Below, in pieces: positions 1 to 64,000 of a stretch of 64,000 nt of DNA (positions are counted from its first letter, which is position 1; the number at the start of each line of letters is the position of its first letter). The notes beneath the pieces were generated by a model. The model made no database searches. It saw only the letters and a list, made by a program, of their open reading frames with translations, and had not been told where the DNA came from. The stretch is taken from the IMG/VR virus record IMGVR_UViG_3300027798_000027, positions 1 through 64,000 of that record. One strand, given 5' to 3'. The stretch is from a virus (Duplodnaviria > Caudoviricetes). The position numbers and the translations under genes were made by a program.

Positions 1-279
1 GCAATCTCTGCTGTGTCAACTGCTGAATCTGCAATCTTAGCATTTGTAACTGAGTTTGAAGCAAGTTTTGCTTCTGTTACGTTTGCATCTGTAATCTTTA
101 GTGTGGTTACTGCACCATCTGCAAGTTTGCCAGTGGTTACGTTTAAATCTGTAATCTTTGCTGTGGTTACTGCATTTGCAGCAATCTCTGCTGTGTCAAC
201 TGCTGAATCTGCAATCTTAGCATTTGTAACTGAGTTTGAAGCAAGTTTTGCTTCTGTTACGTTTGCATCTGTAATCTTT
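1..279. repeat. Exact 99-bp direct repeat (1-99 = 181-279), 180-bp period, inside the fibre gene
   Basis: Direct sequence comparison. Confidence 0.95.
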
Positions 280-827
280 GCTGTTGTTACTGCATCTGCA
301 GCCAACTTTGCTGTTGTTACGTTAGCATCAACAATCTTTGCTGTCTCTACAGAATCTGTAGCAAGTTTTGCTGCTGTTACGTTAGCGTTTAGAATTTTAT
401 TTGTAGTTACTGAATCTGAAGCAAGCATTGTTGCTGAAACTGTGCCAGTGTCACCAGACGTAACTAGTGTTCCAGTTATGTCAGGAATTGTAATTGTACG
501 ATCTGCTGTTGGGTCTACTACTGTAAGAGTTGTTTCGTAAGCATCTGCTGTTGCACCTTCAAAAGTAATGCTTGTATCAAAAGTACCAACTGCTGCAGGG
601 GCTGTGTAGGATAATCCTGTTGCGGTTGAACTGTCTACTGTTAAAACGTGTCCATTGGTTGCACCAACGGCTAATCTGATACCAGTATTTGATCCTGTAC
701 CAACTAGTAAATCACCTTTTGCGTCAAAAATTTCTTTTGTAACTACGTCATGGGTGTTAACGGTCGCAGTTGATCCCTCAACTACCAGTCCCGATTTTAC
801 TCTAAAATCTTTTACTACGGTTGCCAT
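1..827 (-). CDS. Tail fibre / virion protein with VTxAK(I/L)-type short repeats, 3'-truncated by window edge
   Basis: ATG at 827-825 behind GGAGA; manual translation MATVVKDFRVKSGLVVEG...VTTAKITDANVTEAKLASNSVTNAKIADSAVDTAEIA is open to position 1 (absent from track because no stop). Confidence 0.75.
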   Translation of the reverse strand, partial: MATVVKDFRVKSGLVVEGSTATVNTHDVVTKEIFDAKGDLLVGTGSNTGIRLAVGATNGHVLTVDSSTATGLSYTAPAAVGTFDTSITFEGATADAYETTLTVVDPTADRTITIPDITGTLVTSGDTGTVSATMLASDSVTTNKILNANVTAAKLATDSVETAKIVDANVTTAKLAADAVTTAKITDANVTEAKLASNSVTNAKIADSAVDTAEIAANAVTTAKITDLNVTTGKLADGAVTTLKITDANVTEAKLASNSVTNAKIADSAVDTAEI

Positions 828-842
828 TTTTTATCTCCTTGG

Positions 843-1289
843 TTAAACCTTTAATCCCATACGCAGAAAGCGTAGAGTTATAGGTGTACTTCCCCCAACA
901 GGAACTACAGTTAAAGAAACTGTGCTTCCAGCCTTTGAAACGGAGATGGTGCCAATGTTCCCATCGTTTTCAATTGTTCCATATTGAGTAACAGATACAT
1001 CTGATCCATCATTCAATATTGTTAATTCTGTAACAGCGTACTTGTTAGCACCGCCTGCTACATATTTCATTGAGATCATATATTTCATTGATCTAAACTC
1101 AGTTGCTGAAAAGTTATCAAACACTGTGGAACTTTCAATTCCATTAATTGTTAACTCGTTATTGCCGTCTGAACCTAAATCTGTAGACCTAGCAGAGGTG
1201 CTATCAATTAAATCTATATAGTTTTCTTCTGTTGGCCTATCGCCAGTTTCAAACAGTGCTTTTAAGTTGGTGGTTGATATCTTTGACAT
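843..1289 (-). CDS. Hypothetical virion-module protein
   Basis: 148-aa ORF in tail cluster; TGATATAAT 6 nt upstream of ATG. Confidence 0.65.
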   Translation of the reverse strand: MSKISTTNLKALFETGDRPTEENYIDLIDSTSARSTDLGSDGNNELTINGIESSTVFDNFSATEFRSMKYMISMKYVAGGANKYAVTELTILNDGSDVSVTQYGTIENDGNIGTISVSKAGSTVSLTVVPVGGSTPITLRFLRMGLKV

Positions 1290-1309
1290 AAGGTTATTAT
1301 ATCATTATT

Positions 1310-1651
1310 TTAAAGAATATAATTAGAAAAACCAATTATCTGAATACCAATTCCAGGGGGATTTGCTGGATCATATCCTTCAAGACCTATGTTAGTTAAA
1401 CTAACCATAAAAGGTAAAACTGATACAGGAGTTATTACTTTTGCATAATTTACGTTTTGAAAATTTGACGGTACTGCTTTTAAATCAGAAATTGCGACGG
1501 TATTGGTCAATGTAGCAATAGCAAGAACTGCCCCTAAAGCAACATTAGATGCTGTTGAGTTAAAGGGTTTTATGTTAGAGAGGGTTTTTGTTGGTTTTAT
1601 ATCTTGAATAGAAACGGGGTTTGATAAATTAGTGATTATTGTAATAGCCAT
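1310..1651 (-). CDS. Hypothetical virion-module protein
   Basis: 113-aa ORF co-oriented with tail genes. Confidence 0.55.
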   Translation of the reverse strand: MAITIITNLSNPVSIQDIKPTKTLSNIKPFNSTASNVALGAVLAIATLTNTVAISDLKAVPSNFQNVNYAKVITPVSVLPFMVSLTNIGLEGYDPANPPGIGIQIIGFSNYIL

Positions 1652-1654
1652 TTA

Positions 1655-2101
1655 TTAACTCTGATCTGTAACTTCGCCTATCATAATCATTTCACCTTGA
1701 CATACCGTCCAAACACGAGTAGCGTCAGATAACTGAACATCAAATACATCGCCAGTTCTTAGTTGCTTAGATTGTGCTGGTGATACGGTTACTGTGAATT
1801 CTCCTGGATCATCAAACTCTGTTGCATATGGAGTTACACTAAATATTAAATCAGTTCCAACATTATCTGAATACCTTCTAAAATCTGCTTTTATATCAAA
1901 ACCAGTGATATCTCCACTTTCATCATTTGTATAATCTACTTCATTTCCAAGATCATCTTCTACATAAATTCTAAAAGAAGCGCTGTCTCCTATAACTACT
2001 GTCCAGTTTACAAGTGGTGGAATATTTCCAAGATTATAGGATGCTGGAGCCGTTGGCTGAGGCGAAATTGCAGATTCATCGGGGTTTCTATATTGTGCCA
2101 T
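1655..2101 (-). CDS. BppU-N-like baseplate/tail Ig-fold protein
   Basis: VVIGDSASFRI...FDIKADFR...YDVQL-type pattern shared with 6366-6716 and 7556-7954. Confidence 0.55.
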   Translation of the reverse strand: MAQYRNPDESAISPQPTAPASYNLGNIPPLVNWTVVIGDSASFRIYVEDDLGNEVDYTNDESGDITGFDIKADFRRYSDNVGTDLIFSVTPYATEFDDPGEFTVTVSPAQSKQLRTGDVFDVQLSDATRVWTVCQGEMIMIGEVTDQS

Positions 2102-2246
2102 AGTTATATCATTATACCATTAACTAATATAACATTTAAAGTATTTTTATATTTTATTTCCTTAACTTGACCAAAGAGCCAAATTAGTGTTATAATTAAT
2201 ACATGCTACCAGTAGGTAGCATTTGTTCTCTAGGAGGTATTCTACA

Positions 2247-2795
2247 ATGAGAGAAGCAAATGTTTGGCTAGGGGTATTAACGTTGGTTATTTGTGGTACT
2301 GTTTTTTCAGGGGCTGCAAATGCAACAAATGAAAACAATTTATTAATTAAGGAGTCTGTGAAGTCTGCCACCCAACAGGTGGCTTTTTTGGTTTCTAAGG
2401 ATAAGAAGTTAGAAAAGTATGAAAATGCTCATAATTTGACTGATGAACAGTTGGTTGATATGTTGCGTTATGTTGGGTTTGAAGGAAAGGCTCTAAGGTC
2501 TGCTTGTGCAATTGCTAAAGCAGAGTCTAATGGTCGCCCTCTTGCTTTTAATGGCAACGTAAAGACTGGAGATAATTCTTATGGTGTGTTTCAAATCAAC
2601 ATGCTTGGAGACCTGGGGTCGGATCGTAGAGATAAATTTGAATTAGACTCAAATGCTGAACTACTAAATCCAGTAGTAAATGCACAGATTGCTTTGCATA
2701 TGACTAAGGGTGGAAAAGACTGGTCTGCTTGGAGTTCTGTAAATGGAACACGGTATCAGGAATGGTATGACAAATATCCTTGTAATAAAAAATAA
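2247..2795 (+). CDS. Lytic transglycosylase (SLT/lysozyme-like) with N-terminal hydrophobic segment
   Basis: AIAKAESNG catalytic Glu motif, SYGVFQIN, WSAW; AGGAGG at 2232 supports ATG 2247. Confidence 0.85.
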   Translation: MREANVWLGVLTLVICGTVFSGAANATNENNLLIKESVKSATQQVAFLVSKDKKLEKYENAHNLTDEQLVDMLRYVGFEGKALRSACAIAKAESNGRPLAFNGNVKTGDNSYGVFQINMLGDLGSDRRDKFELDSNAELLNPVVNAQIALHMTKGGKDWSAWSSVNGTRYQEWYDKYPCNKK

Positions 2796-2803
2796 TAAAA
2801 GAT

Positions 2804-2844
2804 AAAAATATCCCTCTTTGTTATGTGCTTTGAGGGTATTTTTT
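2804..2844. terminator. Bidirectional terminator-like hairpin between convergent genes
   Basis: AAAAATA-T-CCCTC...GAGGG-TATTTTT. Confidence 0.5.
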
Positions 2845-3553
2845 ATTTATATTCTTTCTGAGACCAAAACATTGATTTGTATCTATCAAAGAATTTGGTA
2901 TGTAATTTTTGTGAAATGCCATGTTGTTCTTTAAATTCTTTTTCAGAGCCAACCTCCATTTTCCAACTTTCACGTTTAAATGGAATAACCTGTGCTATTG
3001 GAGTTCCCTTTTTTATATACCCTTCAAAAGTTGGATCATTTATAACAAATGGAAAATTAACTGGAGAAGAATAGGTATCGGTATCCACAATTCCTGGAAG
3101 TATGGTAAATACAGCCTCCCTATGAAATGGTTGAACAAATAATGTAGAATATCCTTTAGGAGTTTTAATCCCCCAAGGATTTATAAATTTTGGATAAGCA
3201 AAATTACCTTGTAATGGATGATTTAATGCTTGTTCTATGGGGTGAAAATCTATTATTTTTAAATCATTGGGCCATTGAAAAAGTTGAGATTTTTTTCCTT
3301 CTACATCTTGTATAGATACGTAAACTTCTACTGGTAAAGTAATTATATACCCAGCAGAAATAGCATCAAACACTGGCATACAACGCTTTATAGTTGTTTT
3401 TGGTCCGTTTAAATTCCAGTCTGGAATTTTCTTACTACTGCCTAGATACGAAGGATGTTGTTTATACCAATCTGGAACAAATTGAAATGCTGGCTTTGGG
3501 CTTTCTATTTCCATCCCAACAGTGTTTATAAAAGTAATCTTTGACAAAAACAA
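2843..3553 (-). CDS. DUF6065-like / dUTPase-fold-like accessory protein (paralogue 1)
   Basis: PDWY, KRCMPVFDAISAGY, TPKGYS, LPGIVDTD, GTPIAQVIPF. Confidence 0.6.
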   Translation of the reverse strand: MFLSKITFINTVGMEIESPKPAFQFVPDWYKQHPSYLGSSKKIPDWNLNGPKTTIKRCMPVFDAISAGYIITLPVEVYVSIQDVEGKKSQLFQWPNDLKIIDFHPIEQALNHPLQGNFAYPKFINPWGIKTPKGYSTLFVQPFHREAVFTILPGIVDTDTYSSPVNFPFVINDPTFEGYIKKGTPIAQVIPFKRESWKMEVGSEKEFKEQHGISQKLHTKFFDRYKSMFWSQKEYK

Positions 3554-3626
3554 TCCCCCTTTTATCTTTATTAAAGATAATTATATCAACTATCTGATTT
3601 GTTGTAAACCTACCTTACGGTTGCTG

Positions 3627-3854
3627 CTAAGGCTTAGGTTTAATAACCTGGTTAGGCGGTACGTCTTCCTCTTCTGTCTCTGGAATTGGGCTTGTAAATA
3701 CTCCATTAGAGTATGTGAACCCCATTCCAGCAGATAAATCAACGTTTTCAATACAAACTTTGTCTGAAAAAATTGATTCTACAGTTTCTATAGAGTCTGC
3801 AACAATTTCGTTAATTACTAAATTGTTCTCATTAAGAATTAAAAAGTTTTTCAT
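3627..3854 (-). CDS. Hypothetical tail-associated protein
   Basis: MKNFLILNENNLVINEIVADS...; typical small tail-assembly-like ORF. Confidence 0.5.
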   Translation of the reverse strand: MKNFLILNENNLVINEIVADSIETVESIFSDKVCIENVDLSAGMGFTYSNGVFTSPIPETEEEDVPPNQVIKPKP

Positions 3855-4026
3855 TTTAGGCCTACCTTCCATAGATCGTTTAGAATGAATCCAATTCCTG
3901 CAAATTGTTCAAGGTCTATTATTTTTGAGTCTGGGTTATCTACTTGTGCTTCGTGAAAAGAATCAGCAACCCATGCATCAACAAAGTGCCCGTTTCTTTT
4001 ATCTATAACTCCAAATATCTTAATCA

Positions 4027-4536
4027 TTAGTAGTAAATTGCCACTCCGCCTGAAGCGCCAGCAGAACCAGAACTATTAGCATTACCGCCAGATCCGCCAT
4101 CACCTGTGTTACCTGATAAAGATGTGTTTCCAAATGGTCTTGTTGAGTTACTTAAAGAATAATTGCCAGTTGAACTGTTATTAGCGTTTGCCAAAACACC
4201 ATAAGAACTGATGCCTCCAGCATTACCTGGTAAGCCAATCTGCGCCCAGCGGCCACCGCCACCATTTCCAGCAGCGCCAACTGTAATTGATGTTGATACG
4301 GGGGTTAGACCAAACACGCCCTGGCCTTGGGTTCCTTCGCTACCTGTGTTTGCATGTGCACCATCGCCATGGGAATGGCCGCCACCCTGTCCACCTGCGC
4401 CACCGTTTACAACAAGTGCATATGCCATATTTACTCCCGAAGGAATAGAGATGTTTGTTGAACTGTTTGTATTATGTCTTAAAATTGGAGATCTGTAGTC
4501 ATCAAAACTACTGGAAGGAAATACTGAGAAACCCAT
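4027..4536 (-). CDS. Glycine-rich tail protein
   Basis: ALVVNGGAGGQGGG...ITVGAAGNGG...SGASGGVAIYY glycine-rich domain. Confidence 0.7.
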   Translation of the reverse strand: MGFSVFPSSSFDDYRSPILRHNTNSSTNISIPSGVNMAYALVVNGGAGGQGGGHSHGDGAHANTGSEGTQGQGVFGLTPVSTSITVGAAGNGGGGRWAQIGLPGNAGGISSYGVLANANNSSTGNYSLSNSTRPFGNTSLSGNTGDGGSGGNANSSGSAGASGGVAIYY

Positions 4537-4853
4537 TATGCTATCTCCACTCCGCTAATATGAAAATTAATTGTAGCAGCACTTGCGCCACCATCAATTA
4601 CCTCAGTTGCTACTAAAACTTGTTTTAAATCAATAACTGCTGTTGAATCTGCAGCAATTGTAACTGCATCAAATAAAGCAGTTTCAGAGCCAGCGGTTCC
4701 AATTGATATGGTAAATGTTCCAGAAGATGCTGCGGTATTGGCAACAACAACGCTTGTAATTACTGTAGTTGTTGACGCTGGGACTGTATAAAGATTCGTG
4801 GTGAGAGTGGTTGTTGCTGCTCCCCGAAATAGATTTTTACTTACTGTAGCCAT
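4536..4853 (-). CDS. Virion structural protein (beta-rich)
   Basis: LYTVPASTTTVITSVVVAN...INFHISGVEI, a common phage tail-module pattern. Confidence 0.65.
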   Translation of the reverse strand: MATVSKNLFRGAATTTLTTNLYTVPASTTTVITSVVVANTAASSGTFTISIGTAGSETALFDAVTIAADSTAVIDLKQVLVATEVIDGGASAATINFHISGVEIA

Positions 4854-4896
4854 TAGTTACTACCTTTCTGTAGTGTAACATTATTATATCACCTTT

Positions 4897-5277
4897 TTAT
4901 AAGGTGTAAACTCCCATAATGGTTCTAATTTCTAACTCTTCAACTAAAGATTGTCTTGCAATTGACACCCAACTTGATCCATCGTAAATTTGCAAAGTAT
5001 TTATAACACTACCACCTGAGTTTTGCCTTATTACACATATACTTCCAGCGGTAGGAGAGGTGATTGAGGCATCTCTTGCTGCTGGGTTAAGATAATTATT
5101 TATACCTTTTTTTGCAACTAATGATTCAAGCATTGTTACAGCAGATAGATAACTTTGTAGACCAGCCCATTCAAAGGTTCCAGATGTATCAGTCTTACCA
5201 GAGATAGCATACCATTTGTCATCTGCTACGTTGTAGATATACCCTGGCTTTCCATCTTCATCAAAAGTTGTTGGCAT
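4897..5277 (-). CDS. Virion-module hypothetical protein
   Basis: 126-aa ORF coupled to 5277-5756. Confidence 0.6.
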   Translation of the reverse strand: MPTTFDEDGKPGYIYNVADDKWYAISGKTDTSGTFEWAGLQSYLSAVTMLESLVAKKGINNYLNPAARDASITSPTAGSICVIRQNSGGSVINTLQIYDGSSWVSIARQSLVEELEIRTIMGVYTL

Positions 5278-5756
5278 TAGACCACCCGATTAAAGACGCT
5301 AGTATCGCCATTGTAAACATACATCTCTAAAGGGCTTGATCCTTTTTTAATCCAAATAACACCATTAGCCAAACCAGTTGTTGGTTGTGTTGCTGTGTAA
5401 ACTGATGTTGCTGATATATATCCTACTTGTGCAGCAGCATCTTTGTCTACCCAAATATAACCATCTGGTATGGTTGCAGAAAATGCAGTGAACGCAGCAG
5501 AAGTTGGTGCGGTTGTGGTCACTCTTGAACTATCTCTTGCTGAAACCTCTAGCGCAGCCTTTGTGGTAATTTGAGTTTGTAAATTATTAACCGTATAAGC
5601 AATTGATGGATTTAAAAGTTCTGTTGCATCTGTTTCTGCGGTATCAAAATCATAAGAGCCATAGTGATATGCTCTTAGCGCATCTTGAATATCAGCATCA
5701 TCTGCTAATGCTGGAATCTTGGTTGGTACTAAACTTCCTATATTTTCTACAGCCAT
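5277..5756 (-). CDS. Virion-module hypothetical protein
   Basis: 159-aa ORF; QPTTGLANGVIWIK...YVYNG tail-type motif. Confidence 0.6.
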   Translation of the reverse strand: MAVENIGSLVPTKIPALADDADIQDALRAYHYGSYDFDTAETDATELLNPSIAYTVNNLQTQITTKAALEVSARDSSRVTTTAPTSAAFTAFSATIPDGYIWVDKDAAAQVGYISATSVYTATQPTTGLANGVIWIKKGSSPLEMYVYNGDTSVFNRVV

Positions 5757-5790
5757 GGGGTCACCTCTTTAAAATTATACCATTTTTATA

Positions 5791-6366
5791 TTAAACTATA
5801 GAAATAAACAGATGTACTGTTTTACTTCCAGAAAGGTTTGACCAACTACCACTGCTATATTGAACTGCATCAAAGTTAATTACTAGATTTGTTCCTGCCC
5901 CTGCCAAAGCAGGAATTTCCATTGATGCTGCAATTGGATTTGCTCCTTCAATTTGAAACTGAACATTGAAGTTTGAGGCGGTAAGTGGTGAACCACTAAC
6001 TGTTACTATGTTTGATATTGGAATTGTTATTGATCCTGCGCCAGATGTAAAAGTGATTGCTTCTACAGATGAGTAAATTGCTGGACTTACCTTTAAAACC
6101 TCAATCCAGGTATTTGCACCAGCCTGAGAAATATATTGATACATATATCCATAATTTTCTCCTGGAGCGGTATTAATATACATATCATTTAATATTAGAG
6201 TAGTTCCAAATAAAACACCACTTGCTGTTAATGCATTCGGCTCTCCAGAACCAACAATAAATTTACTACCACGAACCCCTTGTGGCCCAATGTCAATTAA
6301 TAGGTCAATTGACTCTGGTGGTCCTATAACAACAACATCGTCAGTATTAAGTAATACGTCAACCAT
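5791..6366 (-). CDS. Tail/baseplate structural protein
   Basis: 191-aa ORF with GPQGVRGSKFIVGSGEP, DMYIN motif. Confidence 0.6.
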   Translation of the reverse strand: MVDVLLNTDDVVVIGPPESIDLLIDIGPQGVRGSKFIVGSGEPNALTASGVLFGTTLILNDMYINTAPGENYGYMYQYISQAGANTWIEVLKVSPAIYSSVEAITFTSGAGSITIPISNIVTVSGSPLTASNFNVQFQIEGANPIAASMEIPALAGAGTNLVINFDAVQYSSGSWSNLSGSKTVHLFISIV

Positions 6367-6716
6367 TATGAATCATCTGCTCCAGTAATATCATCTGTTA
6401 CTGTTACAGTCCCCGTTAAAAGTGTGTAAACTAATGTTGCGCCAGAATCTATTTGAACGTCATAAACATAACTTCCAGCAGTTAGCGCTTCTCCTGCGCC
6501 TGGTAGGATTGTACAAGTTACGGTATCTGCAGAGCCATCAACAACAGCCTGCATTTCGTACTGAGTTTTACCTTCTCCTCTTGCATTAGCAACAACAAAA
6601 TTTGCACTGTAACCTGTTAAATCAAAAGCGCCACCATTCGCAGTTTTTGGACGGATTACAAACTCATACCTATCACCACGATAGTAATTAAAATTATAAG
6701 AACCTGGAAATGCCAT
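6366..6716 (-). CDS. BppU-N-like baseplate protein
   Basis: YYRGDRYEF...FDLTGYSANF...YVYDVQI...LLTGTVTVTDDIT. Confidence 0.65.
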   Translation of the reverse strand: MAFPGSYNFNYYRGDRYEFVIRPKTANGGAFDLTGYSANFVVANARGEGKTQYEMQAVVDGSADTVTCTILPGAGEALTAGSYVYDVQIDSGATLVYTLLTGTVTVTDDITGADDS

Positions 6717-6740
6717 TATTCCTCCTGTAACATTATACCA

Positions 6741-7454
6741 CTAAGAGACGGAGACATAGACTCCTTTTAAAATAACAGAGCCTTCGTTGTCAGATCTTAT
6801 TTGAGGTATGCCTCCAAAAACCTTCATCTGTTTTTTTGTAATAAAAATTGTTTGACAAAAAGATAGGTCGTATGAGTATTGGTATTTAAGGTTTGCAACA
6901 TATCCTGTAACTGAGTTTTCTTCGTCAAGTGAAAATGTTCTCATCCAAATTTCTGTGTTGTTTCCGTAGGTCTCTATTTCTAGATCATACTTGATATCAA
7001 CTTTAGCACCAAACTCAACCGTTTTAAAATTAATTCTTTTGGCTGCTTCATTTAAAAACATAGCACTGCTTTTTGAAGCATAGGTTTCAATTGAGTTTTC
7101 TTTATCTATTAATGGAAACAAGGAAACCCAGCCATCTTCACCTCTTTCTGGACCAATACTTTGTGGATGAAGGTTTTTATTTTTATAATATGCCCATCCA
7201 GGATACTGTCCTGATGGACTGTCATATCCTTCTCCACCTTTTCCAGGTTCGCCACGTTCGCCTCTGGGTCCTTCTGGCCCCTGGTCTCCTCTATCTCCTT
7301 TTTCACCCTTTGGTCCTTCAGGTCCTGCTGGACCTTTTGGCCCTGCCTCACCACGCTCACCTGCTATTCCTGGAACAGCAACATACTCAACAGTTGTCTG
7401 TAAAACGGTTTCCGAATATTTTTTCTTTGGGGGAAAGTCCATGCTTTTAGCCAT
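6741..7454 (-). CDS. Collagen-like (Gly-X-Y) virion protein
   Basis: GERGEAGPKGPAGPEGPKGEKGDRGDQGPEGPRGERGEPGKG. Confidence 0.8.
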   Translation of the reverse strand: MAKSMDFPPKKKYSETVLQTTVEYVAVPGIAGERGEAGPKGPAGPEGPKGEKGDRGDQGPEGPRGERGEPGKGGEGYDSPSGQYPGWAYYKNKNLHPQSIGPERGEDGWVSLFPLIDKENSIETYASKSSAMFLNEAAKRINFKTVEFGAKVDIKYDLEIETYGNNTEIWMRTFSLDEENSVTGYVANLKYQYSYDLSFCQTIFITKKQMKVFGGIPQIRSDNEGSVILKGVYVSVS

Positions 7455-7555
7455 GACTTATCCTAACTACTTTATTTTAATCTTAAATATTTTTTTGCCA
7501 ATTTTTATTACTGGCGGAAGAAGCGGCGTTGGATTTGAAACTTTTACTATTGGCA

Positions 7556-7954
7556 TTATAAACCTGGAGTCATATCACTTAAAACACATATTGTGCCTAT
7601 AACTGGAGTCCAAACTGTGTCTGCATTCGCTCCACTACCACCCTCTATAATTACCTCAAGGTCAAATCTTAACTCTGCTGCTACCTGATTATAGCCTGTA
7701 CCCCAGTCTTCTGTAATTGATGCATGGGCGGTAATGGTTGCCTCATTATCATCAACAGTTACAGTTAAGTTATCTAATACATTTCCCATTGGATCATAGG
7801 CAGTTGCTCTAAATGTCCAGTCGTCGCAGTCAAAGGGTGTTATTTCATCATCCTCTAAAAACTCTACAAGCAGAGTTGCTGTGTCTCCACGGACCACTGT
7901 CCATTGAATGTTTGCTGGCGAGGCGCCATATTTTTCTACTGTAGGAGCACACAT
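7556..7954 (-). CDS. BppU-N-like baseplate protein
   Basis: WTVVRGDTATLLVEF...LRFDLEV...PVIGTI. Confidence 0.6.
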   Translation of the reverse strand: MCAPTVEKYGASPANIQWTVVRGDTATLLVEFLEDDEITPFDCDDWTFRATAYDPMGNVLDNLTVTVDDNEATITAHASITEDWGTGYNQVAAELRFDLEVIIEGGSGANADTVWTPVIGTICVLSDMTPGL

Positions 7955-8242
7955 AATACTTGATTATACCATTAAATAAAACTGGACACCTAGACGCAGT
8001 GGGGTGGGGGTTAGAATCTAGGCGCCAGCATAAAAATTATAACATTGTATTAGGACAAATAGGACATATTATAACAAAACGTTATAAACCAGACATTAAA
8101 GAGATTGTTATAAAATCGTTATAATCATTTCTGCGTAAACTGTAAAAATCCAGAGTATTAACGTGTATACTTAAAAATATAAAGAAAAAGAATAACTAGC
8201 AAATAAAGTTTTTAAAGTATCTTATATATTATATATAAAGAG

Positions 8243-8470
8243 TTATTTTTTAGAATGATCTTTAAAATGTTCAACCAAAAGATCAAACAGTTGATCAGTT
8301 TTTTTCTCTAGGCGGTCAACGGAATCTTTTAAACTGGATCCTGAATTCGGTTTAAGTTCGTTTAAATAATGTTTTACGAGCCAACGAATTCCTCCGCTAA
8401 CAATAGCAAGTATTGAAAGAGTTGTAAGTATTAATCGTGCCCAGTCTTCTACTGTCATCATTGTAAGCAA
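8243..8470 (-). CDS. Small membrane protein with C-terminal coiled coil
   Basis: One TM helix then NSGSSLKDSVDRLE, a common actinophage pattern. Confidence 0.6.
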   Translation of the reverse strand: MLTMMTVEDWARLILTTLSILAIVSGGIRWLVKHYLNELKPNSGSSLKDSVDRLEKKTDQLFDLLVEHFKDHSKK

Positions 8471-8635
8471 ATTATATCATCATTTGATATTAAATTTCGG
8501 CGGGAATTAACAAAGCCGAAAATAGAAATACCAAACCACTATAAGACACAGTATGCCTGCTACGCAGTCAAGTAATGTCTAACTGGATGTAATATCTATG
8601 TTTGCTTAATATCCCGATATAGGATATAATTAATT

Positions 8636-9232
8636 GTGCTAGATACAATTAGACAAACCCTTATTGAAGGTTTGACAAGTAAACTAAAAATACATCACTC
8701 GGTTTATAGACTTCCCTGTACTAGCGAATTTCTAGAAGAACTTATCGCCAACACTTTTACAGAGGCAGGGTATATAAACGATTGGCAGCCCAATAGAAGC
8801 CATAGTATCAGCGTAGACATGTCTTTAGAGTCAGGCGAAAGTTTCTCCGTCAAATCAGGGGTATACGCAAATAACACACTAACTTTTTCTGGATCCAGGC
8901 TAGGCAAATATCAAACCTTAGATGCCATGATATCTAGCGTAGTGAATAATAGTGCTAATTACTATGTGTGTCTTGCTAAGTCAGAAGGAGATTGGTCTTC
9001 TGTCCCCGCCGAAAATGAGAAGAAGGTTTATTATTTGTTTGTATTTGATTCCCAAACCTTGATATATGATAGTGGGGTTTGGAACAAGGTTGAAACCAAG
9101 TCTGGAGGATATAACTACGTTATGGAGTCTATAGGTTTATCTGCTAGAATTAATACTAGTATGTCGTCACAATTGTGGACCAGTGTCAATGAGAGTCTTA
9201 TTGGTGCCCCGACAAAATTGGAGATCTTGTGA
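8636..9232 (+). CDS. Putative PD-(D/E)XK restriction-endonuclease-like protein
   Basis: FLEEL...SVDMSLESGESFSVKSG resembles the E...D-x(n)-(S)xK core; own TATAAT upstream. Confidence 0.4.
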   Translation: MLDTIRQTLIEGLTSKLKIHHSVYRLPCTSEFLEELIANTFTEAGYINDWQPNRSHSISVDMSLESGESFSVKSGVYANNTLTFSGSRLGKYQTLDAMISSVVNNSANYYVCLAKSEGDWSSVPAENEKKVYYLFVFDSQTLIYDSGVWNKVETKSGGYNYVMESIGLSARINTSMSSQLWTSVNESLIGAPTKLEIL

Positions 9233-9939
9233 GGTTTGGAAAGTCAGATAAGATACAGTTTATAAGCACTATTGAAGGTTTGGAATCTATTGAAGAGTGT
9301 TTGCCTAGACCTGCTAAACATTTCATTCCTCAGTGGTTTAAAGATATTCCTTCTACAAAAATAGGTACCGTAAAAGATTGTCCATCTTTTCCAGATTATT
9401 TTTCTCAAGGCTATATTATACCAATGTGGTGTGATACAAAGTTAAGGTGTGACAATGATAGGTGGCTTGTGGAAACATCCACACCACTAGTCTCTTGGGG
9501 GCATCATGGTAATGATCAATTTATAAACTATACAAATGCAAATTTTAACGGAGTTGATGGACAATTTGTTTTTAAAGCACATTCTCCATGGAAAATTATA
9601 ACTCCTCCAGGTTGGTCTGTTTTACAGTTACCATTATTTTATCATTTTAATAAAGACTGGTCCGTACTTCCTGGAGTTACAGATACAGATATAGATCAAG
9701 CAGTTAATCAACAAGTTTTATATCATGGAAATGGAAAAGAAATAATTATCAAAAGAGGAGAGCCTTTTGTTCTGTATGTTCCTTTTAAAAGATCACAAAA
9801 ATTAAAAAAAGAAATACGATATCAAACAGAAAAAGATAAAAAAATATTTAACAAAACTGAATTTAATTTGCATTCTGCCTTTATGCCAAATGGAATATAT
9901 AGAAAAATGCAAAGAAAAAGAGATAAAGAATTATCGTAA
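9229..9939 (+). CDS. DUF6065-like / dUTPase-fold-like accessory protein (paralogue 2)
   Basis: PQWF, KDCPSFPDYFSQGY, TPPGWS, LPGVTDTD, GEPFVLYVPFKR. Confidence 0.6.
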   Translation: MRFGKSDKIQFISTIEGLESIEECLPRPAKHFIPQWFKDIPSTKIGTVKDCPSFPDYFSQGYIIPMWCDTKLRCDNDRWLVETSTPLVSWGHHGNDQFINYTNANFNGVDGQFVFKAHSPWKIITPPGWSVLQLPLFYHFNKDWSVLPGVTDTDIDQAVNQQVLYHGNGKEIIIKRGEPFVLYVPFKRSQKLKKEIRYQTEKDKKIFNKTEFNLHSAFMPNGIYRKMQRKRDKELS

Positions 9940-11499
9940 GTATTTGTTTGCTAAATAGGCTGTTAGTGCTATTCCCGCACAAATTGCAAGAATTAACAAA
10001 CCTCTATCTGAGTGATCATAATCTCCAAGATGTATAAGGCTATTCATTATTCTTCAAAAGAAGACTGAGTCTCCATTAGTTTATTAAACTTTTCTTCTTC
10101 ACTCTGACCACACTCACAGGCATCACAACACTTTGTTTTTTTATTTAATATGCTCATACCTTTTGGAGTATGTCTGTAGGGTGGTACATTAATTTCAGAT
10201 TCCATGATCCTCCATGTATTTTAGTCGCTCCATAAGTTTGTGGTGCTCTGGATCTTCAAGCATTTCTTTAATAGCATCTGTAACTTTTTGACTTGGCATA
10301 CCGTCGTCATCTGCCATAGATGCTTCAAGGTTGTCTAAAATAGCCATACCAGTGCTGCCAAACCAATTATGATGATAGAGATTAAAATTTTTTGCTTCAT
10401 TCGCATGAAGTGCAGTAGTTATGTATTCTTATGTTTGTTTTTGCTACCCAGATAACTTTAGCGCAATGGTAGCAAGACCGCATAGAGTATTGTTTTTCTC
10501 TACGGTCCTTCCGAATTTCTAGTCCAAGTAAGTGCATATATTAATTCTATCATATAGACCACCAGGTCGTCAAGTTGTAGAAATACCCGACTTTTTCCTT
10601 GTAATCTGAGTATAGTTTATTTTGCTTAATCAAATCAGTATCGTGGGTATCCAAACCACAGTATCGGCATAACCCAGGACCTGTGTATGTATAGACGTGT
10701 TGGCACATAATATGATTATATACTATGAGCATGCCCCCTAGCAAATATATCTTTAGACTTTTTATAACAGTAATGATTTTAGCATACATAAGCAAGTGGG
10801 CAATTCAGGAAATACAGGTAGATTTCTTTACTACTTATCCAGAACTTAATCCAGCGAATATATTCCTACCCGCCTAAATCTGAAAAAATTTTCATTTTGA
10901 GAAAATCTGAATATTTTTCTTAGATGTATGATATGTGATTTTAAAAATAAAAAATAAAAAAAATAGTGAGCACACCACTGTGGATAGTGTGCCCTAGCAG
11001 CCTATGCTACTTACTTATCTTTTCTAATTAAATTAATAGAATAAATAAAAGCAATAGAGCCAATCAATAACCAAGTAGGAATTTCAATACCTACTCCGTT
11101 AGGCCATAAGCCATTGATGTATAGAGAAAAATATTCTCTGTCAAATAATAGTTCTAGGTTCACTATGCTACCTGCTCAATCTTGTGAACCATGTGCTCAA
11201 ACTTGAGTGATGATGTGTTTCCCTCATTGAGATCTTTCATAGTAGCGATGATTTCTTTCATGCTCTCAGCGGTTAGCAAACCTTTGTTTAGGCTACCTTG
11301 CCAAATTGTGTAAGTGATTTTCATTTATAGAACTCCTTCGTTAGTTAGTGCGATACCAAATATCATTGTGATAAAAGATAGTGATGAGATAATTAGTAAT
11401 ACTGTTAGCATTAGTCCTTATCCTCTCCGAACATTTCTACTAACACCTTGTTAGCATTTTGTAAAGCCTCTATGGCTTCGTTAACTTTGTCTATGTTAT

Positions 11500-11697
11500 T
11501 TATTTCCATAGTGATAACTCCTTAGCATACTTAGCCTGTTGGGCTATTCTTAATCTATCAGCAGGGGTGTTGCTGTAGTCCTTATTCTGTCGCATGACTG
11601 CAACATTTTTCATAATACAATCAAAGCACATGGCTAGGATTGTTCGCTTACTCACCTGCGTAGGTGTATTGCATAATTCGCAATTTTTGTTTATCAT
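11500..11697 (-). CDS. Small Zn-ribbon early protein
   Basis: CELC...CFDC; SD AAAGGAGA upstream; promoter at 11739-11760. Confidence 0.6.
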   Translation of the reverse strand: MINKNCELCNTPTQVSKRTILAMCFDCIMKNVAVMRQNKDYSNTPADRLRIAQQAKYAKELSLWK

Positions 11698-11738
11698 TTA
11701 CTATCTCCTTTCGTGAGATGTTTCTTTGTATACCTGCA

Positions 11739-11760
11739 AGTCTAGCAGTAGGGACTGACA
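11739..11760 (-). promoter_or_regulatory. Phage promoter TGTCAG-N6-CTG-N-TAGACT
   Basis: Same spacing as four plus-strand copies (12200, 13006, 13548, 14426). Confidence 0.65.
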
Positions 11761-11771
11761 TTGTGGGGGCT

Positions 11772-11880
11772 TTATTCGCTAGGCTCATTGTGATTTGTAT
11801 CACACTTATTCGCTAGGCTCACGCCTTGTGCGGTTATTTGCTAGGCTCACCCTCTACTAGAGAGTTATTTGCTAGGCTCA
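11772..11880 (-). repeat. Array of four 16-nt repeats TGAGCCTAGC(A/G)AATAA with unique 18/12/15-nt spacers; candidate sRNA
   Basis: Repeats at 11772, 11806, 11834, 11865; no ORF; promoter upstream on minus strand. Confidence 0.9.
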
Positions 11881-11920
11881 CGCACTAATTTTTTATCTAT
11901 ATTTAATTTTGTATAATGGA

Positions 11921-11949
11921 ATTATAGCAGGGATAACCCCAAAAGTCAA
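11921..11949 (-). promoter_or_regulatory. Consensus sigma70/SigA promoter TTGACT-N17-TATAAT with extended -10 TG
   Basis: Read directly on the minus strand. Confidence 0.8.
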
Positions 11950-12041
11950 GACGACACGCCGTGAATAACACGCATGTAATTAGTGATATACACCACATGA
12001 CAAATGGTGCAAATCGGACATTGGCTCGGGGATTTTTTGAG

Positions 12042-12145
12042 TTATCCACAGGGGTTATCCACAGACACGCCCATACTGGCGGGTATACCAATGGGTATCC
12101 ACATGATATAGATCACACTACCATTTTACGCTCAAGTTATCCACA
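12042..12145 (+). promoter_or_regulatory. DnaA-box cluster (TTATCCACA at 12042, 12055, 12137; GTATCCACA at 12095)
   Basis: Perfect matches to the canonical DnaA box between divergent promoters. Confidence 0.65.
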
Positions 12146-12199
12146 TGACCTACATCACAAGACACAATGTCCGTTTTGTCCTACCTACTGGTCAGTAAA

Positions 12200-12221
12200 T
12201 GTCAGACCCCCCTGTTATACT
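12200..12221 (+). promoter_or_regulatory. Phage promoter TGTCAG-N6-CTG-N-TATACT
   Basis: Fixed-spacing motif upstream of the first plus-strand early gene. Confidence 0.65.
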
Positions 12222-12273
12222 TCTAGTATAAAGATTGAACAATAAGTAAATCTCTTAAAGAAAGGAATTCAAA

Positions 12274-12447
12274 ATGAATTCACTAAAAAATAAAGTGTGT
12301 AAGCACACCGCTAATGTATTAGCGATATCTATCGTAAATGATATGAAATATACTTTCTGCGAAAATTGTGAGCAGAATATTTATTCTCACTATATTGAGG
12401 ACAATGACATCATGTCATATTGGTCATCATGGAAAGTAGGTAAGTAA
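12274..12447 (+). CDS. Small early hypothetical protein (Cys/His-containing)
   Basis: MNSLKNKVCKHTAN...FCENCEQ...; SD AAAGGA. Confidence 0.6.
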   Translation: MNSLKNKVCKHTANVLAISIVNDMKYTFCENCEQNIYSHYIEDNDIMSYWSSWKVGK

Positions 12448-12552
12448 ATGATATCTACAATAAAATTAAATTGTCGTATATGCGAACAGCCTATCTATAG
12501 CGTTCACTTTGATACGCAAGACATAATCACTTGCTCCAATTGTTGGGAGTAA
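12448..12552 (+). CDS. Small Zn-ribbon protein
   Basis: CRIC...CSNC, 34 aa, abuts the previous stop. Confidence 0.5.
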   Translation: MISTIKLNCRICEQPIYSVHFDTQDIITCSNCWE

Positions 12553-12553
12553 A

Positions 12554-12675
12554 ATGTTTAACGAAATAAAAAATAAAATAATTCGTATTCAAGAATTGCG
12601 CCGCAGTAATGCGGCAACACCAATTCCAAATAAAAAAAATATAGTAGAAAGGTAAAACATAAAAATGCAAAATAA
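12554..12675 (+). CDS. Small basic ELRRSNAA-family protein, apparently frameshifted at an A8 run
   Basis: IQELRRSNAATPIPNKK; stop at 12655 as given, KKKYSRKVKHKNAK with one extra A. Confidence 0.5.
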
Positions 12676-12825
12676 TACAGAAAGCATAACTAAGCAATTT
12701 GAAAACGCAGTTGAATTAACTAATTTAACAGAAGCGCAATTAGAAATAGTTAAGCAAATTTTAATAAATAAATTTAATAAATAAATTTAATAAAAAAAAT
12801 AAAATAAATAAAAAAGTTTTGCAGA

Positions 12826-12844
12826 AATAAAAACTCTGCAAAAT
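12826..12844. terminator. Terminator-like hairpin TTTTGCAGA...TCTGCAAAA (stem spans about 12816-12844)
   Basis: Inverted repeat after the small-gene cluster. Confidence 0.4.
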
Positions 12845-13072
12845 TTATTTAAATAAAAATAAATTGCAATAAAAAACCCGAGCCACCTCGGCGCAGACGG
12901 CGTGTCGCTTTAAGGACAATGTGTTTAAGATCACAGAAATTTTGTGGGGCATATCACACCGCTGAGCGTCTCACTATTTAAGATTACTGGCTAGTAGGTT
13001 GTAAATGTCTGCTAATTCTGATAAACTTACGGAGTAAGAAAATAAATAACAAAAAGAAAGAAGGTGGCTATA

Positions 13073-13276
13073 ATGGCTAACTTATACACAATAGAGGATT
13101 TACTAATTGGTAAATCTTATTCATCTAAATCCTTAACTGACGGAACAATTATTTCCGCAGAAAAATCTAAAGGTGCTCTTTGGTATGGTGATAATACTGA
13201 GGCCTATTTCGTAGAAATAGATGAAGGTCGCATTAACAATACTTTCCGCACAGTAGCGGTTCAAGTAGGTGGCTAA
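13073..13276 (+). CDS. Small SH3-like beta-barrel early protein
   Basis: MANLYTIEDLLIGKSYSSK...GTII...; SD AGAAGGTGG. Confidence 0.5.
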   Translation: MANLYTIEDLLIGKSYSSKSLTDGTIISAEKSKGALWYGDNTEAYFVEIDEGRINNTFRTVAVQVGG

Positions 13277-13602
13277 TGTCTAACTACCTTAACTATCAAG
13301 ATGAGATTTACTCTGATCTAGTTGCTGAGTATGGTGAGGATATAACCCTTGCCTACCATAACGCCAATATTTCGGACATGTCTTAATGGGATATGTAGAG
13401 ATATTCCATATGGACTCTGAGGGTGCTGGGTGGCTGGATCTTTCAGATATACCGCCTGAAACCCTGCTGGAGTTAGAGTTAGGCTTATTCAACGAAGGGG
13501 CTTTGTGAGGTATCTCACACCCCAACACACCCCCTACAATTAGAAAATGTCAGCGATAACTGATAGAATAATAACTCAAACAAAAACGAAAGGTGGTCAG
13601 AA

Positions 13603-13788
13603 ATGACTTATACTGTAAAACTAGAAACCTTCAATGGTGCTGTAAAAACTATCAACCTACCTTCTAAGGGTGCGGTTGCTCAATTCATAAACACTTATCC
13701 AAACCAATTACCTGTGGGCGTTCATGTAAAAATGTCCTGTGATTTGCTTGGTGTTCGTGGCACAATAAAGGGAAAGGCGTTAGCATAA
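13603..13788 (+). CDS. Small early hypothetical protein
   Basis: ORF after promoter 13548-13569 and SD GAAAGGTGG. Confidence 0.65.
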   Translation: MTYTVKLETFNGAVKTINLPSKGAVAQFINTYPNQLPVGVHVKMSCDLLGVRGTIKGKALA

Positions 13789-13936
13789 TGATAAGTAGCG
13801 TAATGACTTTTTTGTGTGATGAGTGTAATGGTGCAGGTTATATTTTTTGGGGAGATAACCTTGACTATGATGTAGAAAAGTGCGAATGTAAAAACTTTGC
13901 ACTAGGCACTTTATTTACTACTAAGGAGAACGACTA

Positions 13937-14128
13937 ATGACTAGAAAAGACTACATACAAACCGCTAACATCTTAAAAGAATTTATAGATGAAATTCCTC
14001 AAACCACTTATGAGGATTTAATAGACCAATTTTGTCAATGGTTTAAATCCGATAACGCAAACTTTGACTACGCAAGATTTGAAAAGGCTTGCGGAATTGA
14101 TGAGATTGGATTAGTAAGTGTTAACTAA
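13937..14128 (+). CDS. Small early hypothetical protein (MTRKDY...FDxxRFxxAC family)
   Basis: Widely recurring phage peptide pattern; SD AAGGAG. Confidence 0.7.
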   Translation: MTRKDYIQTANILKEFIDEIPQTTYEDLIDQFCQWFKSDNANFDYARFEKACGIDEIGLVSVN

Positions 14129-14264
14129 TTTAGATTTGCTTGCAATTATTATTGCGCTAAGCGGTTCAATGTTGGTAATGTTTTTGTTTTATAAACAAAA
14201 TGTTGCACAAGATAAAGAAATTCGCAGATTGCGAAATGAATTGCGTAAAGCGTTAAAAGTATAA
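14118..14264 (+). CDS. Small membrane protein
   Basis: GTG start, hydrophobic helix then basic coiled coil. Confidence 0.5.
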   Translation: MLTNLDLLAIIIALSGSMLVMFLFYKQNVAQDKEIRRLRNELRKALKV

Positions 14265-14270
14265 ATAAAA

Positions 14271-14296
14271 ATCCTGGACACGATCTAAAACTGTCC
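14271..14296 (+). ncRNA. Conserved 3'-UTR H-type pseudoknot, copy 1
   Basis: ATC-CT-GGACA-C-GAT-CTAAAAC-TGTCC. Confidence 0.75.
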
Positions 14297-14636
14297 GAAC
14301 ATTTGTTCTAAAAGGCCCGAGGTGCTCGGCGCCTGCGGCGTGTCGTACACAGGTTTATCCACAGGACTATTATGTGATTAAAAACACACTCCAGATTCTC
14401 CAGATTAAGGCGTCTAATTGGATTTTGTCAGTCGTATCTGATAGGATAAAGATATAAAGAAAGAAGGAACAAATGGGTAAAGTAAAAGAAGCACTAATGG
14501 ATATACTAGAGCACGAATACTGCTACGGCTATGGTTGGATATATCAAGGAAATAATGTAGACTTTGATAGTGAGCCTTGCGAGTGTAATCCTCACGCTAT
14601 CTCCGCTGACGAACTAATGGATTGGAAACTAAACTA

Positions 14637-14852
14637 ATGGATAACGAATATAACTATTCTCTTACTACTTCCTATGACGGGAAGTTAATTCATACCCTGC
14701 GAGTTAGCGATATGCTAGAAGCGGTTAATGCTTGGACTAAATGCGTGGACTATGGCTTTGCTAAAGAATACGCAACCTATAACCTATCTGACCCAACAGG
14801 TAAAATGTATACTAAAACCTTCTACACTAACGGAGAGGTCGTAATTAAATAA
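14637..14852 (+). CDS. Small early hypothetical protein
   Basis: ORF track; start coupled to the stop of an upstream 14473-14637 ORF. Confidence 0.6.
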   Translation: MDNEYNYSLTTSYDGKLIHTLRVSDMLEAVNAWTKCVDYGFAKEYATYNLSDPTGKMYTKTFYTNGEVVIK

Positions 14853-15148
14853 TGGGAAGCATAACAGCAATAGGTTTAGCAGATACAACGCTAGACCTAG
14901 AAACACAATTAAAGTATCACTTACAGGGTAATCACTATCCACCAATACCAACAGTAATGGTTCAGCCATGTATTGAGGCTATTGACGCATACTACGATAA
15001 AGATTATTCTCGTAGAATAGAGTTGCCAGTTGTTGATGGCTTTCAGGTTAGTTGGAAGGGCAACACTTGGACTATCGCCAGCGCATTGGTATCACACGCA
15101 CACCTAGAGTGGTTTCTTGAGCCAGCAGATGAGGACTTATATGAGTAA
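14852..15148 (+). CDS. Early hypothetical protein
   Basis: HLQGNHYPP...IELP...HAHLEWF pattern typical of actinophage early genes. Confidence 0.65.
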   Translation: MGSITAIGLADTTLDLETQLKYHLQGNHYPPIPTVMVQPCIEAIDAYYDKDYSRRIELPVVDGFQVSWKGNTWTIASALVSHAHLEWFLEPADEDLYE

Positions 15149-15232
15149 AGACTTGCAAGATAAGTTAGACGCAGTTGCTAAAATTCTAGAACCTATCCTA
15201 TGGGAAACATTAGCAGAAATTGAGGAACAAGA

Positions 15233-15472
15233 ATGATTGATCTAGAAAATGATGATACCATTCAAATTGTGGACTATGTAAAGGTTGATATCTTAACTGC
15301 AGGACAGTTAATGGTTGATGATTGTATTTTAATTGGCGATGAGGTTGTGTCTATTGCAGATATAGTTTCATTACCTGATGGATATACTTTAGAAGTTGTA
15401 AATGATTTTGGTGAAAGAGAAACAATTCAAGTTGGTGAATACGATCAATTTGATTTAATGATGTTACAGTAA
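15233..15472 (+). CDS. Acidic small beta-barrel hypothetical protein
   Basis: 79-aa ORF with SD. Confidence 0.55.
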   Translation: MIDLENDDTIQIVDYVKVDILTAGQLMVDDCILIGDEVVSIADIVSLPDGYTLEVVNDFGERETIQVGEYDQFDLMMLQ

Positions 15473-15554
15473 AGGCCGCCCGAGGGGCGATTTGTCCGAT
15501 TTGTACTAATTAAGGCGAGTTGATATTTTTCCCACATTCTGCTAAAATGTTTAT

Positions 15555-16283
15555 ATGACAACACCACAATTAAAAAGATCACACGACAGAAAGGTTGCGA
15601 ATCTTGTTACAAAAAATGGAAAGCAAGCCGCAATTGCAAACACATTCGGCCTCCCCGCTGGAAAGGCTTATTCATGCCCTGGTGCCACTAGCATTTGTGA
15701 GAGCGTTTGCTACGCAGGAAAACTTGAAAAGTTATTCAAAGGAGTAAGAACTAACCTTCTACACAATTGGGAATTATTAAAAGACGCTGATGAACCTACC
15801 ATGGTTGATCTATTAGAGAATATGATTGCAGATTTTAGAAAAGATTGTGAAAAGAAAAATGCGCCATTGCTATTTCGCATTCATTGGGACGGTGATTTTT
15901 TTAATGATAAGTATACTAGAGCATGGCAATATGTCATCCTTACTAATACAGACATAAAGTTTTGGGTATACACTAGGGTAGAATCTGCAGCGTTAATGCT
16001 TAAGAATATTCCTAATCTATCTTTATACTATTCAACAGATAGTGAGAACAAGCAGATAGGTGTTAGTCTTAAGAAAGATCATGGCATACGCCTTGCATAC
16101 CTTGCAAAGAATTTTGCAATAGGTCAAGCAGATATGAAAGAGTTATTTAATAAGCCTGGGGCTAAGTGTCCTGAGAATCTAAAAGCCATTCCACTTATCT
16201 CAACCGCTGGTTCGGCTTGCGTATCTTGCGGTTTGTGTGTATACTCTAAGAGCGATATCGTATTCTCATCGTCTAAAAAATAG
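15555..16283 (+). CDS. GP88-like protein (Cys-rich, radical-SAM-like fold)
   Basis: FGLPAG..SCPGATSICESVCYA, FRIHWDGDF, WVYTR, C-terminal CPEN...CVSCGLC; leaderless promoter. Confidence 0.7.
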   Translation: MTTPQLKRSHDRKVANLVTKNGKQAAIANTFGLPAGKAYSCPGATSICESVCYAGKLEKLFKGVRTNLLHNWELLKDADEPTMVDLLENMIADFRKDCEKKNAPLLFRIHWDGDFFNDKYTRAWQYVILTNTDIKFWVYTRVESAALMLKNIPNLSLYYSTDSENKQIGVSLKKDHGIRLAYLAKNFAIGQADMKELFNKPGAKCPENLKAIPLISTAGSACVSCGLCVYSKSDIVFSSSKK

Positions 16284-16505
16284 GGGTAATCTTGGAACTA
16301 GTAATTCTAACTATCTTATTTCTCATTGTCTTATTCGCAGGTCTTGGTCATAAATAATGTCCGTTTTGTCCGTTTCGGTGTGGAAGTGTGATACACATCA
16401 CAGATGGCACATCTCAAAATATGAGATTATCCATAAGATAATTTGTATTTTTGACGGAATAATGTTATTCTTAGGTAGTAAGCCAAACCAACAAGAAGGA
16501 GAAAC

Positions 16506-16673
16506 ATGTCAGTAGCAAACGCAATATACAAAGTAGGCGATACCTACACAAGCCAAAAATCTAAATCAACAGGTGTTATCAAAGAAATCGTGCCACAGGC
16601 AAATGGTAATGTTCGTGTTAAGTTAGATGTTAATGGCGCAACTCGCTGGACAACTTGGACATCAAAGTCCTAA
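16506..16673 (+). CDS. Small SH3-like protein (paralogue A)
   Basis: YKVGDTYTSQKSKSTGVIKEIVP...VRVKLDVNGATR; SD AAGGAGA. Confidence 0.65.
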   Translation: MSVANAIYKVGDTYTSQKSKSTGVIKEIVPQANGNVRVKLDVNGATRWTTWTSKS

Positions 16674-16692
16674 TTTTAGCCTAGTGGCTAAA

Positions 16693-16718
16693 GTCCTGAG
16701 CATGACCTAAAACTGCTC
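16693..16718 (+). ncRNA. Conserved 3'-UTR H-type pseudoknot, copy 2
   Basis: GTC-CT-GAGCA-T-GAC-CTAAAAC-TGCTC. Confidence 0.75.
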
Positions 16719-16767
16719 AACTCAATACCCCCTAGCAAACCCACCAACAGAAACGGAAACAAATCAA

Positions 16768-17190
16768 ATGGCAAGAAGCAAACCCATCAGCGTGAAAATC
16801 GCTACTGCTAAGGTTATTAAAGCCTTAGAAACAAAGTTAGCAGAAACAAAGGCTAACTACGCAAAGCAAGACGAGAACGAAGCCAAATACAAACTGGCAC
16901 AAGAAGCATGGTCAAAGGCTCTTGGCAAATGGGCATTAGATAAAATTGCTGATGCTAAAGACCTACGCACTAACTATCGTTCATACAACAGAACCCTTAA
17001 TGTTGATTTTGATTTAATTGTTGATAAAGATGCCTTCCCTCCTGAGCCTGAAAAGGAATATGAGGAAATCCACCGCCATGTCTATAACGAGATGGTAGAG
17101 GAAATGTCTAACGCTATCCGTATTCTACAAATGACAGATGAGGAAGTAGTCAATACTTCTACCTATAACGCTATCGCTAGATACCTTTAA
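16768..17190 (+). CDS. Helical early hypothetical protein
   Basis: 140-aa ORF after a C/A-rich leader. Confidence 0.7.
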   Translation: MARSKPISVKIATAKVIKALETKLAETKANYAKQDENEAKYKLAQEAWSKALGKWALDKIADAKDLRTNYRSYNRTLNVDFDLIVDKDAFPPEPEKEYEEIHRHVYNEMVEEMSNAIRILQMTDEEVVNTSTYNAIARYL

Positions 17191-17274
17191 TAGTTTGGGG
17201 GTATTTGACTATGCCCCCAAAATATGTTAGACTAAATAAGTAATGACCAACCACCACAACAGAAAAGGAAAATC

Positions 17275-17445
17275 ATGACACTAGGCGGATACACTTACCA
17301 AATAGGTGATTTATTCACAACTAGTAGAACAGGGATAACAGGTAGAATTGTAAAGTTCGCACCTATTAACTCTAAACTTACTAGAGTATCCTTACAGTTA
17401 GCAAATGGCGCACAACGCCTTGCTATGGTAAGCACAACTAAATAA
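17275..17445 (+). CDS. Small SH3-like protein (paralogue B)
   Basis: YQIGDLFTTSRTGITGRIVKFAP...TRVSLQLANGAQR; SD AAAGGA. Confidence 0.65.
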   Translation: MTLGGYTYQIGDLFTTSRTGITGRIVKFAPINSKLTRVSLQLANGAQRLAMVSTTK

Positions 17446-17495
17446 TTTATCTCTGACAAGCACTTGGCTTAATTGCTAAGTTATTCCTGAGATAA

Positions 17496-17523
17496 GATTC
17501 CTGAGTAAGAATCTAAACTGCTC
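17496..17523 (+). ncRNA. Conserved 3'-UTR H-type pseudoknot, copy 3
   Basis: GATTC-CT-GAGTA-A-GAATC-TAAAC-TGCTC. Confidence 0.75.
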
Positions 17524-17661
17524 ACTTTTTAATTGCCCTGCAAAAATCCCCCCGAGGAGCGTGATCTAAATCACATCCCATTATGTGAGACTAATTAAGA
17601 ACTAGACTTGCATTTTCCTAATCATCCTGATATTATTGTATTAACAGAAAAGGAACCCCTA

Positions 17662-18126
17662 ATGAGCGAAGCAATGTTACAGGAGCAGTTATCTGTTCCG
17701 TATAATCCCAACCTACTTGTAACCTACAAGGCTATACCTGACACTTACGCCGCACCTGAAAGCCCTACATTCATGACTGATAAGGTTACTCAAATTGAAT
17801 GGGATCTCCATGTTGGACGAACAAATGCAGGAATTGCTGCTAACCGTTCTAGAGACATTGCATGGCTTGAAGATCAAATTCCTGAATGGTATGACCCAAA
17901 CTATTCTAAAGAAGAAGTTTTAAAAGCGCTAGCACATCGCTTTGAGATTAATCCTATGAAACAAATGAGTGTATACGGTACTGTTACATTCAGTGGAACT
18001 ATTAGCATCCCATTGGATGAGATTGAAGACTTTGATCTAAGCAGTGTAACGATTGATGCAGAAGTAAGTTCATATGACTATGAAGCAGATCTTACAGTGG
18101 ATGATGTTTCACTTGAAGAGAATTAA
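17662..18126 (+). CDS. Acidic early hypothetical protein
   Basis: ORF track 17608-18126; SD AAAGGA favours ATG 17662. Confidence 0.65.
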   Translation: MSEAMLQEQLSVPYNPNLLVTYKAIPDTYAAPESPTFMTDKVTQIEWDLHVGRTNAGIAANRSRDIAWLEDQIPEWYDPNYSKEEVLKALAHRFEINPMKQMSVYGTVTFSGTISIPLDEIEDFDLSSVTIDAEVSSYDYEADLTVDDVSLEEN

Positions 18127-18185
18127 TATTTGATAGGGGGCTATCAAAACTGGCGACGGTACAGCCAGTATAAATAAGGGGCCAA

Positions 18186-18212
18186 GGACCTGAGCACGTC
18201 CCAAAACGGCTC
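18186..18212 (+). ncRNA. Conserved 3'-UTR H-type pseudoknot, copy 4
   Basis: GGAC-CT-GAGCA-C-GTCC-CAAAAC-GGCTC. Confidence 0.7.
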
Positions 18213-18350
18213 CACCTCTTTGCAAAAAACTCGGGGGGCCTGAAATGTCCGTTTTGTACCATTTAAGAAGATTAAACCATTTTCCCCAGTCCTAGTTGAC
18301 ATTGGCTGCCATGTCTGATAAACTTAGTTAAAACAACCGAAAGGATAAAA

Positions 18351-19367
18351 ATGGCTCATGATTTAGAAACTCAAAATGGCGTAGCAAGTTTTGCCTCATT
18401 TAGAGAACCTGCTTGGCATAATCTTGGCACAGTATTTGATACTGAAAAAAATACAAGTGAAATGCTTGTTGCTGCTAATCTTAATAATTGGAATGTTAGA
18501 CTAGAGGATTTAGAAATCCCCACCAGTCTAGTATCTGATAAGCAATACCAGTATGTTGTTCGCACTAACCCTACTGATAAATCTCAAACTGATGTTTTGG
18601 GAATTGTTGGGCAGCGTTATGTCCCGCTACAAAATGAGGATTTATTTGCCTTTGGCGATAACATTCTTGATGGTGGTGGGCGTTGGGAAACCGCTGGTTC
18701 AATTAGTGGTGGGCGTGTGGTATTTGGCTCTCTTGCATTAGAGCGTGAAACCGTATTAGACCCTAATGGCGTTGCTGATGTTGTAAAGACTTATTTACTC
18801 ATCAACACTTCACATGATGGTTCAATTGCTATTCAAGCAAGCATAACACCTGTTCGTGTTGTGTGTGCTAATACTCTTAATGTTGCACTTAACCGCACTA
18901 AGAAAAAAGATGGCGTAAAGCAATCTTTCAAAATCCGTCATACCCAAACCGCTGAGGGCAAAATCGCTGTTGCTCGTCAGGCACTGGGCATGGCTAACGC
19001 TTACATGACTGAGTTTGATAAGATGGCTCATGCTATGATAGCAAAAGAAATCTCCGCAAAAGATTTCAACGATATTATTCTTGCTGCTTATCCTAAGCCT
19101 GAATTAGATACTAAGGGCGCAGTAAAGAAATGGGAAAACAAGGTAGATATGATTAACGATATCTATACTGGTGAGTTTAACGGAATGATTAGTGGTAATG
19201 CTTGGGGTGCGTTCAATGCGCTAACTGAGCGTTTAGACTGGTATCGCACTTCCCGTAGTGCAAATGGCGAAAGCATGTTTGCTGCTGCTAGTGGATTTGA
19301 CCCTGCTACCAATGCAGAAAAAAATCGTTTGCTAAGTATTGTTCAAAATACTTTACAAATAGTTTAA
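18351..19367 (+). CDS. DUF932 family phage/plasmid-like protein (TIGR03299-type)
   Basis: MAHDLE...REPAWHNLG...ETAGSISGGRVVF...SHDGS...TPVRVVCANTL...IRHT. Confidence 0.85.
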   Translation: MAHDLETQNGVASFASFREPAWHNLGTVFDTEKNTSEMLVAANLNNWNVRLEDLEIPTSLVSDKQYQYVVRTNPTDKSQTDVLGIVGQRYVPLQNEDLFAFGDNILDGGGRWETAGSISGGRVVFGSLALERETVLDPNGVADVVKTYLLINTSHDGSIAIQASITPVRVVCANTLNVALNRTKKKDGVKQSFKIRHTQTAEGKIAVARQALGMANAYMTEFDKMAHAMIAKEISAKDFNDIILAAYPKPELDTKGAVKKWENKVDMINDIYTGEFNGMISGNAWGAFNALTERLDWYRTSRSANGESMFAAASGFDPATNAEKNRLLSIVQNTLQIV

Positions 19368-19373
19368 CAATAA

Positions 19374-19400
19374 AATCCTGAGCAAGATTTAAAACTGCTC
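19374..19400 (+). ncRNA. Conserved 3'-UTR H-type pseudoknot, copy 5
   Basis: AATC-CT-GAGCA-A-GATT-TAAAAC-TGCTC, 4 nt before tRNA-Asp. Confidence 0.75.
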
Positions 19401-19404
19401 CGCT

Positions 19405-19478
19405 GGTCCCATAGATCAATTGGTTAGATCGTTACCCTGTCACGGTAGAGGCTACGGGTTCAAGTCCCGTTGGGATCG
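19405..19478 (+). tRNA. tRNA-Asp(GTC)
   Basis: GGTCCCA/TGGGATC acceptor, TTACC-CTGTCAC-GGTAG anticodon arm, GGTTCAAGTCC T-arm; no encoded CCA. Confidence 0.95.
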
Positions 19479-19592
19479 CAAGTGCCCGAGTATAACATTT
19501 TTGTTATAATTGTATTACGTTGACATAAGATTTTTCCCATTTTCTCATTACGGATAGTTGACATTTTTCCCATTTTGTAGGATAATTAATTC

Positions 19593-20176
19593 ATGACCAC
19601 AACTAACAAACCACTAACTATAGACGGCCTAATAATGAATATATATGAGGACAACTCTGAACATTTTGACTTTATATATAGCATGAATAATGGAGATTGC
19701 GATTGTTATCTTCACCTTGCGATGAATTTGATTAAGGAGTATGATAGATAATGCTAGGTTATACATATAAGGATATACAAGCATTTGGTAATAGTTTAAC
19801 TTGGGCTATTGATACCGCCAAAAACCAGGGGGATGAACAAAACTATAAACAATTACTAATAGTATGGGACTTCTTTGAAGGCTTGTTAGCAGAAGGTTAT
19901 ATAGATGAAAACACATACTATGGGTAATGTGGCTACGTTGTTATATGCCTGCTTTGATTGTGGCTCTGAGGCTACCCTGGAGCAATTGGACTATGACCAA
20001 AACTGCAGTGACTGTGCTGAACAGAGAGAGTTGGATAAGCAATGACTGATATGGTTGCCGTGCATTACTGGTCAGATATGGCCAACCTTGATCACGCATC
20101 ACAAGTAGAACTATTTAACTTCTGTGCCTGTGAAGAGCAAGATTACTTCCCATACGATGACTGTCCTGTGGTGTAG
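19593..20176 (+). other. Run of four or five very short, translationally coupled early ORFs (first 19593-19751)
   Basis: Overlapping stop/start codons behind TTGACA...TAGGAT/GATAAT promoter; products unknown. Confidence 0.5.
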
Positions 20177-20252
20177 ATCACATCTATATACCTTGCAAAA
20201 GTCCACACATTTTGCTAGAATTGTATTAAGAACCTAGAGAAAGAGACCCACA

Positions 20253-20789
20253 TTGCATACGCTCCATTGGATAGCAACAAAAGCAAAAGATAGACAAGAG
20301 GCCTTTGACATCGTCACTGTTAGTCTTATGAAAAACTCAGACGGAAACCATATGGCTGATTGGTCAGACTGGCATGTCGTAGGTGGTGGCCGCTGGTCAG
20401 ATAGTTCCTATGAAAACTCTTCTGACATGATTATTTCATATGCTGAGAAGCCTGATGAGTTCAAGAAAACAATAGAAGACATCAAGCGCTATCGCATTAA
20501 CTACATGAACGATAAACTTATTAAACTTGATACTGCGTTTGATAACCTTAAATCAGATGTCGTTGATTATATTAGTAATGATTGTAAACTACACGATAAG
20601 CGACAGTTTGATTTTTCTCGCTGGGAAATCACGGAAGCAATAAATATGCTTAACAGTATCTGGACCTGTGATAGTTCCTTCTTTGACCATAATGAATTTA
20701 CATCTAGCCTGCAGTATCTTGAAGAGCGCCTTGACAAACCTGAAGAGGCTGCGCTACAATATCTAGTACCTGTAGACTTCCACTTCTAA
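20253..20789 (+). CDS. Early hypothetical protein
   Basis: WSDWHVVGGGRW motif; ends VPVDFHF. Confidence 0.7.
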   Translation: MHTLHWIATKAKDRQEAFDIVTVSLMKNSDGNHMADWSDWHVVGGGRWSDSSYENSSDMIISYAEKPDEFKKTIEDIKRYRINYMNDKLIKLDTAFDNLKSDVVDYISNDCKLHDKRQFDFSRWEITEAINMLNSIWTCDSSFFDHNEFTSSLQYLEERLDKPEEAALQYLVPVDFHF

Positions 20790-20797
20790 GGAGAGCC

Positions 20798-21256
20798 ATG
20801 AATGACTTTATAGAACTTACAGAGGAAACTTGGTTTGATACATTCAAGCCATTGCCAAACCTTATAGATCCTGATGCCTCATTTAGTGATGGGGAGAATG
20901 GCTATATGTTTGAAACATATGGTAAAGAGTTAGAGTTTGTCAAAGCCCAAGACCCTAATAGGATATGGACTTATTGTGATGGAGATGTTAGCGGTACCTA
21001 TATATTTCAGGGTATGCGTATAGTTAATAGGATTGGGTACTTTGTAACTACCGTGCCCTTTGATGGTGGTAAGGACTATCAGATACAGATCAGCAAGGAA
21101 GATATCTACGAATGCTCTAACTGTGGTGAGATGTGGGAAGATGAAATGGCTGCCCTACATTATGACAAGTTTGAGGATTTGGAAAAATGCGCTGGTTGTG
21201 CTACAGTAGAGGAACTTAAGGAACTAGAAGAAATGGAGAACCACACTCTTGGCTAA
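20798..21256 (+). CDS. Hypothetical protein with C-terminal Zn ribbon
   Basis: FETYGKELEFV...RIVNRIGYFVT; CSNC...CAGC. Confidence 0.65.
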   Translation: MNDFIELTEETWFDTFKPLPNLIDPDASFSDGENGYMFETYGKELEFVKAQDPNRIWTYCDGDVSGTYIFQGMRIVNRIGYFVTTVPFDGGKDYQIQISKEDIYECSNCGEMWEDEMAALHYDKFEDLEKCAGCATVEELKELEEMENHTLG

Positions 21257-21406
21257 ATGGGAAATAGAAGTAATCTTTGAACCAACAGGTACTTATATGA
21301 ATTTTGAATATGAGACTGACAATGAAGACGAAGACAGCATTTTTGACGAGGTAGCAAACCAACTATCAATCGTACCATTTCTAGTAGAAAAGAATGAGGA
21401 AGAGTA

Positions 21407-21778
21407 ATGGGAGCACGTTGTACATTTGTTTTTAAACAGTCAGAGGATCTTGGTGTAGCGCTGTACAGTCACTGGGGTGAGGACGGGATGTACAAAGATC
21501 TAGCAATGGCTCTGCAGCATGCTGCTCCACGCAAAGGGGACAATGAATACTACGTCCGCATGGCTATTAGTTACTTGATGCAAGATGCTATCTTGGAGGA
21601 AACAGGGTTTGGTATCTATGCATGCAATCCTAATGATCTAGGGGGGGCGTCCCATCCAATATTAATTGATCTTACAGATAATACTATTAGTCATGATGGT
21701 GTAGACCACAAAGACATTGATAGTTTTATTAGTTATAATTTGCCCAGCGGTATCCTTTCTACCGTGGGGGCCTCATAA
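21407..21778 (+). CDS. Conserved phage hypothetical protein (MGxR...LYxHW family)
   Basis: MGARCTFVF...VALYSHWG. Confidence 0.65.
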   Translation: MGARCTFVFKQSEDLGVALYSHWGEDGMYKDLAMALQHAAPRKGDNEYYVRMAISYLMQDAILEETGFGIYACNPNDLGGASHPILIDLTDNTISHDGVDHKDIDSFISYNLPSGILSTVGAS

Positions 21779-21870
21779 GCGGAGGTAGGGTCACCTCTCG
21801 CTAAAGATAGGGGGAGGCACAGGTTTGTGGTGGGCTTGTGCTTCCCCACACTTTTTGATAGAATTGGGGT

Positions 21871-22104
21871 ATGGGGTTTATGCGTAGGTCTATTAGGCTG
21901 GGAATAAGTAAAGAGGAAAAGGTTGCTGGCAGGATTACTACCTTGCTATCTGACTTTACTCTTGACTTAGAAGCCATAGGATTTTATTTAGCAAAGGGTT
22001 CTCCTCATATTATTTATTCAAGGGCTAACGAAGTATTAGAAGCCATGCAGTATAATAAAGAAGTAGATCAATTAGATAGAGGGGTTTATCATGATACAAG
22101 GTAA
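21871..22104 (+). CDS. Hypothetical protein
   Basis: Leaderless (TAGAAT 6 nt upstream). Confidence 0.6.
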   Translation: MGFMRRSIRLGISKEEKVAGRITTLLSDFTLDLEAIGFYLAKGSPHIIYSRANEVLEAMQYNKEVDQLDRGVYHDTR

Positions 22105-22357
22105 TACTTTTGAAAACAAGATAACTATTCTTGCTGAGTTGTGGATGAACTATCGTGATGATAATGAGTTAAATGATTTTATAGAATACAATGATATTGG
22201 TTTGCCATTGGCCTATTTACTAATGAACGACATTGTTCTGCCAACTTTGCAATCTAGTGTGTATATAGATGAAACCTATAATTTATTAATTGCTTCTCTT
22301 ACTGTTGAGGATAGAGAGTGGAAAAGCCTTGATGAATTGCTAGGCGACCAGGGATAG
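22091..22357 (+). CDS. Hypothetical protein
   Basis: 88-aa ORF with SD. Confidence 0.6.
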   Translation: MIQGNTFENKITILAELWMNYRDDNELNDFIEYNDIGLPLAYLLMNDIVLPTLQSSVYIDETYNLLIASLTVEDREWKSLDELLGDQG

Positions 22358-22495
22358 CGCTGCCCCCTCGGGTAAAATCATATCAAACCACCACAAATAG
22401 GACATCCTTTTTTCCTATAAGACATTAAGAACCCTTTCAAAAAAATCCCAGATCGTGGGAGATTACGTAGCGTAGAATATTTTCCAGATTCATAG

Positions 22496-24033
22496 CAAAC
22501 CTTCAAACCTTCCTATATCAAACCTTCAAACCTTTATATCTCAAACCTTTCTGTCCAGAGTATGTATGTATCTTATACTGGGAGTATGGGTATATCTTTT
22601 TATCCCCGCCGTTTTTGTATCCCCGCCCAGCGCTGAATCACAGTACTATTAGACATTACGAGGCGGGGATTTAAATCCACAAATTATTAAAACTTTCCCT
22701 ATAGTTATCAAACCTTTCTAGATTTTTTGCTGGTGTTTTAAAAGATTTTATAACTTTTTTGTTATGTTTTTATAGGGGTTTTTAGGCTATGAAGGTTTGA
22801 CAAACCAGGATATTGGGGGTATAATGCATGCGGGATATGCAGGATAGAAAGGTTTGGAAGGTTTGGGGATAGGGAGGTTTGGCCGCCAGAGGATTACGAC
22901 GCCATCTATAAAATCGCTCAATCACCCACTATCCTCCACTTTCCTCCACCTAGACCAAATATAAAAAATATCAGTAAGATTTATTTAGATTAAAAGATAG
23001 TGTATACTGATTGTATGGTTATTTTAAGGGGGCAATAAAGTGTATAAAGTTATAGATAATTTTCTTCCAAACGCTTATGCAAATATTTTAGAAGAAATGT
23101 TTAAATCAGAAGTTAATTGGCATTGTTTAGAAAACAAGACTGGGGTTAACGAAGAGAATACAAAAAATCTTAAACATTATAAAACACCAGGGGCAGACTA
23201 TAGCGGTCTTCAATATGGGTTTACTCATTCTGCTCTTGACAAATTAGGCAATAGATCAATTTTTTTTGAAAAGATTTTACCAATGTTGTATTTTGTGGAA
23301 GAAAAAGCCAATATTGAAGTAAAAGAAATTAGTAGAATTAGGCTAGGATTAAGTGTTTCTACAGGAAAAGAAGTTCAACATTATCCACATGTAGATGAAC
23401 ATGAACCACACTATGTTCTTTTGTATTATGTAAATGATAGCGATGGAGACACCTTTATGCTTAATGAAATGTATCAAGAAGGGGTAGATCCAAAAGATTT
23501 TACAGTAAAAGAAAGAGTTACTCCTAAAAAAAATAGAGCAGTAATATTTGATGGTTTAAGATATCATCACTCCAGCAACCCAGTAAACAATTCTTTAAGG
23601 TTTGTTGTTAATATAAACTTTATATAAAATCGCAGGGTATCAAACCATCGCCCTGGCTCCATGTTGCCAAACCTTCCTATGGGGATATCAGGCACATTCT
23701 GTGTCAGGCATATGGGGGATACAAGGTTTGTTATTCTATTAGGGGTTATGGGGATACTTTTGGCTTCCCCGCAAAAATAGGATACTAACCGCTATTGCCC
23801 TCTTAGGGCATTGAAAGGTTTGATAGTCCTATTTTTCGCCTTGCTTTTTTCGCCGAAATTTGGTATGATGGATATATGACAAATGAAGAAATAGCAGACC
23901 TATTAAATAAAGCATCTTATAAGATTTGGGACACCGCCAAAGTAATGAAAAACCAAGACTATCACGATGGTGTGGTTAAGGGTCTTAAGATGGCATCTAA
24001 CATTGTTTCTAAACTATGATGGATACAAACCTT
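22496..24033. repeat. Field of CAAACCTT/AAGGTTTG octamers, iteron-like (candidate origin)
   Basis: Direct copies at 22496, 22504, 22519, 22527, 22542, 22709, 23668, 24026; inverted at 22792, 22849, 22858, 23723, 23815. Confidence 0.8.
23040..23627 (+). CDS. 2OG-Fe(II) oxygenase
   Basis: PHVD (HxD), LLYYVNDSDGDT, NRAVIFDG..YHHS, RFVVNIN. Confidence 0.85.
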   Translation: MYKVIDNFLPNAYANILEEMFKSEVNWHCLENKTGVNEENTKNLKHYKTPGADYSGLQYGFTHSALDKLGNRSIFFEKILPMLYFVEEKANIEVKEISRIRLGLSVSTGKEVQHYPHVDEHEPHYVLLYYVNDSDGDTFMLNEMYQEGVDPKDFTVKERVTPKKNRAVIFDGLRYHHSSNPVNNSLRFVVNINFI

Positions 24034-24225
24034 ACTTGGGCAGAAGAGGATGTTAATCTTTGGAAGGGTTGGACCTTTAGCCCTGAAAAAAATAGATACT
24101 ACTTTAATGATATTGGCAATGAGTCTCTTGCAGCCTTTTGGGCAGATAATTTTTTGAATCAGGCGTATGAGTAAAGATATTGTTGATCTAGCCATTTCAA
24201 TGACAGAGATGATACAATAATGGAT

Positions 24226-24987
24226 ATGATTATACAAATTATGGGGTTGCCTGGATCTGGCAAAACAGAATTAGCAAAAGCCTTAAAAGAACGAATTAAC
24301 GCTATTCATCTCAATGCAGATGAAGTACGTGCTACAGTTAACTCTGATCTTGGATTTACTCTAGAAGATCGTATAGAGCAGGCAAGACGCATGGGTGAGA
24401 TAGCAAGACTTATATCTAAGCAAGGAGTTGCTCCAGTAATTGTTGACTTTGTTTGTCCAACAAAAGAAACTCGTGAAGCATTTGGTAAGCCAAATATTTT
24501 TATTTGGATGAACACAATTTCTGAAGGTAGATTTGAAGATACAAATAAAGTGTTTGAAAAACCTGATAACTTTGATATTATTTTTGATTCACATCAAATG
24601 GATCAAAATCAAAAAGCATCTTATGTAATTAAAAAATTTAGTTTACATGACTGGTCAGCACCGACAACACTAATGCTTGGTAGATACCAGCCTTGGCACG
24701 AAGGCCATCATGCTCTTTACAGAGAAGCAGGAAAGAGAACTGATCAAGTTCTGCTTGGAGTTCGTAATACATACAACACTACTGAAAAAGATCCACTTAA
24801 GTTTGATCAGGTAAAAGAATATATTGCCAAAGATGAATTGATGGATGGAGCATTAGTATTAAGACTACCGAACATTACCAACATTATTTATGGTCGTGAT
24901 GTAGGATATAAAATTGAGCAAGTGGATTTGGGGGCAGACATTCATGCTATTTCGGCTACGCAAAAACGCAAAGAAATGGGTATTTAA
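24226..24987 (+). CDS. cysC: Adenylyl-sulfate (APS) kinase fused to a HIGH-motif nucleotidyltransferase-like domain
   Basis: GLPGSGKT, LNADEVR, DLGFTLEDRIEQARR, FEKP; C-terminal GRYQPWHEGH...ISATQKR. Confidence 0.8.
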   Translation: MIIQIMGLPGSGKTELAKALKERINAIHLNADEVRATVNSDLGFTLEDRIEQARRMGEIARLISKQGVAPVIVDFVCPTKETREAFGKPNIFIWMNTISEGRFEDTNKVFEKPDNFDIIFDSHQMDQNQKASYVIKKFSLHDWSAPTTLMLGRYQPWHEGHHALYREAGKRTDQVLLGVRNTYNTTEKDPLKFDQVKEYIAKDELMDGALVLRLPNITNIIYGRDVGYKIEQVDLGADIHAISATQKRKEMGI

Positions 24988-25032
24988 AGTCTGGAATTTT
25001 ATAACCAAGCCTAACAATATGGAGTGGCCGTC

Positions 25033-25239
25033 ATGAATGTAACCAAACAAAGATCAGCAGTAAAGGCTATTGTTTGGCGTTGCATTGGCACAGCAGATAC
25101 TTTTGTCATTTCATGGTGGATAACTAAAGAACCCATTACAGCAGGAGCAATTGCAAGTTTTGAGGTAGTTACAAAAACAATTCTTTATTACTTTCATGAG
25201 CGTGGATGGAACAAGGTTAAATGGGGGAGGGTTAAATGA
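25033..25239 (+). CDS. DUF2061 family small membrane protein
   Basis: RSAVKAIVWR...TKTILYYFHERGW. Confidence 0.8.
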   Translation: MNVTKQRSAVKAIVWRCIGTADTFVISWWITKEPITAGAIASFEVVTKTILYYFHERGWNKVKWGRVK

Positions 25240-25967
25240 AAAAAATAATTAAAAAAAATATTTTTAATAAAAAAGAAAAAAGAGTTTTAAGTTACGAATC
25301 TAATATTGAAACCTATTTAAATCCAATAATACCAGCAAAAAGAGTTATTCCAGATTGGTATAAAAAAATACCACAATGGCTTGATAATAAAATGTTTAAT
25401 GATAATTTTACAATTAGGCCAACCGTAAAACTATGTGTGCCATTTTTAGATGCCTTGTCTATTGGTTATGTAATTACTCTTCCCTTTGACTTATACATTA
25501 AAGAAAATGATGGAGTCCCAACTATTATATGGCCAAGTAATGCAGAAAGGTTTTCAGATCCTAGAGGCGAGGTAGCAAACGAAAAACTTGTTCCAACTGG
25601 ACATTATTCTATTGAGTTTCTTTGGCATCCCTGGGCTGCTTATACTGTTCCAAAAGGATATAGTATTTTATTTACTCATCCATTAAATAGAAATGATTTG
25701 CCATTTACAACCTTAAGTGGAGTAATTGATGGAGGGTTGGTAATGTCTCCTCAAGGAAATATTCCATTTTATCTTAAAAAAGGATTTACTGGACTTATTG
25801 AACAAGGAACGCCAATAGCACAATTAATACCATTTCGTCAAGAAAACTGGAACTCAAAAGAAATAAAAGGTCTGTTAAAAATTGGAAAAATGAATTATGA
25901 TTCTTCTAACTCTGTGTTTAGGGGATGGTATAAAAAAACATTTTGGACAAAAAAAGAATATAACTAA
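25236..25967 (+). CDS. DUF6065-like / dUTPase-fold-like accessory protein (paralogue 3)
   Basis: PDWY, KLCVPFLDALSIGY, VPKGYS, LSGVIDG, GTPIAQLIPF. Confidence 0.6.
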   Translation: MKKIIKKNIFNKKEKRVLSYESNIETYLNPIIPAKRVIPDWYKKIPQWLDNKMFNDNFTIRPTVKLCVPFLDALSIGYVITLPFDLYIKENDGVPTIIWPSNAERFSDPRGEVANEKLVPTGHYSIEFLWHPWAAYTVPKGYSILFTHPLNRNDLPFTTLSGVIDGGLVMSPQGNIPFYLKKGFTGLIEQGTPIAQLIPFRQENWNSKEIKGLLKIGKMNYDSSNSVFRGWYKKTFWTKKEYN

Positions 25968-26152
25968 AATTTATAGTCTAATTTAATATTAAAGGATACT
26001 TCACACTTTTTACAGTATGCAGTAGGACTATCTTTTGTATGATAGGTAGTTGATACCAAGAATACCAAACCTTCTTTATGCATATCCACATACTTAGGAT
26101 CTACAAAACCATATAGTAGTGGGATTAGTTTGTTATTGCAATGCGGACACAT
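25964..26152 (-). CDS. Small Zn-finger protein
   Basis: CPHC...LYG...CKKC. Confidence 0.55.
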   Translation of the reverse strand: MCPHCNNKLIPLLYGFVDPKYVDMHKEGLVFLVSTTYHTKDSPTAYCKKCEVSFNIKLDYKF

Positions 26153-26153
26153 A

Positions 26154-26492
26154 TCAAGGTCTTATCCTGTATGAGTATGTGTTAAGAGGCTCGTAGTTTG
26201 TTCCACCAGTGCTTTTGTTATACCGTGCCACAAGTGAGTTATATCTATTAACAATATCATCTATTACGGAGTTTGCTTTGTCTACCGTCCGAACATGGGC
26301 ATCTTGTTCTCTTATTAAGTCTAACTTACTGCTTGCAATAATGTCACTTGTGTATCTTATACAATAGTTAGATTGATCTAAAATCATCTTTCGGGATTGT
26401 TTTAAATCTCCTCCCAAAAATAACAAAGCGGTAGATAGGATTACGATCAAGAATGATTGCACCCAGATTATGCCTTTAAGTTTAAATCTCAT
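26154..26492 (-). CDS. Membrane-anchored coiled-coil protein
   Basis: N-terminal TM helix. Confidence 0.55.
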   Translation of the reverse strand: MRFKLKGIIWVQSFLIVILSTALLFLGGDLKQSRKMILDQSNYCIRYTSDIIASSKLDLIREQDAHVRTVDKANSVIDDIVNRYNSLVARYNKSTGGTNYEPLNTYSYRIRP

Positions 26493-26654
26493 ACATAACT
26501 ATTATACCCTATCTTGACATATTGCTCAAATTTTGATATACTTGATCTATATGTCGGCTAACAGGGTTGTTATTTGTGAGATATGCAGTAAAGAAATACA
26601 GGTAAGATTAGCAATGGCATCTGAAACTTTACACAATCACATGAAAGAGCATAA

Positions 26655-26846
26655 ATGAAAAAAATAAAAGAGTTTGAAGAATTCAACAAGCCTGTTGATT
26701 TAATTGTTCATACTAAATGTCCAGATAAATGGTTGCTAATAGATAGAGAAACTGGAGAAATATATCAAGGAAGTTCTGCAGGTCATTGGAATAGGCTTGA
26801 TCCAGTTATCAAAGATAACCATAACTTTACAAAACAACCTGAATAG
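26655..26846 (+). CDS. Hypothetical protein
   Basis: TKCPDKWLLIDRETG motif. Confidence 0.6.
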   Translation: MKKIKEFEEFNKPVDLIVHTKCPDKWLLIDRETGEIYQGSSAGHWNRLDPVIKDNHNFTKQPE

Positions 26847-26860
26847 GATATACTTATAAT

Positions 26861-27259
26861 ATGAAAAAAATAATCATAACTTCTTTATTAATTGCATTGT
26901 TAATCCCAAACTCATCTGCTCAGGCTGCAACAAAATCATTAAACACTAAAGGCAATAAGTCTTCATGTAAAAATATTAAGGCAAATTATAAGTCAGAAGT
27001 GATTGCTAATTGGTCTAATGGCTTAGCAAGTGATCAAGATGTGTTAAAAGAAATAGATTTAAACATAAACATGCTTACTGCAAAGCAAAAACCTACAACT
27101 GGTAAAATTAAAACAACTATTTCTTCTTGGATTACATCAGAAAAAAATACACAAATTGCAATAACTGATAAAAACTTTGAAGCAATTACTACTGCTATGA
27201 ATTTAAAAATTTCTTCAGTTACTAATTTTGACAAACTATGTAAGTCTATAGAAAAATAA
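26861..27259 (+). CDS. Secreted protein with signal peptide
   Basis: MKKIIITSLLIALLIPNSSAQA; two Cys. Confidence 0.65.
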   Translation: MKKIIITSLLIALLIPNSSAQAATKSLNTKGNKSSCKNIKANYKSEVIANWSNGLASDQDVLKEIDLNINMLTAKQKPTTGKIKTTISSWITSEKNTQIAITDKNFEAITTAMNLKISSVTNFDKLCKSIEK

Positions 27260-27503
27260 TATGGACGAAAAAAAAATACGTGAACAGATAGCCAGGGACA
27301 TTGAGGCTATTGATACTAAGCAAAGTAGTGTTAATGCAGTTGGAATAAAGATTCTTGCTGCAAAGATTGCTAGGGGTGAGTAACTAGCCAAATCTGGTAT
27401 CATAGAAGTATGTTCTGTGAGTCCTGTGGTAGCAAACTGATTGGTGGAGACTGCTCCAACTGCTATACCAATTCTGCTGCTTTAAAAGAATTTGAGGAAG
27501 AAG

Positions 27504-27725
27504 ATGACTAACTGGACTGAAGAACTTAACGATAAACAAAAAGAAGATGTCTGGAACTTTGTTGTTTTTACTGTTAAAGAAATAAGAGAGCAGATTGCTA
27601 AAGACATTGAAGCAACTATTCCACTTTGGAAGTCAAAAGGCTTATTAAAGTCTCGTAGAACACAAAAAGCCTTTGAAGCATCTGCTGCAATTGCTAGAGG
27701 ACAGAACGAACAGATAAATGGCTAA
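27504..27725 (+). CDS. Hypothetical protein (IREQIAxDIEA motif)
   Basis: Shares motif with the short ORF 27261-27383. Confidence 0.55.
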   Translation: MTNWTEELNDKQKEDVWNFVVFTVKEIREQIAKDIEATIPLWKSKGLLKSRRTQKAFEASAAIARGQNEQING

Positions 27726-28677
27726 CATAGTCTTTCTTGGCAACTTTGAAGTGCCTTATAGTAGTGAGAATCATCATGCTAAGTCTTTGGAATCTCTTGG
27801 GCATACCGTGCAAAAATTGCAAGAGAAACAAGCGGGCAGCACAGAAATATTAAATGCAGCATTAAACTCTAATCTATTCATATGGGTACACACACATAGA
27901 TGGCAAACTCCAGGATCTAGGTCTATGACTGATGTGTTAAAAGAATTAAAGGCTGCTGGTATACCAACTATAACTTATCATTTAGATTTGTGGTTTGGCA
28001 TTGAGCGTGAAAAAGATTTAAAGGGTGATGACTTCTACACAAACATAGGTCATTTCTTTGCTACAGATAAGTTAATGTGTGATTGGTTTAATGAAAACAC
28101 AAGTGTTAAGGGTCACTTCTTGCCTGCTGGAGTGTATGATAAAGAGTGTTATGTCCATCAAGATTACGATCCAAATAACTTTGAGCATGACATTATTTTT
28201 GTTGGTAGCAGAGGATATCATCATGAACATAAATACCGTCCACAACTAATAGATTTCTTACGAAAGACATACGGTAAAAGGTTTTTACATGTAGGTGGAG
28301 ATGGTGACACTGGCACTGTTCGTGGTGAAGCGCTTAATCGCATGTATGCAAAAAGCAAGGTAGCCATAGGAGATAGTCTTAACATTAATTTTAACTATCC
28401 ATACTACACTAGCGATAGGTTGTTTGAGAGTACTGGTCGTGGTGGGTTTACTATTTATCCTCGCATCAAGGGGCTTGATGAATACTTTGAAGATGGTAAA
28501 GAGATTATATTTTATGAACATGGTAACCTTGAAGATCTTAAACAAAAAATAGATTACTACATTTTAGATGGATTGACTAGAGAAGAAATAAGGATTGCTG
28601 GTCATGAGCGGACTAAAAAAGAACATACATATGTTCATAGATGGTCAAGCATATTAGAAACCTTAAGCATAAAATGA
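27718..28677 (+). CDS. GT-B glycosyltransferase (CgeB/Glyco_trans_1_2-like)
   Basis: HDIIFVGS...SDRLFESTGRGGF...EIIFYE...HTYVHR. Confidence 0.85.
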   Translation: MANIVFLGNFEVPYSSENHHAKSLESLGHTVQKLQEKQAGSTEILNAALNSNLFIWVHTHRWQTPGSRSMTDVLKELKAAGIPTITYHLDLWFGIEREKDLKGDDFYTNIGHFFATDKLMCDWFNENTSVKGHFLPAGVYDKECYVHQDYDPNNFEHDIIFVGSRGYHHEHKYRPQLIDFLRKTYGKRFLHVGGDGDTGTVRGEALNRMYAKSKVAIGDSLNINFNYPYYTSDRLFESTGRGGFTIYPRIKGLDEYFEDGKEIIFYEHGNLEDLKQKIDYYILDGLTREEIRIAGHERTKKEHTYVHRWSSILETLSIK

Positions 28678-29561
28678 AATATTTAGTTACGGGTGGTGCT
28701 GGCTTTATTGGATCAAACCTTGTTGATAAGTTAATTAGTCTTGGAAATGATGTTATTTGTATTGATGATGAGTCTGCAGAATGTCATGAACAGTTCTATT
28801 GGAATGATAAAGCACAAAACTATAAGTATGATGTCTGTGACTATGATTTAATTGCACCACTTTTTGGTGGCGTTGACTGCGTGTTTCACGTTGCATCTGA
28901 TGCAAGAATACAGCCAGCAATATTAAATCCTAAAAAATCTATTCAATCAAACGCAGTAGGAACAGCCAATGTTCTTGAACTTTGTAGGGTTAACAAGGTA
29001 GATAGATTAATCTATTCAAGCACATCTTCTTCTTATGGTAAAAAGGCTTTGCTTCCAAACCAGGAAACACAATCACCTGATCCACTAACTCCATACTCTG
29101 CTGCTAAGGTTTTTGGTGAAAACCTTGCAAAAGTTTATTATAATCTTTATGGACTAAAAACAATATCTCTTAGATACTTCAATGTCTATGGAGATAGACA
29201 GCCATTGAAGGGTCAATATGCACCAGTAATAGGACTATTCTTAAAGCAATACTATGAATCAAAGCCACTAACAGTAGTTGGCGATGGATCTCAGCGCAGA
29301 GACTTTACTCATATATCAGACGTAATAGAAGCAAACATTCTTGCATCTGAGGTTGAAAATGGATTTGGGGAAGTATATAACGTTGGGTATGGAAGTAACT
29401 ATTCTATACTTGATATTGCTAATATGATTTCAAATGATATTAAATTTATTCCGTCAAGAATTGGTGAGGTGCAAGAAACTCTTGCATCTAATTCAAAGTT
29501 TAAAGATTTAACTGAATGGGTTCCAAAGGTATCTTTAATGGATTGGTTGCAAAATGACTGA
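28674..29561 (+). CDS. NAD-dependent nucleotide-sugar epimerase/dehydratase
   Basis: TGGAGFIGS, YSAAK (YxxxK), LRYFNVYG, RDFTHI. Confidence 0.95.
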   Translation: MKYLVTGGAGFIGSNLVDKLISLGNDVICIDDESAECHEQFYWNDKAQNYKYDVCDYDLIAPLFGGVDCVFHVASDARIQPAILNPKKSIQSNAVGTANVLELCRVNKVDRLIYSSTSSSYGKKALLPNQETQSPDPLTPYSAAKVFGENLAKVYYNLYGLKTISLRYFNVYGDRQPLKGQYAPVIGLFLKQYYESKPLTVVGDGSQRRDFTHISDVIEANILASEVENGFGEVYNVGYGSNYSILDIANMISNDIKFIPSRIGEVQETLASNSKFKDLTEWVPKVSLMDWLQND

Positions 29562-30267
29562 AATGATTAAGGCTACTGTTAACGGGGAATTTGAAATAAT
29601 GTTACCAAAGCATCGTGCAGATAGGCCAGAATGGTATCAACCACATGGTTGGGAAAAAATTAGATTAAAATCAATGCATGAAAATATCGGTAAAGGCGAT
29701 GTTGTTTACTATGTTGGAGCAGAAGAAGGAGAGATGCCTGCCCTATGTCAAATGTGGGGAGCAGAGGTAGTTTTATTTGAACCCAATCCAAAGGTTTGGT
29801 CACACTTTCCTTTACTTTGGAGTGCCAACAATTTAGAAAAACCAATTGCATGTATTCCTGGGTTTGCATCAGATAAAGATAATAAACTTGCACGTATTTA
29901 TTATGGCGAGTTTCCACCAGAAGCAGATGCTCCTATTGAGGCTGCTCATGGATTTAAAGAATTGCAGTATGAAGCAGATAAATATGGTCAAACAAAAATT
30001 GATACGCTTGTCTATGAAAAAGGAATGAAACCGCCAACAGCAATATCCCTTGATGTTGAGGGTAGTGAATGGAGGGTCCTAGGAGGGGCTGAAAGGGTCC
30101 TTAGAGAGCACAAACCTAAGATTTGGTTGTCTGGACACCCAGAATTTATGATGATGTATTGGAAAGAATACTTGCATGATTTAAGACAGTTTATTAAGGG
30201 TATTGGCTATAAAGAAACATTGCTTGATTATCAACATGAAGTACACTTATATTATGAATCATATTAA
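29554..30267 (+). CDS. FkbM-family methyltransferase
   Basis: YVGAEEG, FEPNP, ISLDVEGSEWRVLGG. Confidence 0.85.
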   Translation: MTEMIKATVNGEFEIMLPKHRADRPEWYQPHGWEKIRLKSMHENIGKGDVVYYVGAEEGEMPALCQMWGAEVVLFEPNPKVWSHFPLLWSANNLEKPIACIPGFASDKDNKLARIYYGEFPPEADAPIEAAHGFKELQYEADKYGQTKIDTLVYEKGMKPPTAISLDVEGSEWRVLGGAERVLREHKPKIWLSGHPEFMMMYWKEYLHDLRQFIKGIGYKETLLDYQHEVHLYYESY

Positions 30268-31108
30268 AGCATATCTTTACTCAGTTAAACAAGAAGATTG
30301 TGCTGCTGATAAATGGGATTACGGTTTATTAAAACAATTTTTTAATAAAAATAATATTAAACCAGACAAAGTAACGACCTTGCCTAACATAGATAGAGCC
30401 TTTGTTGTTATTCCTGGACCACAAAATGTAGATTATGAAGATCAAATATCTGAAGAGTTAAGTAAGATAAGCAGGGTAGTTCTATTTATTACTGGAGATG
30501 AAAGCGCTACCTTTAAGGTTGATAAGATAGAGCATAGTAATATTGAGATTTGGATTCAATATCCCCACAGAAAACATTCACAATATAATAAATTAGCGTT
30601 AGGTGTTCCACAACATCTATCAAATAATTTACCAGAGTATCAAGATAAATCTTACGATGTATTTTTTTCAGGACAAATAACTCATCAAAGAAGACAAGAA
30701 CTCGCAACTGTTATGCCTGACATACCAAACTCTTTTTATAATCCGACTAATGGATTTGCGGAAGGCTTAAGTCCAAAATCATATTACGATAAAATGTTTT
30801 TATCAAAGATTGTTCCTTGCCCTAGTGGAGCAATGGTTATTGATTCATTTAGATTCTATGAAGCAATTGAAATGCTTTGTTTTCCCATAGGAGATAAGTT
30901 AGATTCAAAAATGCAAAATACAGATTTTTTTAATTTTTTATTTCAAGGTGAGCACTCAATAAAAACTGTTGAAAATTGGCAAACCTTATCTAATTTATTA
31001 CCTGACTTATTAAATAACTACACATTTGAAATGCATCAAATTGTTTGTTGGTGGATTAAATATAAAAGAGATCTTTTTATTGAGTTAATGAGGCAAATAA
31101 ATGCATAA
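30254..31108 (+). CDS. Exostosin-like / GT-B glycosyltransferase
   Basis: YDVFFSGQ..., SKIVPCPSG...DSFRFYEAIEMLCFPI. Confidence 0.7.
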   Translation: MNHIKAYLYSVKQEDCAADKWDYGLLKQFFNKNNIKPDKVTTLPNIDRAFVVIPGPQNVDYEDQISEELSKISRVVLFITGDESATFKVDKIEHSNIEIWIQYPHRKHSQYNKLALGVPQHLSNNLPEYQDKSYDVFFSGQITHQRRQELATVMPDIPNSFYNPTNGFAEGLSPKSYYDKMFLSKIVPCPSGAMVIDSFRFYEAIEMLCFPIGDKLDSKMQNTDFFNFLFQGEHSIKTVENWQTLSNLLPDLLNNYTFEMHQIVCWWIKYKRDLFIELMRQINA

Positions 31109-31862
31109 AAGAGATATAACAATTGTCATGGCTACTTCTGTAATTACAAATCACCCAAGCACAAAAATGATAGATCAAACTATTAGTGATATTCGTGTTC
31201 ATTTTCCAGACAACGAAATTATTATGCAGATAGATGGTCTTAGGGAAGAACAACAAAATCGTAAAAAAGATTATGATAAATATAAAAATCGCATTTTGTG
31301 GAAATGTTTACATGAAGATAAAAACATATTACCATTTATATTTAAAGAGCATAGTCATCAAACCAACATGATGCGTCAAACAATTACTGAAGTTAAAACA
31401 CCGCTATTACTTTATGTTGAAGGCGATGCTCCTTTAACTCCAGACACACCAATAGATTGGGACAAGTGTTTAGATATGTTTGAATACAATAAAGCAAATA
31501 CTATTCGTTTTCATTTTGAAGCATTTATACCAAAAGATCACGAACATCTTATGTTTGGATTAGAAGATGGCTTTATGAAAACTACACAATGGAGTCAGCG
31601 ACCACATTTAAGTAGAAAAAAATATTATAAAGATATTGTGCTTCCAAGATGTAAAGATAAATTTTTTATAGAAGATACATTTCATGGAGCAATTCAAGAT
31701 GATATATCTCCATATGGGCAGTTTAATCAAGAGGGTTGGGAGATGCATAAACTTTGGATTTATCACCCTGAAGGTAATATTAAACGCTCTTATCATTTAG
31801 ATGGTCGTCAAGGCGGAAGAAAGTATACTTCTGATGATGTAACTTGGGGGTATAAAGAATGA
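31101..31862 (+). CDS. GT-A-like glycosyltransferase
   Basis: ITIVMATS, LLYVEGD (DxD-like), WSQRPH; position in the GT cluster. Confidence 0.6.
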   Translation: MHKRDITIVMATSVITNHPSTKMIDQTISDIRVHFPDNEIIMQIDGLREEQQNRKKDYDKYKNRILWKCLHEDKNILPFIFKEHSHQTNMMRQTITEVKTPLLLYVEGDAPLTPDTPIDWDKCLDMFEYNKANTIRFHFEAFIPKDHEHLMFGLEDGFMKTTQWSQRPHLSRKKYYKDIVLPRCKDKFFIEDTFHGAIQDDISPYGQFNQEGWEMHKLWIYHPEGNIKRSYHLDGRQGGRKYTSDDVTWGYKE

Positions 31863-32896
31863 GACTGGGGATCATAGCAAGATCAGACAACACTGGCCTT
31901 GGTAATCAGACTAAAGAGTTAGTTAATATGCTTAACCCTGATAAAGTTCTTTTGATTGACTCTACCCCGTTTAATAACAACAAGCAACATCCACACTGGT
32001 ATGACCAATACAGTTGTATCAAGACACAAGGTTTTCCATCTGTTCAACAGATAAAAATGTTTTTAGGAGATGTAGATGTTGTATTAAGTTGTGAAACATT
32101 TTATGATCAAAATTTTGTAAGGTTTGCAAATAGACGTGGTGTAAAGACCATTCTTCAATATAACTATGAGTTGTTTGGTCACTTGTCAAACCCAGAACTT
32201 CCACTGCCAACTGTATTGTTATCGCCTAGTTTATGGCAAATTGAAACAATTCAAAGCATGTTTGGAGATAGAACAAAAATAATTCACCTTCCGCCACCAA
32301 CCAATCCTGAGTTATTTACAACTGTAAAAAATAATAACATTTCTAAATCACATAATAGACTATTACACATTGCTGGTAAGAAGGCAGCCAAAGATAGAAA
32401 CGGTACTGAAACTGTAATAAATATGTTAAAACACTCTAAAGCCGATTATGAGTTAGTTATTAGAAGTCAAAGTGAAGTAGTAACTAATGTAACAGACTCA
32501 AGGCTAAAGATTGAAATTGGCAATCCAGAAAACAGGGAAGACCTATACAATGGCTTTGATGCTATGGTTTTACCTAGACGATATGCTGGTCTTTGTTTAC
32601 CGATGAATGAGGCCTTGCTTTCTGGTCTTCCCGTTTTTATGACAAATGTTTCACCCAATAATCAGATCTTGCCACAGGATTGGTTAGTTGACTCAGATTC
32701 CATTGGAACCATTAGAACAAAGGTTAGAATTGATTTGGTTGAAGCAAATAATGTTTTGTTAGCACAAACAATTGATAAGTATATGTCTATCAATGATAAA
32801 ACTAATTATAAACAACAGGCTTATGAGTTAGGGTTTAACAATTTTGCACCAGCAATATTAAAAGAAAAATACTTAGAACTTATTTTTCAAATCTAG
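31859..32896 (+). CDS. GT4-like glycosyltransferase
   Basis: TGLGNQ, DAMVLPRRYAGLCLPMNEALLSGLPVF. Confidence 0.85.
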   Translation: MRLGIIARSDNTGLGNQTKELVNMLNPDKVLLIDSTPFNNNKQHPHWYDQYSCIKTQGFPSVQQIKMFLGDVDVVLSCETFYDQNFVRFANRRGVKTILQYNYELFGHLSNPELPLPTVLLSPSLWQIETIQSMFGDRTKIIHLPPPTNPELFTTVKNNNISKSHNRLLHIAGKKAAKDRNGTETVINMLKHSKADYELVIRSQSEVVTNVTDSRLKIEIGNPENREDLYNGFDAMVLPRRYAGLCLPMNEALLSGLPVFMTNVSPNNQILPQDWLVDSDSIGTIRTKVRIDLVEANNVLLAQTIDKYMSINDKTNYKQQAYELGFNNFAPAILKEKYLELIFQI

Positions 32897-33572
32897 TTTT
32901 TTTACCAAATTTATCTTTAAGTATTTTATTAAATATATTATTAAATGAACTATCTGAACTAGATAAATAAGTATGATCATTTATGTTTAAATTATAAGAC
33001 TTAAGAACTAGTGGTCCAGAGTTGTAAACCTTAACATCTTCCATTTGTGTGCCACCCACATCAAATTTATTTCCGTATATTGATCTCCATAAGAATTGAT
33101 CTAAAAGTTCTAGCACTACCTTTAATTTTTCTTTTTCCATAATCATAGGAACGTGGAGTTCATAGTCTAAAGGGTTTTCAAATCCTAATGCTTTAAGTTT
33201 TTTATATGTTCCTGAAAGTTTTCTTGTGTATTGAGAGTTACCATTTAATTTTTGATATAAGTTTATTTTATCTAATAGGTATCCACTATGAAAATTTTCT
33301 ATCTTATTTATTTTTTTAATAATATAAAAGTCATCATTCATTAAAATAAACGATTGTGATATTTCTTGTGAAAAAGAAATTGCTTCTAAATTTTTTACAG
33401 CATTTTTATACTTTGATTCTTTTTGTTCTACTTTTATATAGTTTCCTGTATACCAGTCAGGCTTACCACCGACAAGCCATATATTTGCTTCTGGAAAACT
33501 TTCAACAACAGATCTAATTGAATACTTTAGTTCTTCGTTTATTCCGTCTTTACATATATATACAAAGTCCAT
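32880..33572 (-). CDS. Stealth-like sugar-1-phosphate transferase
   Basis: MDFVY (CR1-like), ELKYSIRS and FILMNDDF (CR2-like). Confidence 0.6.
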   Translation of the reverse strand: MDFVYICKDGINEELKYSIRSVVESFPEANIWLVGGKPDWYTGNYIKVEQKESKYKNAVKNLEAISFSQEISQSFILMNDDFYIIKKINKIENFHSGYLLDKINLYQKLNGNSQYTRKLSGTYKKLKALGFENPLDYELHVPMIMEKEKLKVVLELLDQFLWRSIYGNKFDVGGTQMEDVKVYNSGPLVLKSYNLNINDHTYLSSSDSSFNNIFNKILKDKFGKKTRFEK

Positions 33573-33634
33573 TAGTCCCCATTATAAAAAAATAAAGAGG
33601 GCAAGGTTTAAGTTTGCCCCCTTTATAGAATAAA

Positions 33635-33913
33635 CTACTTTTTCTTAGCAGTTTTCTTTTTTGGTGCACTTTTAACAGGCACAATCTTGCCAAGAGCATC
33701 TGAAATAATACCAGTATCTGGTAGTACGCCAAACGATTTATCATTTGGATTTAACGCTCTCAATGCGACGGGCGCTAAAGCAGCAACTAGTGCAGCCCAT
33801 AGATCTTTTGGATCTGTTACGCCAGCCATGTAAAGTGCAATTACTGCGCCAAGAACGGATCGTCCGTATGATGCTAGCATTGCCTTTGACTTATCGTTTA
33901 ATAAGTTATTCAT
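33635..33913 (-). CDS. Holin-like membrane protein
   Basis: ASYGRSVLGAVIALYMAG...ALNPND; basic C-terminus. Confidence 0.65.
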   Translation of the reverse strand: MNNLLNDKSKAMLASYGRSVLGAVIALYMAGVTDPKDLWAALVAALAPVALRALNPNDKSFGVLPDTGIISDALGKIVPVKSAPKKKTAKKK

Positions 33914-34081
33914 TATTCCTCCTAGGATATAATTTGTGTTAGTGTTTTATAGCCAATCCATAAACCAATAATTCCTGCGACTCCCGCAAAAACTGGTGGT
34001 GCTGGTACTGGCAATTTGAATGCTGCGAACACAACACCGCATCCAAAACCTGTGATAATTGATAACAGAACATCTCTCATG

Positions 34082-34444
34082 TTATTTTTTTCCTTGACCC
34101 ATCTCTGGTAAAAGCGCTAAAAGTTTGTCAGAATAGTTATCCAAACCTTTTACCTTCAACTCATCTGAAACCTCTTTAATGGTTTGTTGTGACTTTTCAA
34201 TATACTCAAATGCCCAGTCTCTAGAATCAGATAGGAATTTTATAAAGTTTTCTTTATGTATTGTATCGTCAGACATATTGATGCCGTCATTGACTTGAGA
34301 GTTTACTTCTTCAAGTGCCCTGTTTTTTATAAAAAGTTCAGCCACCAGCAAGTTAGACTTTTTTAGTTTATCAAACGTTGCCCAATAAGATAGTGCAAAG
34401 GAAAAAGACAGGGTAGCAAAAAATATCAGAAACATCATCTCCAT
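34082..34444 (-). CDS. Membrane-anchored hypothetical protein
   Basis: N-terminal TM; FIKFLSDSRDWAFEYIE. Confidence 0.6.
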   Translation of the reverse strand: MEMMFLIFFATLSFSFALSYWATFDKLKKSNLLVAELFIKNRALEEVNSQVNDGINMSDDTIHKENFIKFLSDSRDWAFEYIEKSQQTIKEVSDELKVKGLDNYSDKLLALLPEMGQGKK

Positions 34445-34826
34445 AATATCTATTGTACTCTATTCTCAGTTTGGCTACTGCCTAAATAGGTAAGCCAAAT
34501 TAGCCTAGAAACAGCCATTACAGCCACTTTTACAGCAGCCCCCATACCTTTTGACCCACCCATTTTGTATATTTTTTTAGTCTTTTTCTATATCAAAAAT
34601 ATCTAAATCAGACATTTTTTTAAAATTTGCTGCTGTCCAAAGGGATACGGCAGTTAAGAAAGATAAAACTATTAGTATTATTATCTTTGTTTTCTTTTTC
34701 ATTTTGTTATGGTTGCTCCACATCTTAGACATGCTACATAATTTTTACCAGTAAATGGACAAGAGCCAGCATCAACAAGATCGTGTGACTTTATCTTACA
34801 AATAAAAAACAATGTAATCTGTTTTA

Positions 34827-35072
34827 TCATTTTATTGCCTCTCTAGTAATTAACACTATGGCCCCACACTCCTCTAATGCTTTTTTTAATTTTACCACAT
34901 ACTGTAATGCTGATATTTTATCATCATGCACCATGTGCAAAAATTTTCTTTCATCTAATTTTACAGTAAGGAAGTGTTCATTGTCAATAATCTCCACTCC
35001 AAAACCTTTGGGAGGCGTAATTGAATGCACAGCCCTACGCATGATGTCTGTATACATTATTTGTTGCTCCAT
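34827..35072 (-). CDS. Hypothetical protein
   Basis: 81-aa ORF. Confidence 0.55.
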   Translation of the reverse strand: MEQQIMYTDIMRRAVHSITPPKGFGVEIIDNEHFLTVKLDERKFLHMVHDDKISALQYVVKLKKALEECGAIVLITREAIK

Positions 35073-35110
35073 TTCATTTTATTTTAATTATTCTATAGTA
35101 ATAAATGTTT

Positions 35111-35755
35111 TTATTTATTGTAACCCAAATTATCAAATTCCCATTTCCACTCCTGAAAGATGAAGTTCATTTGATCATTATTAAATATATCTGATGGGTC
35201 TATATTTTTTATTCCATGTTTTTTTTCAAATACATTTATACAGATTTCTGGGATATTGTGAGATTTTAATATTGGATTAATTTGATCTTCAAGACCATCT
35301 TCATATCTAATAAACTTATCAATAATAATTTTTTTATTAAAGGTATAAAGAAATTTACTGCTTGGTAAAAATCTTGTTGTAAATAAATTTAGATCATTTT
35401 TATAATCAAAATAATTATCTACATATTTTTGTTTTTCTTTTTTGTTTAAATTATTCCAATCAACTTCAATAAGGTGTAAAGCCCAAAAAAAATTTGAAAG
35501 AACTGCGTCGTATGGATTTCTAATTATTGTATATGTTTTAACATCAGATAGATCTATGAGTTTTGATATTTCTTTATATGAAGCGTGACTTTTAAATCCT
35601 TGATAATTTCTAGGTTTATGATTTGGGTTTTTTGGTTCAATTGGAGTGACAATTGCATTGTCTGGAAGAACTTGTGATAGTGCTACCTCTACAGAAGTTC
35701 CACCAACTTTTATATTTTTTAAAAACAAAAATTTATGGTCTTTAGAATAAATCAT
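35111..35755 (-). CDS. Sulfotransferase family 2-like protein
   Basis: FLKNIKVGGTSVE (5'-PSB-like), IRNPYDAVLS (3'-PB), FIRYED. Confidence 0.75.
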   Translation of the reverse strand: MIYSKDHKFLFLKNIKVGGTSVEVALSQVLPDNAIVTPIEPKNPNHKPRNYQGFKSHASYKEISKLIDLSDVKTYTIIRNPYDAVLSNFFWALHLIEVDWNNLNKKEKQKYVDNYFDYKNDLNLFTTRFLPSSKFLYTFNKKIIIDKFIRYEDGLEDQINPILKSHNIPEICINVFEKKHGIKNIDPSDIFNNDQMNFIFQEWKWEFDNLGYNK

Positions 35756-35758
35756 TTG

Positions 35759-36040
35759 TTACTCTATTGTTAAGGCTTGCCAGGTAGTTGCCCAGTCTTG
35801 TTTGGTTTTATGCTTATTAAACTCTCTTGAAACTTCTCCGCCTTCTAAATAAACACCGCCCCAAACACCCCACTCTTTTCCTGAAACACCATTAGCAAAA
35901 CATATTTTTCTAACTGGACATTGTTTACAAAGTGCATCAACATCTCTTCTAGATCCTTCATGATCTTCGTATTTATCAAAAAATGCGTTGTTGTCCGTTC
36001 CCAAACATAAAGCCTGATCTTTCCACAAATGCTGTTTCAA
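35759..36040 (-). CDS. whiB: WhiB-family Fe-S transcription factor
   Basis: WKDQALC...CKQCPVRKIC...GVWGG. Confidence 0.95.
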   Translation of the reverse strand: MKQHLWKDQALCLGTDNNAFFDKYEDHEGSRRDVDALCKQCPVRKICFANGVSGKEWGVWGGVYLEGGEVSREFNKHKTKQDWATTWQALTIE

Positions 36041-36042
36041 GA

Positions 36043-36252
36043 CTAATCCTTATACTTATTTGGTATATCCCAACCATTACGGCCAGGTTTATAAACTCTA
36101 TGTAAATACCATTTGTTTTTTACTCTAATGCCCATGGGAGATGTTTTTGCCGTATCAGATTCTTTTAAATCAATTACATCCCACGCATGCCAAATAAGGT
36201 TTTTATTTTTACTTACAATTTTTTCCATTGTGTTTAAACTTCTAATAATCAT
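36043..36252 (-). CDS. Hypothetical protein
   Basis: 69-aa ORF. Confidence 0.55.
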   Translation of the reverse strand: MIIRSLNTMEKIVSKNKNLIWHAWDVIDLKESDTAKTSPMGIRVKNKWYLHRVYKPGRNGWDIPNKYKD

Positions 36253-36260
36253 TTTTTCTC

Positions 36261-36611
36261 CTAATACTTAAAAAGACCAACGTCAATGTTGTTTGCTTCT
36301 GCAGTTAAAGCCAATTTTGATTTTGGTTCTTTTGGATTACTTAAAAAAGCAAAATAATTAATTTGATTTATATGTTCACTTAACCATGCGGGTGCTACAT
36401 TATAGAATTTAATTTTTTTGCCTCTTGCTTTCATTCCACGTTCTGACAAATTAGAGAACTCTGAAACAAAATTATTTATTTTTAATGGGCCAGCGGAATA
36501 AATAATAAATTCATTATCTTCATCCTTCATTCCTGATAAGGCAACACTCATGGCACGTAGAAATATATTATATTGATTAAACTCTTTTGTTCCCTGCACT
36601 GCCACTATCAT
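36261..36611 (-). CDS. SLOG/YspA-like protein
   Basis: MIVAVQGTKEFNQY N-terminal pattern. Confidence 0.5.
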   Translation of the reverse strand: MIVAVQGTKEFNQYNIFLRAMSVALSGMKDEDNEFIIYSAGPLKINNFVSEFSNLSERGMKARGKKIKFYNVAPAWLSEHINQINYFAFLSNPKEPKSKLALTAEANNIDVGLFKY

Positions 36612-37005
36612 TTGGTCCTACCCCTTGTTTTAAGTCATCAAGTATTGATAACATCTTATCTAATTCTTTTTTAGACATATTCTCAACATCTAATGGCTTT
36701 GCTGTGTTTTCATCTACCCTGCCATTAATAGCATCAGCAGTATAAAAAACATTACCCAATATCCAATATGCTTTATCTTTTTCTATTACTACTCTTAACA
36801 TATTTTTTTGAACATGTTTTTGAGATTGAGTAATAAACTTAGGCTTATCAAACCTTTGTTTTGAAATAACATCTTTAGTTATTTCATAAATATCGCTTTG
36901 CCTATATTTAATTTTTTTTAAAAATGCTATTCTTTTTTTATTTGATACTTTAATTATAGACCAACAAAGAGACAATGTCAAGCCTATAACTAATAGATAT
37001 TCCAT
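36592..37005 (-). CDS. Membrane-anchored hypothetical protein
   Basis: N-terminal TM helix (track ORF 36577-37005; exact 3' end per track). Confidence 0.5.
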
Positions 37006-37014
37006 TCATTGCCC

Positions 37015-37383
37015 CTACTTTCTTAGATCAAAGGCAGTTCCCTGCCAAACTTTTTCTAGTTTTTTCTTTTCTCTCTGTGTAATTGCACGGCTCCATGAAA
37101 AGCCTGCATCTCCACCCCAAGCATCCCACATAATTCTTCCATTGGATGGAAACTCTGGACCATCATAAAAACCTTTGCCTTTTTTATCTACTTCGTGACG
37201 GGAAAAAAAAGAAAACATTCTCTTAACAGTACTAAGAGACATTGCTGATCCATTTACGATATCAGTTGCACGACCCCAACCTACTGGAGTTCCTGCTCCC
37301 TTAGCCTTACCATCTGCTTTCCACTTTAAAGCACGACGAGCAGCAGCCTTCATGCCAGATGTAGGTGTGTATGTATCAGCCAT
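37015..37383 (-). CDS. Conserved phage head-module-associated protein
   Basis: TVKRMFSFFSRHEVDK...PSNGRIMWDAWGGDAGFSW. Confidence 0.7.
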   Translation of the reverse strand: MADTYTPTSGMKAAARRALKWKADGKAKGAGTPVGWGRATDIVNGSAMSLSTVKRMFSFFSRHEVDKKGKGFYDGPEFPSNGRIMWDAWGGDAGFSWSRAITQREKKKLEKVWQGTAFDLRK

Positions 37384-37726
37384 TTCTTTTTACCCTGTTT
37401 GTTTCATAAGATTTACCCCAAAAAAATGATCCAATCATTAACAAGCCTATTACTAATGAATGCAAGAAATAAAATTTACTCATTTTGACTTCTTCTTTTC
37501 TTGCTTAGCAGCACGTTTTTCTTTAAGAGTCATTTTTGGCTCTTTCTTTTTATTAGCATTACCCTTTTGTTCTTTGTTAGCCATTGCTTACTACCCCTTT
37601 ATTTTTGTTTTGTATGGACCTAAGTCCGCTTTAATGCTACCGTCTTTTCTTAAACGAACAATTCTTCCGTCTTTAATCTGCATAGGATTAAACCCGTGAT
37701 CTTTAGAATAAGAACCAGAAGATCTG

Positions 37727-38923
37727 TTAGCCATTATCCTTAAACGGAGTTAAATCAAATATAGATCCGCCCCAACTTTCTGTATTTTTATTTATATTGT
37801 TTGACTGATTAAATAATTCTTTTACTCTTGTTGGTTTTTCTACGCTTTTTGCAAAATCTTCAAACAAAGATTTTTTAGTTGATCTTGAATGTCCCTTTGG
37901 AAATAAATCTAAATCAAATGGTTTTCTTGGAAATCTTCCACGTAATCCAGCCATAAAGGCATTTACCCTGCCCATTGCCCATTGCTCTGCGCTAGAAACA
38001 CTGCCACGCACTGATGATGGGTTAGTTCTGTATGCTCCAATGCCACGACGATAAACTGCTTGTAGAGTTCCTACTGTAATTCTTTTATCACTATCTTTTC
38101 CTTTGTTGTAATTTTCAACAAGTTCTCTTAATTTTGATTCAGAAGCCTTTTCCATGGTCTCATCCATGTCATACATTTTTTCATTATCAATTGGCTCAGA
38201 TGAAACTCTTAAAGATTTAACTGGTTTTGCAACACGTCTATCCGTCTTTGTTCTTTTACCTTTTTCATTTGTTGCATAAACTCTTATAACTGCTACAGGA
38301 TTATCTGCAGACGCTTCTACTTTTTCATTAGTCCCCGCAATGTTTACGGTTCCAGAACGTTCAACTCTTTCTACAACTCCATGTGCAGATTCTGTTTTGT
38401 CTGGTGGTTTTGGAACTCCAAATGTTACATGATCTCCAACAGAAACTGATTTTGCTTTTCCCATATCATCATCATGATGAACCATGTTGTGTACTTTTCC
38501 AACGGGAACACAATTAGGTACCATGCGTCCACCTTTATCTTTCATACCACGTTGTTCATATCCAACCCAACATGCTTTTGAAACGTTATCCCATTTGTCC
38601 ATTTCTTCATCATCTGAATGATAAGACTTTCCCATTTCCATATCTGTGTTCATGTGATGTCCCTCTAACTTATCTAGTTTAGTGGCATCATTATGCATCA
38701 TGCCAATACTGTATGCACTTTCTTTCCAACTACCTTTTTCTTTTTGTTCTTCATAAATTCTAACGGACATTGCAGGATTTTCTGGAGGCATTGATTGAAG
38801 GGCATATTCTGAACCCGCACTGCCAAGAGTTCCGCCTTCTATCATTATATGTTCAACTTTTCCATGAACAAGACCTACTTTTGTCTCACCCATTACAAAA
38901 TCGCCTTCTACAATATGACTCAT
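37727..38923 (-). CDS. Multidomain phage protein (Tudor/SH3-like modules, CWxGY...VPNCVP motif, YRRGxGAY C-terminal domain)
   Basis: Motifs read from translation. Confidence 0.65.
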   Translation of the reverse strand: MSHIVEGDFVMGETKVGLVHGKVEHIMIEGGTLGSAGSEYALQSMPPENPAMSVRIYEEQKEKGSWKESAYSIGMMHNDATKLDKLEGHHMNTDMEMGKSYHSDDEEMDKWDNVSKACWVGYEQRGMKDKGGRMVPNCVPVGKVHNMVHHDDDMGKAKSVSVGDHVTFGVPKPPDKTESAHGVVERVERSGTVNIAGTNEKVEASADNPVAVIRVYATNEKGKRTKTDRRVAKPVKSLRVSSEPIDNEKMYDMDETMEKASESKLRELVENYNKGKDSDKRITVGTLQAVYRRGIGAYRTNPSSVRGSVSSAEQWAMGRVNAFMAGLRGRFPRKPFDLDLFPKGHSRSTKKSLFEDFAKSVEKPTRVKELFNQSNNINKNTESWGGSIFDLTPFKDNG

Positions 38924-38941
38924 GTTTAAATTATATCAGAC

Positions 38942-39319
38942 TTATTTTTTACGAGTAAGGCGTTTAAGTTCTTCTATAGCCCAAACGTCTTGCTTGCGTA
39001 GTTTTGACATTTCTAGAGGATCAAAAGACTTATTTGTAAGAGTCACTATTGGCTCTTTTGCCAAAAAATCTATGTCTACATAGGCCCTTTCCCATAAAGA
39101 AAGTATCTCAGCATTAACTCTATTAAGATGATCACTATAAAGTTCTGGCATCAACTCTTTAATTTTAGGTGTAAATGAATATAACAATGATCCATTTTCA
39201 GAATCAATACCCGCAACCTCTAAGCCACCCTCAAGTATTAACTTTTCAATCATTTCATTTTCACTTGAAGTCATAGTTTTCTCATCTGGATTAAATATTC
39301 TCTTGAATAGTTTTTTCAT
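38942..39319 (-). CDS. Hypothetical protein
   Basis: 125-aa ORF. Confidence 0.6.
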   Translation of the reverse strand: MKKLFKRIFNPDEKTMTSSENEMIEKLILEGGLEVAGIDSENGSLLYSFTPKIKELMPELYSDHLNRVNAEILSLWERAYVDIDFLAKEPIVTLTNKSFDPLEMSKLRKQDVWAIEELKRLTRKK

Positions 39320-39563
39320 AATTAATAAAGTTCTCCAACTCTGTCCTTGTTTTTGCCCCAGTTACACGGCTGAGTTCTCTACCGTCTTCTAATAAAATAA
39401 ATGTAGGAATTGAACTTACTTTAAATCTTTCAACAAGTGATTGTTCGTAGTCAGCATCTATCATTTGAAATTCAAAACCTTCTCTTTTCATTGCTTCAAC
39501 AACTGGCTTTACTTTTTTACAAGGTTGACACCAGTCTGCTGTAAAATAAAAAACAGTTTTCAC
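39291..39563 (-). CDS. Thioredoxin
   Basis: FTADWCQPCK, SIPTF. Confidence 0.95.
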   Translation of the reverse strand: MKTVFYFTADWCQPCKKVKPVVEAMKREGFEFQMIDADYEQSLVERFKVSSIPTFILLEDGRELSRVTGAKTRTELENFINYEKTIQENI

Positions 39564-39967
39564 TTTTTAGACTTTGCTCTGGCTTTTTTAAGTAATTCAA
39601 AATCTTTAATTTTAGTTTCTCCAAGATATCCCCAAGCATATCCATCATTAATCATTTTATTATTAACTGATTCAGACTCTCCATTTACATATACCCAGCC
39701 AAGAATGCGTCCATATTTTTCAGATGAATTCATTTTTTCTGTACGAATAACAACAGACTTTGCATCCTTAAGTTGCTTCTTTAAATATTCTTTAGCCTCA
39801 AGGCCAAGAGCCTTTTCTGCTTTATCTGTTGTGCGTGACTCTGGAGTGTCAATACCAGCCAAACGAACACGGGATGCAAATAAAATATCAAACCCTAAAT
39901 CAATAACTACATCAATGGTATCTCCATCAACAACATTTTTTACTTCTTCAACAAAATACTCATACAT
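39560..39967 (-). CDS. Thermonuclease (SNase-like)
   Basis: VVDGDT, VRLAGIDTPE, KYGRILG. Confidence 0.95.
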   Translation of the reverse strand: MYEYFVEEVKNVVDGDTIDVVIDLGFDILFASRVRLAGIDTPESRTTDKAEKALGLEAKEYLKKQLKDAKSVVIRTEKMNSSEKYGRILGWVYVNGESESVNNKMINDGYAWGYLGETKIKDFELLKKARAKSKK

Positions 39968-40224
39968 TATAGGCCCCCTATTGGTTTGTTTGCTGCCAAC
40001 TTTTCACGCTCATCAAGAATTTCTACTAAAAAAGCCATCATCTTATTGTGTGAATCAGGATTGTTCATTATGTTTTCGTAATGATGATTACAAAATGTTA
40101 GTTGTCCTGATAAACCTTTAACTCTAACTAAGGCTTGTGCTTGACATTTATCACAACGATCACTGGCATTTAGTATATATTTTTTTGAAACTACGCTTGG
40201 ATGTTCTTCAATAATGTTAGTCAT
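39967..40224 (-). CDS. Zn-binding actinophage hypothetical protein
   Basis: DRCDKC...FCNHH. Confidence 0.65.
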   Translation of the reverse strand: MTNIIEEHPSVVSKKYILNASDRCDKCQAQALVRVKGLSGQLTFCNHHYENIMNNPDSHNKMMAFLVEILDEREKLAANKPIGGL

Positions 40225-40239
40225 ACTCATATTATACAT

Positions 40240-40413
40240 CTACTTTCTGTTGTCGGTTGAATAAAATCCGCTACCGTTAAAAATTGCAGCGGGTGCACTC
40301 CACAGCCTTTGCATAGATTCATTACAACATACTGGATATTTGTCATCACCAATTGATTTTTCAAATTCAATTTGTGAAGAACAAATAGAGCATTTGTAAT
40401 CATATCTTGGCAC
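40240..40413 (-). CDS. FmdB-family zinc-ribbon protein
   Basis: PRYDYKCSIC...CC...FNGSGFYSTD. Confidence 0.85.
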   Translation of the reverse strand: MPRYDYKCSICSSQIEFEKSIGDDKYPVCCNESMQRLWSAPAAIFNGSGFYSTDNRK

Positions 40414-40451
40414 TGTTTCTCCTATAGTTATATCTAAGTATATCAAAAAGT

Positions 40452-40478
40452 GAGCAGTTTTTCAACTTGCTCAGGTTG
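40452..40478 (-). ncRNA. Conserved 3'-UTR H-type pseudoknot, copy 6
   Basis: CAAC-CT-GAGCA-A-GTTG-AAAAAC-TGCTC, 5 nt after hsp20 stop. Confidence 0.75.
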
Positions 40479-40483
40479 TTTTT

Positions 40484-40900
40484 TTACTTTATTTTAATTA
40501 CTTTAGGTTTTTTATCTTCAGGAATTACACGAACAACATTAATTGTTAATAGCCCATCTTTTAGTTCTGCACTAGATACTTCCATATACTCTCCAAGAGC
40601 AAAAGATCGTACAAATTTACGACCAGCGATTCCCTTGTGAACAACCTCAGCATCTGTAACTTCTACAAGTTCTCCCTTAATTACAAGAGTTCCATTGTCT
40701 ACTGACACATCAATGTCTTCTTTTGTAAATCCCGCAATAGCAAGAGATAACCTATATGTATCTTCATCTAATTTAAGAAGATCATACGGAGGGTATGATT
40801 GTGAATTTACTTTATGTGCTGTATTTAAACGGCCTAACTCTCTGTTAAAGCCAATAAAAAAAGGATCATTAAATAGATCCATTGCAAATTGTGTTACCAT
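40484..40900 (-). CDS. Hsp20 small heat-shock protein (IbpA-like)
   Basis: SYPPYDL...LAIAGF...HKGIAGRKFVRSF...LKDGLLTI. Confidence 0.95.
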   Translation of the reverse strand: MVTQFAMDLFNDPFFIGFNRELGRLNTAHKVNSQSYPPYDLLKLDEDTYRLSLAIAGFTKEDIDVSVDNGTLVIKGELVEVTDAEVVHKGIAGRKFVRSFALGEYMEVSSAELKDGLLTINVVRVIPEDKKPKVIKIK

Positions 40901-40994
40901 TTTATTCCCCTTTCAAGCGAATAAGTTAATGTATCCCCATTTGGCAGATACCCTATAATTATATCAGATAAAAATAAATCTTATAATTAGTAAA

Positions 40995-42680
40995 TTAAAC
41001 GTCCTTTTTAGATACAAGTTTGGATATTTCTGGAAACCAAACATAATCTAGTTCACTATTTTTTAATGTATAAAAGGCATCTTCTGGTGTTTCAACCAAT
41101 GGTTTGCCAGCAAGATTAAAACTAGTATTAAGTAATATCCCCATATTTGTTATTTTTTTAAATTCATTCAACAAATTAAAAATTATTGGATTAGACTTGT
41201 CAACTGTCTGTATTCTACAAGTGTTGTCAATGTGGACGACCCCTGGTATTTTTTTAATTGCATCATCTTTTACTGGAAAAGAAATGGTCATGAATTCACT
41301 TTTTTTAATTCTACCCATTTCAAAATATTTACTAGACTCTTCTTCTAATACCATTGCAGCGAATGGGCGATACCATTCTCTTTTTTTAATTCTGTTTACT
41401 TTTTCTTTTGCATCTTTATCTCTGCAATCAAAAAGAATTGATCTATTTCCAAGTGCTCTTGGACCAGCCTCTGCGAGTCCATTATAAACTGCAACACTTT
41501 TCCCATTAGAAATTAATTTTGCAACATCGGATATAGAAACATCTAATCCATTAATATCATCAAGCAAATAGTTTTTACCATTAAAAAATGTATGCTCTAA
41601 TTTATTAATAGTAGAATCTAATGTTGTATCACGATAACACTTCATTGCTGCTCCAATACTATTTCCAGTGTCGTCTGCTAGTGGTTCAAAGAAAAAATTA
41701 ATTTCTGGAAATTGTGTAATATAATAATTATTTGCAACGACATTTAAACCGTATCCACCAGTGATACATACATTTTTAATACCTGTTTTTTCTACATACA
41801 TATTAATCATTGACGCAACTGCTTCTTGAGTTTCTTTTTGAACGTTCCAAGCATAATCTGCATATTCTTGATAATTATTAGTGTTTATTTCTTTTGTTGA
41901 TTTATGTTTTAAATTTAAATAGTTTGCCACTCTCATATCACTAAAAAATTCATGACCAAAATTATAGTCAATAGGTATTGAATCTTTGTTAAATAGTTTA
42001 GGATAGTTTTTATTTTTATTTCCATAAGCAGAAAGCCCCATTGTTTTACCATTTTCAAGTGGGTCTTGTCTAATCAATGTTGTTGCTGTTTCATAAACTT
42101 TAACAATTCCAAACATTGATTTAGCATTAAAATCACAATCTGGATTATCATTTTTTAATAAATCAACAAACTCATGTCCATAATTTTCAAATACCCAAAA
42201 ATTTTTACACAATGTTTTAAAATTATTTGGATAAGATGCTAAATAAACGCTTTCAGATTCTCTAAGAGAATTTCCCCAAACGGACCCATTTCTATCAATT
42301 ACAAAAACAAGTGCTTGGTCAAATCCACTGTCATAAAACGCTAAATTTGCATGAATTAAGTGATGTTCATTGGAATAATCAAATTCTCTGGCAATCTTAA
42401 AATTTTTTAATGCTAGTTTTTTAATTATATTATATACATCTGGCTCTTGCGTTGGAGTTGAATAAGCGTAGTCAACACTTTCTTCTTTTAAATTTATTTC
42501 AAAAAAAGATTTTATTGGAAGTTGATCTCTTTTTGTTTTTGAAAAACGCTCTTCTTTAAAAAAATTAACTATTTTGCCATTTTCAAAAAGACAAATAGAA
42601 GAGTCATGCATTGAAGATACACCAAGTATTTTTGTTATTTTATTGCCCCCTTTAGTAAGTGAACAATTTATTAAAGACAT
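40995..42680 (-). CDS. Carbamoyltransferase (NodU/CmcH family)
   Basis: HDSS..EERFSK, HHLIHA, GKTMGLSAYG, GGYGLN, EAGPRALGNRS, REWYRPFA, LNTSFN. Confidence 0.9.
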   Translation of the reverse strand: MSLINCSLTKGGNKITKILGVSSMHDSSICLFENGKIVNFFKEERFSKTKRDQLPIKSFFEINLKEESVDYAYSTPTQEPDVYNIIKKLALKNFKIAREFDYSNEHHLIHANLAFYDSGFDQALVFVIDRNGSVWGNSLRESESVYLASYPNNFKTLCKNFWVFENYGHEFVDLLKNDNPDCDFNAKSMFGIVKVYETATTLIRQDPLENGKTMGLSAYGNKNKNYPKLFNKDSIPIDYNFGHEFFSDMRVANYLNLKHKSTKEINTNNYQEYADYAWNVQKETQEAVASMINMYVEKTGIKNVCITGGYGLNVVANNYYITQFPEINFFFEPLADDTGNSIGAAMKCYRDTTLDSTINKLEHTFFNGKNYLLDDINGLDVSISDVAKLISNGKSVAVYNGLAEAGPRALGNRSILFDCRDKDAKEKVNRIKKREWYRPFAAMVLEEESSKYFEMGRIKKSEFMTISFPVKDDAIKKIPGVVHIDNTCRIQTVDKSNPIIFNLLNEFKKITNMGILLNTSFNLAGKPLVETPEDAFYTLKNSELDYVWFPEISKLVSKKDV

Positions 42681-42789
42681 GTTCAGGTCTATTATTCCAT
42701 TATACAGGCTTACTTATTTTTTTGCAACTTTAATAGCATTTTTTGGATTTTTTGTCCTTTAAAACAATACTATTATGCTATTTGTTTAA

Positions 42790-43512
42790 TTAAAAATAAT
42801 GTTTTATTAAATTTTTTTCAATTTCTTTTAAAATATAAGGTTTTCCTTGAAATTTATTGTAAAAATCTTGAATGCTTTTTTTAGACTTTGACCGATAATG
42901 GGGTAGACTTATTCTAAAATTATGTTTTATTATTGAGTTTAAATGATCATTAAATTTAAATTGTTTAAAATTTATTTTTTCTTTAGTGTGAAATCTTAAA
43001 TAATACAAAACATCTTTTTCATTAACAAGAAATTCGTCAAACTCATCTTTTAAAGCAATTGCAAATTCAGTAGGTCTAAACCATTTCCCTATATCAAATG
43101 TACCCTGAAACATCATACATCTTTTTGTTATTTCGTTTTGCTCAAAAACTGGATACTCATATGCAGTCATTTCTAAACTATCTTTGTCTGTAAAAAAAAT
43201 ATATTCTGTTGAAAAACTAAAAAACTTTTTCTCTATTTGTCTTGGTATAACGTGTGTGTCAAAAAATTGTTTATCATACATGTCAGAATGAAGATTATTA
43301 TTTTTTATTTTAATAGAATAATTAAATAGTGATTTTATTGCAAAAACATTGTTAAGGTTTGAATTAAAAACTGGACAATAATTAATGGAACCATGATCTA
43401 TGGGTCCTGGATGTCCAAACCCTAGTTTATAAAATCTATCTGAAACTTTTTCTGGTTTTTCTGCTTTATACCATTCTTTGTCTAAGCAAGCCCAATAAAC
43501 TGTAATTGCCAT
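42790..43512 (-). CDS. Divergent DUF6065-like accessory protein (paralogue 4)
   Basis: YCPVF, QGTFDIGKWFRP, DVLYYLRF; weaker similarity to the other copies. Confidence 0.45.
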   Translation of the reverse strand: MAITVYWACLDKEWYKAEKPEKVSDRFYKLGFGHPGPIDHGSINYCPVFNSNLNNVFAIKSLFNYSIKIKNNNLHSDMYDKQFFDTHVIPRQIEKKFFSFSTEYIFFTDKDSLEMTAYEYPVFEQNEITKRCMMFQGTFDIGKWFRPTEFAIALKDEFDEFLVNEKDVLYYLRFHTKEKINFKQFKFNDHLNSIIKHNFRISLPHYRSKSKKSIQDFYNKFQGKPYILKEIEKNLIKHYF

Positions 43513-43543
43513 TATTCTCCTTTTAATACATTATACACTTTCG

Positions 43544-43616
43544 TACCTCTAACGGAATTTGAATCCGTGTTACCGCCGTGAAAGGGCGACGTCCTAGGCC
43601 ACTAGACGATAGAGGC
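43544..43616 (-). tRNA. tRNA-Glu(TTC)
   Basis: GCCTCTA/TAGAGGT acceptor, TCGCC-CTTTCAC-GGCGG, GGATTCAAATTCC. Confidence 0.95.
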
Positions 43617-43620
43617 GTAG

Positions 43621-43691
43621 AGCGGATAGCGGGAATCGGACCCACACATTAACCTTGGCAAGGTTACGCACTACCACTATGCAATATCCGC
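43621..43691 (-). tRNA. tRNA-Gly(GCC)
   Basis: GCGGATA/TATCCGC acceptor, TAACC-TTGCCAA-GGTTA; T-loop reads TCCGATT. Confidence 0.9.
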
Positions 43692-43710
43692 AACTATATT
43701 TTAATATTGT

Positions 43711-44334
43711 TTAAGCAATTATCCAACCACGAAGTAATTGCAAAAATTTATTTAAATATTTTTTCATTATAGCGCTATCCTGAATAGAACTTTCAAACTC
43801 TACACTAGTTTTTGGCTCATTAAAAATTTTGCTTTCACTTAACTCTCCCTGAGTTGCAGAAATAGTTGCAGGATTTGATGGAAGCCCAAGTGGATTGATT
43901 ATTGCAGTAAGAGTTACTGTATCTACTGCTCCAGTTGCAGTTATTGTTTCTACAACTTCTGTTCTAGTTTGTGGAACAGACCAAGTAACTCCTTCTTGAG
44001 AAAAAGTGTTTTGTTGTTCATTATACGTAACTCTTCTATCAACTTCTCCTGCTTTAGGTGCTGGATTATAATATCCACCCGTAGCCTGATGAGTTACTGG
44101 ATCTGCTGATGTTTGTAAAACTACCTGCTTTCCATCAAATGTTCCAGACCCACATACAGATGGTTGACAAGTAATTATGTTTATTACAACTCCACCTTCA
44201 ACTACGGCCCAAACTTGACATGGATCTGCTGCAGAACACTCTCCCGCATTTGCTATTTCTGGAACCGAAATAAATACAAATGATGACGCAATTACGCTAA
44301 AGATTGTACCAATAACTTTATTTTTTAACTTCAT
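43711..44334 (-). CDS. Secreted protein with signal peptide
   Basis: Hydrophobic N-terminus ending PEIANA; Cys pairs. Confidence 0.65.
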   Translation of the reverse strand: MKLKNKVIGTIFSVIASSFVFISVPEIANAGECSAADPCQVWAVVEGGVVINIITCQPSVCGSGTFDGKQVVLQTSADPVTHQATGGYYNPAPKAGEVDRRVTYNEQQNTFSQEGVTWSVPQTRTEVVETITATGAVDTVTLTAIINPLGLPSNPATISATQGELSESKIFNEPKTSVEFESSIQDSAIMKKYLNKFLQLLRGWIIA

Positions 44335-44347
44335 TTTACCCCTTTTA

Positions 44348-44566
44348 TTAGTTGTTTTTTATTTTAATTACTACCTGACAAGGGTCTCCGCCCTCTTCCC
44401 ACTCTTGTGCTTCTTCATCACTCATATACGGATCTCCGTCATGAGTGTTACAAAACGGTTCTGTTATCCAGCCCCGTTCAATTCCATTGTCTAACCAAAT
44501 CTCAAACTCATCAAGACTTGATGCTTCACTTTGAATGTCTTTTAAAATATCATCAAAATTTGTCAT
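44348..44566 (-). CDS. Acidic hypothetical protein
   Basis: GWITEPFCNTHDGDP...GGDPC. Confidence 0.6.
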   Translation of the reverse strand: MTNFDDILKDIQSEASSLDEFEIWLDNGIERGWITEPFCNTHDGDPYMSDEEAQEWEEGGDPCQVVIKIKNN

Positions 44567-44597
44567 ATATAAAGTATACTATAGTTGAATGTAAAAG

Positions 44598-45392
44598 TCA
44601 ATTTTTATTTTTTTTTGGTAGTTGATGATCTTTAAATTTATTTCCTTTAATATCTTTTCCTAAATAATATATTTTATCTATTTTTTTATCATTAGCATTA
44701 GCATTAGCAGCGATTCTTTTTTTACTGTGTTCATGAACAGTATTAACTTCTTCTTCTACAATTTTTTTATCAAAAATATCATATGCATTTTTTAATTTAA
44801 AAGAATCACAAAAATATCTTGGTATTGGAATCATTCCAACAATAGGAGTATTTGGCTCTATTATTATTTTTGTATTTATTAAATCTATTTTTATATTTAA
44901 AGTAAAAGAAAATCTTATATTGTCAGATTCTATTACACCAGTCATAGGGCTTAATCCAGGCAAAGGAAAATTTGGCGGAGAAATTGTCATTAAATTTATT
45001 CCAGGAGGTGTTTTAAGTGTTAATGGGTAATGAATAGTAAATATTCCATTTCCAAATTCAGAAGTTGGATAAATAAAATTTGCTTTACTATATTTTTCAA
45101 AATCATCATAAAATTCTACAACAACATCTTTTATGGTATTTCCTCCATTCCAAATAACACTAAACGTATATGGCAAACTAAAAACAAATCCTTGCATATT
45201 TCCTATAGATAAAGGAAGACATTTATAGAAATGTGAAGAGAACCATTCTCTTTTGTGATCTAGGTTTAATGGTCTTAAAAATAGGCCAACATCTTTTAAA
45301 TCAAACGGTTCAACACCCTCGTCTGGCATTACTGGGAAAAATGCAATAGTTTTTTCAGGAACAACAAGACCGTCATCTTGATTAATTATCAT
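44598..45392 (-). CDS. DUF6065-like accessory protein (paralogue 5)
   Basis: YKCLPLSIGNMQGF, TPPGINL, MTGVIESD, NTPIVGMIPIPR. Confidence 0.65.
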   Translation of the reverse strand: MIINQDDGLVVPEKTIAFFPVMPDEGVEPFDLKDVGLFLRPLNLDHKREWFSSHFYKCLPLSIGNMQGFVFSLPYTFSVIWNGGNTIKDVVVEFYDDFEKYSKANFIYPTSEFGNGIFTIHYPLTLKTPPGINLMTISPPNFPLPGLSPMTGVIESDNIRFSFTLNIKIDLINTKIIIEPNTPIVGMIPIPRYFCDSFKLKNAYDIFDKKIVEEEVNTVHEHSKKRIAANANANDKKIDKIYYLGKDIKGNKFKDHQLPKKNKN

Positions 45393-45398
45393 AAATAT

Positions 45399-45923
45399 TT
45401 AAATACTTACCACGTCAATAGGTCCCATACATGATGGGCTAAACTTAATAGCAGCACCAACTGCTCCTACAACTCTTTTACGAGGATCTTTAGATTTTTC
45501 TGTAGCATTTAAATATCCATATGCATACTCAGAGCCAGAACCCATGGCTAAATAATCTAAATTATATTTAGATAAAGACATATCAATTGCGTTATGCTCA
45601 TATATTTGTCCTCTAATACAAATAATAAGACCTAAATCGCCTTCTTTGGATGTGTCTACCCACCAGTCATTATAAAAATTTCTAAGTTGTTTAATAAACT
45701 TAGTTTGCATAAACTTGTCTGTGTCTTTAATGTCTGGTATATATGGATTAAAATTATACCTAATACGTTCCCCATCTAATGCCCCCGCATATCCAAGTAA
45801 ATACGGTCCAAGTTTCCAAACTTTTGGTGCTGTTAACGCAAGTATAGTATTGTCATCAGAAGCCCCACGATCACCAGCCATAAAAATCTTGTCTTCATGG
45901 CGAACTACAGCCAATACCGTCAT
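45399..45923 (-). CDS. Ntn-hydrolase, HslV/proteasome-beta-like protease
   Basis: Met-Thr N-terminus, MAGDRGAS, KVW, LGYAG, AMGSGSEYAYG. Confidence 0.8.
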   Translation of the reverse strand: MTVLAVVRHEDKIFMAGDRGASDDNTILALTAPKVWKLGPYLLGYAGALDGERIRYNFNPYIPDIKDTDKFMQTKFIKQLRNFYNDWWVDTSKEGDLGLIICIRGQIYEHNAIDMSLSKYNLDYLAMGSGSEYAYGYLNATEKSKDPRKRVVGAVGAAIKFSPSCMGPIDVVSI

Positions 45924-45987
45924 ATAGAGATCCCCTCAGAGTATGCTATTTAAGTATAGCAAATGATTATTACTTAGTCAAAGACCT

Positions 45988-55290: not shown

Positions 55291-56751
55291 TTATTTATAC
55301 TCCCGAATAACTTTAAGAACATCTTTATGATTTATAAAACTAGATAAACTTTCGTTATGTAAATAATCATTAATAATTTGATCAGCAGCATGTCTATAAT
55401 CATTTGACAAAAATTGATATTCTTTTAGAATTGCTTCTTTATCAAATAAATTTAGACCATGGATTACTTTAATAAAGTTTGCTGAGCCAAACATTGTATA
55501 ACCTGAATTATTTATAAAATCTTCAGTAGCAGGAAGTTTTGTTTTCCATTTTTCTAAATTATTTTTTAATGATTCTGGTATTTCTAAATCTAAAATATTT
55601 TTCCAAAAATCAGTGTCGTTTCTTTTTGATAAATAATGTAAAACAATAAAGTCTCTTATATTTTCAATAATAGTATTAAAAGAATTGTTGTAAGACTCTA
55701 CAACTTTGTTGTCGTAGTTTTGAATTTTATCCATTAATAAAAAACTTTGTTGGATACTTAAACCAATTGAGGTTGCTTCAAGTGGTTCAAAAAAACTGCC
55801 ACTTAGACCTATAGCAACACAGTTTTTAGTCCAAACTGTTTCTAAAGCGCCAGGATCAAACTGAAAAGTTTTTCCAATTGTTATTTCGTGTCCAAGTTCT
55901 TTTTCTACTTCTAACTTGGCTTCGTCAGCGTTTATAAAATTACTATCGTAAATATAACCATTTCCGTGACGACCCCAGGTTGGGATCTTAAACCTCCAGC
56001 CTGCGTTCATTCCTTTTGCTAGTGTCCAAAAATTATAATTATCTTCATCTCCTGTTGGAAATGTAATTGCAGAATTTAATTTTAAATATTTATTAAAAGA
56101 TTTCCATTTAACATTTAATTTATTTACTAGGGTTTTTTGAAATCCAGTTGCATCTATATAAAAATCACTGTTGTAATTTGATTTTTTTCCAATTAATTTT
56201 TTAATATAACCATTTTTGTCTAGTTTAACGTCAATAATTTCATCATCAAAAAGTTTAATTCCTTTGTTTAATGCTATTTTTTTTAAAAACTCATTTAATT
56301 TAAAAGTATTAAAATGATACTGATTTGTTGGTGGATTTAAATTTACGTTTAAGCCATTTACGTTAACTAAATTTTTTTCAAAATTATCTGAGCAAAGAAG
56401 ATCTGAATTTTCAGAAATTTGTTTTGCATAAATTGCATGGTATGGTCCAAACTTTATGTTAAATGGCTCACTAACTGAGTGTAAATATTTTTTATTAGGT
56501 ATCCAGTTATCAAACATAACACCTATTTTAAAAGTTGCATCACATTCTTTAATAATTTGGCTTGGCAATATTCCAACAAAATCCATAAAGTCTTTAAAGT
56601 GTTCTGTAGATCCTTCGCCAACACCAATAATACCAATGTTTGAAGAATAAATTAAATTAACATCTATGCTACTACGTTGTTTTAGAATAAGTGCAGAAAT
56701 TAATCCAGCGGTACCACCACCTACAACAGTTAAACTTTTTACTTGTTTCAT
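55291..56751 (-). CDS. Flavin-dependent halogenase (tryptophan halogenase/PrnA family)
   Basis: VGGGTAG, IGVGEGS, DATFKIG, YIDATGF, GWRFKIP, FFEPLEATSI. Confidence 0.85.
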   Translation of the reverse strand: MKQVKSLTVVGGGTAGLISALILKQRSSIDVNLIYSSNIGIIGVGEGSTEHFKDFMDFVGILPSQIIKECDATFKIGVMFDNWIPNKKYLHSVSEPFNIKFGPYHAIYAKQISENSDLLCSDNFEKNLVNVNGLNVNLNPPTNQYHFNTFKLNEFLKKIALNKGIKLFDDEIIDVKLDKNGYIKKLIGKKSNYNSDFYIDATGFQKTLVNKLNVKWKSFNKYLKLNSAITFPTGDEDNYNFWTLAKGMNAGWRFKIPTWGRHGNGYIYDSNFINADEAKLEVEKELGHEITIGKTFQFDPGALETVWTKNCVAIGLSGSFFEPLEATSIGLSIQQSFLLMDKIQNYDNKVVESYNNSFNTIIENIRDFIVLHYLSKRNDTDFWKNILDLEIPESLKNNLEKWKTKLPATEDFINNSGYTMFGSANFIKVIHGLNLFDKEAILKEYQFLSNDYRHAADQIINDYLHNESLSSFINHKDVLKVIREYK

Positions 56752-57329
56752 TATTTGTTTGCTCCTATTGCTTTATTCCAATTATTGATAGCCCAATGTC
56801 CTATACCACAGGCATCGGCAACATCATTGTCTTTAACAATTTTATCATACAAAATCTCAACTAGTTTAATCGTTCTTTCTTTTCTAACTTGTCTTTCATA
56901 AGACTTATACCAAGAATCCGACTTTCCTGAATTTTTTGCTCTAATGTCTATCTGTTCTTCTTTTGTTAATCTTTTATTCCCTAAATAATTTTGCCATGTT
57001 ATTGGCGCTACAGTTCCTATAACTTTTGTTCCAGTTAGTCCAGCAGCACCTAGTAGTGCCCCCTGAACTAATGCTAGATCTGCAGCAGTTTTAGGACTGT
57101 TCATAAATACGGTATGTTCAATTATAATTGTTTCAAATCCACCAAAATGTTCAAAGAATGCCCTTGTCTTAGCACAAGCGTCCATTACCTTTTCATAATT
57201 TGTTTTTCCATTAAAATTAATTTTACCAATACTACCCAAGGTCTTATCATTAAAAATAGCAAAAGCAAGACTGTTGGTGCTTGCATCAATAGCACAAATT
57301 GTTTTTGGATTAGTTTTGTTCATAGTCAA
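56751..57329 (-). CDS. ruvC: RuvC-like Holliday junction resolvase
   Basis: ICAIDAST, IIIEH, DVADACGIG. Confidence 0.8.
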   Translation of the reverse strand: MTMNKTNPKTICAIDASTNSLAFAIFNDKTLGSIGKINFNGKTNYEKVMDACAKTRAFFEHFGGFETIIIEHTVFMNSPKTAADLALVQGALLGAAGLTGTKVIGTVAPITWQNYLGNKRLTKEEQIDIRAKNSGKSDSWYKSYERQVRKERTIKLVEILYDKIVKDNDVADACGIGHWAINNWNKAIGANK

Positions 57330-57600
57330 AGAATCCTTTTAGTTGTTTTAACATCTTATCTACTTCTTTTTTATTTACATTACAATTAGGACAAAAGCCA
57401 GAATCGTTGTATATTGAAAGTTGTTCCTTACAACCGCCAATACAAAGTCTTTTTTTGCCTATCCTTCTTTGTCTACGAGTTATTTGATACCTTTCGGCTA
57501 TCTTTATCTTGGTGGCTTCTTCTCTACAAACATCTCCACAATAAATTTGATAACTTACTTTTGGTGTAAACTGGGTCTCGCACCTTTCACATAGTTTCAC
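57310..57600 (-). CDS. Zn-finger protein
   Basis: CERC...YCGDVC...C...C...FCPNC. Confidence 0.65.
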   Translation of the reverse strand: MKLCERCETQFTPKVSYQIYCGDVCREEATKIKIAERYQITRRQRRIGKKRLCIGGCKEQLSIYNDSGFCPNCNVNKKEVDKMLKQLKGFFDYEQN

Positions 57601-57602
57601 AT

Positions 57603-58466
57603 TTATTCATCTTTCTCGTCCTTTAATAATCTCATAGGTTTGATCTTAATTGTTCCGTCTCCTGCTTCGGCACATGCTTTTTGAATAGGACACACCTTGC
57701 AAATTTTTGAATTTGAGCGATAAGGAATTTCTGGTAGTTGTTTATCTTGCCAATTTTTGTAAACTACTTTCATCCAGTCAAATGTTTCGTCTACCCAAGC
57801 ACGATACTGATCATTTACTACAACAGGTAAAGTAAGTAATTCGTGATTGTTTTTATTTTCATAAATCATTACACCTTTACCAATTTTCCAAACCTTCATA
57901 TACATTAGTAATTGCATTAAATGACCCATTTTAGGTTTTCTACTTAATTTCTTATGTTCAAAGTCATCGTTTCTTACTGTCTTAATTTCACCAATAAGTC
58001 TTTCACCTTTGTAGTCAATCATGACATCTCCATACCCGTCAAAAGGTGGATCATCAGTTTTAACTCTAAACTCCATTGCTGGATGAGTTTGCTTGCTGTA
58101 TTTTCTTGGTATTGGATCAAACTCTAAATCTTGTGCAAGTAAACCAGAAGCCTCTATTGCATCCTGTATTCTTCCATGTCCAAGAGTTCCCTGTGTTCTA
58201 TTTGCTACGCCAGTGGCGTCTGAGTTATCATAAAATATTTGTCCATCAAATCCTAGGTGCCAATATCTTGGACACTCCCCTGCGCCGTAAGTTAAACCAG
58301 ATGCAGAAAAATTATTCTTCTTAGTAAACTTTGGTTTTGTTTTAGTGAGATAGCCAGCGTTTATAGCAGTGTCTAAACCTTCAACAAGGTTTTCATCTTC
58401 TTCGCTATTTCTTTTGTTCTTTTTAGTATCTTTAATCATAATCTGCTTTAGTAAGTTTTTAGCCAT
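57603..58466 (-). CDS. Cas4-like PD-(D/E)XK exonuclease with Fe-S cysteines
   Basis: GECPRY, GTLGH, GYGDV, GEIKT, QLLMY, CKVCPIQKAC. Confidence 0.85.
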   Translation of the reverse strand: MAKNLLKQIMIKDTKKNKRNSEEDENLVEGLDTAINAGYLTKTKPKFTKKNNFSASGLTYGAGECPRYWHLGFDGQIFYDNSDATGVANRTQGTLGHGRIQDAIEASGLLAQDLEFDPIPRKYSKQTHPAMEFRVKTDDPPFDGYGDVMIDYKGERLIGEIKTVRNDDFEHKKLSRKPKMGHLMQLLMYMKVWKIGKGVMIYENKNNHELLTLPVVVNDQYRAWVDETFDWMKVVYKNWQDKQLPEIPYRSNSKICKVCPIQKACAEAGDGTIKIKPMRLLKDEKDE

Positions 58467-58499
58467 GTTTCATCCTTTGTTTATATTAATTATAGCAGG

Positions 58500-58814
58500 T
58501 TAGCGCATTATGTATTTAAGCGCTGACACCAAATCGTTTATTGCTTGTGCTGCTGTAAAGTATATATTTTTCTTTGCCCTGTCAGATTTGTCAACATTGG
58601 CCATCCAAGTGGCCTTAAAAGACATCTTTGCTGCAATGGCCTGTAGTCTTACAATTTCAAGACTGGCAGCCTGAAGGGGAATATCTGGTTTTATGATAAT
58701 CTTTGCAATCATGGTTAGGGCAACAGTCAATTCCTCATCTTGCATATAGTCTGCAATCTCTGTTAAACCATTTACCATGTCAAGTGTTGTTTTTTGTGAT
58801 CCTGGTTCAGACAT
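58500..58814 (-). CDS. Helical hypothetical protein
   Basis: 104-aa ORF in recombination cluster. Confidence 0.6.
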   Translation of the reverse strand: MSEPGSQKTTLDMVNGLTEIADYMQDEELTVALTMIAKIIIKPDIPLQAASLEIVRLQAIAAKMSFKATWMANVDKSDRAKKNIYFTAAQAINDLVSALKYIMR

Positions 58815-59103
58815 TATATTTCTCCTCTGTTAATTGTTCTAGCATATTCATTTCAATTATAGCAAGTCTTACCTTTGTATTTCCTTCTCCAAGTATTACA
58901 ATAATGGCTGGAGACTTATCTCTACCCGCTTGAATAGAATCAGTAACAGCCTTTGCCCATACGTCCTTATTTAATGTAAAAGATTTGCTGGCTTCTTTAA
59001 AATCAACAACAAATTCACGCCATGTTGCATCACCCTTCTGTGTATTTCTACCAGAATTTTTATGCTGTTTAGCACCTATTCTTTTACTTTCGTTCTTTTC
59101 GCT
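58807..59103 (-). CDS. Small PD-(D/E)XK resolvase-like nuclease
   Basis: NSGR..QKGDA...VDFKEASKSF (start probably MSEKNE). Confidence 0.65.
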   Translation of the reverse strand, partial: SEKNESKRIGAKQHKNSGRNTQKGDATWREFVVDFKEASKSFTLNKDVWAKAVTDSIQAGRDKSPAIIVILGEGNTKVRLAIIEMNMLEQLTEEKYNV

Positions 59104-59272
59104 CATAATCCTTCTTTGTTGGAGGCAGTAGGTTGACTTTTGAAATATGTTTTTGCGTACACATCCATGTTGCATCTCCAGTCTCTCTCCAATATCTTAA
59201 AGATGTTACAACTTCTTGACAAGTTTTACATGGCCACTTGCCAGGATATACAGTAAAATTTTGCTCAGGCAT
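59084..59272 (-). CDS. Small Zn-ribbon protein
   Basis: CKTC...CTQKH. Confidence 0.6.
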   Translation of the reverse strand: MPEQNFTVYPGKWPCKTCQEVVTSLRYWRETGDATWMCTQKHISKVNLLPPTKKDYERKERK

Positions 59273-60278
59273 TAATTATTTTTTTCTTAAGTTGTTCTTG
59301 TAAATCTAAATCTTCTTTAACACGATCTATGAAACCATCACGACCTTGCACTTTTGTTCCATCATCTAACTGATACCATGCACCAGTTCTATTAACCAGT
59401 CCCATTGATTCTGCGGTATCAACTAAATCTCCTATTGCATCAATACCAATATTGTCACCTCTAAAATAAAAATCATACTCACCAGATTGAAACCCTGGAG
59501 AGGTTTTAGAGAATTGTAGTTCCCAACGAATCTTTCTACCAATTTTTTCTTCAATTAGTTTATCCCCAATCTTAATCTTTCCTTTAATTGCTTGATTTTC
59601 TGACTCAGAAGAAAACAATTTAATCACGCAAGATGAATAGAACTTCGTAGCCTGACCGCCAGAAGGCTGTTGACTTGTGTACATTGCGTTAATATTATTT
59701 CTTGATTGTGAGATAAGAACAAGCAGTGTAGGCTTTACTTTGTTGTTAGCATAGTTAAGCATTTTCCAGGCATTGCTAAAGTCTCTAGACTCTGCACCAA
59801 TTTGTTTTGTATTTTCAAGTGCCTTCATTTCGTTTGAATCTTTTTCAAAATATATTGCAGGAAGCATTGACGTAATTGAGTCAATAACAATAAGATCAAC
59901 TCCAGCATTTATAAGTCCAACACCAACATCTACCATGTCGCTAATAGTACGTGCTTGTGAATAAATTAATTTTGTTGGATCTACCCCCATTTGTTTAGCC
60001 CAGTCTTCTGAATAAGACATTTCAGAATCAATCCATGCACAAACCTTGCCTTCTTTTTGTGCTAAAGCAATCATTTCTAAACACATAGATGACTTAGCCG
60101 ATGACTTACTTCCCCACACAAGCACTTGTCTGCCGTATGGCAGTCCACCGCCTAGTGCACGGTTTAATCCAAAACTTGGAGTTGGCTGATACTCAAAGTT
60201 AATTCCTTCTCCTGTGCCAAGACGTTTTCTAATTCTTGGGTCTAACTGTGATAGTACATCTTGTATATTAACTGACAT
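59265..60278 (-). CDS. recA: RecA/UvsX recombinase
   Basis: GGGLPYGR, GSKSSAKS P-loop, WIDSE, LIVIDSI, GGQATKFYS, GAWY. Confidence 0.95.
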   Translation of the reverse strand: MSVNIQDVLSQLDPRIRKRLGTGEGINFEYQPTPSFGLNRALGGGLPYGRQVLVWGSKSSAKSSMCLEMIALAQKEGKVCAWIDSEMSYSEDWAKQMGVDPTKLIYSQARTISDMVDVGVGLINAGVDLIVIDSITSMLPAIYFEKDSNEMKALENTKQIGAESRDFSNAWKMLNYANNKVKPTLLVLISQSRNNINAMYTSQQPSGGQATKFYSSCVIKLFSSESENQAIKGKIKIGDKLIEEKIGRKIRWELQFSKTSPGFQSGEYDFYFRGDNIGIDAIGDLVDTAESMGLVNRTGAWYQLDDGTKVQGRDGFIDRVKEDLDLQEQLKKKIINA

Positions 60279-63200
60279 TTACATCCTCCATAATTACCGT
60301 GCCATCTTTGGTTTTACCAAAACTAAATTTATACGACTTGCCTTCTTCAATATGCATATATGCTTTTGGAAATGCAGTAGGAAATACTGTTACTGAGTGC
60401 AAATCTCTTGAAGTGTCTGCCAAGGTTAAAGAAGCCATTTTCTTTCCAGTCTTTGTTATTCTTGATTTAAATGAAACAACGAACATCTCATCTTCTGTAT
60501 AAGGCAATTGCTTATAACCCAAAAATTTAACAAGTGCATTTGTTGATCCTTTTATTTCATCAACAGGAATTGCAGAAACAATTCTATTATCATTAGCAAG
60601 AATCAAGTAAGTCCGACCAGTCTCAATAGTTGTTGACTCTTCATCAAATATGCCAACACTTCCAGTTTTGTCTAGAATTTCAACTCGTGACCAACCTTTT
60701 CCTCTCTTAATTGCTTTAACCATACCCATTAAAATAAAAGATCCTTTTTCTTCAAAATCTTCAATTGATTGAATAAATGCATAATAGTGAGATGGAATAG
60801 AAATATTAAACTCTGGAAGATTTAAATACTCATAAAGATTTTCTTTTATGTCTTCATCATTACGTGGATTATCAGAAAATGTTGCAGCACCAGTTAACCT
60901 TAATGCATTTAAGGCTCTACTGTTTACTCCATTACCTTTTGTAAATGTAAACTCTTCAAGTTGTTTATAACTATTAAATGGTCTTGCATCAATATATTTT
61001 TGTGCAATGTTGTTTGAAATAAACTTAATACCAGTTAATCCAAAACGAATTCCCTTGCCCTCAATTTTAAAATCTAAATCTGAATCATTAATATGTGGCA
61101 GTTTAACTGATATGCCCATACGCTTTGCTTCAATCAGATACTCTGTTCTACCATCTTTATCTTTTTCATTTTTAAGAAGGGCAAACATAAATTCAAGCGG
61201 ATAGTAATATTTTAACCACGCCGTCCAATACGAGAGAGTAGAGTAAGCAACTGCGTGGCTCTTGTTAAACGAGTATCCCGCATGCTCTTCAAAGTCGTGC
61301 CAAAGGTCCAAGGCTTTATTAGGAGATATGTACTTACTCGCCCCAGCAACAAACCTATCTTGAAATATATTGAACTCTTTTGCATCTTTTTTCTTTCCAA
61401 TAATCTTACGAACTTTGTCAGCCTCTGCCATTGTCATTCCACCAAGATAAACGCAAGCCTGCATAACCTGTTCCTGATAAAGAATACACCCATATGTATC
61501 ATCTGTGAATTCTTTCATAGTTTGATGAACATAAGAAACGTTTTGCTTACCGTGTTTACGAGCAATATAATCTTTGCCAATAGTGTTCATAGCACCTGGA
61601 CGAACCAAAGCATTTGATGCTGCCAACTCATTAAAATTCTTTACTCCCATTTTTACTAAAAGATTTGTGTATGGGGTTGCCTCACATTGAAACACACCCT
61701 TGGTATATCCATCTGAAAGCATTTCGTATACTTTGGGATCTGCCATATCAATTGATAAAAGATCAATATCTTTGTAGTGATTTTTTTTAATCATGTCAAT
61801 ACAATCGTTTACTACACTTAAAGTTTTAAGACCTAATGCATCAATTTTAATAAGACCAATTTTTTCAGCCTCTTCCATATCAACACCGACCACAGGAATG
61901 CGATCATCGGATCCAGGAGAAGAGCGAGTTTCCAATGGCGCATACCTAAAGATTGGATTCTTACTAGTAACCACACCAGCAGCATGAATGCCAGTACCTC
62001 TAATACGACCACGTAACTGTTCTCCATAAATCTCCACCTCTGGATATTTTTCTCTAAACGATAATGTAGTTTTAGATGTGCAATATTCATCCCAAGTGTC
62101 AACTAACTTTAATACTTTGTTGACATCTGTTAATGGTATATCTAAAACTCTTGCAACATCTCTTACAACACCCTTATCTTTAAATTGAAGGAATGTTGCA
62201 ATAGATGCTACGTGCCTATACTGTCTAACTAAATAATCTTTTACTTCATCACGACGAGTATCTTGAATGTCTGTATCAATATCAGGAAAGTCATTACGTT
62301 CTGGGTTAATAAAACGGAAGAACAAAAGCCCATGCTCTAATGGATCAATATCAGTAATGCCAAGAAGATAACAAACCAAAGAACCAGCAGAAGATCCACG
62401 TCCTGGACCAACCAAGATTCCTTCTTTCTTTGCCCAAGAAATCATATTTTGAACTACTAAAAAATACGGTGCAAACTTTTTATCACGAATAATTTCTAAT
62501 TCTTCCATAAGTCTTTGTTCGTAAGCATCATTGCCAAGCCAATTGTCATTTAAACGTTTTTCTTCTAAGCCAGCAAAGGCTAGAATTGCTAATTCTTGAT
62601 CTGGATCTTTATATTGAACAGGAAGTAAGTCAAGACCATCTTTAATGTCATAGTCTTTTACTGTCTCTGCTAGCAATAGTGTGTTTGAGTATATGTCTTC
62701 TCTATCAATACCCTGTTTTTCCATTGCTGCTTTAATCTCTTCATACGATAAAAGATGAATCTCAAACTTGTTAAATGTTATATCCCTGTCTTCACCATAT
62801 AGATAATCTAATCTTTCTATCATAGAAGAACACTTTTTAGACTTTGCGTATGTTGTATCTTTTTGAACCTTAGCGTGAGTATTCATTAAAAGTTTAAACT
62901 CTTGAATATCTTTTTGTGATTCATCAACATGATGACAGTCTGGTGTAACTACTACTTTAATATTAAATTCATCAGCAAGATCAATAAGATATTTATTTAT
63001 TTCTGGTGTATTGTGTGGCATGACCTCAATGTAGTAGTCGCTACCAAAATTATCTTTAAACCATTTAATGTGTTTTTTAGCAAGTGCAAACTCTTGTTCT
63101 TCTAATGCTTTAACAATAACGCTGCTAGGACAAGCAGACGTTACAATAATGCCTTCTTTATATTTTTGAAGAATTTCAAAATCAAACCTTGGTTTTTTAA

Positions 63201-63555
63201 AGAATCCATCCGTCCATGCTATTTCGCTAATTTTATTAAGATTTTCTAAACCTTTTTGGTTCTTGGCTAGAAGGATAATATGATTATAAACAAGATCTTG
63301 TTGACCTGTTCTTTCAGACTTATCTCTTTTATCCGATATGTCTGCACACATATATCCTTCTAGACCAAGGATTGGCTTAATGCCCTTTTCTTTTGCAGAA
63401 CGGTAAAACTCTCTGTGACCAGAAAGTGATCCGTGATCTGTAATTGCAAGAGCGTTCATACCCAACTTGCTAGCACGGTCTACATACTCTTGTGGAGTTG
63501 CTATGCCGTCAAATAGGGAGTAGTGAGTATGAACATGTAAGCCTACGTAGTTCAT
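60268..63555 (-). CDS. dnaE: DNA polymerase III alpha subunit
   Basis: PHP HVHTHYSL/TDHG, GPGRGSSAGS, FPDIDTD, GVFQCE, YSFNKSHA. Confidence 0.97.
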   Translation of the reverse strand: MNYVGLHVHTHYSLFDGIATPQEYVDRASKLGMNALAITDHGSLSGHREFYRSAKEKGIKPILGLEGYMCADISDKRDKSERTGQQDLVYNHIILLAKNQKGLENLNKISEIAWTDGFFKKPRFDFEILQKYKEGIIVTSACPSSVIVKALEEQEFALAKKHIKWFKDNFGSDYYIEVMPHNTPEINKYLIDLADEFNIKVVVTPDCHHVDESQKDIQEFKLLMNTHAKVQKDTTYAKSKKCSSMIERLDYLYGEDRDITFNKFEIHLLSYEEIKAAMEKQGIDREDIYSNTLLLAETVKDYDIKDGLDLLPVQYKDPDQELAILAFAGLEEKRLNDNWLGNDAYEQRLMEELEIIRDKKFAPYFLVVQNMISWAKKEGILVGPGRGSSAGSLVCYLLGITDIDPLEHGLLFFRFINPERNDFPDIDTDIQDTRRDEVKDYLVRQYRHVASIATFLQFKDKGVVRDVARVLDIPLTDVNKVLKLVDTWDEYCTSKTTLSFREKYPEVEIYGEQLRGRIRGTGIHAAGVVTSKNPIFRYAPLETRSSPGSDDRIPVVGVDMEEAEKIGLIKIDALGLKTLSVVNDCIDMIKKNHYKDIDLLSIDMADPKVYEMLSDGYTKGVFQCEATPYTNLLVKMGVKNFNELAASNALVRPGAMNTIGKDYIARKHGKQNVSYVHQTMKEFTDDTYGCILYQEQVMQACVYLGGMTMAEADKVRKIIGKKKDAKEFNIFQDRFVAGASKYISPNKALDLWHDFEEHAGYSFNKSHAVAYSTLSYWTAWLKYYYPLEFMFALLKNEKDKDGRTEYLIEAKRMGISVKLPHINDSDLDFKIEGKGIRFGLTGIKFISNNIAQKYIDARPFNSYKQLEEFTFTKGNGVNSRALNALRLTGAATFSDNPRNDEDIKENLYEYLNLPEFNISIPSHYYAFIQSIEDFEEKGSFILMGMVKAIKRGKGWSRVEILDKTGSVGIFDEESTTIETGRTYLILANDNRIVSAIPVDEIKGSTNALVKFLGYKQLPYTEDEMFVVSFKSRITKTGKKMASLTLADTSRDLHSVTVFPTAFPKAYMHIEEGKSYKFSFGKTKDGTVIMEDVNVS

Positions 63556-63556
63556 C

Positions 63557-64000
63557 TTACCAATCTGTATTGGTTGATGAAGTTACAGATGGAGTATCAA
63601 ACCCCAAATAGAATGCTTCTTGTTCAGCATAAGGAATTTTCTTTAATGCTAACTCAAGAGCGTATGGCTTATGTGCTGACCAGTTAAATGGTTCTTTATC
63701 TGGTGCAGATGGAATAAGTGTGTAACTTGTTTCAGTACCCTGACCGTTACGCTTTAACTTCCATGAAATATTTGAGATGCTTCCTGTTTCAAGGGCATAC
63801 TCACGAATAGTGTTAAATGCAGATTGCTTACTTACGCCCATTGACCAAATGGCTACGTATGGCTCTTCAATGCCATCATCTACAAGTACGTTGCAATAAA
63901 AACGAAGACGTGCTCTCCAGCCAGCCTTTACATCCTTACGATGCATTTCTTCAGCCCAGTCACGACCTTCTGATTCCATAGTATCTACAGCCTTGCGCTT
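63557..64000 (-). CDS. Single-stranded DNA-binding protein (gp32-like), 5'-truncated
   Basis: Frame open to window edge; RFYCNVLV, WKLKRNGQGTETSYTL, acidic/aromatic tail. Confidence 0.7.
   Translation of the reverse strand, partial: KRKAVDTMESEGRDWAEEMHRKDVKAGWRARLRFYCNVLVDDGIEEPYVAIWSMGVSKQSAFNTIREYALETGSISNISWKLKRNGQGTETSYTLIPSAPDKEPFNWSAHKPYALELALKKIPYAEQEAFYLGFDTPSVTSSTNTDW

Follow-up and report, generated by a model that had tools for sequence, protein, structure and literature searches.

A putative leader RNA family with a recurrent internal-loop module at the start of early transcripts in uncultured freshwater actinophages

The window analysed here is a 64,000-nucleotide stretch (positions 1 to 64,000) of the IMG/VR virus record IMGVR_UViG_3300027798_000027, a record of 87.6 kb. 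On its minus strand lies a leftward early operon, in which the first gene is followed by further co-oriented small ORFs down to about 9931 (Table 1). Between that gene and a strong promoter, the minus strand carries four exact copies of a 16-nt sequence, UGAGCCUAGC(A/G)AAUAA when written as RNA, with periods of 31, 28 and 34 nt along the direction of transcription. As DNA the 16-mer reads TGAGCCTAGC(A/G)AATAA, and there are no copies beyond these four in the whole virus record. The chance expectation for the 16-mer with up to three mismatches is 1.6 per window, which four exact and clustered copies far exceed. An antisense target, sought as the complement of the 16-mer with up to three mismatches, is absent from the window. 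Both the four repeats and the near-perfect promoter had been described in an earlier note on this DNA, and both stand: all four are exact copies, and the promoter, with 11 of 12 matches, is the best promoter-like site of a 2-kb scan. The minus-strand transcript is predicted to start near A11914, and the first 16-mer begins at least 35 nt downstream of this near-consensus promoter. The same note had placed a second promoter before the downstream genes; the site is a match to the pattern TGTCAG-N10-TAGACT, and control matches in the window genome number zero. Two ORFs alone are listed across the array, a GTG-started frame of 51 codons (11803-11648) and a TTG frame upstream. Both overlap conserved RNA or promoter sequence, and in practice the array is free of ORFs, as had been supposed. 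Ten small proteins flanking the RNA units described below were compared with Pfam, and no family was found for them. On the other side of the promoter is a divergent control hub, which holds GACACGCC words in addition to the boxes listed in Table 1.

Table 1. Coordinates of the RNA units and of neighbouring features in the window (paired elements are given in the direction of transcription).
Feature	Position	Strand	Details
Divergent control hub upstream of promoter	11950..12200		Context, outside the RNA
TTATCCACA DnaA-type boxes in hub	12042-12050, 12055-12063, 12137-12145		
TGTGA-N6-TCACA-like boxes in hub	11984-11997, 12104-12117, 12146-12159		
Early promoter, sigma-A/sigma-70 type	11921..11949	-	-35 TTGACT 11949-11944, 17-nt spacer, TG-extended -10 TATAAT 11926-11921
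AU-rich 5′ leader ahead of first helix	11886..11914	-	Contains AAAUAU 11904-11899
RNA unit 1	11828..11885	-	P1 GUGCG 11885-11881 with CGCAC 11832-11828, C11833 bulged
Unit 1, 16-mer strands	a 11880-11865, b 11849-11834	-	
Unit 1, central helix	11875-11872 with 11844-11841	-	CUAG with CUAG
Unit 1, hairpin P2	11864-11850	-	CUCUC-UAGUA-GAGGG
RNA unit 2	11768..11825	-	P1 GGC 11825-11823 with GCC 11770-11768, plus G11822.A11771 mismatch
Unit 2, 16-mer strands	a 11821-11806, b 11787-11772	-	
Unit 2, central helix	11816-11813 with 11782-11779	-	
Unit 2, hairpin P2	11804-11789	-	UGUGAU-ACAA-AUCACA, flanked by G11805.A11788
Second promoter, PafBC/RecA-NDp type	11739..11760	-	TGTCAG 11760-11755, N10, TAGACT 11744-11739
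First gene of leftward early operon	11500..11697	-	65 aa, CxxC...CxxC motifs, no Pfam family
Terminator-like hairpin in leftward operon	10968..10994	-	11-bp stem and T run, ~780 nt downstream of RNA units

The reading of the four repeats as paired halves of two tandem RNA rods of about 58 nt, encoded on the minus strand, is very well supported. Each rod runs in the order outer helix P1, 16-mer, hairpin P2, 16-mer and P1′. The two 16-mers are joined by their central CUAG, leaving two identical asymmetric internal loops (5′-UGAGC / 5′-CAAAUAA). What had been taken for a four-repeat array is in the window a pair of folded units. All three spacers had been proposed to form hairpins; the first and the third are indeed the conserved hairpins P2, whereas the middle one (CGC-ACAAG-GCG) is not conserved in relatives and spans two P1 halves, the 3′ one of unit 1 (CGCAC, 11832-11828) and then the 5′ one of unit 2 (GGC, 11825-11823). 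P2 of unit 2 doubles as a perfect TGTGA-N6-TCACA (CRP-like) box, as the earlier note had remarked of one spacer, and P2 and P1 classes near-identical to those of unit 2 recur in L083, L113 and L076. The second promoter starts 8 nt past P1 of unit 2. R1, a covariance model built from an alignment of units, detects exactly units 1 and 2 in the window genome (59.8 bits, E = 1.9e-12 and 58.2 bits, E = 5.1e-12, respectively). When the isolated 129-nt window RNA is folded by minimum free energy (MFE), the rod topology is recovered at -28.9 kcal/mol (-22.4 for the comparative structure); the 176-nt leader taken as a whole does not give the comparative fold by this method (z = -1.95). Rfam 15 contained nothing overlapping the element at E <= 10 in window positions 10500-13500, and nine loci, each with canonical units, gave zero matches at E <= 5.

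The element is present in at least 227 IMG/VR contigs. An exact scan of IMG/VR for the 16-mer gave at least 120 contigs, and nearly all of the matches listed hold paired copies, 25-34 nt from each other; across relatives, the spacing within pairs is 25-36 nt. Each pair encloses a P2 and is enclosed by a P1, and both helices vary in sequence and length and stay complementary (92 distinct P2 inserts, 95 distinct P1 flank pairs). Related phages with the same repeat and different spacers, for which the earlier note had suggested a search, are thus found across IMG/VR contigs. Conservation of the hairpins in such homologous arrays had been set beforehand as the test that could refute an RNA-level reading, and the outcome favours RNA. 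The 16-mers themselves pair in twos rather than lying single-stranded between hairpins, as had been thought. Scans for a strand a with non-G at position 9 or non-C at position 6, in which the partner was left free, yielded 68 distinct non-CUAG units, and all 68 carry the exactly compensating change in the partner (CUAC/GUAG in 58, CUAU/AUAG in 8, GUAG/CUAC and AUAG/CUAU in one each). With looser patterns, the central helix is perfectly complementary in 312/312 units and occurs in 10 combinations of 4 or 5 bp, the 5-bp helices including CUAAG/CUUAG, CUAAU/AUUAG and CUGAG/CUCAG.

In a MAFFT alignment of 149 distinct units, standard pairs fill 89.3% of cells, compared with 66.4% in a shuffle control, where 0 of 500 shuffles reached the observed value, and 21-41% for slid partners. 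The alignment holds 429 double-change cells; as many contigs are closely related to one another, these cells are not independent events. While helix sequence and length vary freely, the loop nucleotides hardly change, an invariance that is partly circular since the fetching patterns fix those letters; the central-helix partner test and the covariation of P1 and P2 are unaffected by this ascertainment. A different register given by RNAalifold (G4-C10′, C5-G9′) was rejected, since a changed a9 would there face the invariant C5′ of strand b, with which it cannot pair; in the 66 CUAC/GUAG and CUAU/AUAG units, the changed a9 pairs perfectly with b6. GNRA loops are common in P2, on the sense strand only, and the strand was assigned from these loops together with the promoters and the co-oriented genes. 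Literature searches for the letters of the motif returned unrelated papers only.

The conserved entity, as far as sequence comparison can define it, is an asymmetric internal loop that we call module M (5′-UGAGC / 5′-CAAAUAA), in which UGAGC runs into a short helix and CAAAUAA exits that helix on the opposite strand. The outer helix of the module is often adjoined by a purine-purine mismatch or a one-base bulge. In the common “twin” unit, two modules lie in opposite orientation around a central helix of 4-5 bp. Three-module relatives have the form P0-UGAGC-P1-(twin)-P1′-CAAAUAA-P0′, with a covarying P0; two modules nested in the same orientation also occur, and one-module hairpins number 28, versus 1 in a reversed-sequence control. 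Elements contain 1 to 3 modules, with 1-4 copies per leader, and the existence of single-module and nested three-module variants indicates that M is the conserved unit. With UAA facing GAG and an A-rich bulge of 3-4 nt, module M is, in our estimation, reminiscent of the UAA/GAN motif, of loop E/sarcin-ricin and of the K-turn. Such a loop would presumably permit a sheared A.G pair, a reverse-Hoogsteen U.A pair and a stack of A residues, as in recurrent modules, and we take it to misfit the canonical K-turn (no G.A at 1b.1n) as well as the bulged-G consensus.

A promoter-like element ends 19-47 nt upstream of the first conserved strand in 199 of the 217 units in distinct contexts. TTGAC/T-N16-18-TANNNT, ending 22-46 nt upstream, accounts for 141 of the 217, and TGTCRG-N10-TANNNT lies upstream of 66. 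From these distances, P1 would begin roughly 5-33 nt into the transcript. A conserved leader word, AAAUA(A/G), of which AAAUAU is the form found in the window, is present in 193 of 220 distinct leaders, mostly 21-22 nt ahead of the first conserved strand. On the downstream side, about a third of units have a ribosome-binding site and a start codon 24-50 nt further on, and the distance from unit to ribosome-binding site ranges from 24 to 270 nt. A second promoter precedes the gene in about 40% of units, and a PafBC-type promoter lies within 150 nt downstream in 46 of 217. Sense-strand terminator-like hairpins are few in the 250 nt past the unit (0.24 per kb), and are no denser than those of the antisense strand. 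The proteins of 30-85 aa encoded by the first downstream genes sort into 43 unrelated clusters. The earlier note had proposed a discrete sRNA of about 150 nt. Because no terminator follows the units and a ribosome-binding site lies 24-50 nt further on in many relatives, the element is better described as a probable 5′ leader of early mRNAs, the transcription of which we infer from the promoters.

Where both arms of the early region carry units, these always diverge, with 46 loci divergent, 0 convergent, and the two units 1-2.4 kb apart. Unit size is about 58-80 nt. Complete genomes of ~100-110 kb hold one unit at the model threshold and other loci hold two to five, so that copies per complete genome amount to one to a few and not to one per gene cassette. 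The density of strict DnaA boxes reaches its maximum, 2.45 per kb, within the 250 nt that precede units (201 loci), and such a box is found within 400 nt in 85 of 189 loci; the hubs are also rich in TGTGA-N6-TCACA boxes, GACACGCC words and iteron-like repeats. Much of the original description is thereby borne out, namely a promoter-driven element acting at the RNA level, placed at the divergence point of the early region, with conserved motif copies between variable helices. Several copies of a motif between variable helices would fit a multivalent binding platform.

The carriers of the element are uncultured, WhiB-encoding freshwater actinophages of ~100 kb. The window encodes a WhiB protein and a DnaE-type polymerase that is 55% identical to Streptomyces phage enzymes; among five complete motif-bearing genomes, DnaE identity is 66-91% and all encode WhiB, which is regarded as an indicator of actinophages (PMC10202952). 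TGTCAG-N10-TANNNT promoters fill the early regions and match the actinobacterial PafBC/RecA-NDp promoter type, the mechanism of which has been described (PMC11804915). All sources look like freshwater lakes. In searches against GenBank phages, a 1-kb region gave no match by blastn and a canonical unit gave one chance match, the latter search being too insensitive for 16-mers. Streptomyces phage BillNye (DnaE 55% identical) has no unit, and the isolated Nanopelagicales phages are an unrelated 39-kb group; these comparisons gave no cultured carrier of the motif. Eleven lake or freshwater metatranscriptome runs share 5-12% of the words of window positions 9500-14500, small shares that do not amount to evidence. 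A 16-mer scan of 596 Gb of genome contigs returned mostly single matches, as chance predicts. True units were found there only on small MAG contigs with the identical phage promoter layout and on one phage-like contig of 85 kb, binned into a MAG labelled Bifidobacterium, which holds three units. The covariance model found nothing convincing in 150 sampled genomes of the phylum of that MAG (best 28 bits), and no host-chromosome copy of the element was seen in the sampled genomes.

The element appears to be a new RNA family of a known general kind, the promoter-proximal leader RNAs of phages, and it is absent from Rfam 15. A catalogue of more than 10,000 candidate structured RNAs was likewise drawn from intergenic regions of IMG/VR phage contigs, and its text describes no such motif (Fremin et al., 2023; PMC10690425). 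The motif may be among the unnamed candidates of that catalogue.

Several functions can be envisaged for such an element, and they differ in where it would act and on what. The earlier note had itself offered a DNA operator array as an alternative, and the hub setting lends this some appeal, whether as direct-repeat operators or as a folded single-stranded DNA signal of an origin-like hub: boxes of the DnaA and CRP-like types and iteron-like repeats lie beside the element, one class of P2 has the form of a TGTGA-N6-TCACA box, and a comparison of G-U with A-C pairs did not settle the strand. However, the “repeats” are non-identical in 177 of 312 units and their centres differ in exactly compensating ways, the spacing within pairs is variable, and P1 and P2 change sequence and length yet remain complementary and nested. 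The element also keeps a fixed position relative to the promoter, is always oriented along transcription and has its GNRA loops on the sense strand only, whereas operator arrays are direction-independent, with identical or near-identical repeats and helical-phase spacing. A direct-repeat operator array is accordingly rejected, and a role of any kind at the DNA level is very improbable. The note had favoured a trans-acting decoy, in which an abundant early RNA with 2-4 modules M would titrate a host regulatory or defence protein. The strong promoter, the module copy number of 1-4 and the variable helices suit such a role, and in the units whose gene has an independent promoter the upstream product could be the RNA itself. 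Yet the RNA has no terminator or defined 3′ end, and the nearby ribosome-binding site in about a third of units makes the element part of an mRNA; a host copy of the module was not found in the 150 sampled genomes of one phylum, and there are only 1-3 copies per 100-kb genome. The analogies on which the decoy was modelled (CsrB/RsmZ, pseudo-ToxI repeats and RNA anti-CRISPRs) share with the element several copies of a short conserved motif in a promoter-driven non-coding RNA, but their defining features are missing here. CsrB and RsmZ are terminated sRNAs that present GGA in hairpin loops. ToxI and CRISPR mimics are self-folding whole-unit repeats of 28-36 nt, located beside a toxin gene or matching host repeats, and the type III antitoxin ToxI consists of tandem repeats of ~34-36 nt, then a terminator, then a ToxN-family toxin gene. 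In the phage element the conserved UGAGC and CAAAUAA lie in internal loops and the hairpin loops are variable; only 16 nt repeat, the spacers vary, the repeats pair mutually, and there is neither a terminator nor an adjacent toxin gene. Nothing specific supports a decoy or sponge role, which we consider improbable.

Other readings keep the element in cis. As a sensor resembling a riboswitch, module M or a module pair would recognise a small molecule or an ion, and the leader would adjust early expression to the state of the host. Invariant internal-loop nucleotides between freely covarying helices are typical of aptamers, and the tandem and twin arrangements recall cooperative riboswitches. 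An expression platform was not found, however, there being no terminator and no constant distance to the ribosome-binding site; the 43 unrelated downstream families show no consistent gene class, and the number of modules per element varies from 1 to 3, all of which leaves a sensor decidedly improbable. The abundance of PafBC-type promoters in the early regions of these phages raises a further idea, that the RNA is a ligand or mimic of the host DNA-damage activator PafBC and activates phage promoters of this type in the absence of DNA damage. In this proposal, an early sigma-A transcript would use its A-rich single strands to contact the WYL (Sm-like) domains of the PafB/PafC heterodimer, or would recruit the heterodimer co-transcriptionally. 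A TGTCAG-N10-TANNNT promoter does lie close downstream of the RNA in the window, as in the 46 units mentioned above, but most units have no PafBC-type promoter downstream and 66 are themselves driven by one. Moreover, a 12-nt ssRNA failed to activate mycobacterial PafBC in vitro (PMC11804915), and we regard this proposal as very improbable. The strongest of the alternatives, although still unlikely, is an RNA processing or stability site, at which a host endoribonuclease (of RNase III type, or RNase E or J at the A-rich loops) would trim the leader, its cut setting both the 5′ end of early mRNAs and their half-life, as at the RNase III sites of T7 early transcripts. An irregular rod of about two turns with internal loops heads early polycistronic transcripts here, the twin form is pseudo-symmetric in a way that would suit a dimeric enzyme, and A-rich single strands are flanked by helices. 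The early-transcript RNase III signals of T7 and SP82 are likewise irregular hairpins with internal loops, in early polycistronic mRNA and repeated in the genome; they lie between genes, whereas the element is at the 5′ end, occurs in 1-3 copies per genome and has loops of far stronger sequence conservation. The 12 loop nucleotides are near-invariant in phages whose DnaE has diverged to 66% identity, which exceeds the usual conservation of RNase III sites, and the single-module and three-module forms break the symmetry. An RNase III gene was not found in the window phage, though the host enzyme would suffice.

The reading that we place first, and hold tentatively, is a co-transcriptional effect on RNA polymerase, either antitermination or anti-pausing. 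The putL and putR RNAs of phage HK022 are cis-acting, protein-independent processive antiterminators, which suppress termination through the β′ zinc-binding domain (PMC9378689). The put RNAs and the element are both irregular helical RNAs of about 70 nt with conserved bulges or loops, placed directly behind the early promoters of both divergent arms, where long early operons begin, and with no dedicated conserved protein gene alongside. They have no sequence similarity. In cryo-EM, put forms two adjacent stem-loops arranged as a V with a triplex (stem I triplex, stem II; PMC9378689), whereas the element is a single nested rod with 1-3 copies of one asymmetric loop; the host of HK022 is E. coli and that of the element an actinobacterium. 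The nutL and nutR sites of phage lambda (boxA and boxB, with the N antiterminator) are also RNA sites downstream of divergent early promoters, and boxB has a GNRA-type hairpin loop, as do many P2 hairpins. Unlike in nut, the P2 loops are not conserved (UAGUA and ACAA in the window), and the conserved part is the internal loop rather than the hairpin loop; a boxA-like conserved single strand was not seen and an N-like gene was not identified in the phages.

In the antitermination reading, which we rate as possible but short of probable, module M would be recognised by a conserved host component, each leader offering 1-4 such sites, and the nascent RNA would either stay with the RNA polymerase that made it or load a factor onto that polymerase. 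Pause and termination signals along the early operon would then be read through, as happens with HK022 putL/putR or lambda nutL/nutR, and the two tandem units of the window would simply double the dose on the leftward operon. Since the early promoter is of host type, the first available partner would be the host RNA polymerase. The promoter-proximal site, the divergent arms, the size, the low copy number per complete genome, the near-invariant loops and the absence of a conserved neighbouring protein gene all point toward a put- or nut-like role, as do the long arrays of small genes after the element and the terminator-like hairpin within the array of the window; should the RNA be an antiterminator, that hairpin would be a candidate target. 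Several observations pull the other way. Sense-strand terminator-like hairpins are no denser than antisense ones, and so leave no specific signature of antitermination. Put consists of two side-by-side stem-loops without a repeated module, whereas the element is one rod in which the number of modules varies, a variability that favours a multivalent protein site over a strict put analogue. In about 40% of units a second promoter precedes the gene, which therefore does not depend on the leader-bearing transcript, and the covariance model R1 finds no unit on the rightward operon of the window phage.

If confirmed, the element would be a very well supported new RNA family, with more than 300 examples and compensatory change in every helix. 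Its core is a small, stackable internal-loop module that has remained almost invariant although the replication proteins of its carriers diverged to 66% identity, and the position of the element coincides with the onset of early transcription in an abundant lineage of uncultured ~100-kb freshwater actinophages. The covariance model could serve as a marker for this phage group and for the positions of its early promoters. To our knowledge, RNA-only antiterminators of the put kind have so far come essentially from HK022-type coliphages. If the preferred antitermination reading is true, the element would constitute a second, unrelated class of antiterminator, acting on an actinobacterial RNA polymerase, and a new system would be gained in which to test how nascent RNA reprogrammes polymerase. 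Should the partner of the module instead be a host protein or a ligand, the module would offer a ready-made multivalent handle for finding that partner.

At window positions 11950-12200, a divergent control hub carries several kinds of short site (see the table), and among 201 related loci the maximum of DnaA boxes lies immediately upstream of the leader RNA's promoter. Origin and entry control are candidate functions of this hub. A few nucleotides past the predicted transcription start, and 21-22 nt ahead of the first conserved strand, stands the leader word (A)AUUAAAUA(A/G) (window 11899-11910); among 220 related units, 193 keep this word in their leaders. The word is similar to the CAAAUAA half of the module (the asymmetric internal loop), and may represent either a spare half-site or a piece of the promoter's initial transcribed region.

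The hairpin P2 of unit 2 (window 11789-11804) is at the same time a perfect TGTGA-N6-TCACA box of CRP/GlxR-like type, centered about 64 nt upstream of the start predicted for the downstream PafBC-type promoter. The same P2 class, with a perfect box, recurs at four loci on related contigs (L005, L006, L083, and L113), and may serve a dual use, as RNA helix and as DNA operator. The element also occurs in minimal one-module and same-orientation two-module versions, e.g., P0(CCUAG)-UGAGC-hairpin-CAAAUAA-P0′, where P0 is the outermost helix; the minimal versions often lie a few hundred nucleotides from a twin unit, in which two modules surround a central helix. At L350, on a phage-like contig binned in a bacterial MAG labelled uncultured Bifidobacterium, three units fall within 4 kb, each followed by a block of small genes. 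One of them has a central helix of 5 bp (CUGAG/CUCAG), and one begins with AGAGC in place of UGAGC.

Coordinates of features in the window and at related loci
Feature	Position	Strand	Remark
DnaA boxes (n = 3)	12042-12050, 12055-12063, 12137-12145		exact TTATCCACA; hub
Composite sites TGTGA-N6-TCAC + TGTGGATAA	within 11950-12200		hub
GACACGCC words	within 11950-12200		hub
AATGTCCGxTTTGTCC words	within 11950-12200		hub
PafBC/RecA-NDp-type promoter TGTCAG-N10-TANNNT	11739-11760	-	pattern match
Same	12200-12221	+	pattern match
Same	13548-13569	+	pattern match
Same	14426-14447	+	pattern match
WhiB-family gene	35852-36025	-	49 bits, above Pfam cut-off
One-module and same-orientation two-module versions	L074:2793-2847	-	also L208, L212, others
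Same	L231:5753-5832	-	
L350 units (n = 3)	2931-3001, 3904-3975, 6734-6804		CAZCDW010000001.1, 85 kb
tRNA genes (n = 3)	19405-19479, 43543-43616, 43620-43691		Asp-GTC, Glu-TTC, Gly-GCC
Glycosyltransferase-like gene run, NodU/CmcH-type carbamoyltransferase, tryptophan-halogenase-like flavoprotein	27718-32896 (+), 40995-42680 (-), 55291-56751 (-)		PHROG matches

Judged by their sequence matches, the glycosyltransferase-like, carbamoyltransferase, and halogenase-like genes could possibly have roles in the modification of DNA or of surfaces, or in auxiliary metabolism. An actinobacterial host for the phage is supported by a WhiB-family gene, present in the window and in all five related complete genomes. 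The genes flanking the divergence point are driven by predicted PafBC/RecA-NDp-type promoters, of which each related complete genome has 5-15, concentrated in the early region; the phage early genes appear to be plugged into the host DNA-damage activator PafBC.

Follow-up and report, generated by a model that had tools for sequence, protein, structure and literature searches.

Motif copies in the phage window

The window analysed here, a 64,000-nt stretch from the 87.6-kb record of a freshwater phage, carries six copies of a short RNA motif behind genes, together with one divergent candidate. They are given below with their covariance-model scores and with the one tRNA gene that bears on their interpretation.

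14271..14296, + strand: copy 1, AUC-CU-GGACA-C-GAU-CUAAAAC-UGUCC, 28.3 bits
16693..16718, + strand: copy 2, GUC-CU-GAGCA-U-GAC-CUAAAAC-UGCUC, 44.6 bits
17496..17523, + strand: copy 3, GAUUC-CU-GAGUA-A-GAAUC-UAAAC-UGCUC, 41.3 bits
18186..18212, + strand: copy 4, GGAC-CU-GAGCA-C-GUCC-CAAAAC-GGCUC, 34.1 bits
19374..19400, + strand: copy 5, AAUC-CU-GAGCA-A-GAUU-UAAAAC-UGCUC, 42 bits
19405..19479, + strand: tRNA-Asp (GUC), its 5' end being the expected RNase P cut site, 4 nt past copy 5
40452..40478, - strand: copy 6, CAAC-CU-GAGCA-A-GUUG-AAAAAC-UGCUC, 46.2 bits
42661..42690, - strand: candidate divergent seventh copy, AGAC-CU-GAACA-U-GUCU-UUAAUAAAU-UGUUC, 19 bits, E 0.004

The six copies had been listed in a preliminary description of this DNA, and they are present as written there, at the same coordinates. 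A covariance model built from 150 copies and run unfiltered over both strands of the window returns the same six (E 3e-10 to 1.4e-5) and one partial match (E 0.004), with nothing further below E 0.4; a descriptor scan of the remainder of the record found no copies. The partial match (42671-42690, minus strand, model positions 4-23 only) falls in the candidate seventh copy, where both stems can pair and loop 3 is 9 nt long and lacks AAAC. This candidate lies just past a TTGCAA-N17-TATAAT site (recognised by eye), overlaps the first ATG of a carbamoyltransferase ORF, and may be a chance match.

If the distance is counted from the last base of the stop codon to the C of the CU linker, copies 1 to 6 lie 9, 22, 55, 63, 10 and 9 nt behind their upstream genes. 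Copy 1 follows the TAA stop (14262-14264) of a 48-aa ORF (14118-14264), and copy 2 follows ORF 16506-16673 and precedes ORF 16768-17190 by 50 nt. The gene before copy 5 encodes a DUF932 protein (18351-19367), and the tRNA-Asp directly behind that copy does not encode its CCA. Copy 6 follows the TAA stop of an Hsp20 gene (40484-40900, minus strand; phrog_432, E 3.6e-37). The placement originally proposed, on the sense strand 5-60 nt after a stop, holds when ORFs of at least 40 aa are considered.

An H-type pseudoknot on the sense strand

There is strong support for reading the motif as an H-type pseudoknot RNA of about 27 nt, formed by the sense strand. Its spacing is fixed (CU + 5 + 7 + AAAC + 5 = 23 nt). 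Stem 1 has 3-6 covarying pairs and is closed by C-G, loop 1 is CU, and the five pairs of stem 2 are followed by one unpaired A or U; loop 3 ends in AAAC and could line the minor groove of stem 1. The covariation first noticed among the six copies persists in the alignment of 150: 97.6% of 1350 pair cells are paired, compared with 77.1% in shuffles and at most 40% for slid partners, and eight of the nine pairs show double changes. Stem 1 reaches at least 3 bp in 137 of 140 pattern-only matches. The exchange in stem 2 between GAGCA/UGCUC and GGACA/UGUCC, the latter being the form of copy 1, is likewise borne out in IMG/VR, where the complementary combinations account for at least 137 and at least 104 unique motif-like matches, respectively, while the mismatched GGACA/UGCUC and GAGCA/UGUCC occur once and twice; these variants behave as a natural double-mutant cycle. 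As to the remaining stem-2 variants, the G-U pair recognised earlier is confirmed in copy 3 (GAGUA/UGCUC), but the A.G mismatch at the terminal stem-2 pair of copy 4 (GAGCA/GGCUC) had gone unflagged. The CU linker also stands, in 41 of 45 matches with a 2-nt linker and a stem 1 of at least 3 bp, from a scan that did not impose CU. Strong sequence conservation extends to about 19 of 27 positions, which exceeds the needs of pairing alone, and the motif occurs far more often than expected by chance.

Covarying stems alone cannot separate RNA from single-stranded DNA, which leaves a DNA-level element to be considered, such as a hairpin or cruciform at which replication or nicking takes place or a DNA-binding protein attaches. 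We nevertheless regard such an element as scarcely credible. Stem 2 contains 21 G.U pairs and only two non-pairs (150 copies, with one mismatch tolerated by selection), which argues that the sense strand is what folds, and the A.C pairs required for folding of the opposite strand are missing. Moreover, two interleaved helices make an RNA-type fold, and the copies are always co-oriented with flanking genes and in register with stop codons. The early preference for an RNA structure over a DNA operator is upheld by the G.U pairs, the co-orientation and the stop register.

Placement behind stop codons

The distance from stop codon to core has both its floor and its peak at 9 nt, in two independent samples. 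In the first, 33 copies lie at 9 nt, a further 17 at 10 nt and just 2 closer than 9 nt; the independent GGACA sample has 16 at 9 nt and none below. With the core starting at least 9 nt past the stop, the first paired base lies at least 4 nt past it, and 6-bp forms of stem 1 are seen only at distances from 12 nt upward. The start of stem 1 lies a median of 10 nt from the nearest sense-strand stop, compared with about 260-275 nt for antisense ORFs. We consider the fold, the strand and the stop rule of at least 9 nt demonstrated. Among the exceptions are 11 bacterial copies in which the UGA stop of a mini-ORF falls within the knot itself; this breaks the rule and means that ribosomes would have to melt the knot.

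Distances to the next start codon are not fixed; they spread widely, most of them within 17-39 nt and some far longer. Many copies lie within operons, where 15-30 nt separate them from the following ribosome-binding site. A tRNA begins 4-14 nt downstream of 20 of 180 copies (11%), and none was found within 200 nt upstream of these 180. Among 116 upstream ORFs, DUF932 (22) and Hsp20 (6), the families that precede copies 5 and 6, recur; both also precede the knot in divergent phages, and the order DUF932, knot, tRNA-Asp is repeated in other phage contigs.

At least five U residues fall within +24..+31 of 47 of 180 copies, compared with 5 in the control window, and U-rich tracts follow 33 of 104 copies in the second sample, an overall range of 26-32% (control 3%). 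Together with the ACUUUUU directly 3' of copies 3 and 6 and the presence of only two terminator-like sites, both weak, on the plus strand of the 7-kb early region, these tracts would fit a pseudoknot that forms in the RNA exit channel and, with the U tract, pauses or releases RNA polymerase. However, most copies have no such tract, the U run is usually set off from stem 2 by two bases other than U, and the ribosome-binding site of the next gene is close behind many copies. Copy 2 is spanned by one RNA-library contig (16567-16776), so the knot is not an obligatory terminator. We therefore think pausing or termination an improbable primary role.

Distribution and relation to known RNAs

Beside this freshwater phage, the pseudoknot is placed after genes in hundreds of unrelated phages and in some bacteria, and the phages and hosts range across many phyla. 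Rfam holds no match at E values up to 10, in keeping with the initial failure to assign a named family, nothing like it is described in the searchable literature, and we found it in no RNA catalogue.

The closest known element is the coremin xrRNA (xrRNA-C) of plant and fungal RNA viruses, a likeness that the preliminary description missed. Coremin and its Watson-Crick variant (xrRNA-WCC) occur in beny-, cucumo- and many other eukaryotic RNA viruses (Dilweg et al. 2019, PMC6546385; 2023, PMC10520033; 2023, PMC10321173). The phage G-W-C ... G-W-C-K-U-W-AAAC-U parallels coremin GUC-CGAA-GAC-GUUAAAC-U: both have a short stem 1 (3-5 bp) whose closing pair, C-G, is sequence-specific and is followed by U-A and G-C. 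In both, the interval between the stem-1 G and AAAC is exactly 6 nt, U comes next, and the hairpin loop forms a pseudoknot with bases past AAAC. The coremin residues A16-A20 and the closing pair are essential (PMC6546385). The GAG/CUC pseudoknot of xrRNA-WCC equals the outer three pairs of phage GAGCA/UGCUC, and these elements too often sit just past the last ORF, in one WCC example 8 nt behind it. By contrast, the phage loop is 8 nt long (CUGAGCAW) and its second position is U where coremin has G, loop 1 consists of CU instead of one C/U or G, and stem 2 has five Watson-Crick pairs where coremin has three or non-canonical contacts. The hosts differ as well, being bacteria, which lack Xrn1.

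Both coremin and its Watson-Crick variant halt Xrn1, act as obstacles to scanning ribosomes and promote -1 frameshifting; both require a second hairpin for Xrn1 resistance, and the variant still stimulates frameshifting without it (PMC10520033, PMC10321173). Given how nearly every base of stem 1 and loop 3 agrees with the coremin consensus, the phage knot might block machinery moving 5' to 3' in the same way: RNase J, RNase E scanning from the 5' end, or post-termination or scanning ribosomes. Such a block would protect or insulate the RNA behind the knot, not the gene in front, and we think it unlikely for several reasons. It is the upstream stop, not the downstream gene, that sets the position of the knot, and a knot 4-14 nt ahead of a tRNA that RNase P detaches in any case would bring no gain for the downstream RNA. 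Position 2 of the loop is U where coremin requires G, and the downstream hairpin is not conserved or enriched (63 of 174 copies compared with 60.4 +/- 5.8 in shuffles). Two of five motif-bearing bins (Polynucleobacter and Coxiellaceae MAGs, which may be incomplete) have no RNase J match.

In dimensions and layout the knot also resembles the luteovirus and enamovirus frameshift pseudoknots of BWYV, PEMV-1 and ScYLV (PMC10321173). Shared features are a short stem 1, a loop 1 of 1-2 nt with C as its first base, one unpaired base at the junction, an A-rich loop 3 in the stem-1 minor groove, and a location only a few nucleotides past the A-site codon of the ribosome. Unlike these, the phage knot follows a stop codon rather than a slippery heptamer and lies between genes rather than in an ORF overlap. 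The 9 nt before the phage core are not conserved, and apart from running into the next gene, the frame continued past the knot shows no excess of open reading.

Reported targets of RNase P include the acceptor arm of TYMV RNA, which is a pseudoknot, as well as some sites between the cistrons of mRNAs. The phage knot has the strand order of TYMV-type arms (5' strand of stem 1, loop, 5' strand of stem 2, 3' strand of stem 1, loop, 3' strand of stem 2, A(CCA)), and its stems 2 and 1, stacked, could mimic a tRNA acceptor arm as a helix of 9-11 bp. RNase P would then cut at CU|GAGCA as punctuation, and the downstream RNA would begin with a 5'-terminal hairpin. As in TYMV-type arms and other non-tRNA substrates of RNase P, the helix ends in a G-C pair preceded by U: the U is conserved in 41 of 45 matches of the scan without imposed CU, 137 of 150 copies have G-C as their first stem-2 pair, and the next base is A in 62%. 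ACC directly follows 27 of 174 copies (1.3% of control windows), ACCA follows 15 of 174, and the universality of RNase P would fit a host range over many phyla. Yet CC(A) is confined to a minority of copies (ACCA to 9%) and ACC to none of the six in the window, and its presence does not track CCA encoding in the contig's own tRNA genes (4/17 vs 10/50). The knot is internal to mRNAs, not at a genome 3' end, and has no equivalents of the T, anticodon and D arms; a cut within it would destroy it and leave the 3' end of the upstream gene bare. On balance we give acceptor mimicry little credence.

The preliminary description had likened the motif to preQ1-I and ToxI and proposed an aptamer or small ribozyme. 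Small H-type pseudoknots with an A-rich loop are common to all three, but the genomic context of the phage knot differs: its copies do not form tandem arrays next to a toxin gene, the neighbourhood has neither toxin nor queuosine genes, copies are not found in 5' leaders of queuosine genes, and neither family matches in Rfam at E up to 10. More generally, the knot might bind a host or phage protein or a small ligand in riboswitch fashion, or be a very small self-cleaving ribozyme. Small ligand-binding pseudoknots are similarly compact, with an A-rich loop 3, and the conservation beyond pairing needs would suit a binding site. Several copies per genome lie behind unrelated genes, with no gene class associated, and a search that was not systematic for this purpose brought up no partner protein. 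Copies follow stop codons instead of lying in 5' leaders, the riboswitch and ribozyme models of Rfam give no match at E up to 10, and to our knowledge 27 nt is below the size of natural self-cleaving classes. The aptamer and ribozyme proposals find no support, and we see only a slim chance for this group of functions as a whole.

A possible cap at the 3' ends of cistrons

The function that we tentatively favour, inferred from position alone and held at somewhat less than even confidence, is that of a self-contained roadblock that caps a cistron at its 3' end; a block of this kind, or a substitute for a terminator, was among the options raised at the outset. Stop anchoring, and the tRNA or U-rich tract behind some copies, suggest it. 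Each copy would be a cis-acting RNA that needs no dedicated protein and forms part of the sense transcript where a cistron ends. The 3' edge of the ribosome footprint lies about 9 nt past the A-site codon, and the helicase point of the ribosome is some 11 nt away from the first base of the P site; from these dimensions, 9 nt would be the nearest spot at which the knot stays folded with a ribosome on the stop codon. The transcript would end in the U-rich tract behind the knot or be cut, for example by RNase P at the downstream tRNA, and 3'-to-5' exonucleases would then halt at the knot as at a mechanical obstacle. The upstream message would thereby be stabilised and the boundary between adjoining cistrons insulated.

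Several observations count against such a cap. Its stems are short (3-6 and 5 bp), and RNase R, or PNPase with a helicase, might pass them. Operon-internal copies form 3' ends only upon cutting or termination there, a U-rich tract follows only about a quarter to a third of copies and a tRNA only 11%, and the 11 bacterial copies with an internal stop violate the 9-nt rule. Promoter-like sites downstream of copies 1, 4 and 5 (for copy 4, TTGACA-17-TAAACT at 18296-18324) would speak for a cap, but such sites are not enriched in the region, with 20 found and 22.8 expected from shuffles.

REP and terminator hairpins are 3' stem-loops that stabilise bacterial mRNA segments and are proposed barriers to PNPase and RNase II. 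Like them, the knot directly follows a cistron and in some cases has a U tract, and the barrier role would correspond to the cap that we rank first. Unlike these hairpins, which are long, GC-rich and not conserved in sequence, it is compact and keeps most of its positions.

The knot in the window and its phage

The six copies in the window of the roughly 27-nt H-type pseudoknot (hereafter the knot: stem 1, a CU linker, a 5-bp stem 2 and a loop 3 with AAAC) are typical members of a real, widespread and uncatalogued structured RNA. All six are present where the preliminary description had placed them, in a common frame of stem 1, CU, 5 nt, 1 nt, 7 nt that include the 3' half of stem 1, AAAC and a 5-nt complement. 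Clustered copies are spaced 0.7-2.4 kb apart and one further copy lies 21 kb off; all are single and dispersed. The G-U variant described for stem 2 is indeed found, in copy 3, but an A.G mismatch in the last stem-2 pair of copy 4 had escaped notice.

Copies of the knot and a possible relative in the window. Stop-to-core distance runs from the end of the stop codon to the C of CU, where the invariant core begins.
14271-14296, plus strand: copy 1, stem 2 GGACA/UGUCC; stop-to-core distance 9 nt
16693-16718, plus strand: copy 2; 22 nt
17496-17523, plus strand: copy 3; 55 nt
18186-18212, plus strand: copy 4; 63 nt
19374-19400, plus strand: copy 5, between a DUF932 gene and a tRNA-Asp gene; 10 nt
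40478-40452, minus strand: copy 6, after an Hsp20 gene; 9 nt
42661-42690, minus strand: possible knot-like element AGAC-CU-GAACA-U-GUCU-UUAAUAAAU-UGUUC; partial covariance-model match at 42671-42690

Both strands of the window were searched without filters with a covariance model of 150 copies, which returned exactly these six copies (E 3e-10 to 1.4e-5) and one partial, divergent match at 42671-42690 on the minus strand; no other match in the window was better than E 0.4, and the other 23.6 kb of the record are free of copies. In the possible knot-like element loop 3 is 9 nt long and lacks AAAC. This element sits directly behind a promoter-like TTGCAA-N17-TATAAT, at the predicted 5' end of a carbamoyltransferase transcript. 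Directly behind copy 1 is a GC-rich stretch (14297-14365, plus strand) with short hairpins such as CCGAG-GUG-CUCGG, in a genome of 35% G+C; its folding energy is no better than that of shuffles (z -1.2).

The source record is 87.6 kb long, the window being its first 64 kb, and it encodes a DnaE-type polymerase that shares 55% identity with the polymerase of large Streptomyces phages. Many studies of freshwater and lake metagenomes contain DNA nearly identical to the window, and four lake-water metatranscriptome libraries yield contigs 90-99% identical to positions 13500-20500. The window phage is a common lake lineage with several co-occurring strains. One RNA-library contig runs through copy 2; these RNA data are assembled contigs, in which gaps or low depth at copies 1, 3, 4 and 5 are no evidence of transcript ends. 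One strain variant carries a 2-nt insertion (TA) inside copy 2, after 16706.

Fold, strand and distribution

The fold of the knot, the strand on which it forms and its rule of spacing from stop codons are established by comparison among copies. When IMG/VR was scanned with the letters of stem 2 fixed and stem 1 left free, matches fell on at least 120 contigs, and 137 of 140 among the matches listed had three or more stem-1 pairs in the predicted register. Across 150 distinct copies, standard pairs fill 97.6% of pair cells, as against 77.1% after shuffling and at most 40% with slid partners. Both sides have changed in 8 of the 9 pairs, so that the covariation first described from six copies holds in this larger alignment. 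Stem 2 also offers a natural double-mutant cycle across all of IMG/VR: of the matched combinations, GAGCA/UGCUC gave at least 137 motif-like matches and GGACA/UGUCC at least 104 unique ones, the mismatched combinations only 1 and 2. The CU linker was present in 41 of 45 matches of a scan that did not impose it.

Because the 150 copies contain G.U pairs on the sense strand, with hardly any non-pairs, and because copies always have the orientation of their flanking genes, the folded molecule is the sense transcript, as the preliminary description had argued. The same strand evidence speaks against an element acting at the level of DNA, which we regard as very unlikely and place fifth and last among the rival explanations.

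One mismatched control pattern, CTGGACA-N7-AAACTGCTC, recovered about 110 near-identical copies of a single sequence (L364-L483) on IMG/VR prophage-derived contigs of about 40 kb, none of them with stem-1 pairing. This sequence is unrelated to the knot and is probably coding; its abundance means that raw pattern counts need de-duplication.

Hundreds of unrelated phage contigs carry the knot, as do genome bins of many bacterial phyla, including Saccharibacteria, Cyanobacteria, Bacillota, Bacteroidota, Pseudomonadota, Thermodesulfobacteriota and others; the stem-1 signature is present in 54 of 121 pattern matches in bacterial bins. A BLAST search of cultured phages with a 33-nt copy gave few usable matches, among them a clear copy in cyanophage S-RIM4, at 45617-45639 of MK493321.1 and 14 nt past a stop codon. 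Megablast of the window region against phage records found no match.

Spacing from stop codons

The stop-to-core distance has a hard lower limit, or floor, of 9 nt, where it also peaks.

Stop-to-core distances (copies) in sample 1 and in an independent GGACA sample
Less than 9 nt: 2 in sample 1, 0 in the GGACA sample
9 nt: 33 in sample 1, 16 in the GGACA sample
10 nt: 17 in sample 1, 3 in the GGACA sample
11 nt: 6 in sample 1, 7 in the GGACA sample
12 nt: 12 in sample 1, 1 in the GGACA sample
13 nt: 11 in sample 1, 0 in the GGACA sample

The floor holds for the invariant core and not for the variable start of stem 1. At 9 nt stem 1 has 3-5 bp, and 6-bp stems appear from 12 nt only, so that the first paired base is never less than 4 nt from the stop codon. 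Downstream, spacing to the next start codon or Shine-Dalgarno sequence is broadly distributed, with no fixed value. When the stop codon occupies the A site, the ribosome covers about 9 nt past it and unwinds RNA to about +11; from this geometry we infer that the floor marks the closest position at which the knot could stay folded during termination.

Two further candidates were rejected. Stop-codon read-through would yield only short in-frame continuations (median 4-16 codons), the longer cases not being distinguished from entry into the next gene, and ORFs that use the UGA of CUGAGCA as their stop are not the rule in phages, only 6 of 154 having at least 50 open codons.

Flanking sequence and neighbouring genes

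Among 116 upstream ORFs, 22 encode DUF932 and 6 Hsp20 proteins, the same families that precede copies 5 and 6, and none belongs to a capsid, tail or other virion protein family. A tRNA gene begins 4-14 nt downstream of 20 of 180 copies and is tRNA-Asp in 16 of these, as behind copy 5; none of the 180 lies within 200 nt downstream of a tRNA. The order DUF932 gene, knot, tRNA-Asp (18351-19479 in the window, plus strand) is kept at about 16 related loci in divergent phage contigs (e.g. L030, L050, L086, L101 and L112), with a gap of only 4-14 nt between knot and tRNA. The tRNA-Glu and tRNA-Gly genes of the window (43543-43691, minus strand) have no knot in front, tRNA-Gly starting 19 nt past the stop of the ORF at 43711-44334; the knot is therefore no general requirement of phage tRNA genes.

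Substrates of RNase P, like the tRNA acceptor end, carry a 3' RCCA tail, a G-C pair at the helix end and a U at -1. Mimicry of such a substrate ranks second among the rival explanations. The knot has the U at -1 and the end G-C pair; directly behind stem 2, 62% of copies have A and 15.5% have ACC, which is 12-fold enriched, and G is depleted over seven positions. ACC is found behind none of the six window copies, and whether ACC(A) follows a knot showed no relation to the presence of CCA-encoding tRNA genes on its contig.

A pause or termination signal ranks third. Intrinsic (Rho-independent) terminators consist of a GC-rich stem followed directly by a U tract, and a U-rich tract lies behind 26% and 32% of copies in two samples, compared with 3% in a control window; copies 3 and 6 are followed by ACUUUUU. 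A terminator scan calls none of the six window copies, and copy 2 is read through in the RNA-library contig that spans it.

Comparison with known RNA families

The knot matches no named family, as had been supposed: Rfam, searched with gathering thresholds for the whole window and with E relaxed to 10 for 14200-19500, returned only tRNA and noise, and searches of the literature on phage and metagenome pseudoknots, xrRNA and RNase J, and with the motif letters, gave nothing that describes it, so far as this literature is searchable. Two suggested resemblances did not survive. ToxI and other type III antitoxin RNAs form tandem repeats beside a toxin (ToxN-like) gene; the knot copies are single and dispersed, with no tandem array and no Rfam match. 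The preQ1-I riboswitch sits in the 5' leader of queuosine or transport genes; the knot follows the stops of unrelated genes, and neither the gathering score nor a threshold of E 10 brings up preQ1-I in Rfam. A protein or ligand site, or a ribozyme, ranks fourth among the rivals. Luteovirus-type -1 frameshift pseudoknots, which lie within overlapping ORFs with a slippery heptamer 5-9 nt upstream, share the dimensions of the knot; however, the knot is intergenic and preceded by a stop codon, with no slippery heptamer, and positions -12 to -4 carry less than 0.2 bit each.

The closest likeness is to coremin (xrRNA-C) of eukaryotic RNA viruses, GUC-CGAA-GAC-GUUAAAC-UAC followed by a second hairpin (PMC6546385, PMC10520033, PMC10321173), for which the phage consensus reads GWC-CUGAGCAW-GWC-KUWAAAC-UGCUC. 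The 5' hairpin of coremin has 3-5 bp and a C-G loop-closing pair, for which U-A is tolerated and G-C is not, and its AAAC-U is essential at a fixed distance past the hairpin, G9..A15-A17-C18-U19 (PMC6546385). The two RNAs agree in stem 1, the closing pair, the 6 nt to AAAC and the U that follows. Of 150 knot copies, 141 have the C-G closing pair that coremin requires and 8 have G-C. The 6-nt distance from the stem-1 G to AAAC is shared by all copies found, both AAAC and this spacing having been fixed in the search patterns, and U follows in 99%. The Watson-Crick variant, xrRNA-WCC, uses the same GAG/CUC pairing as the knot. The coremin loop, however, follows YGAD, or YGNNAD if longer, with G needed at position 2 (PMC10520033), whereas the knot loop, C-U-G-A-G-C-A-W, fits in its first Y and final A-D and has U at position 2. 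Moreover, Xrn1 resistance of coremin and xrRNA-WCC needs a second hairpin of at least 4 bp directly downstream, whereas hairpins of at least 4 bp starting 0-3 nt after stem 2 are not enriched behind the knot (63 of 174 copies, as against 60.4 +/- 5.8 shuffled), where mean folding energy does not differ from that of shuffles either. Because both the position-2 G and the downstream hairpin fail, the knot falls outside the coremin family as defined; it may nevertheless work like coremin.

Proposed function

The knot combines 27 nt, about 19 conserved positions and a spacing from stop codons that is sharp to one nucleotide. Its wide spread and this spacing imply that something universal must be exploited, whether the ribosome, RNase P, exonucleases or pure mechanics. 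Three features tie the knot to the gene in front: its anchoring to the stop codon, the tRNA or U tract that some copies have behind them, and its conserved position behind certain genes. For this reason we rank first, as the most likely function, a roadblock at the 3' boundary of the preceding gene. An RNA end would arise by termination in the U tract, or by a cut such as that of RNase P at an adjacent tRNA, and 3' exonucleases would then stop at the knot. Against this stand the short stems, the many copies inside operons and the RNA-library contig that spans copy 2.

First among the rivals is a coremin-like block to 5'-to-3' machinery, which the shared AAAC-U geometry would suit. A match to RNase J is absent from 2 of 5 knot-bearing genome bins examined (metagenome-assembled, and possibly incomplete), which argues against RNase J as a universal target. 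A further, rather improbable reading is that the knot is the prokaryotic-virus counterpart of coremin, a 27-nt protein-free mechanical roadblock with which phages of many bacterial phyla punctuate long messages, halting exonucleases, and possibly also RNase E scanning or ribosomes, at the boundaries between genes.

To our knowledge, the processing and stabilisation of messages from phage early regions, which are long arrays of tiny genes, are largely obscure outside a few model phages. Should the knot prove a roadblock, no earlier class of exoribonuclease-resistant RNA would be on record for bacteria and their viruses, as far as can be searched, and the knot would also be a very small portable part with which to stabilise or insulate cistrons in synthetic operons. 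A true counterpart of coremin would make roadblock RNAs a strategy common to viruses of bacteria and eukaryotes; if instead RNase P cuts the knot, tRNA-style punctuation would extend to phage mRNAs. The knot merits an Rfam model, as genome annotation currently misses it.

A conserved mini-ORF in bacterial genome bins

In 11 bacterial genome bins of several phyla, a conserved mini-ORF of 20-26 aa with its own Shine-Dalgarno sequence ends at the UGA within CUGAGCA of the knot (L235:6845-6907, plus strand; L134, L146, L161, L175, L183, L205, L207, L218, L222 and L229). This class breaks the 9-nt rule of the phage copies. NCBIfam holds no match to the mini-ORF. Its rough consensus is M-K-R-F-M-V-P-R-x-A-H-C-x-E-G-C-x-x-x-S, nearby genes include Fur-family, ArsR-family and NifU-like members, and the product might serve as a leader peptide or as a small metal-related protein.
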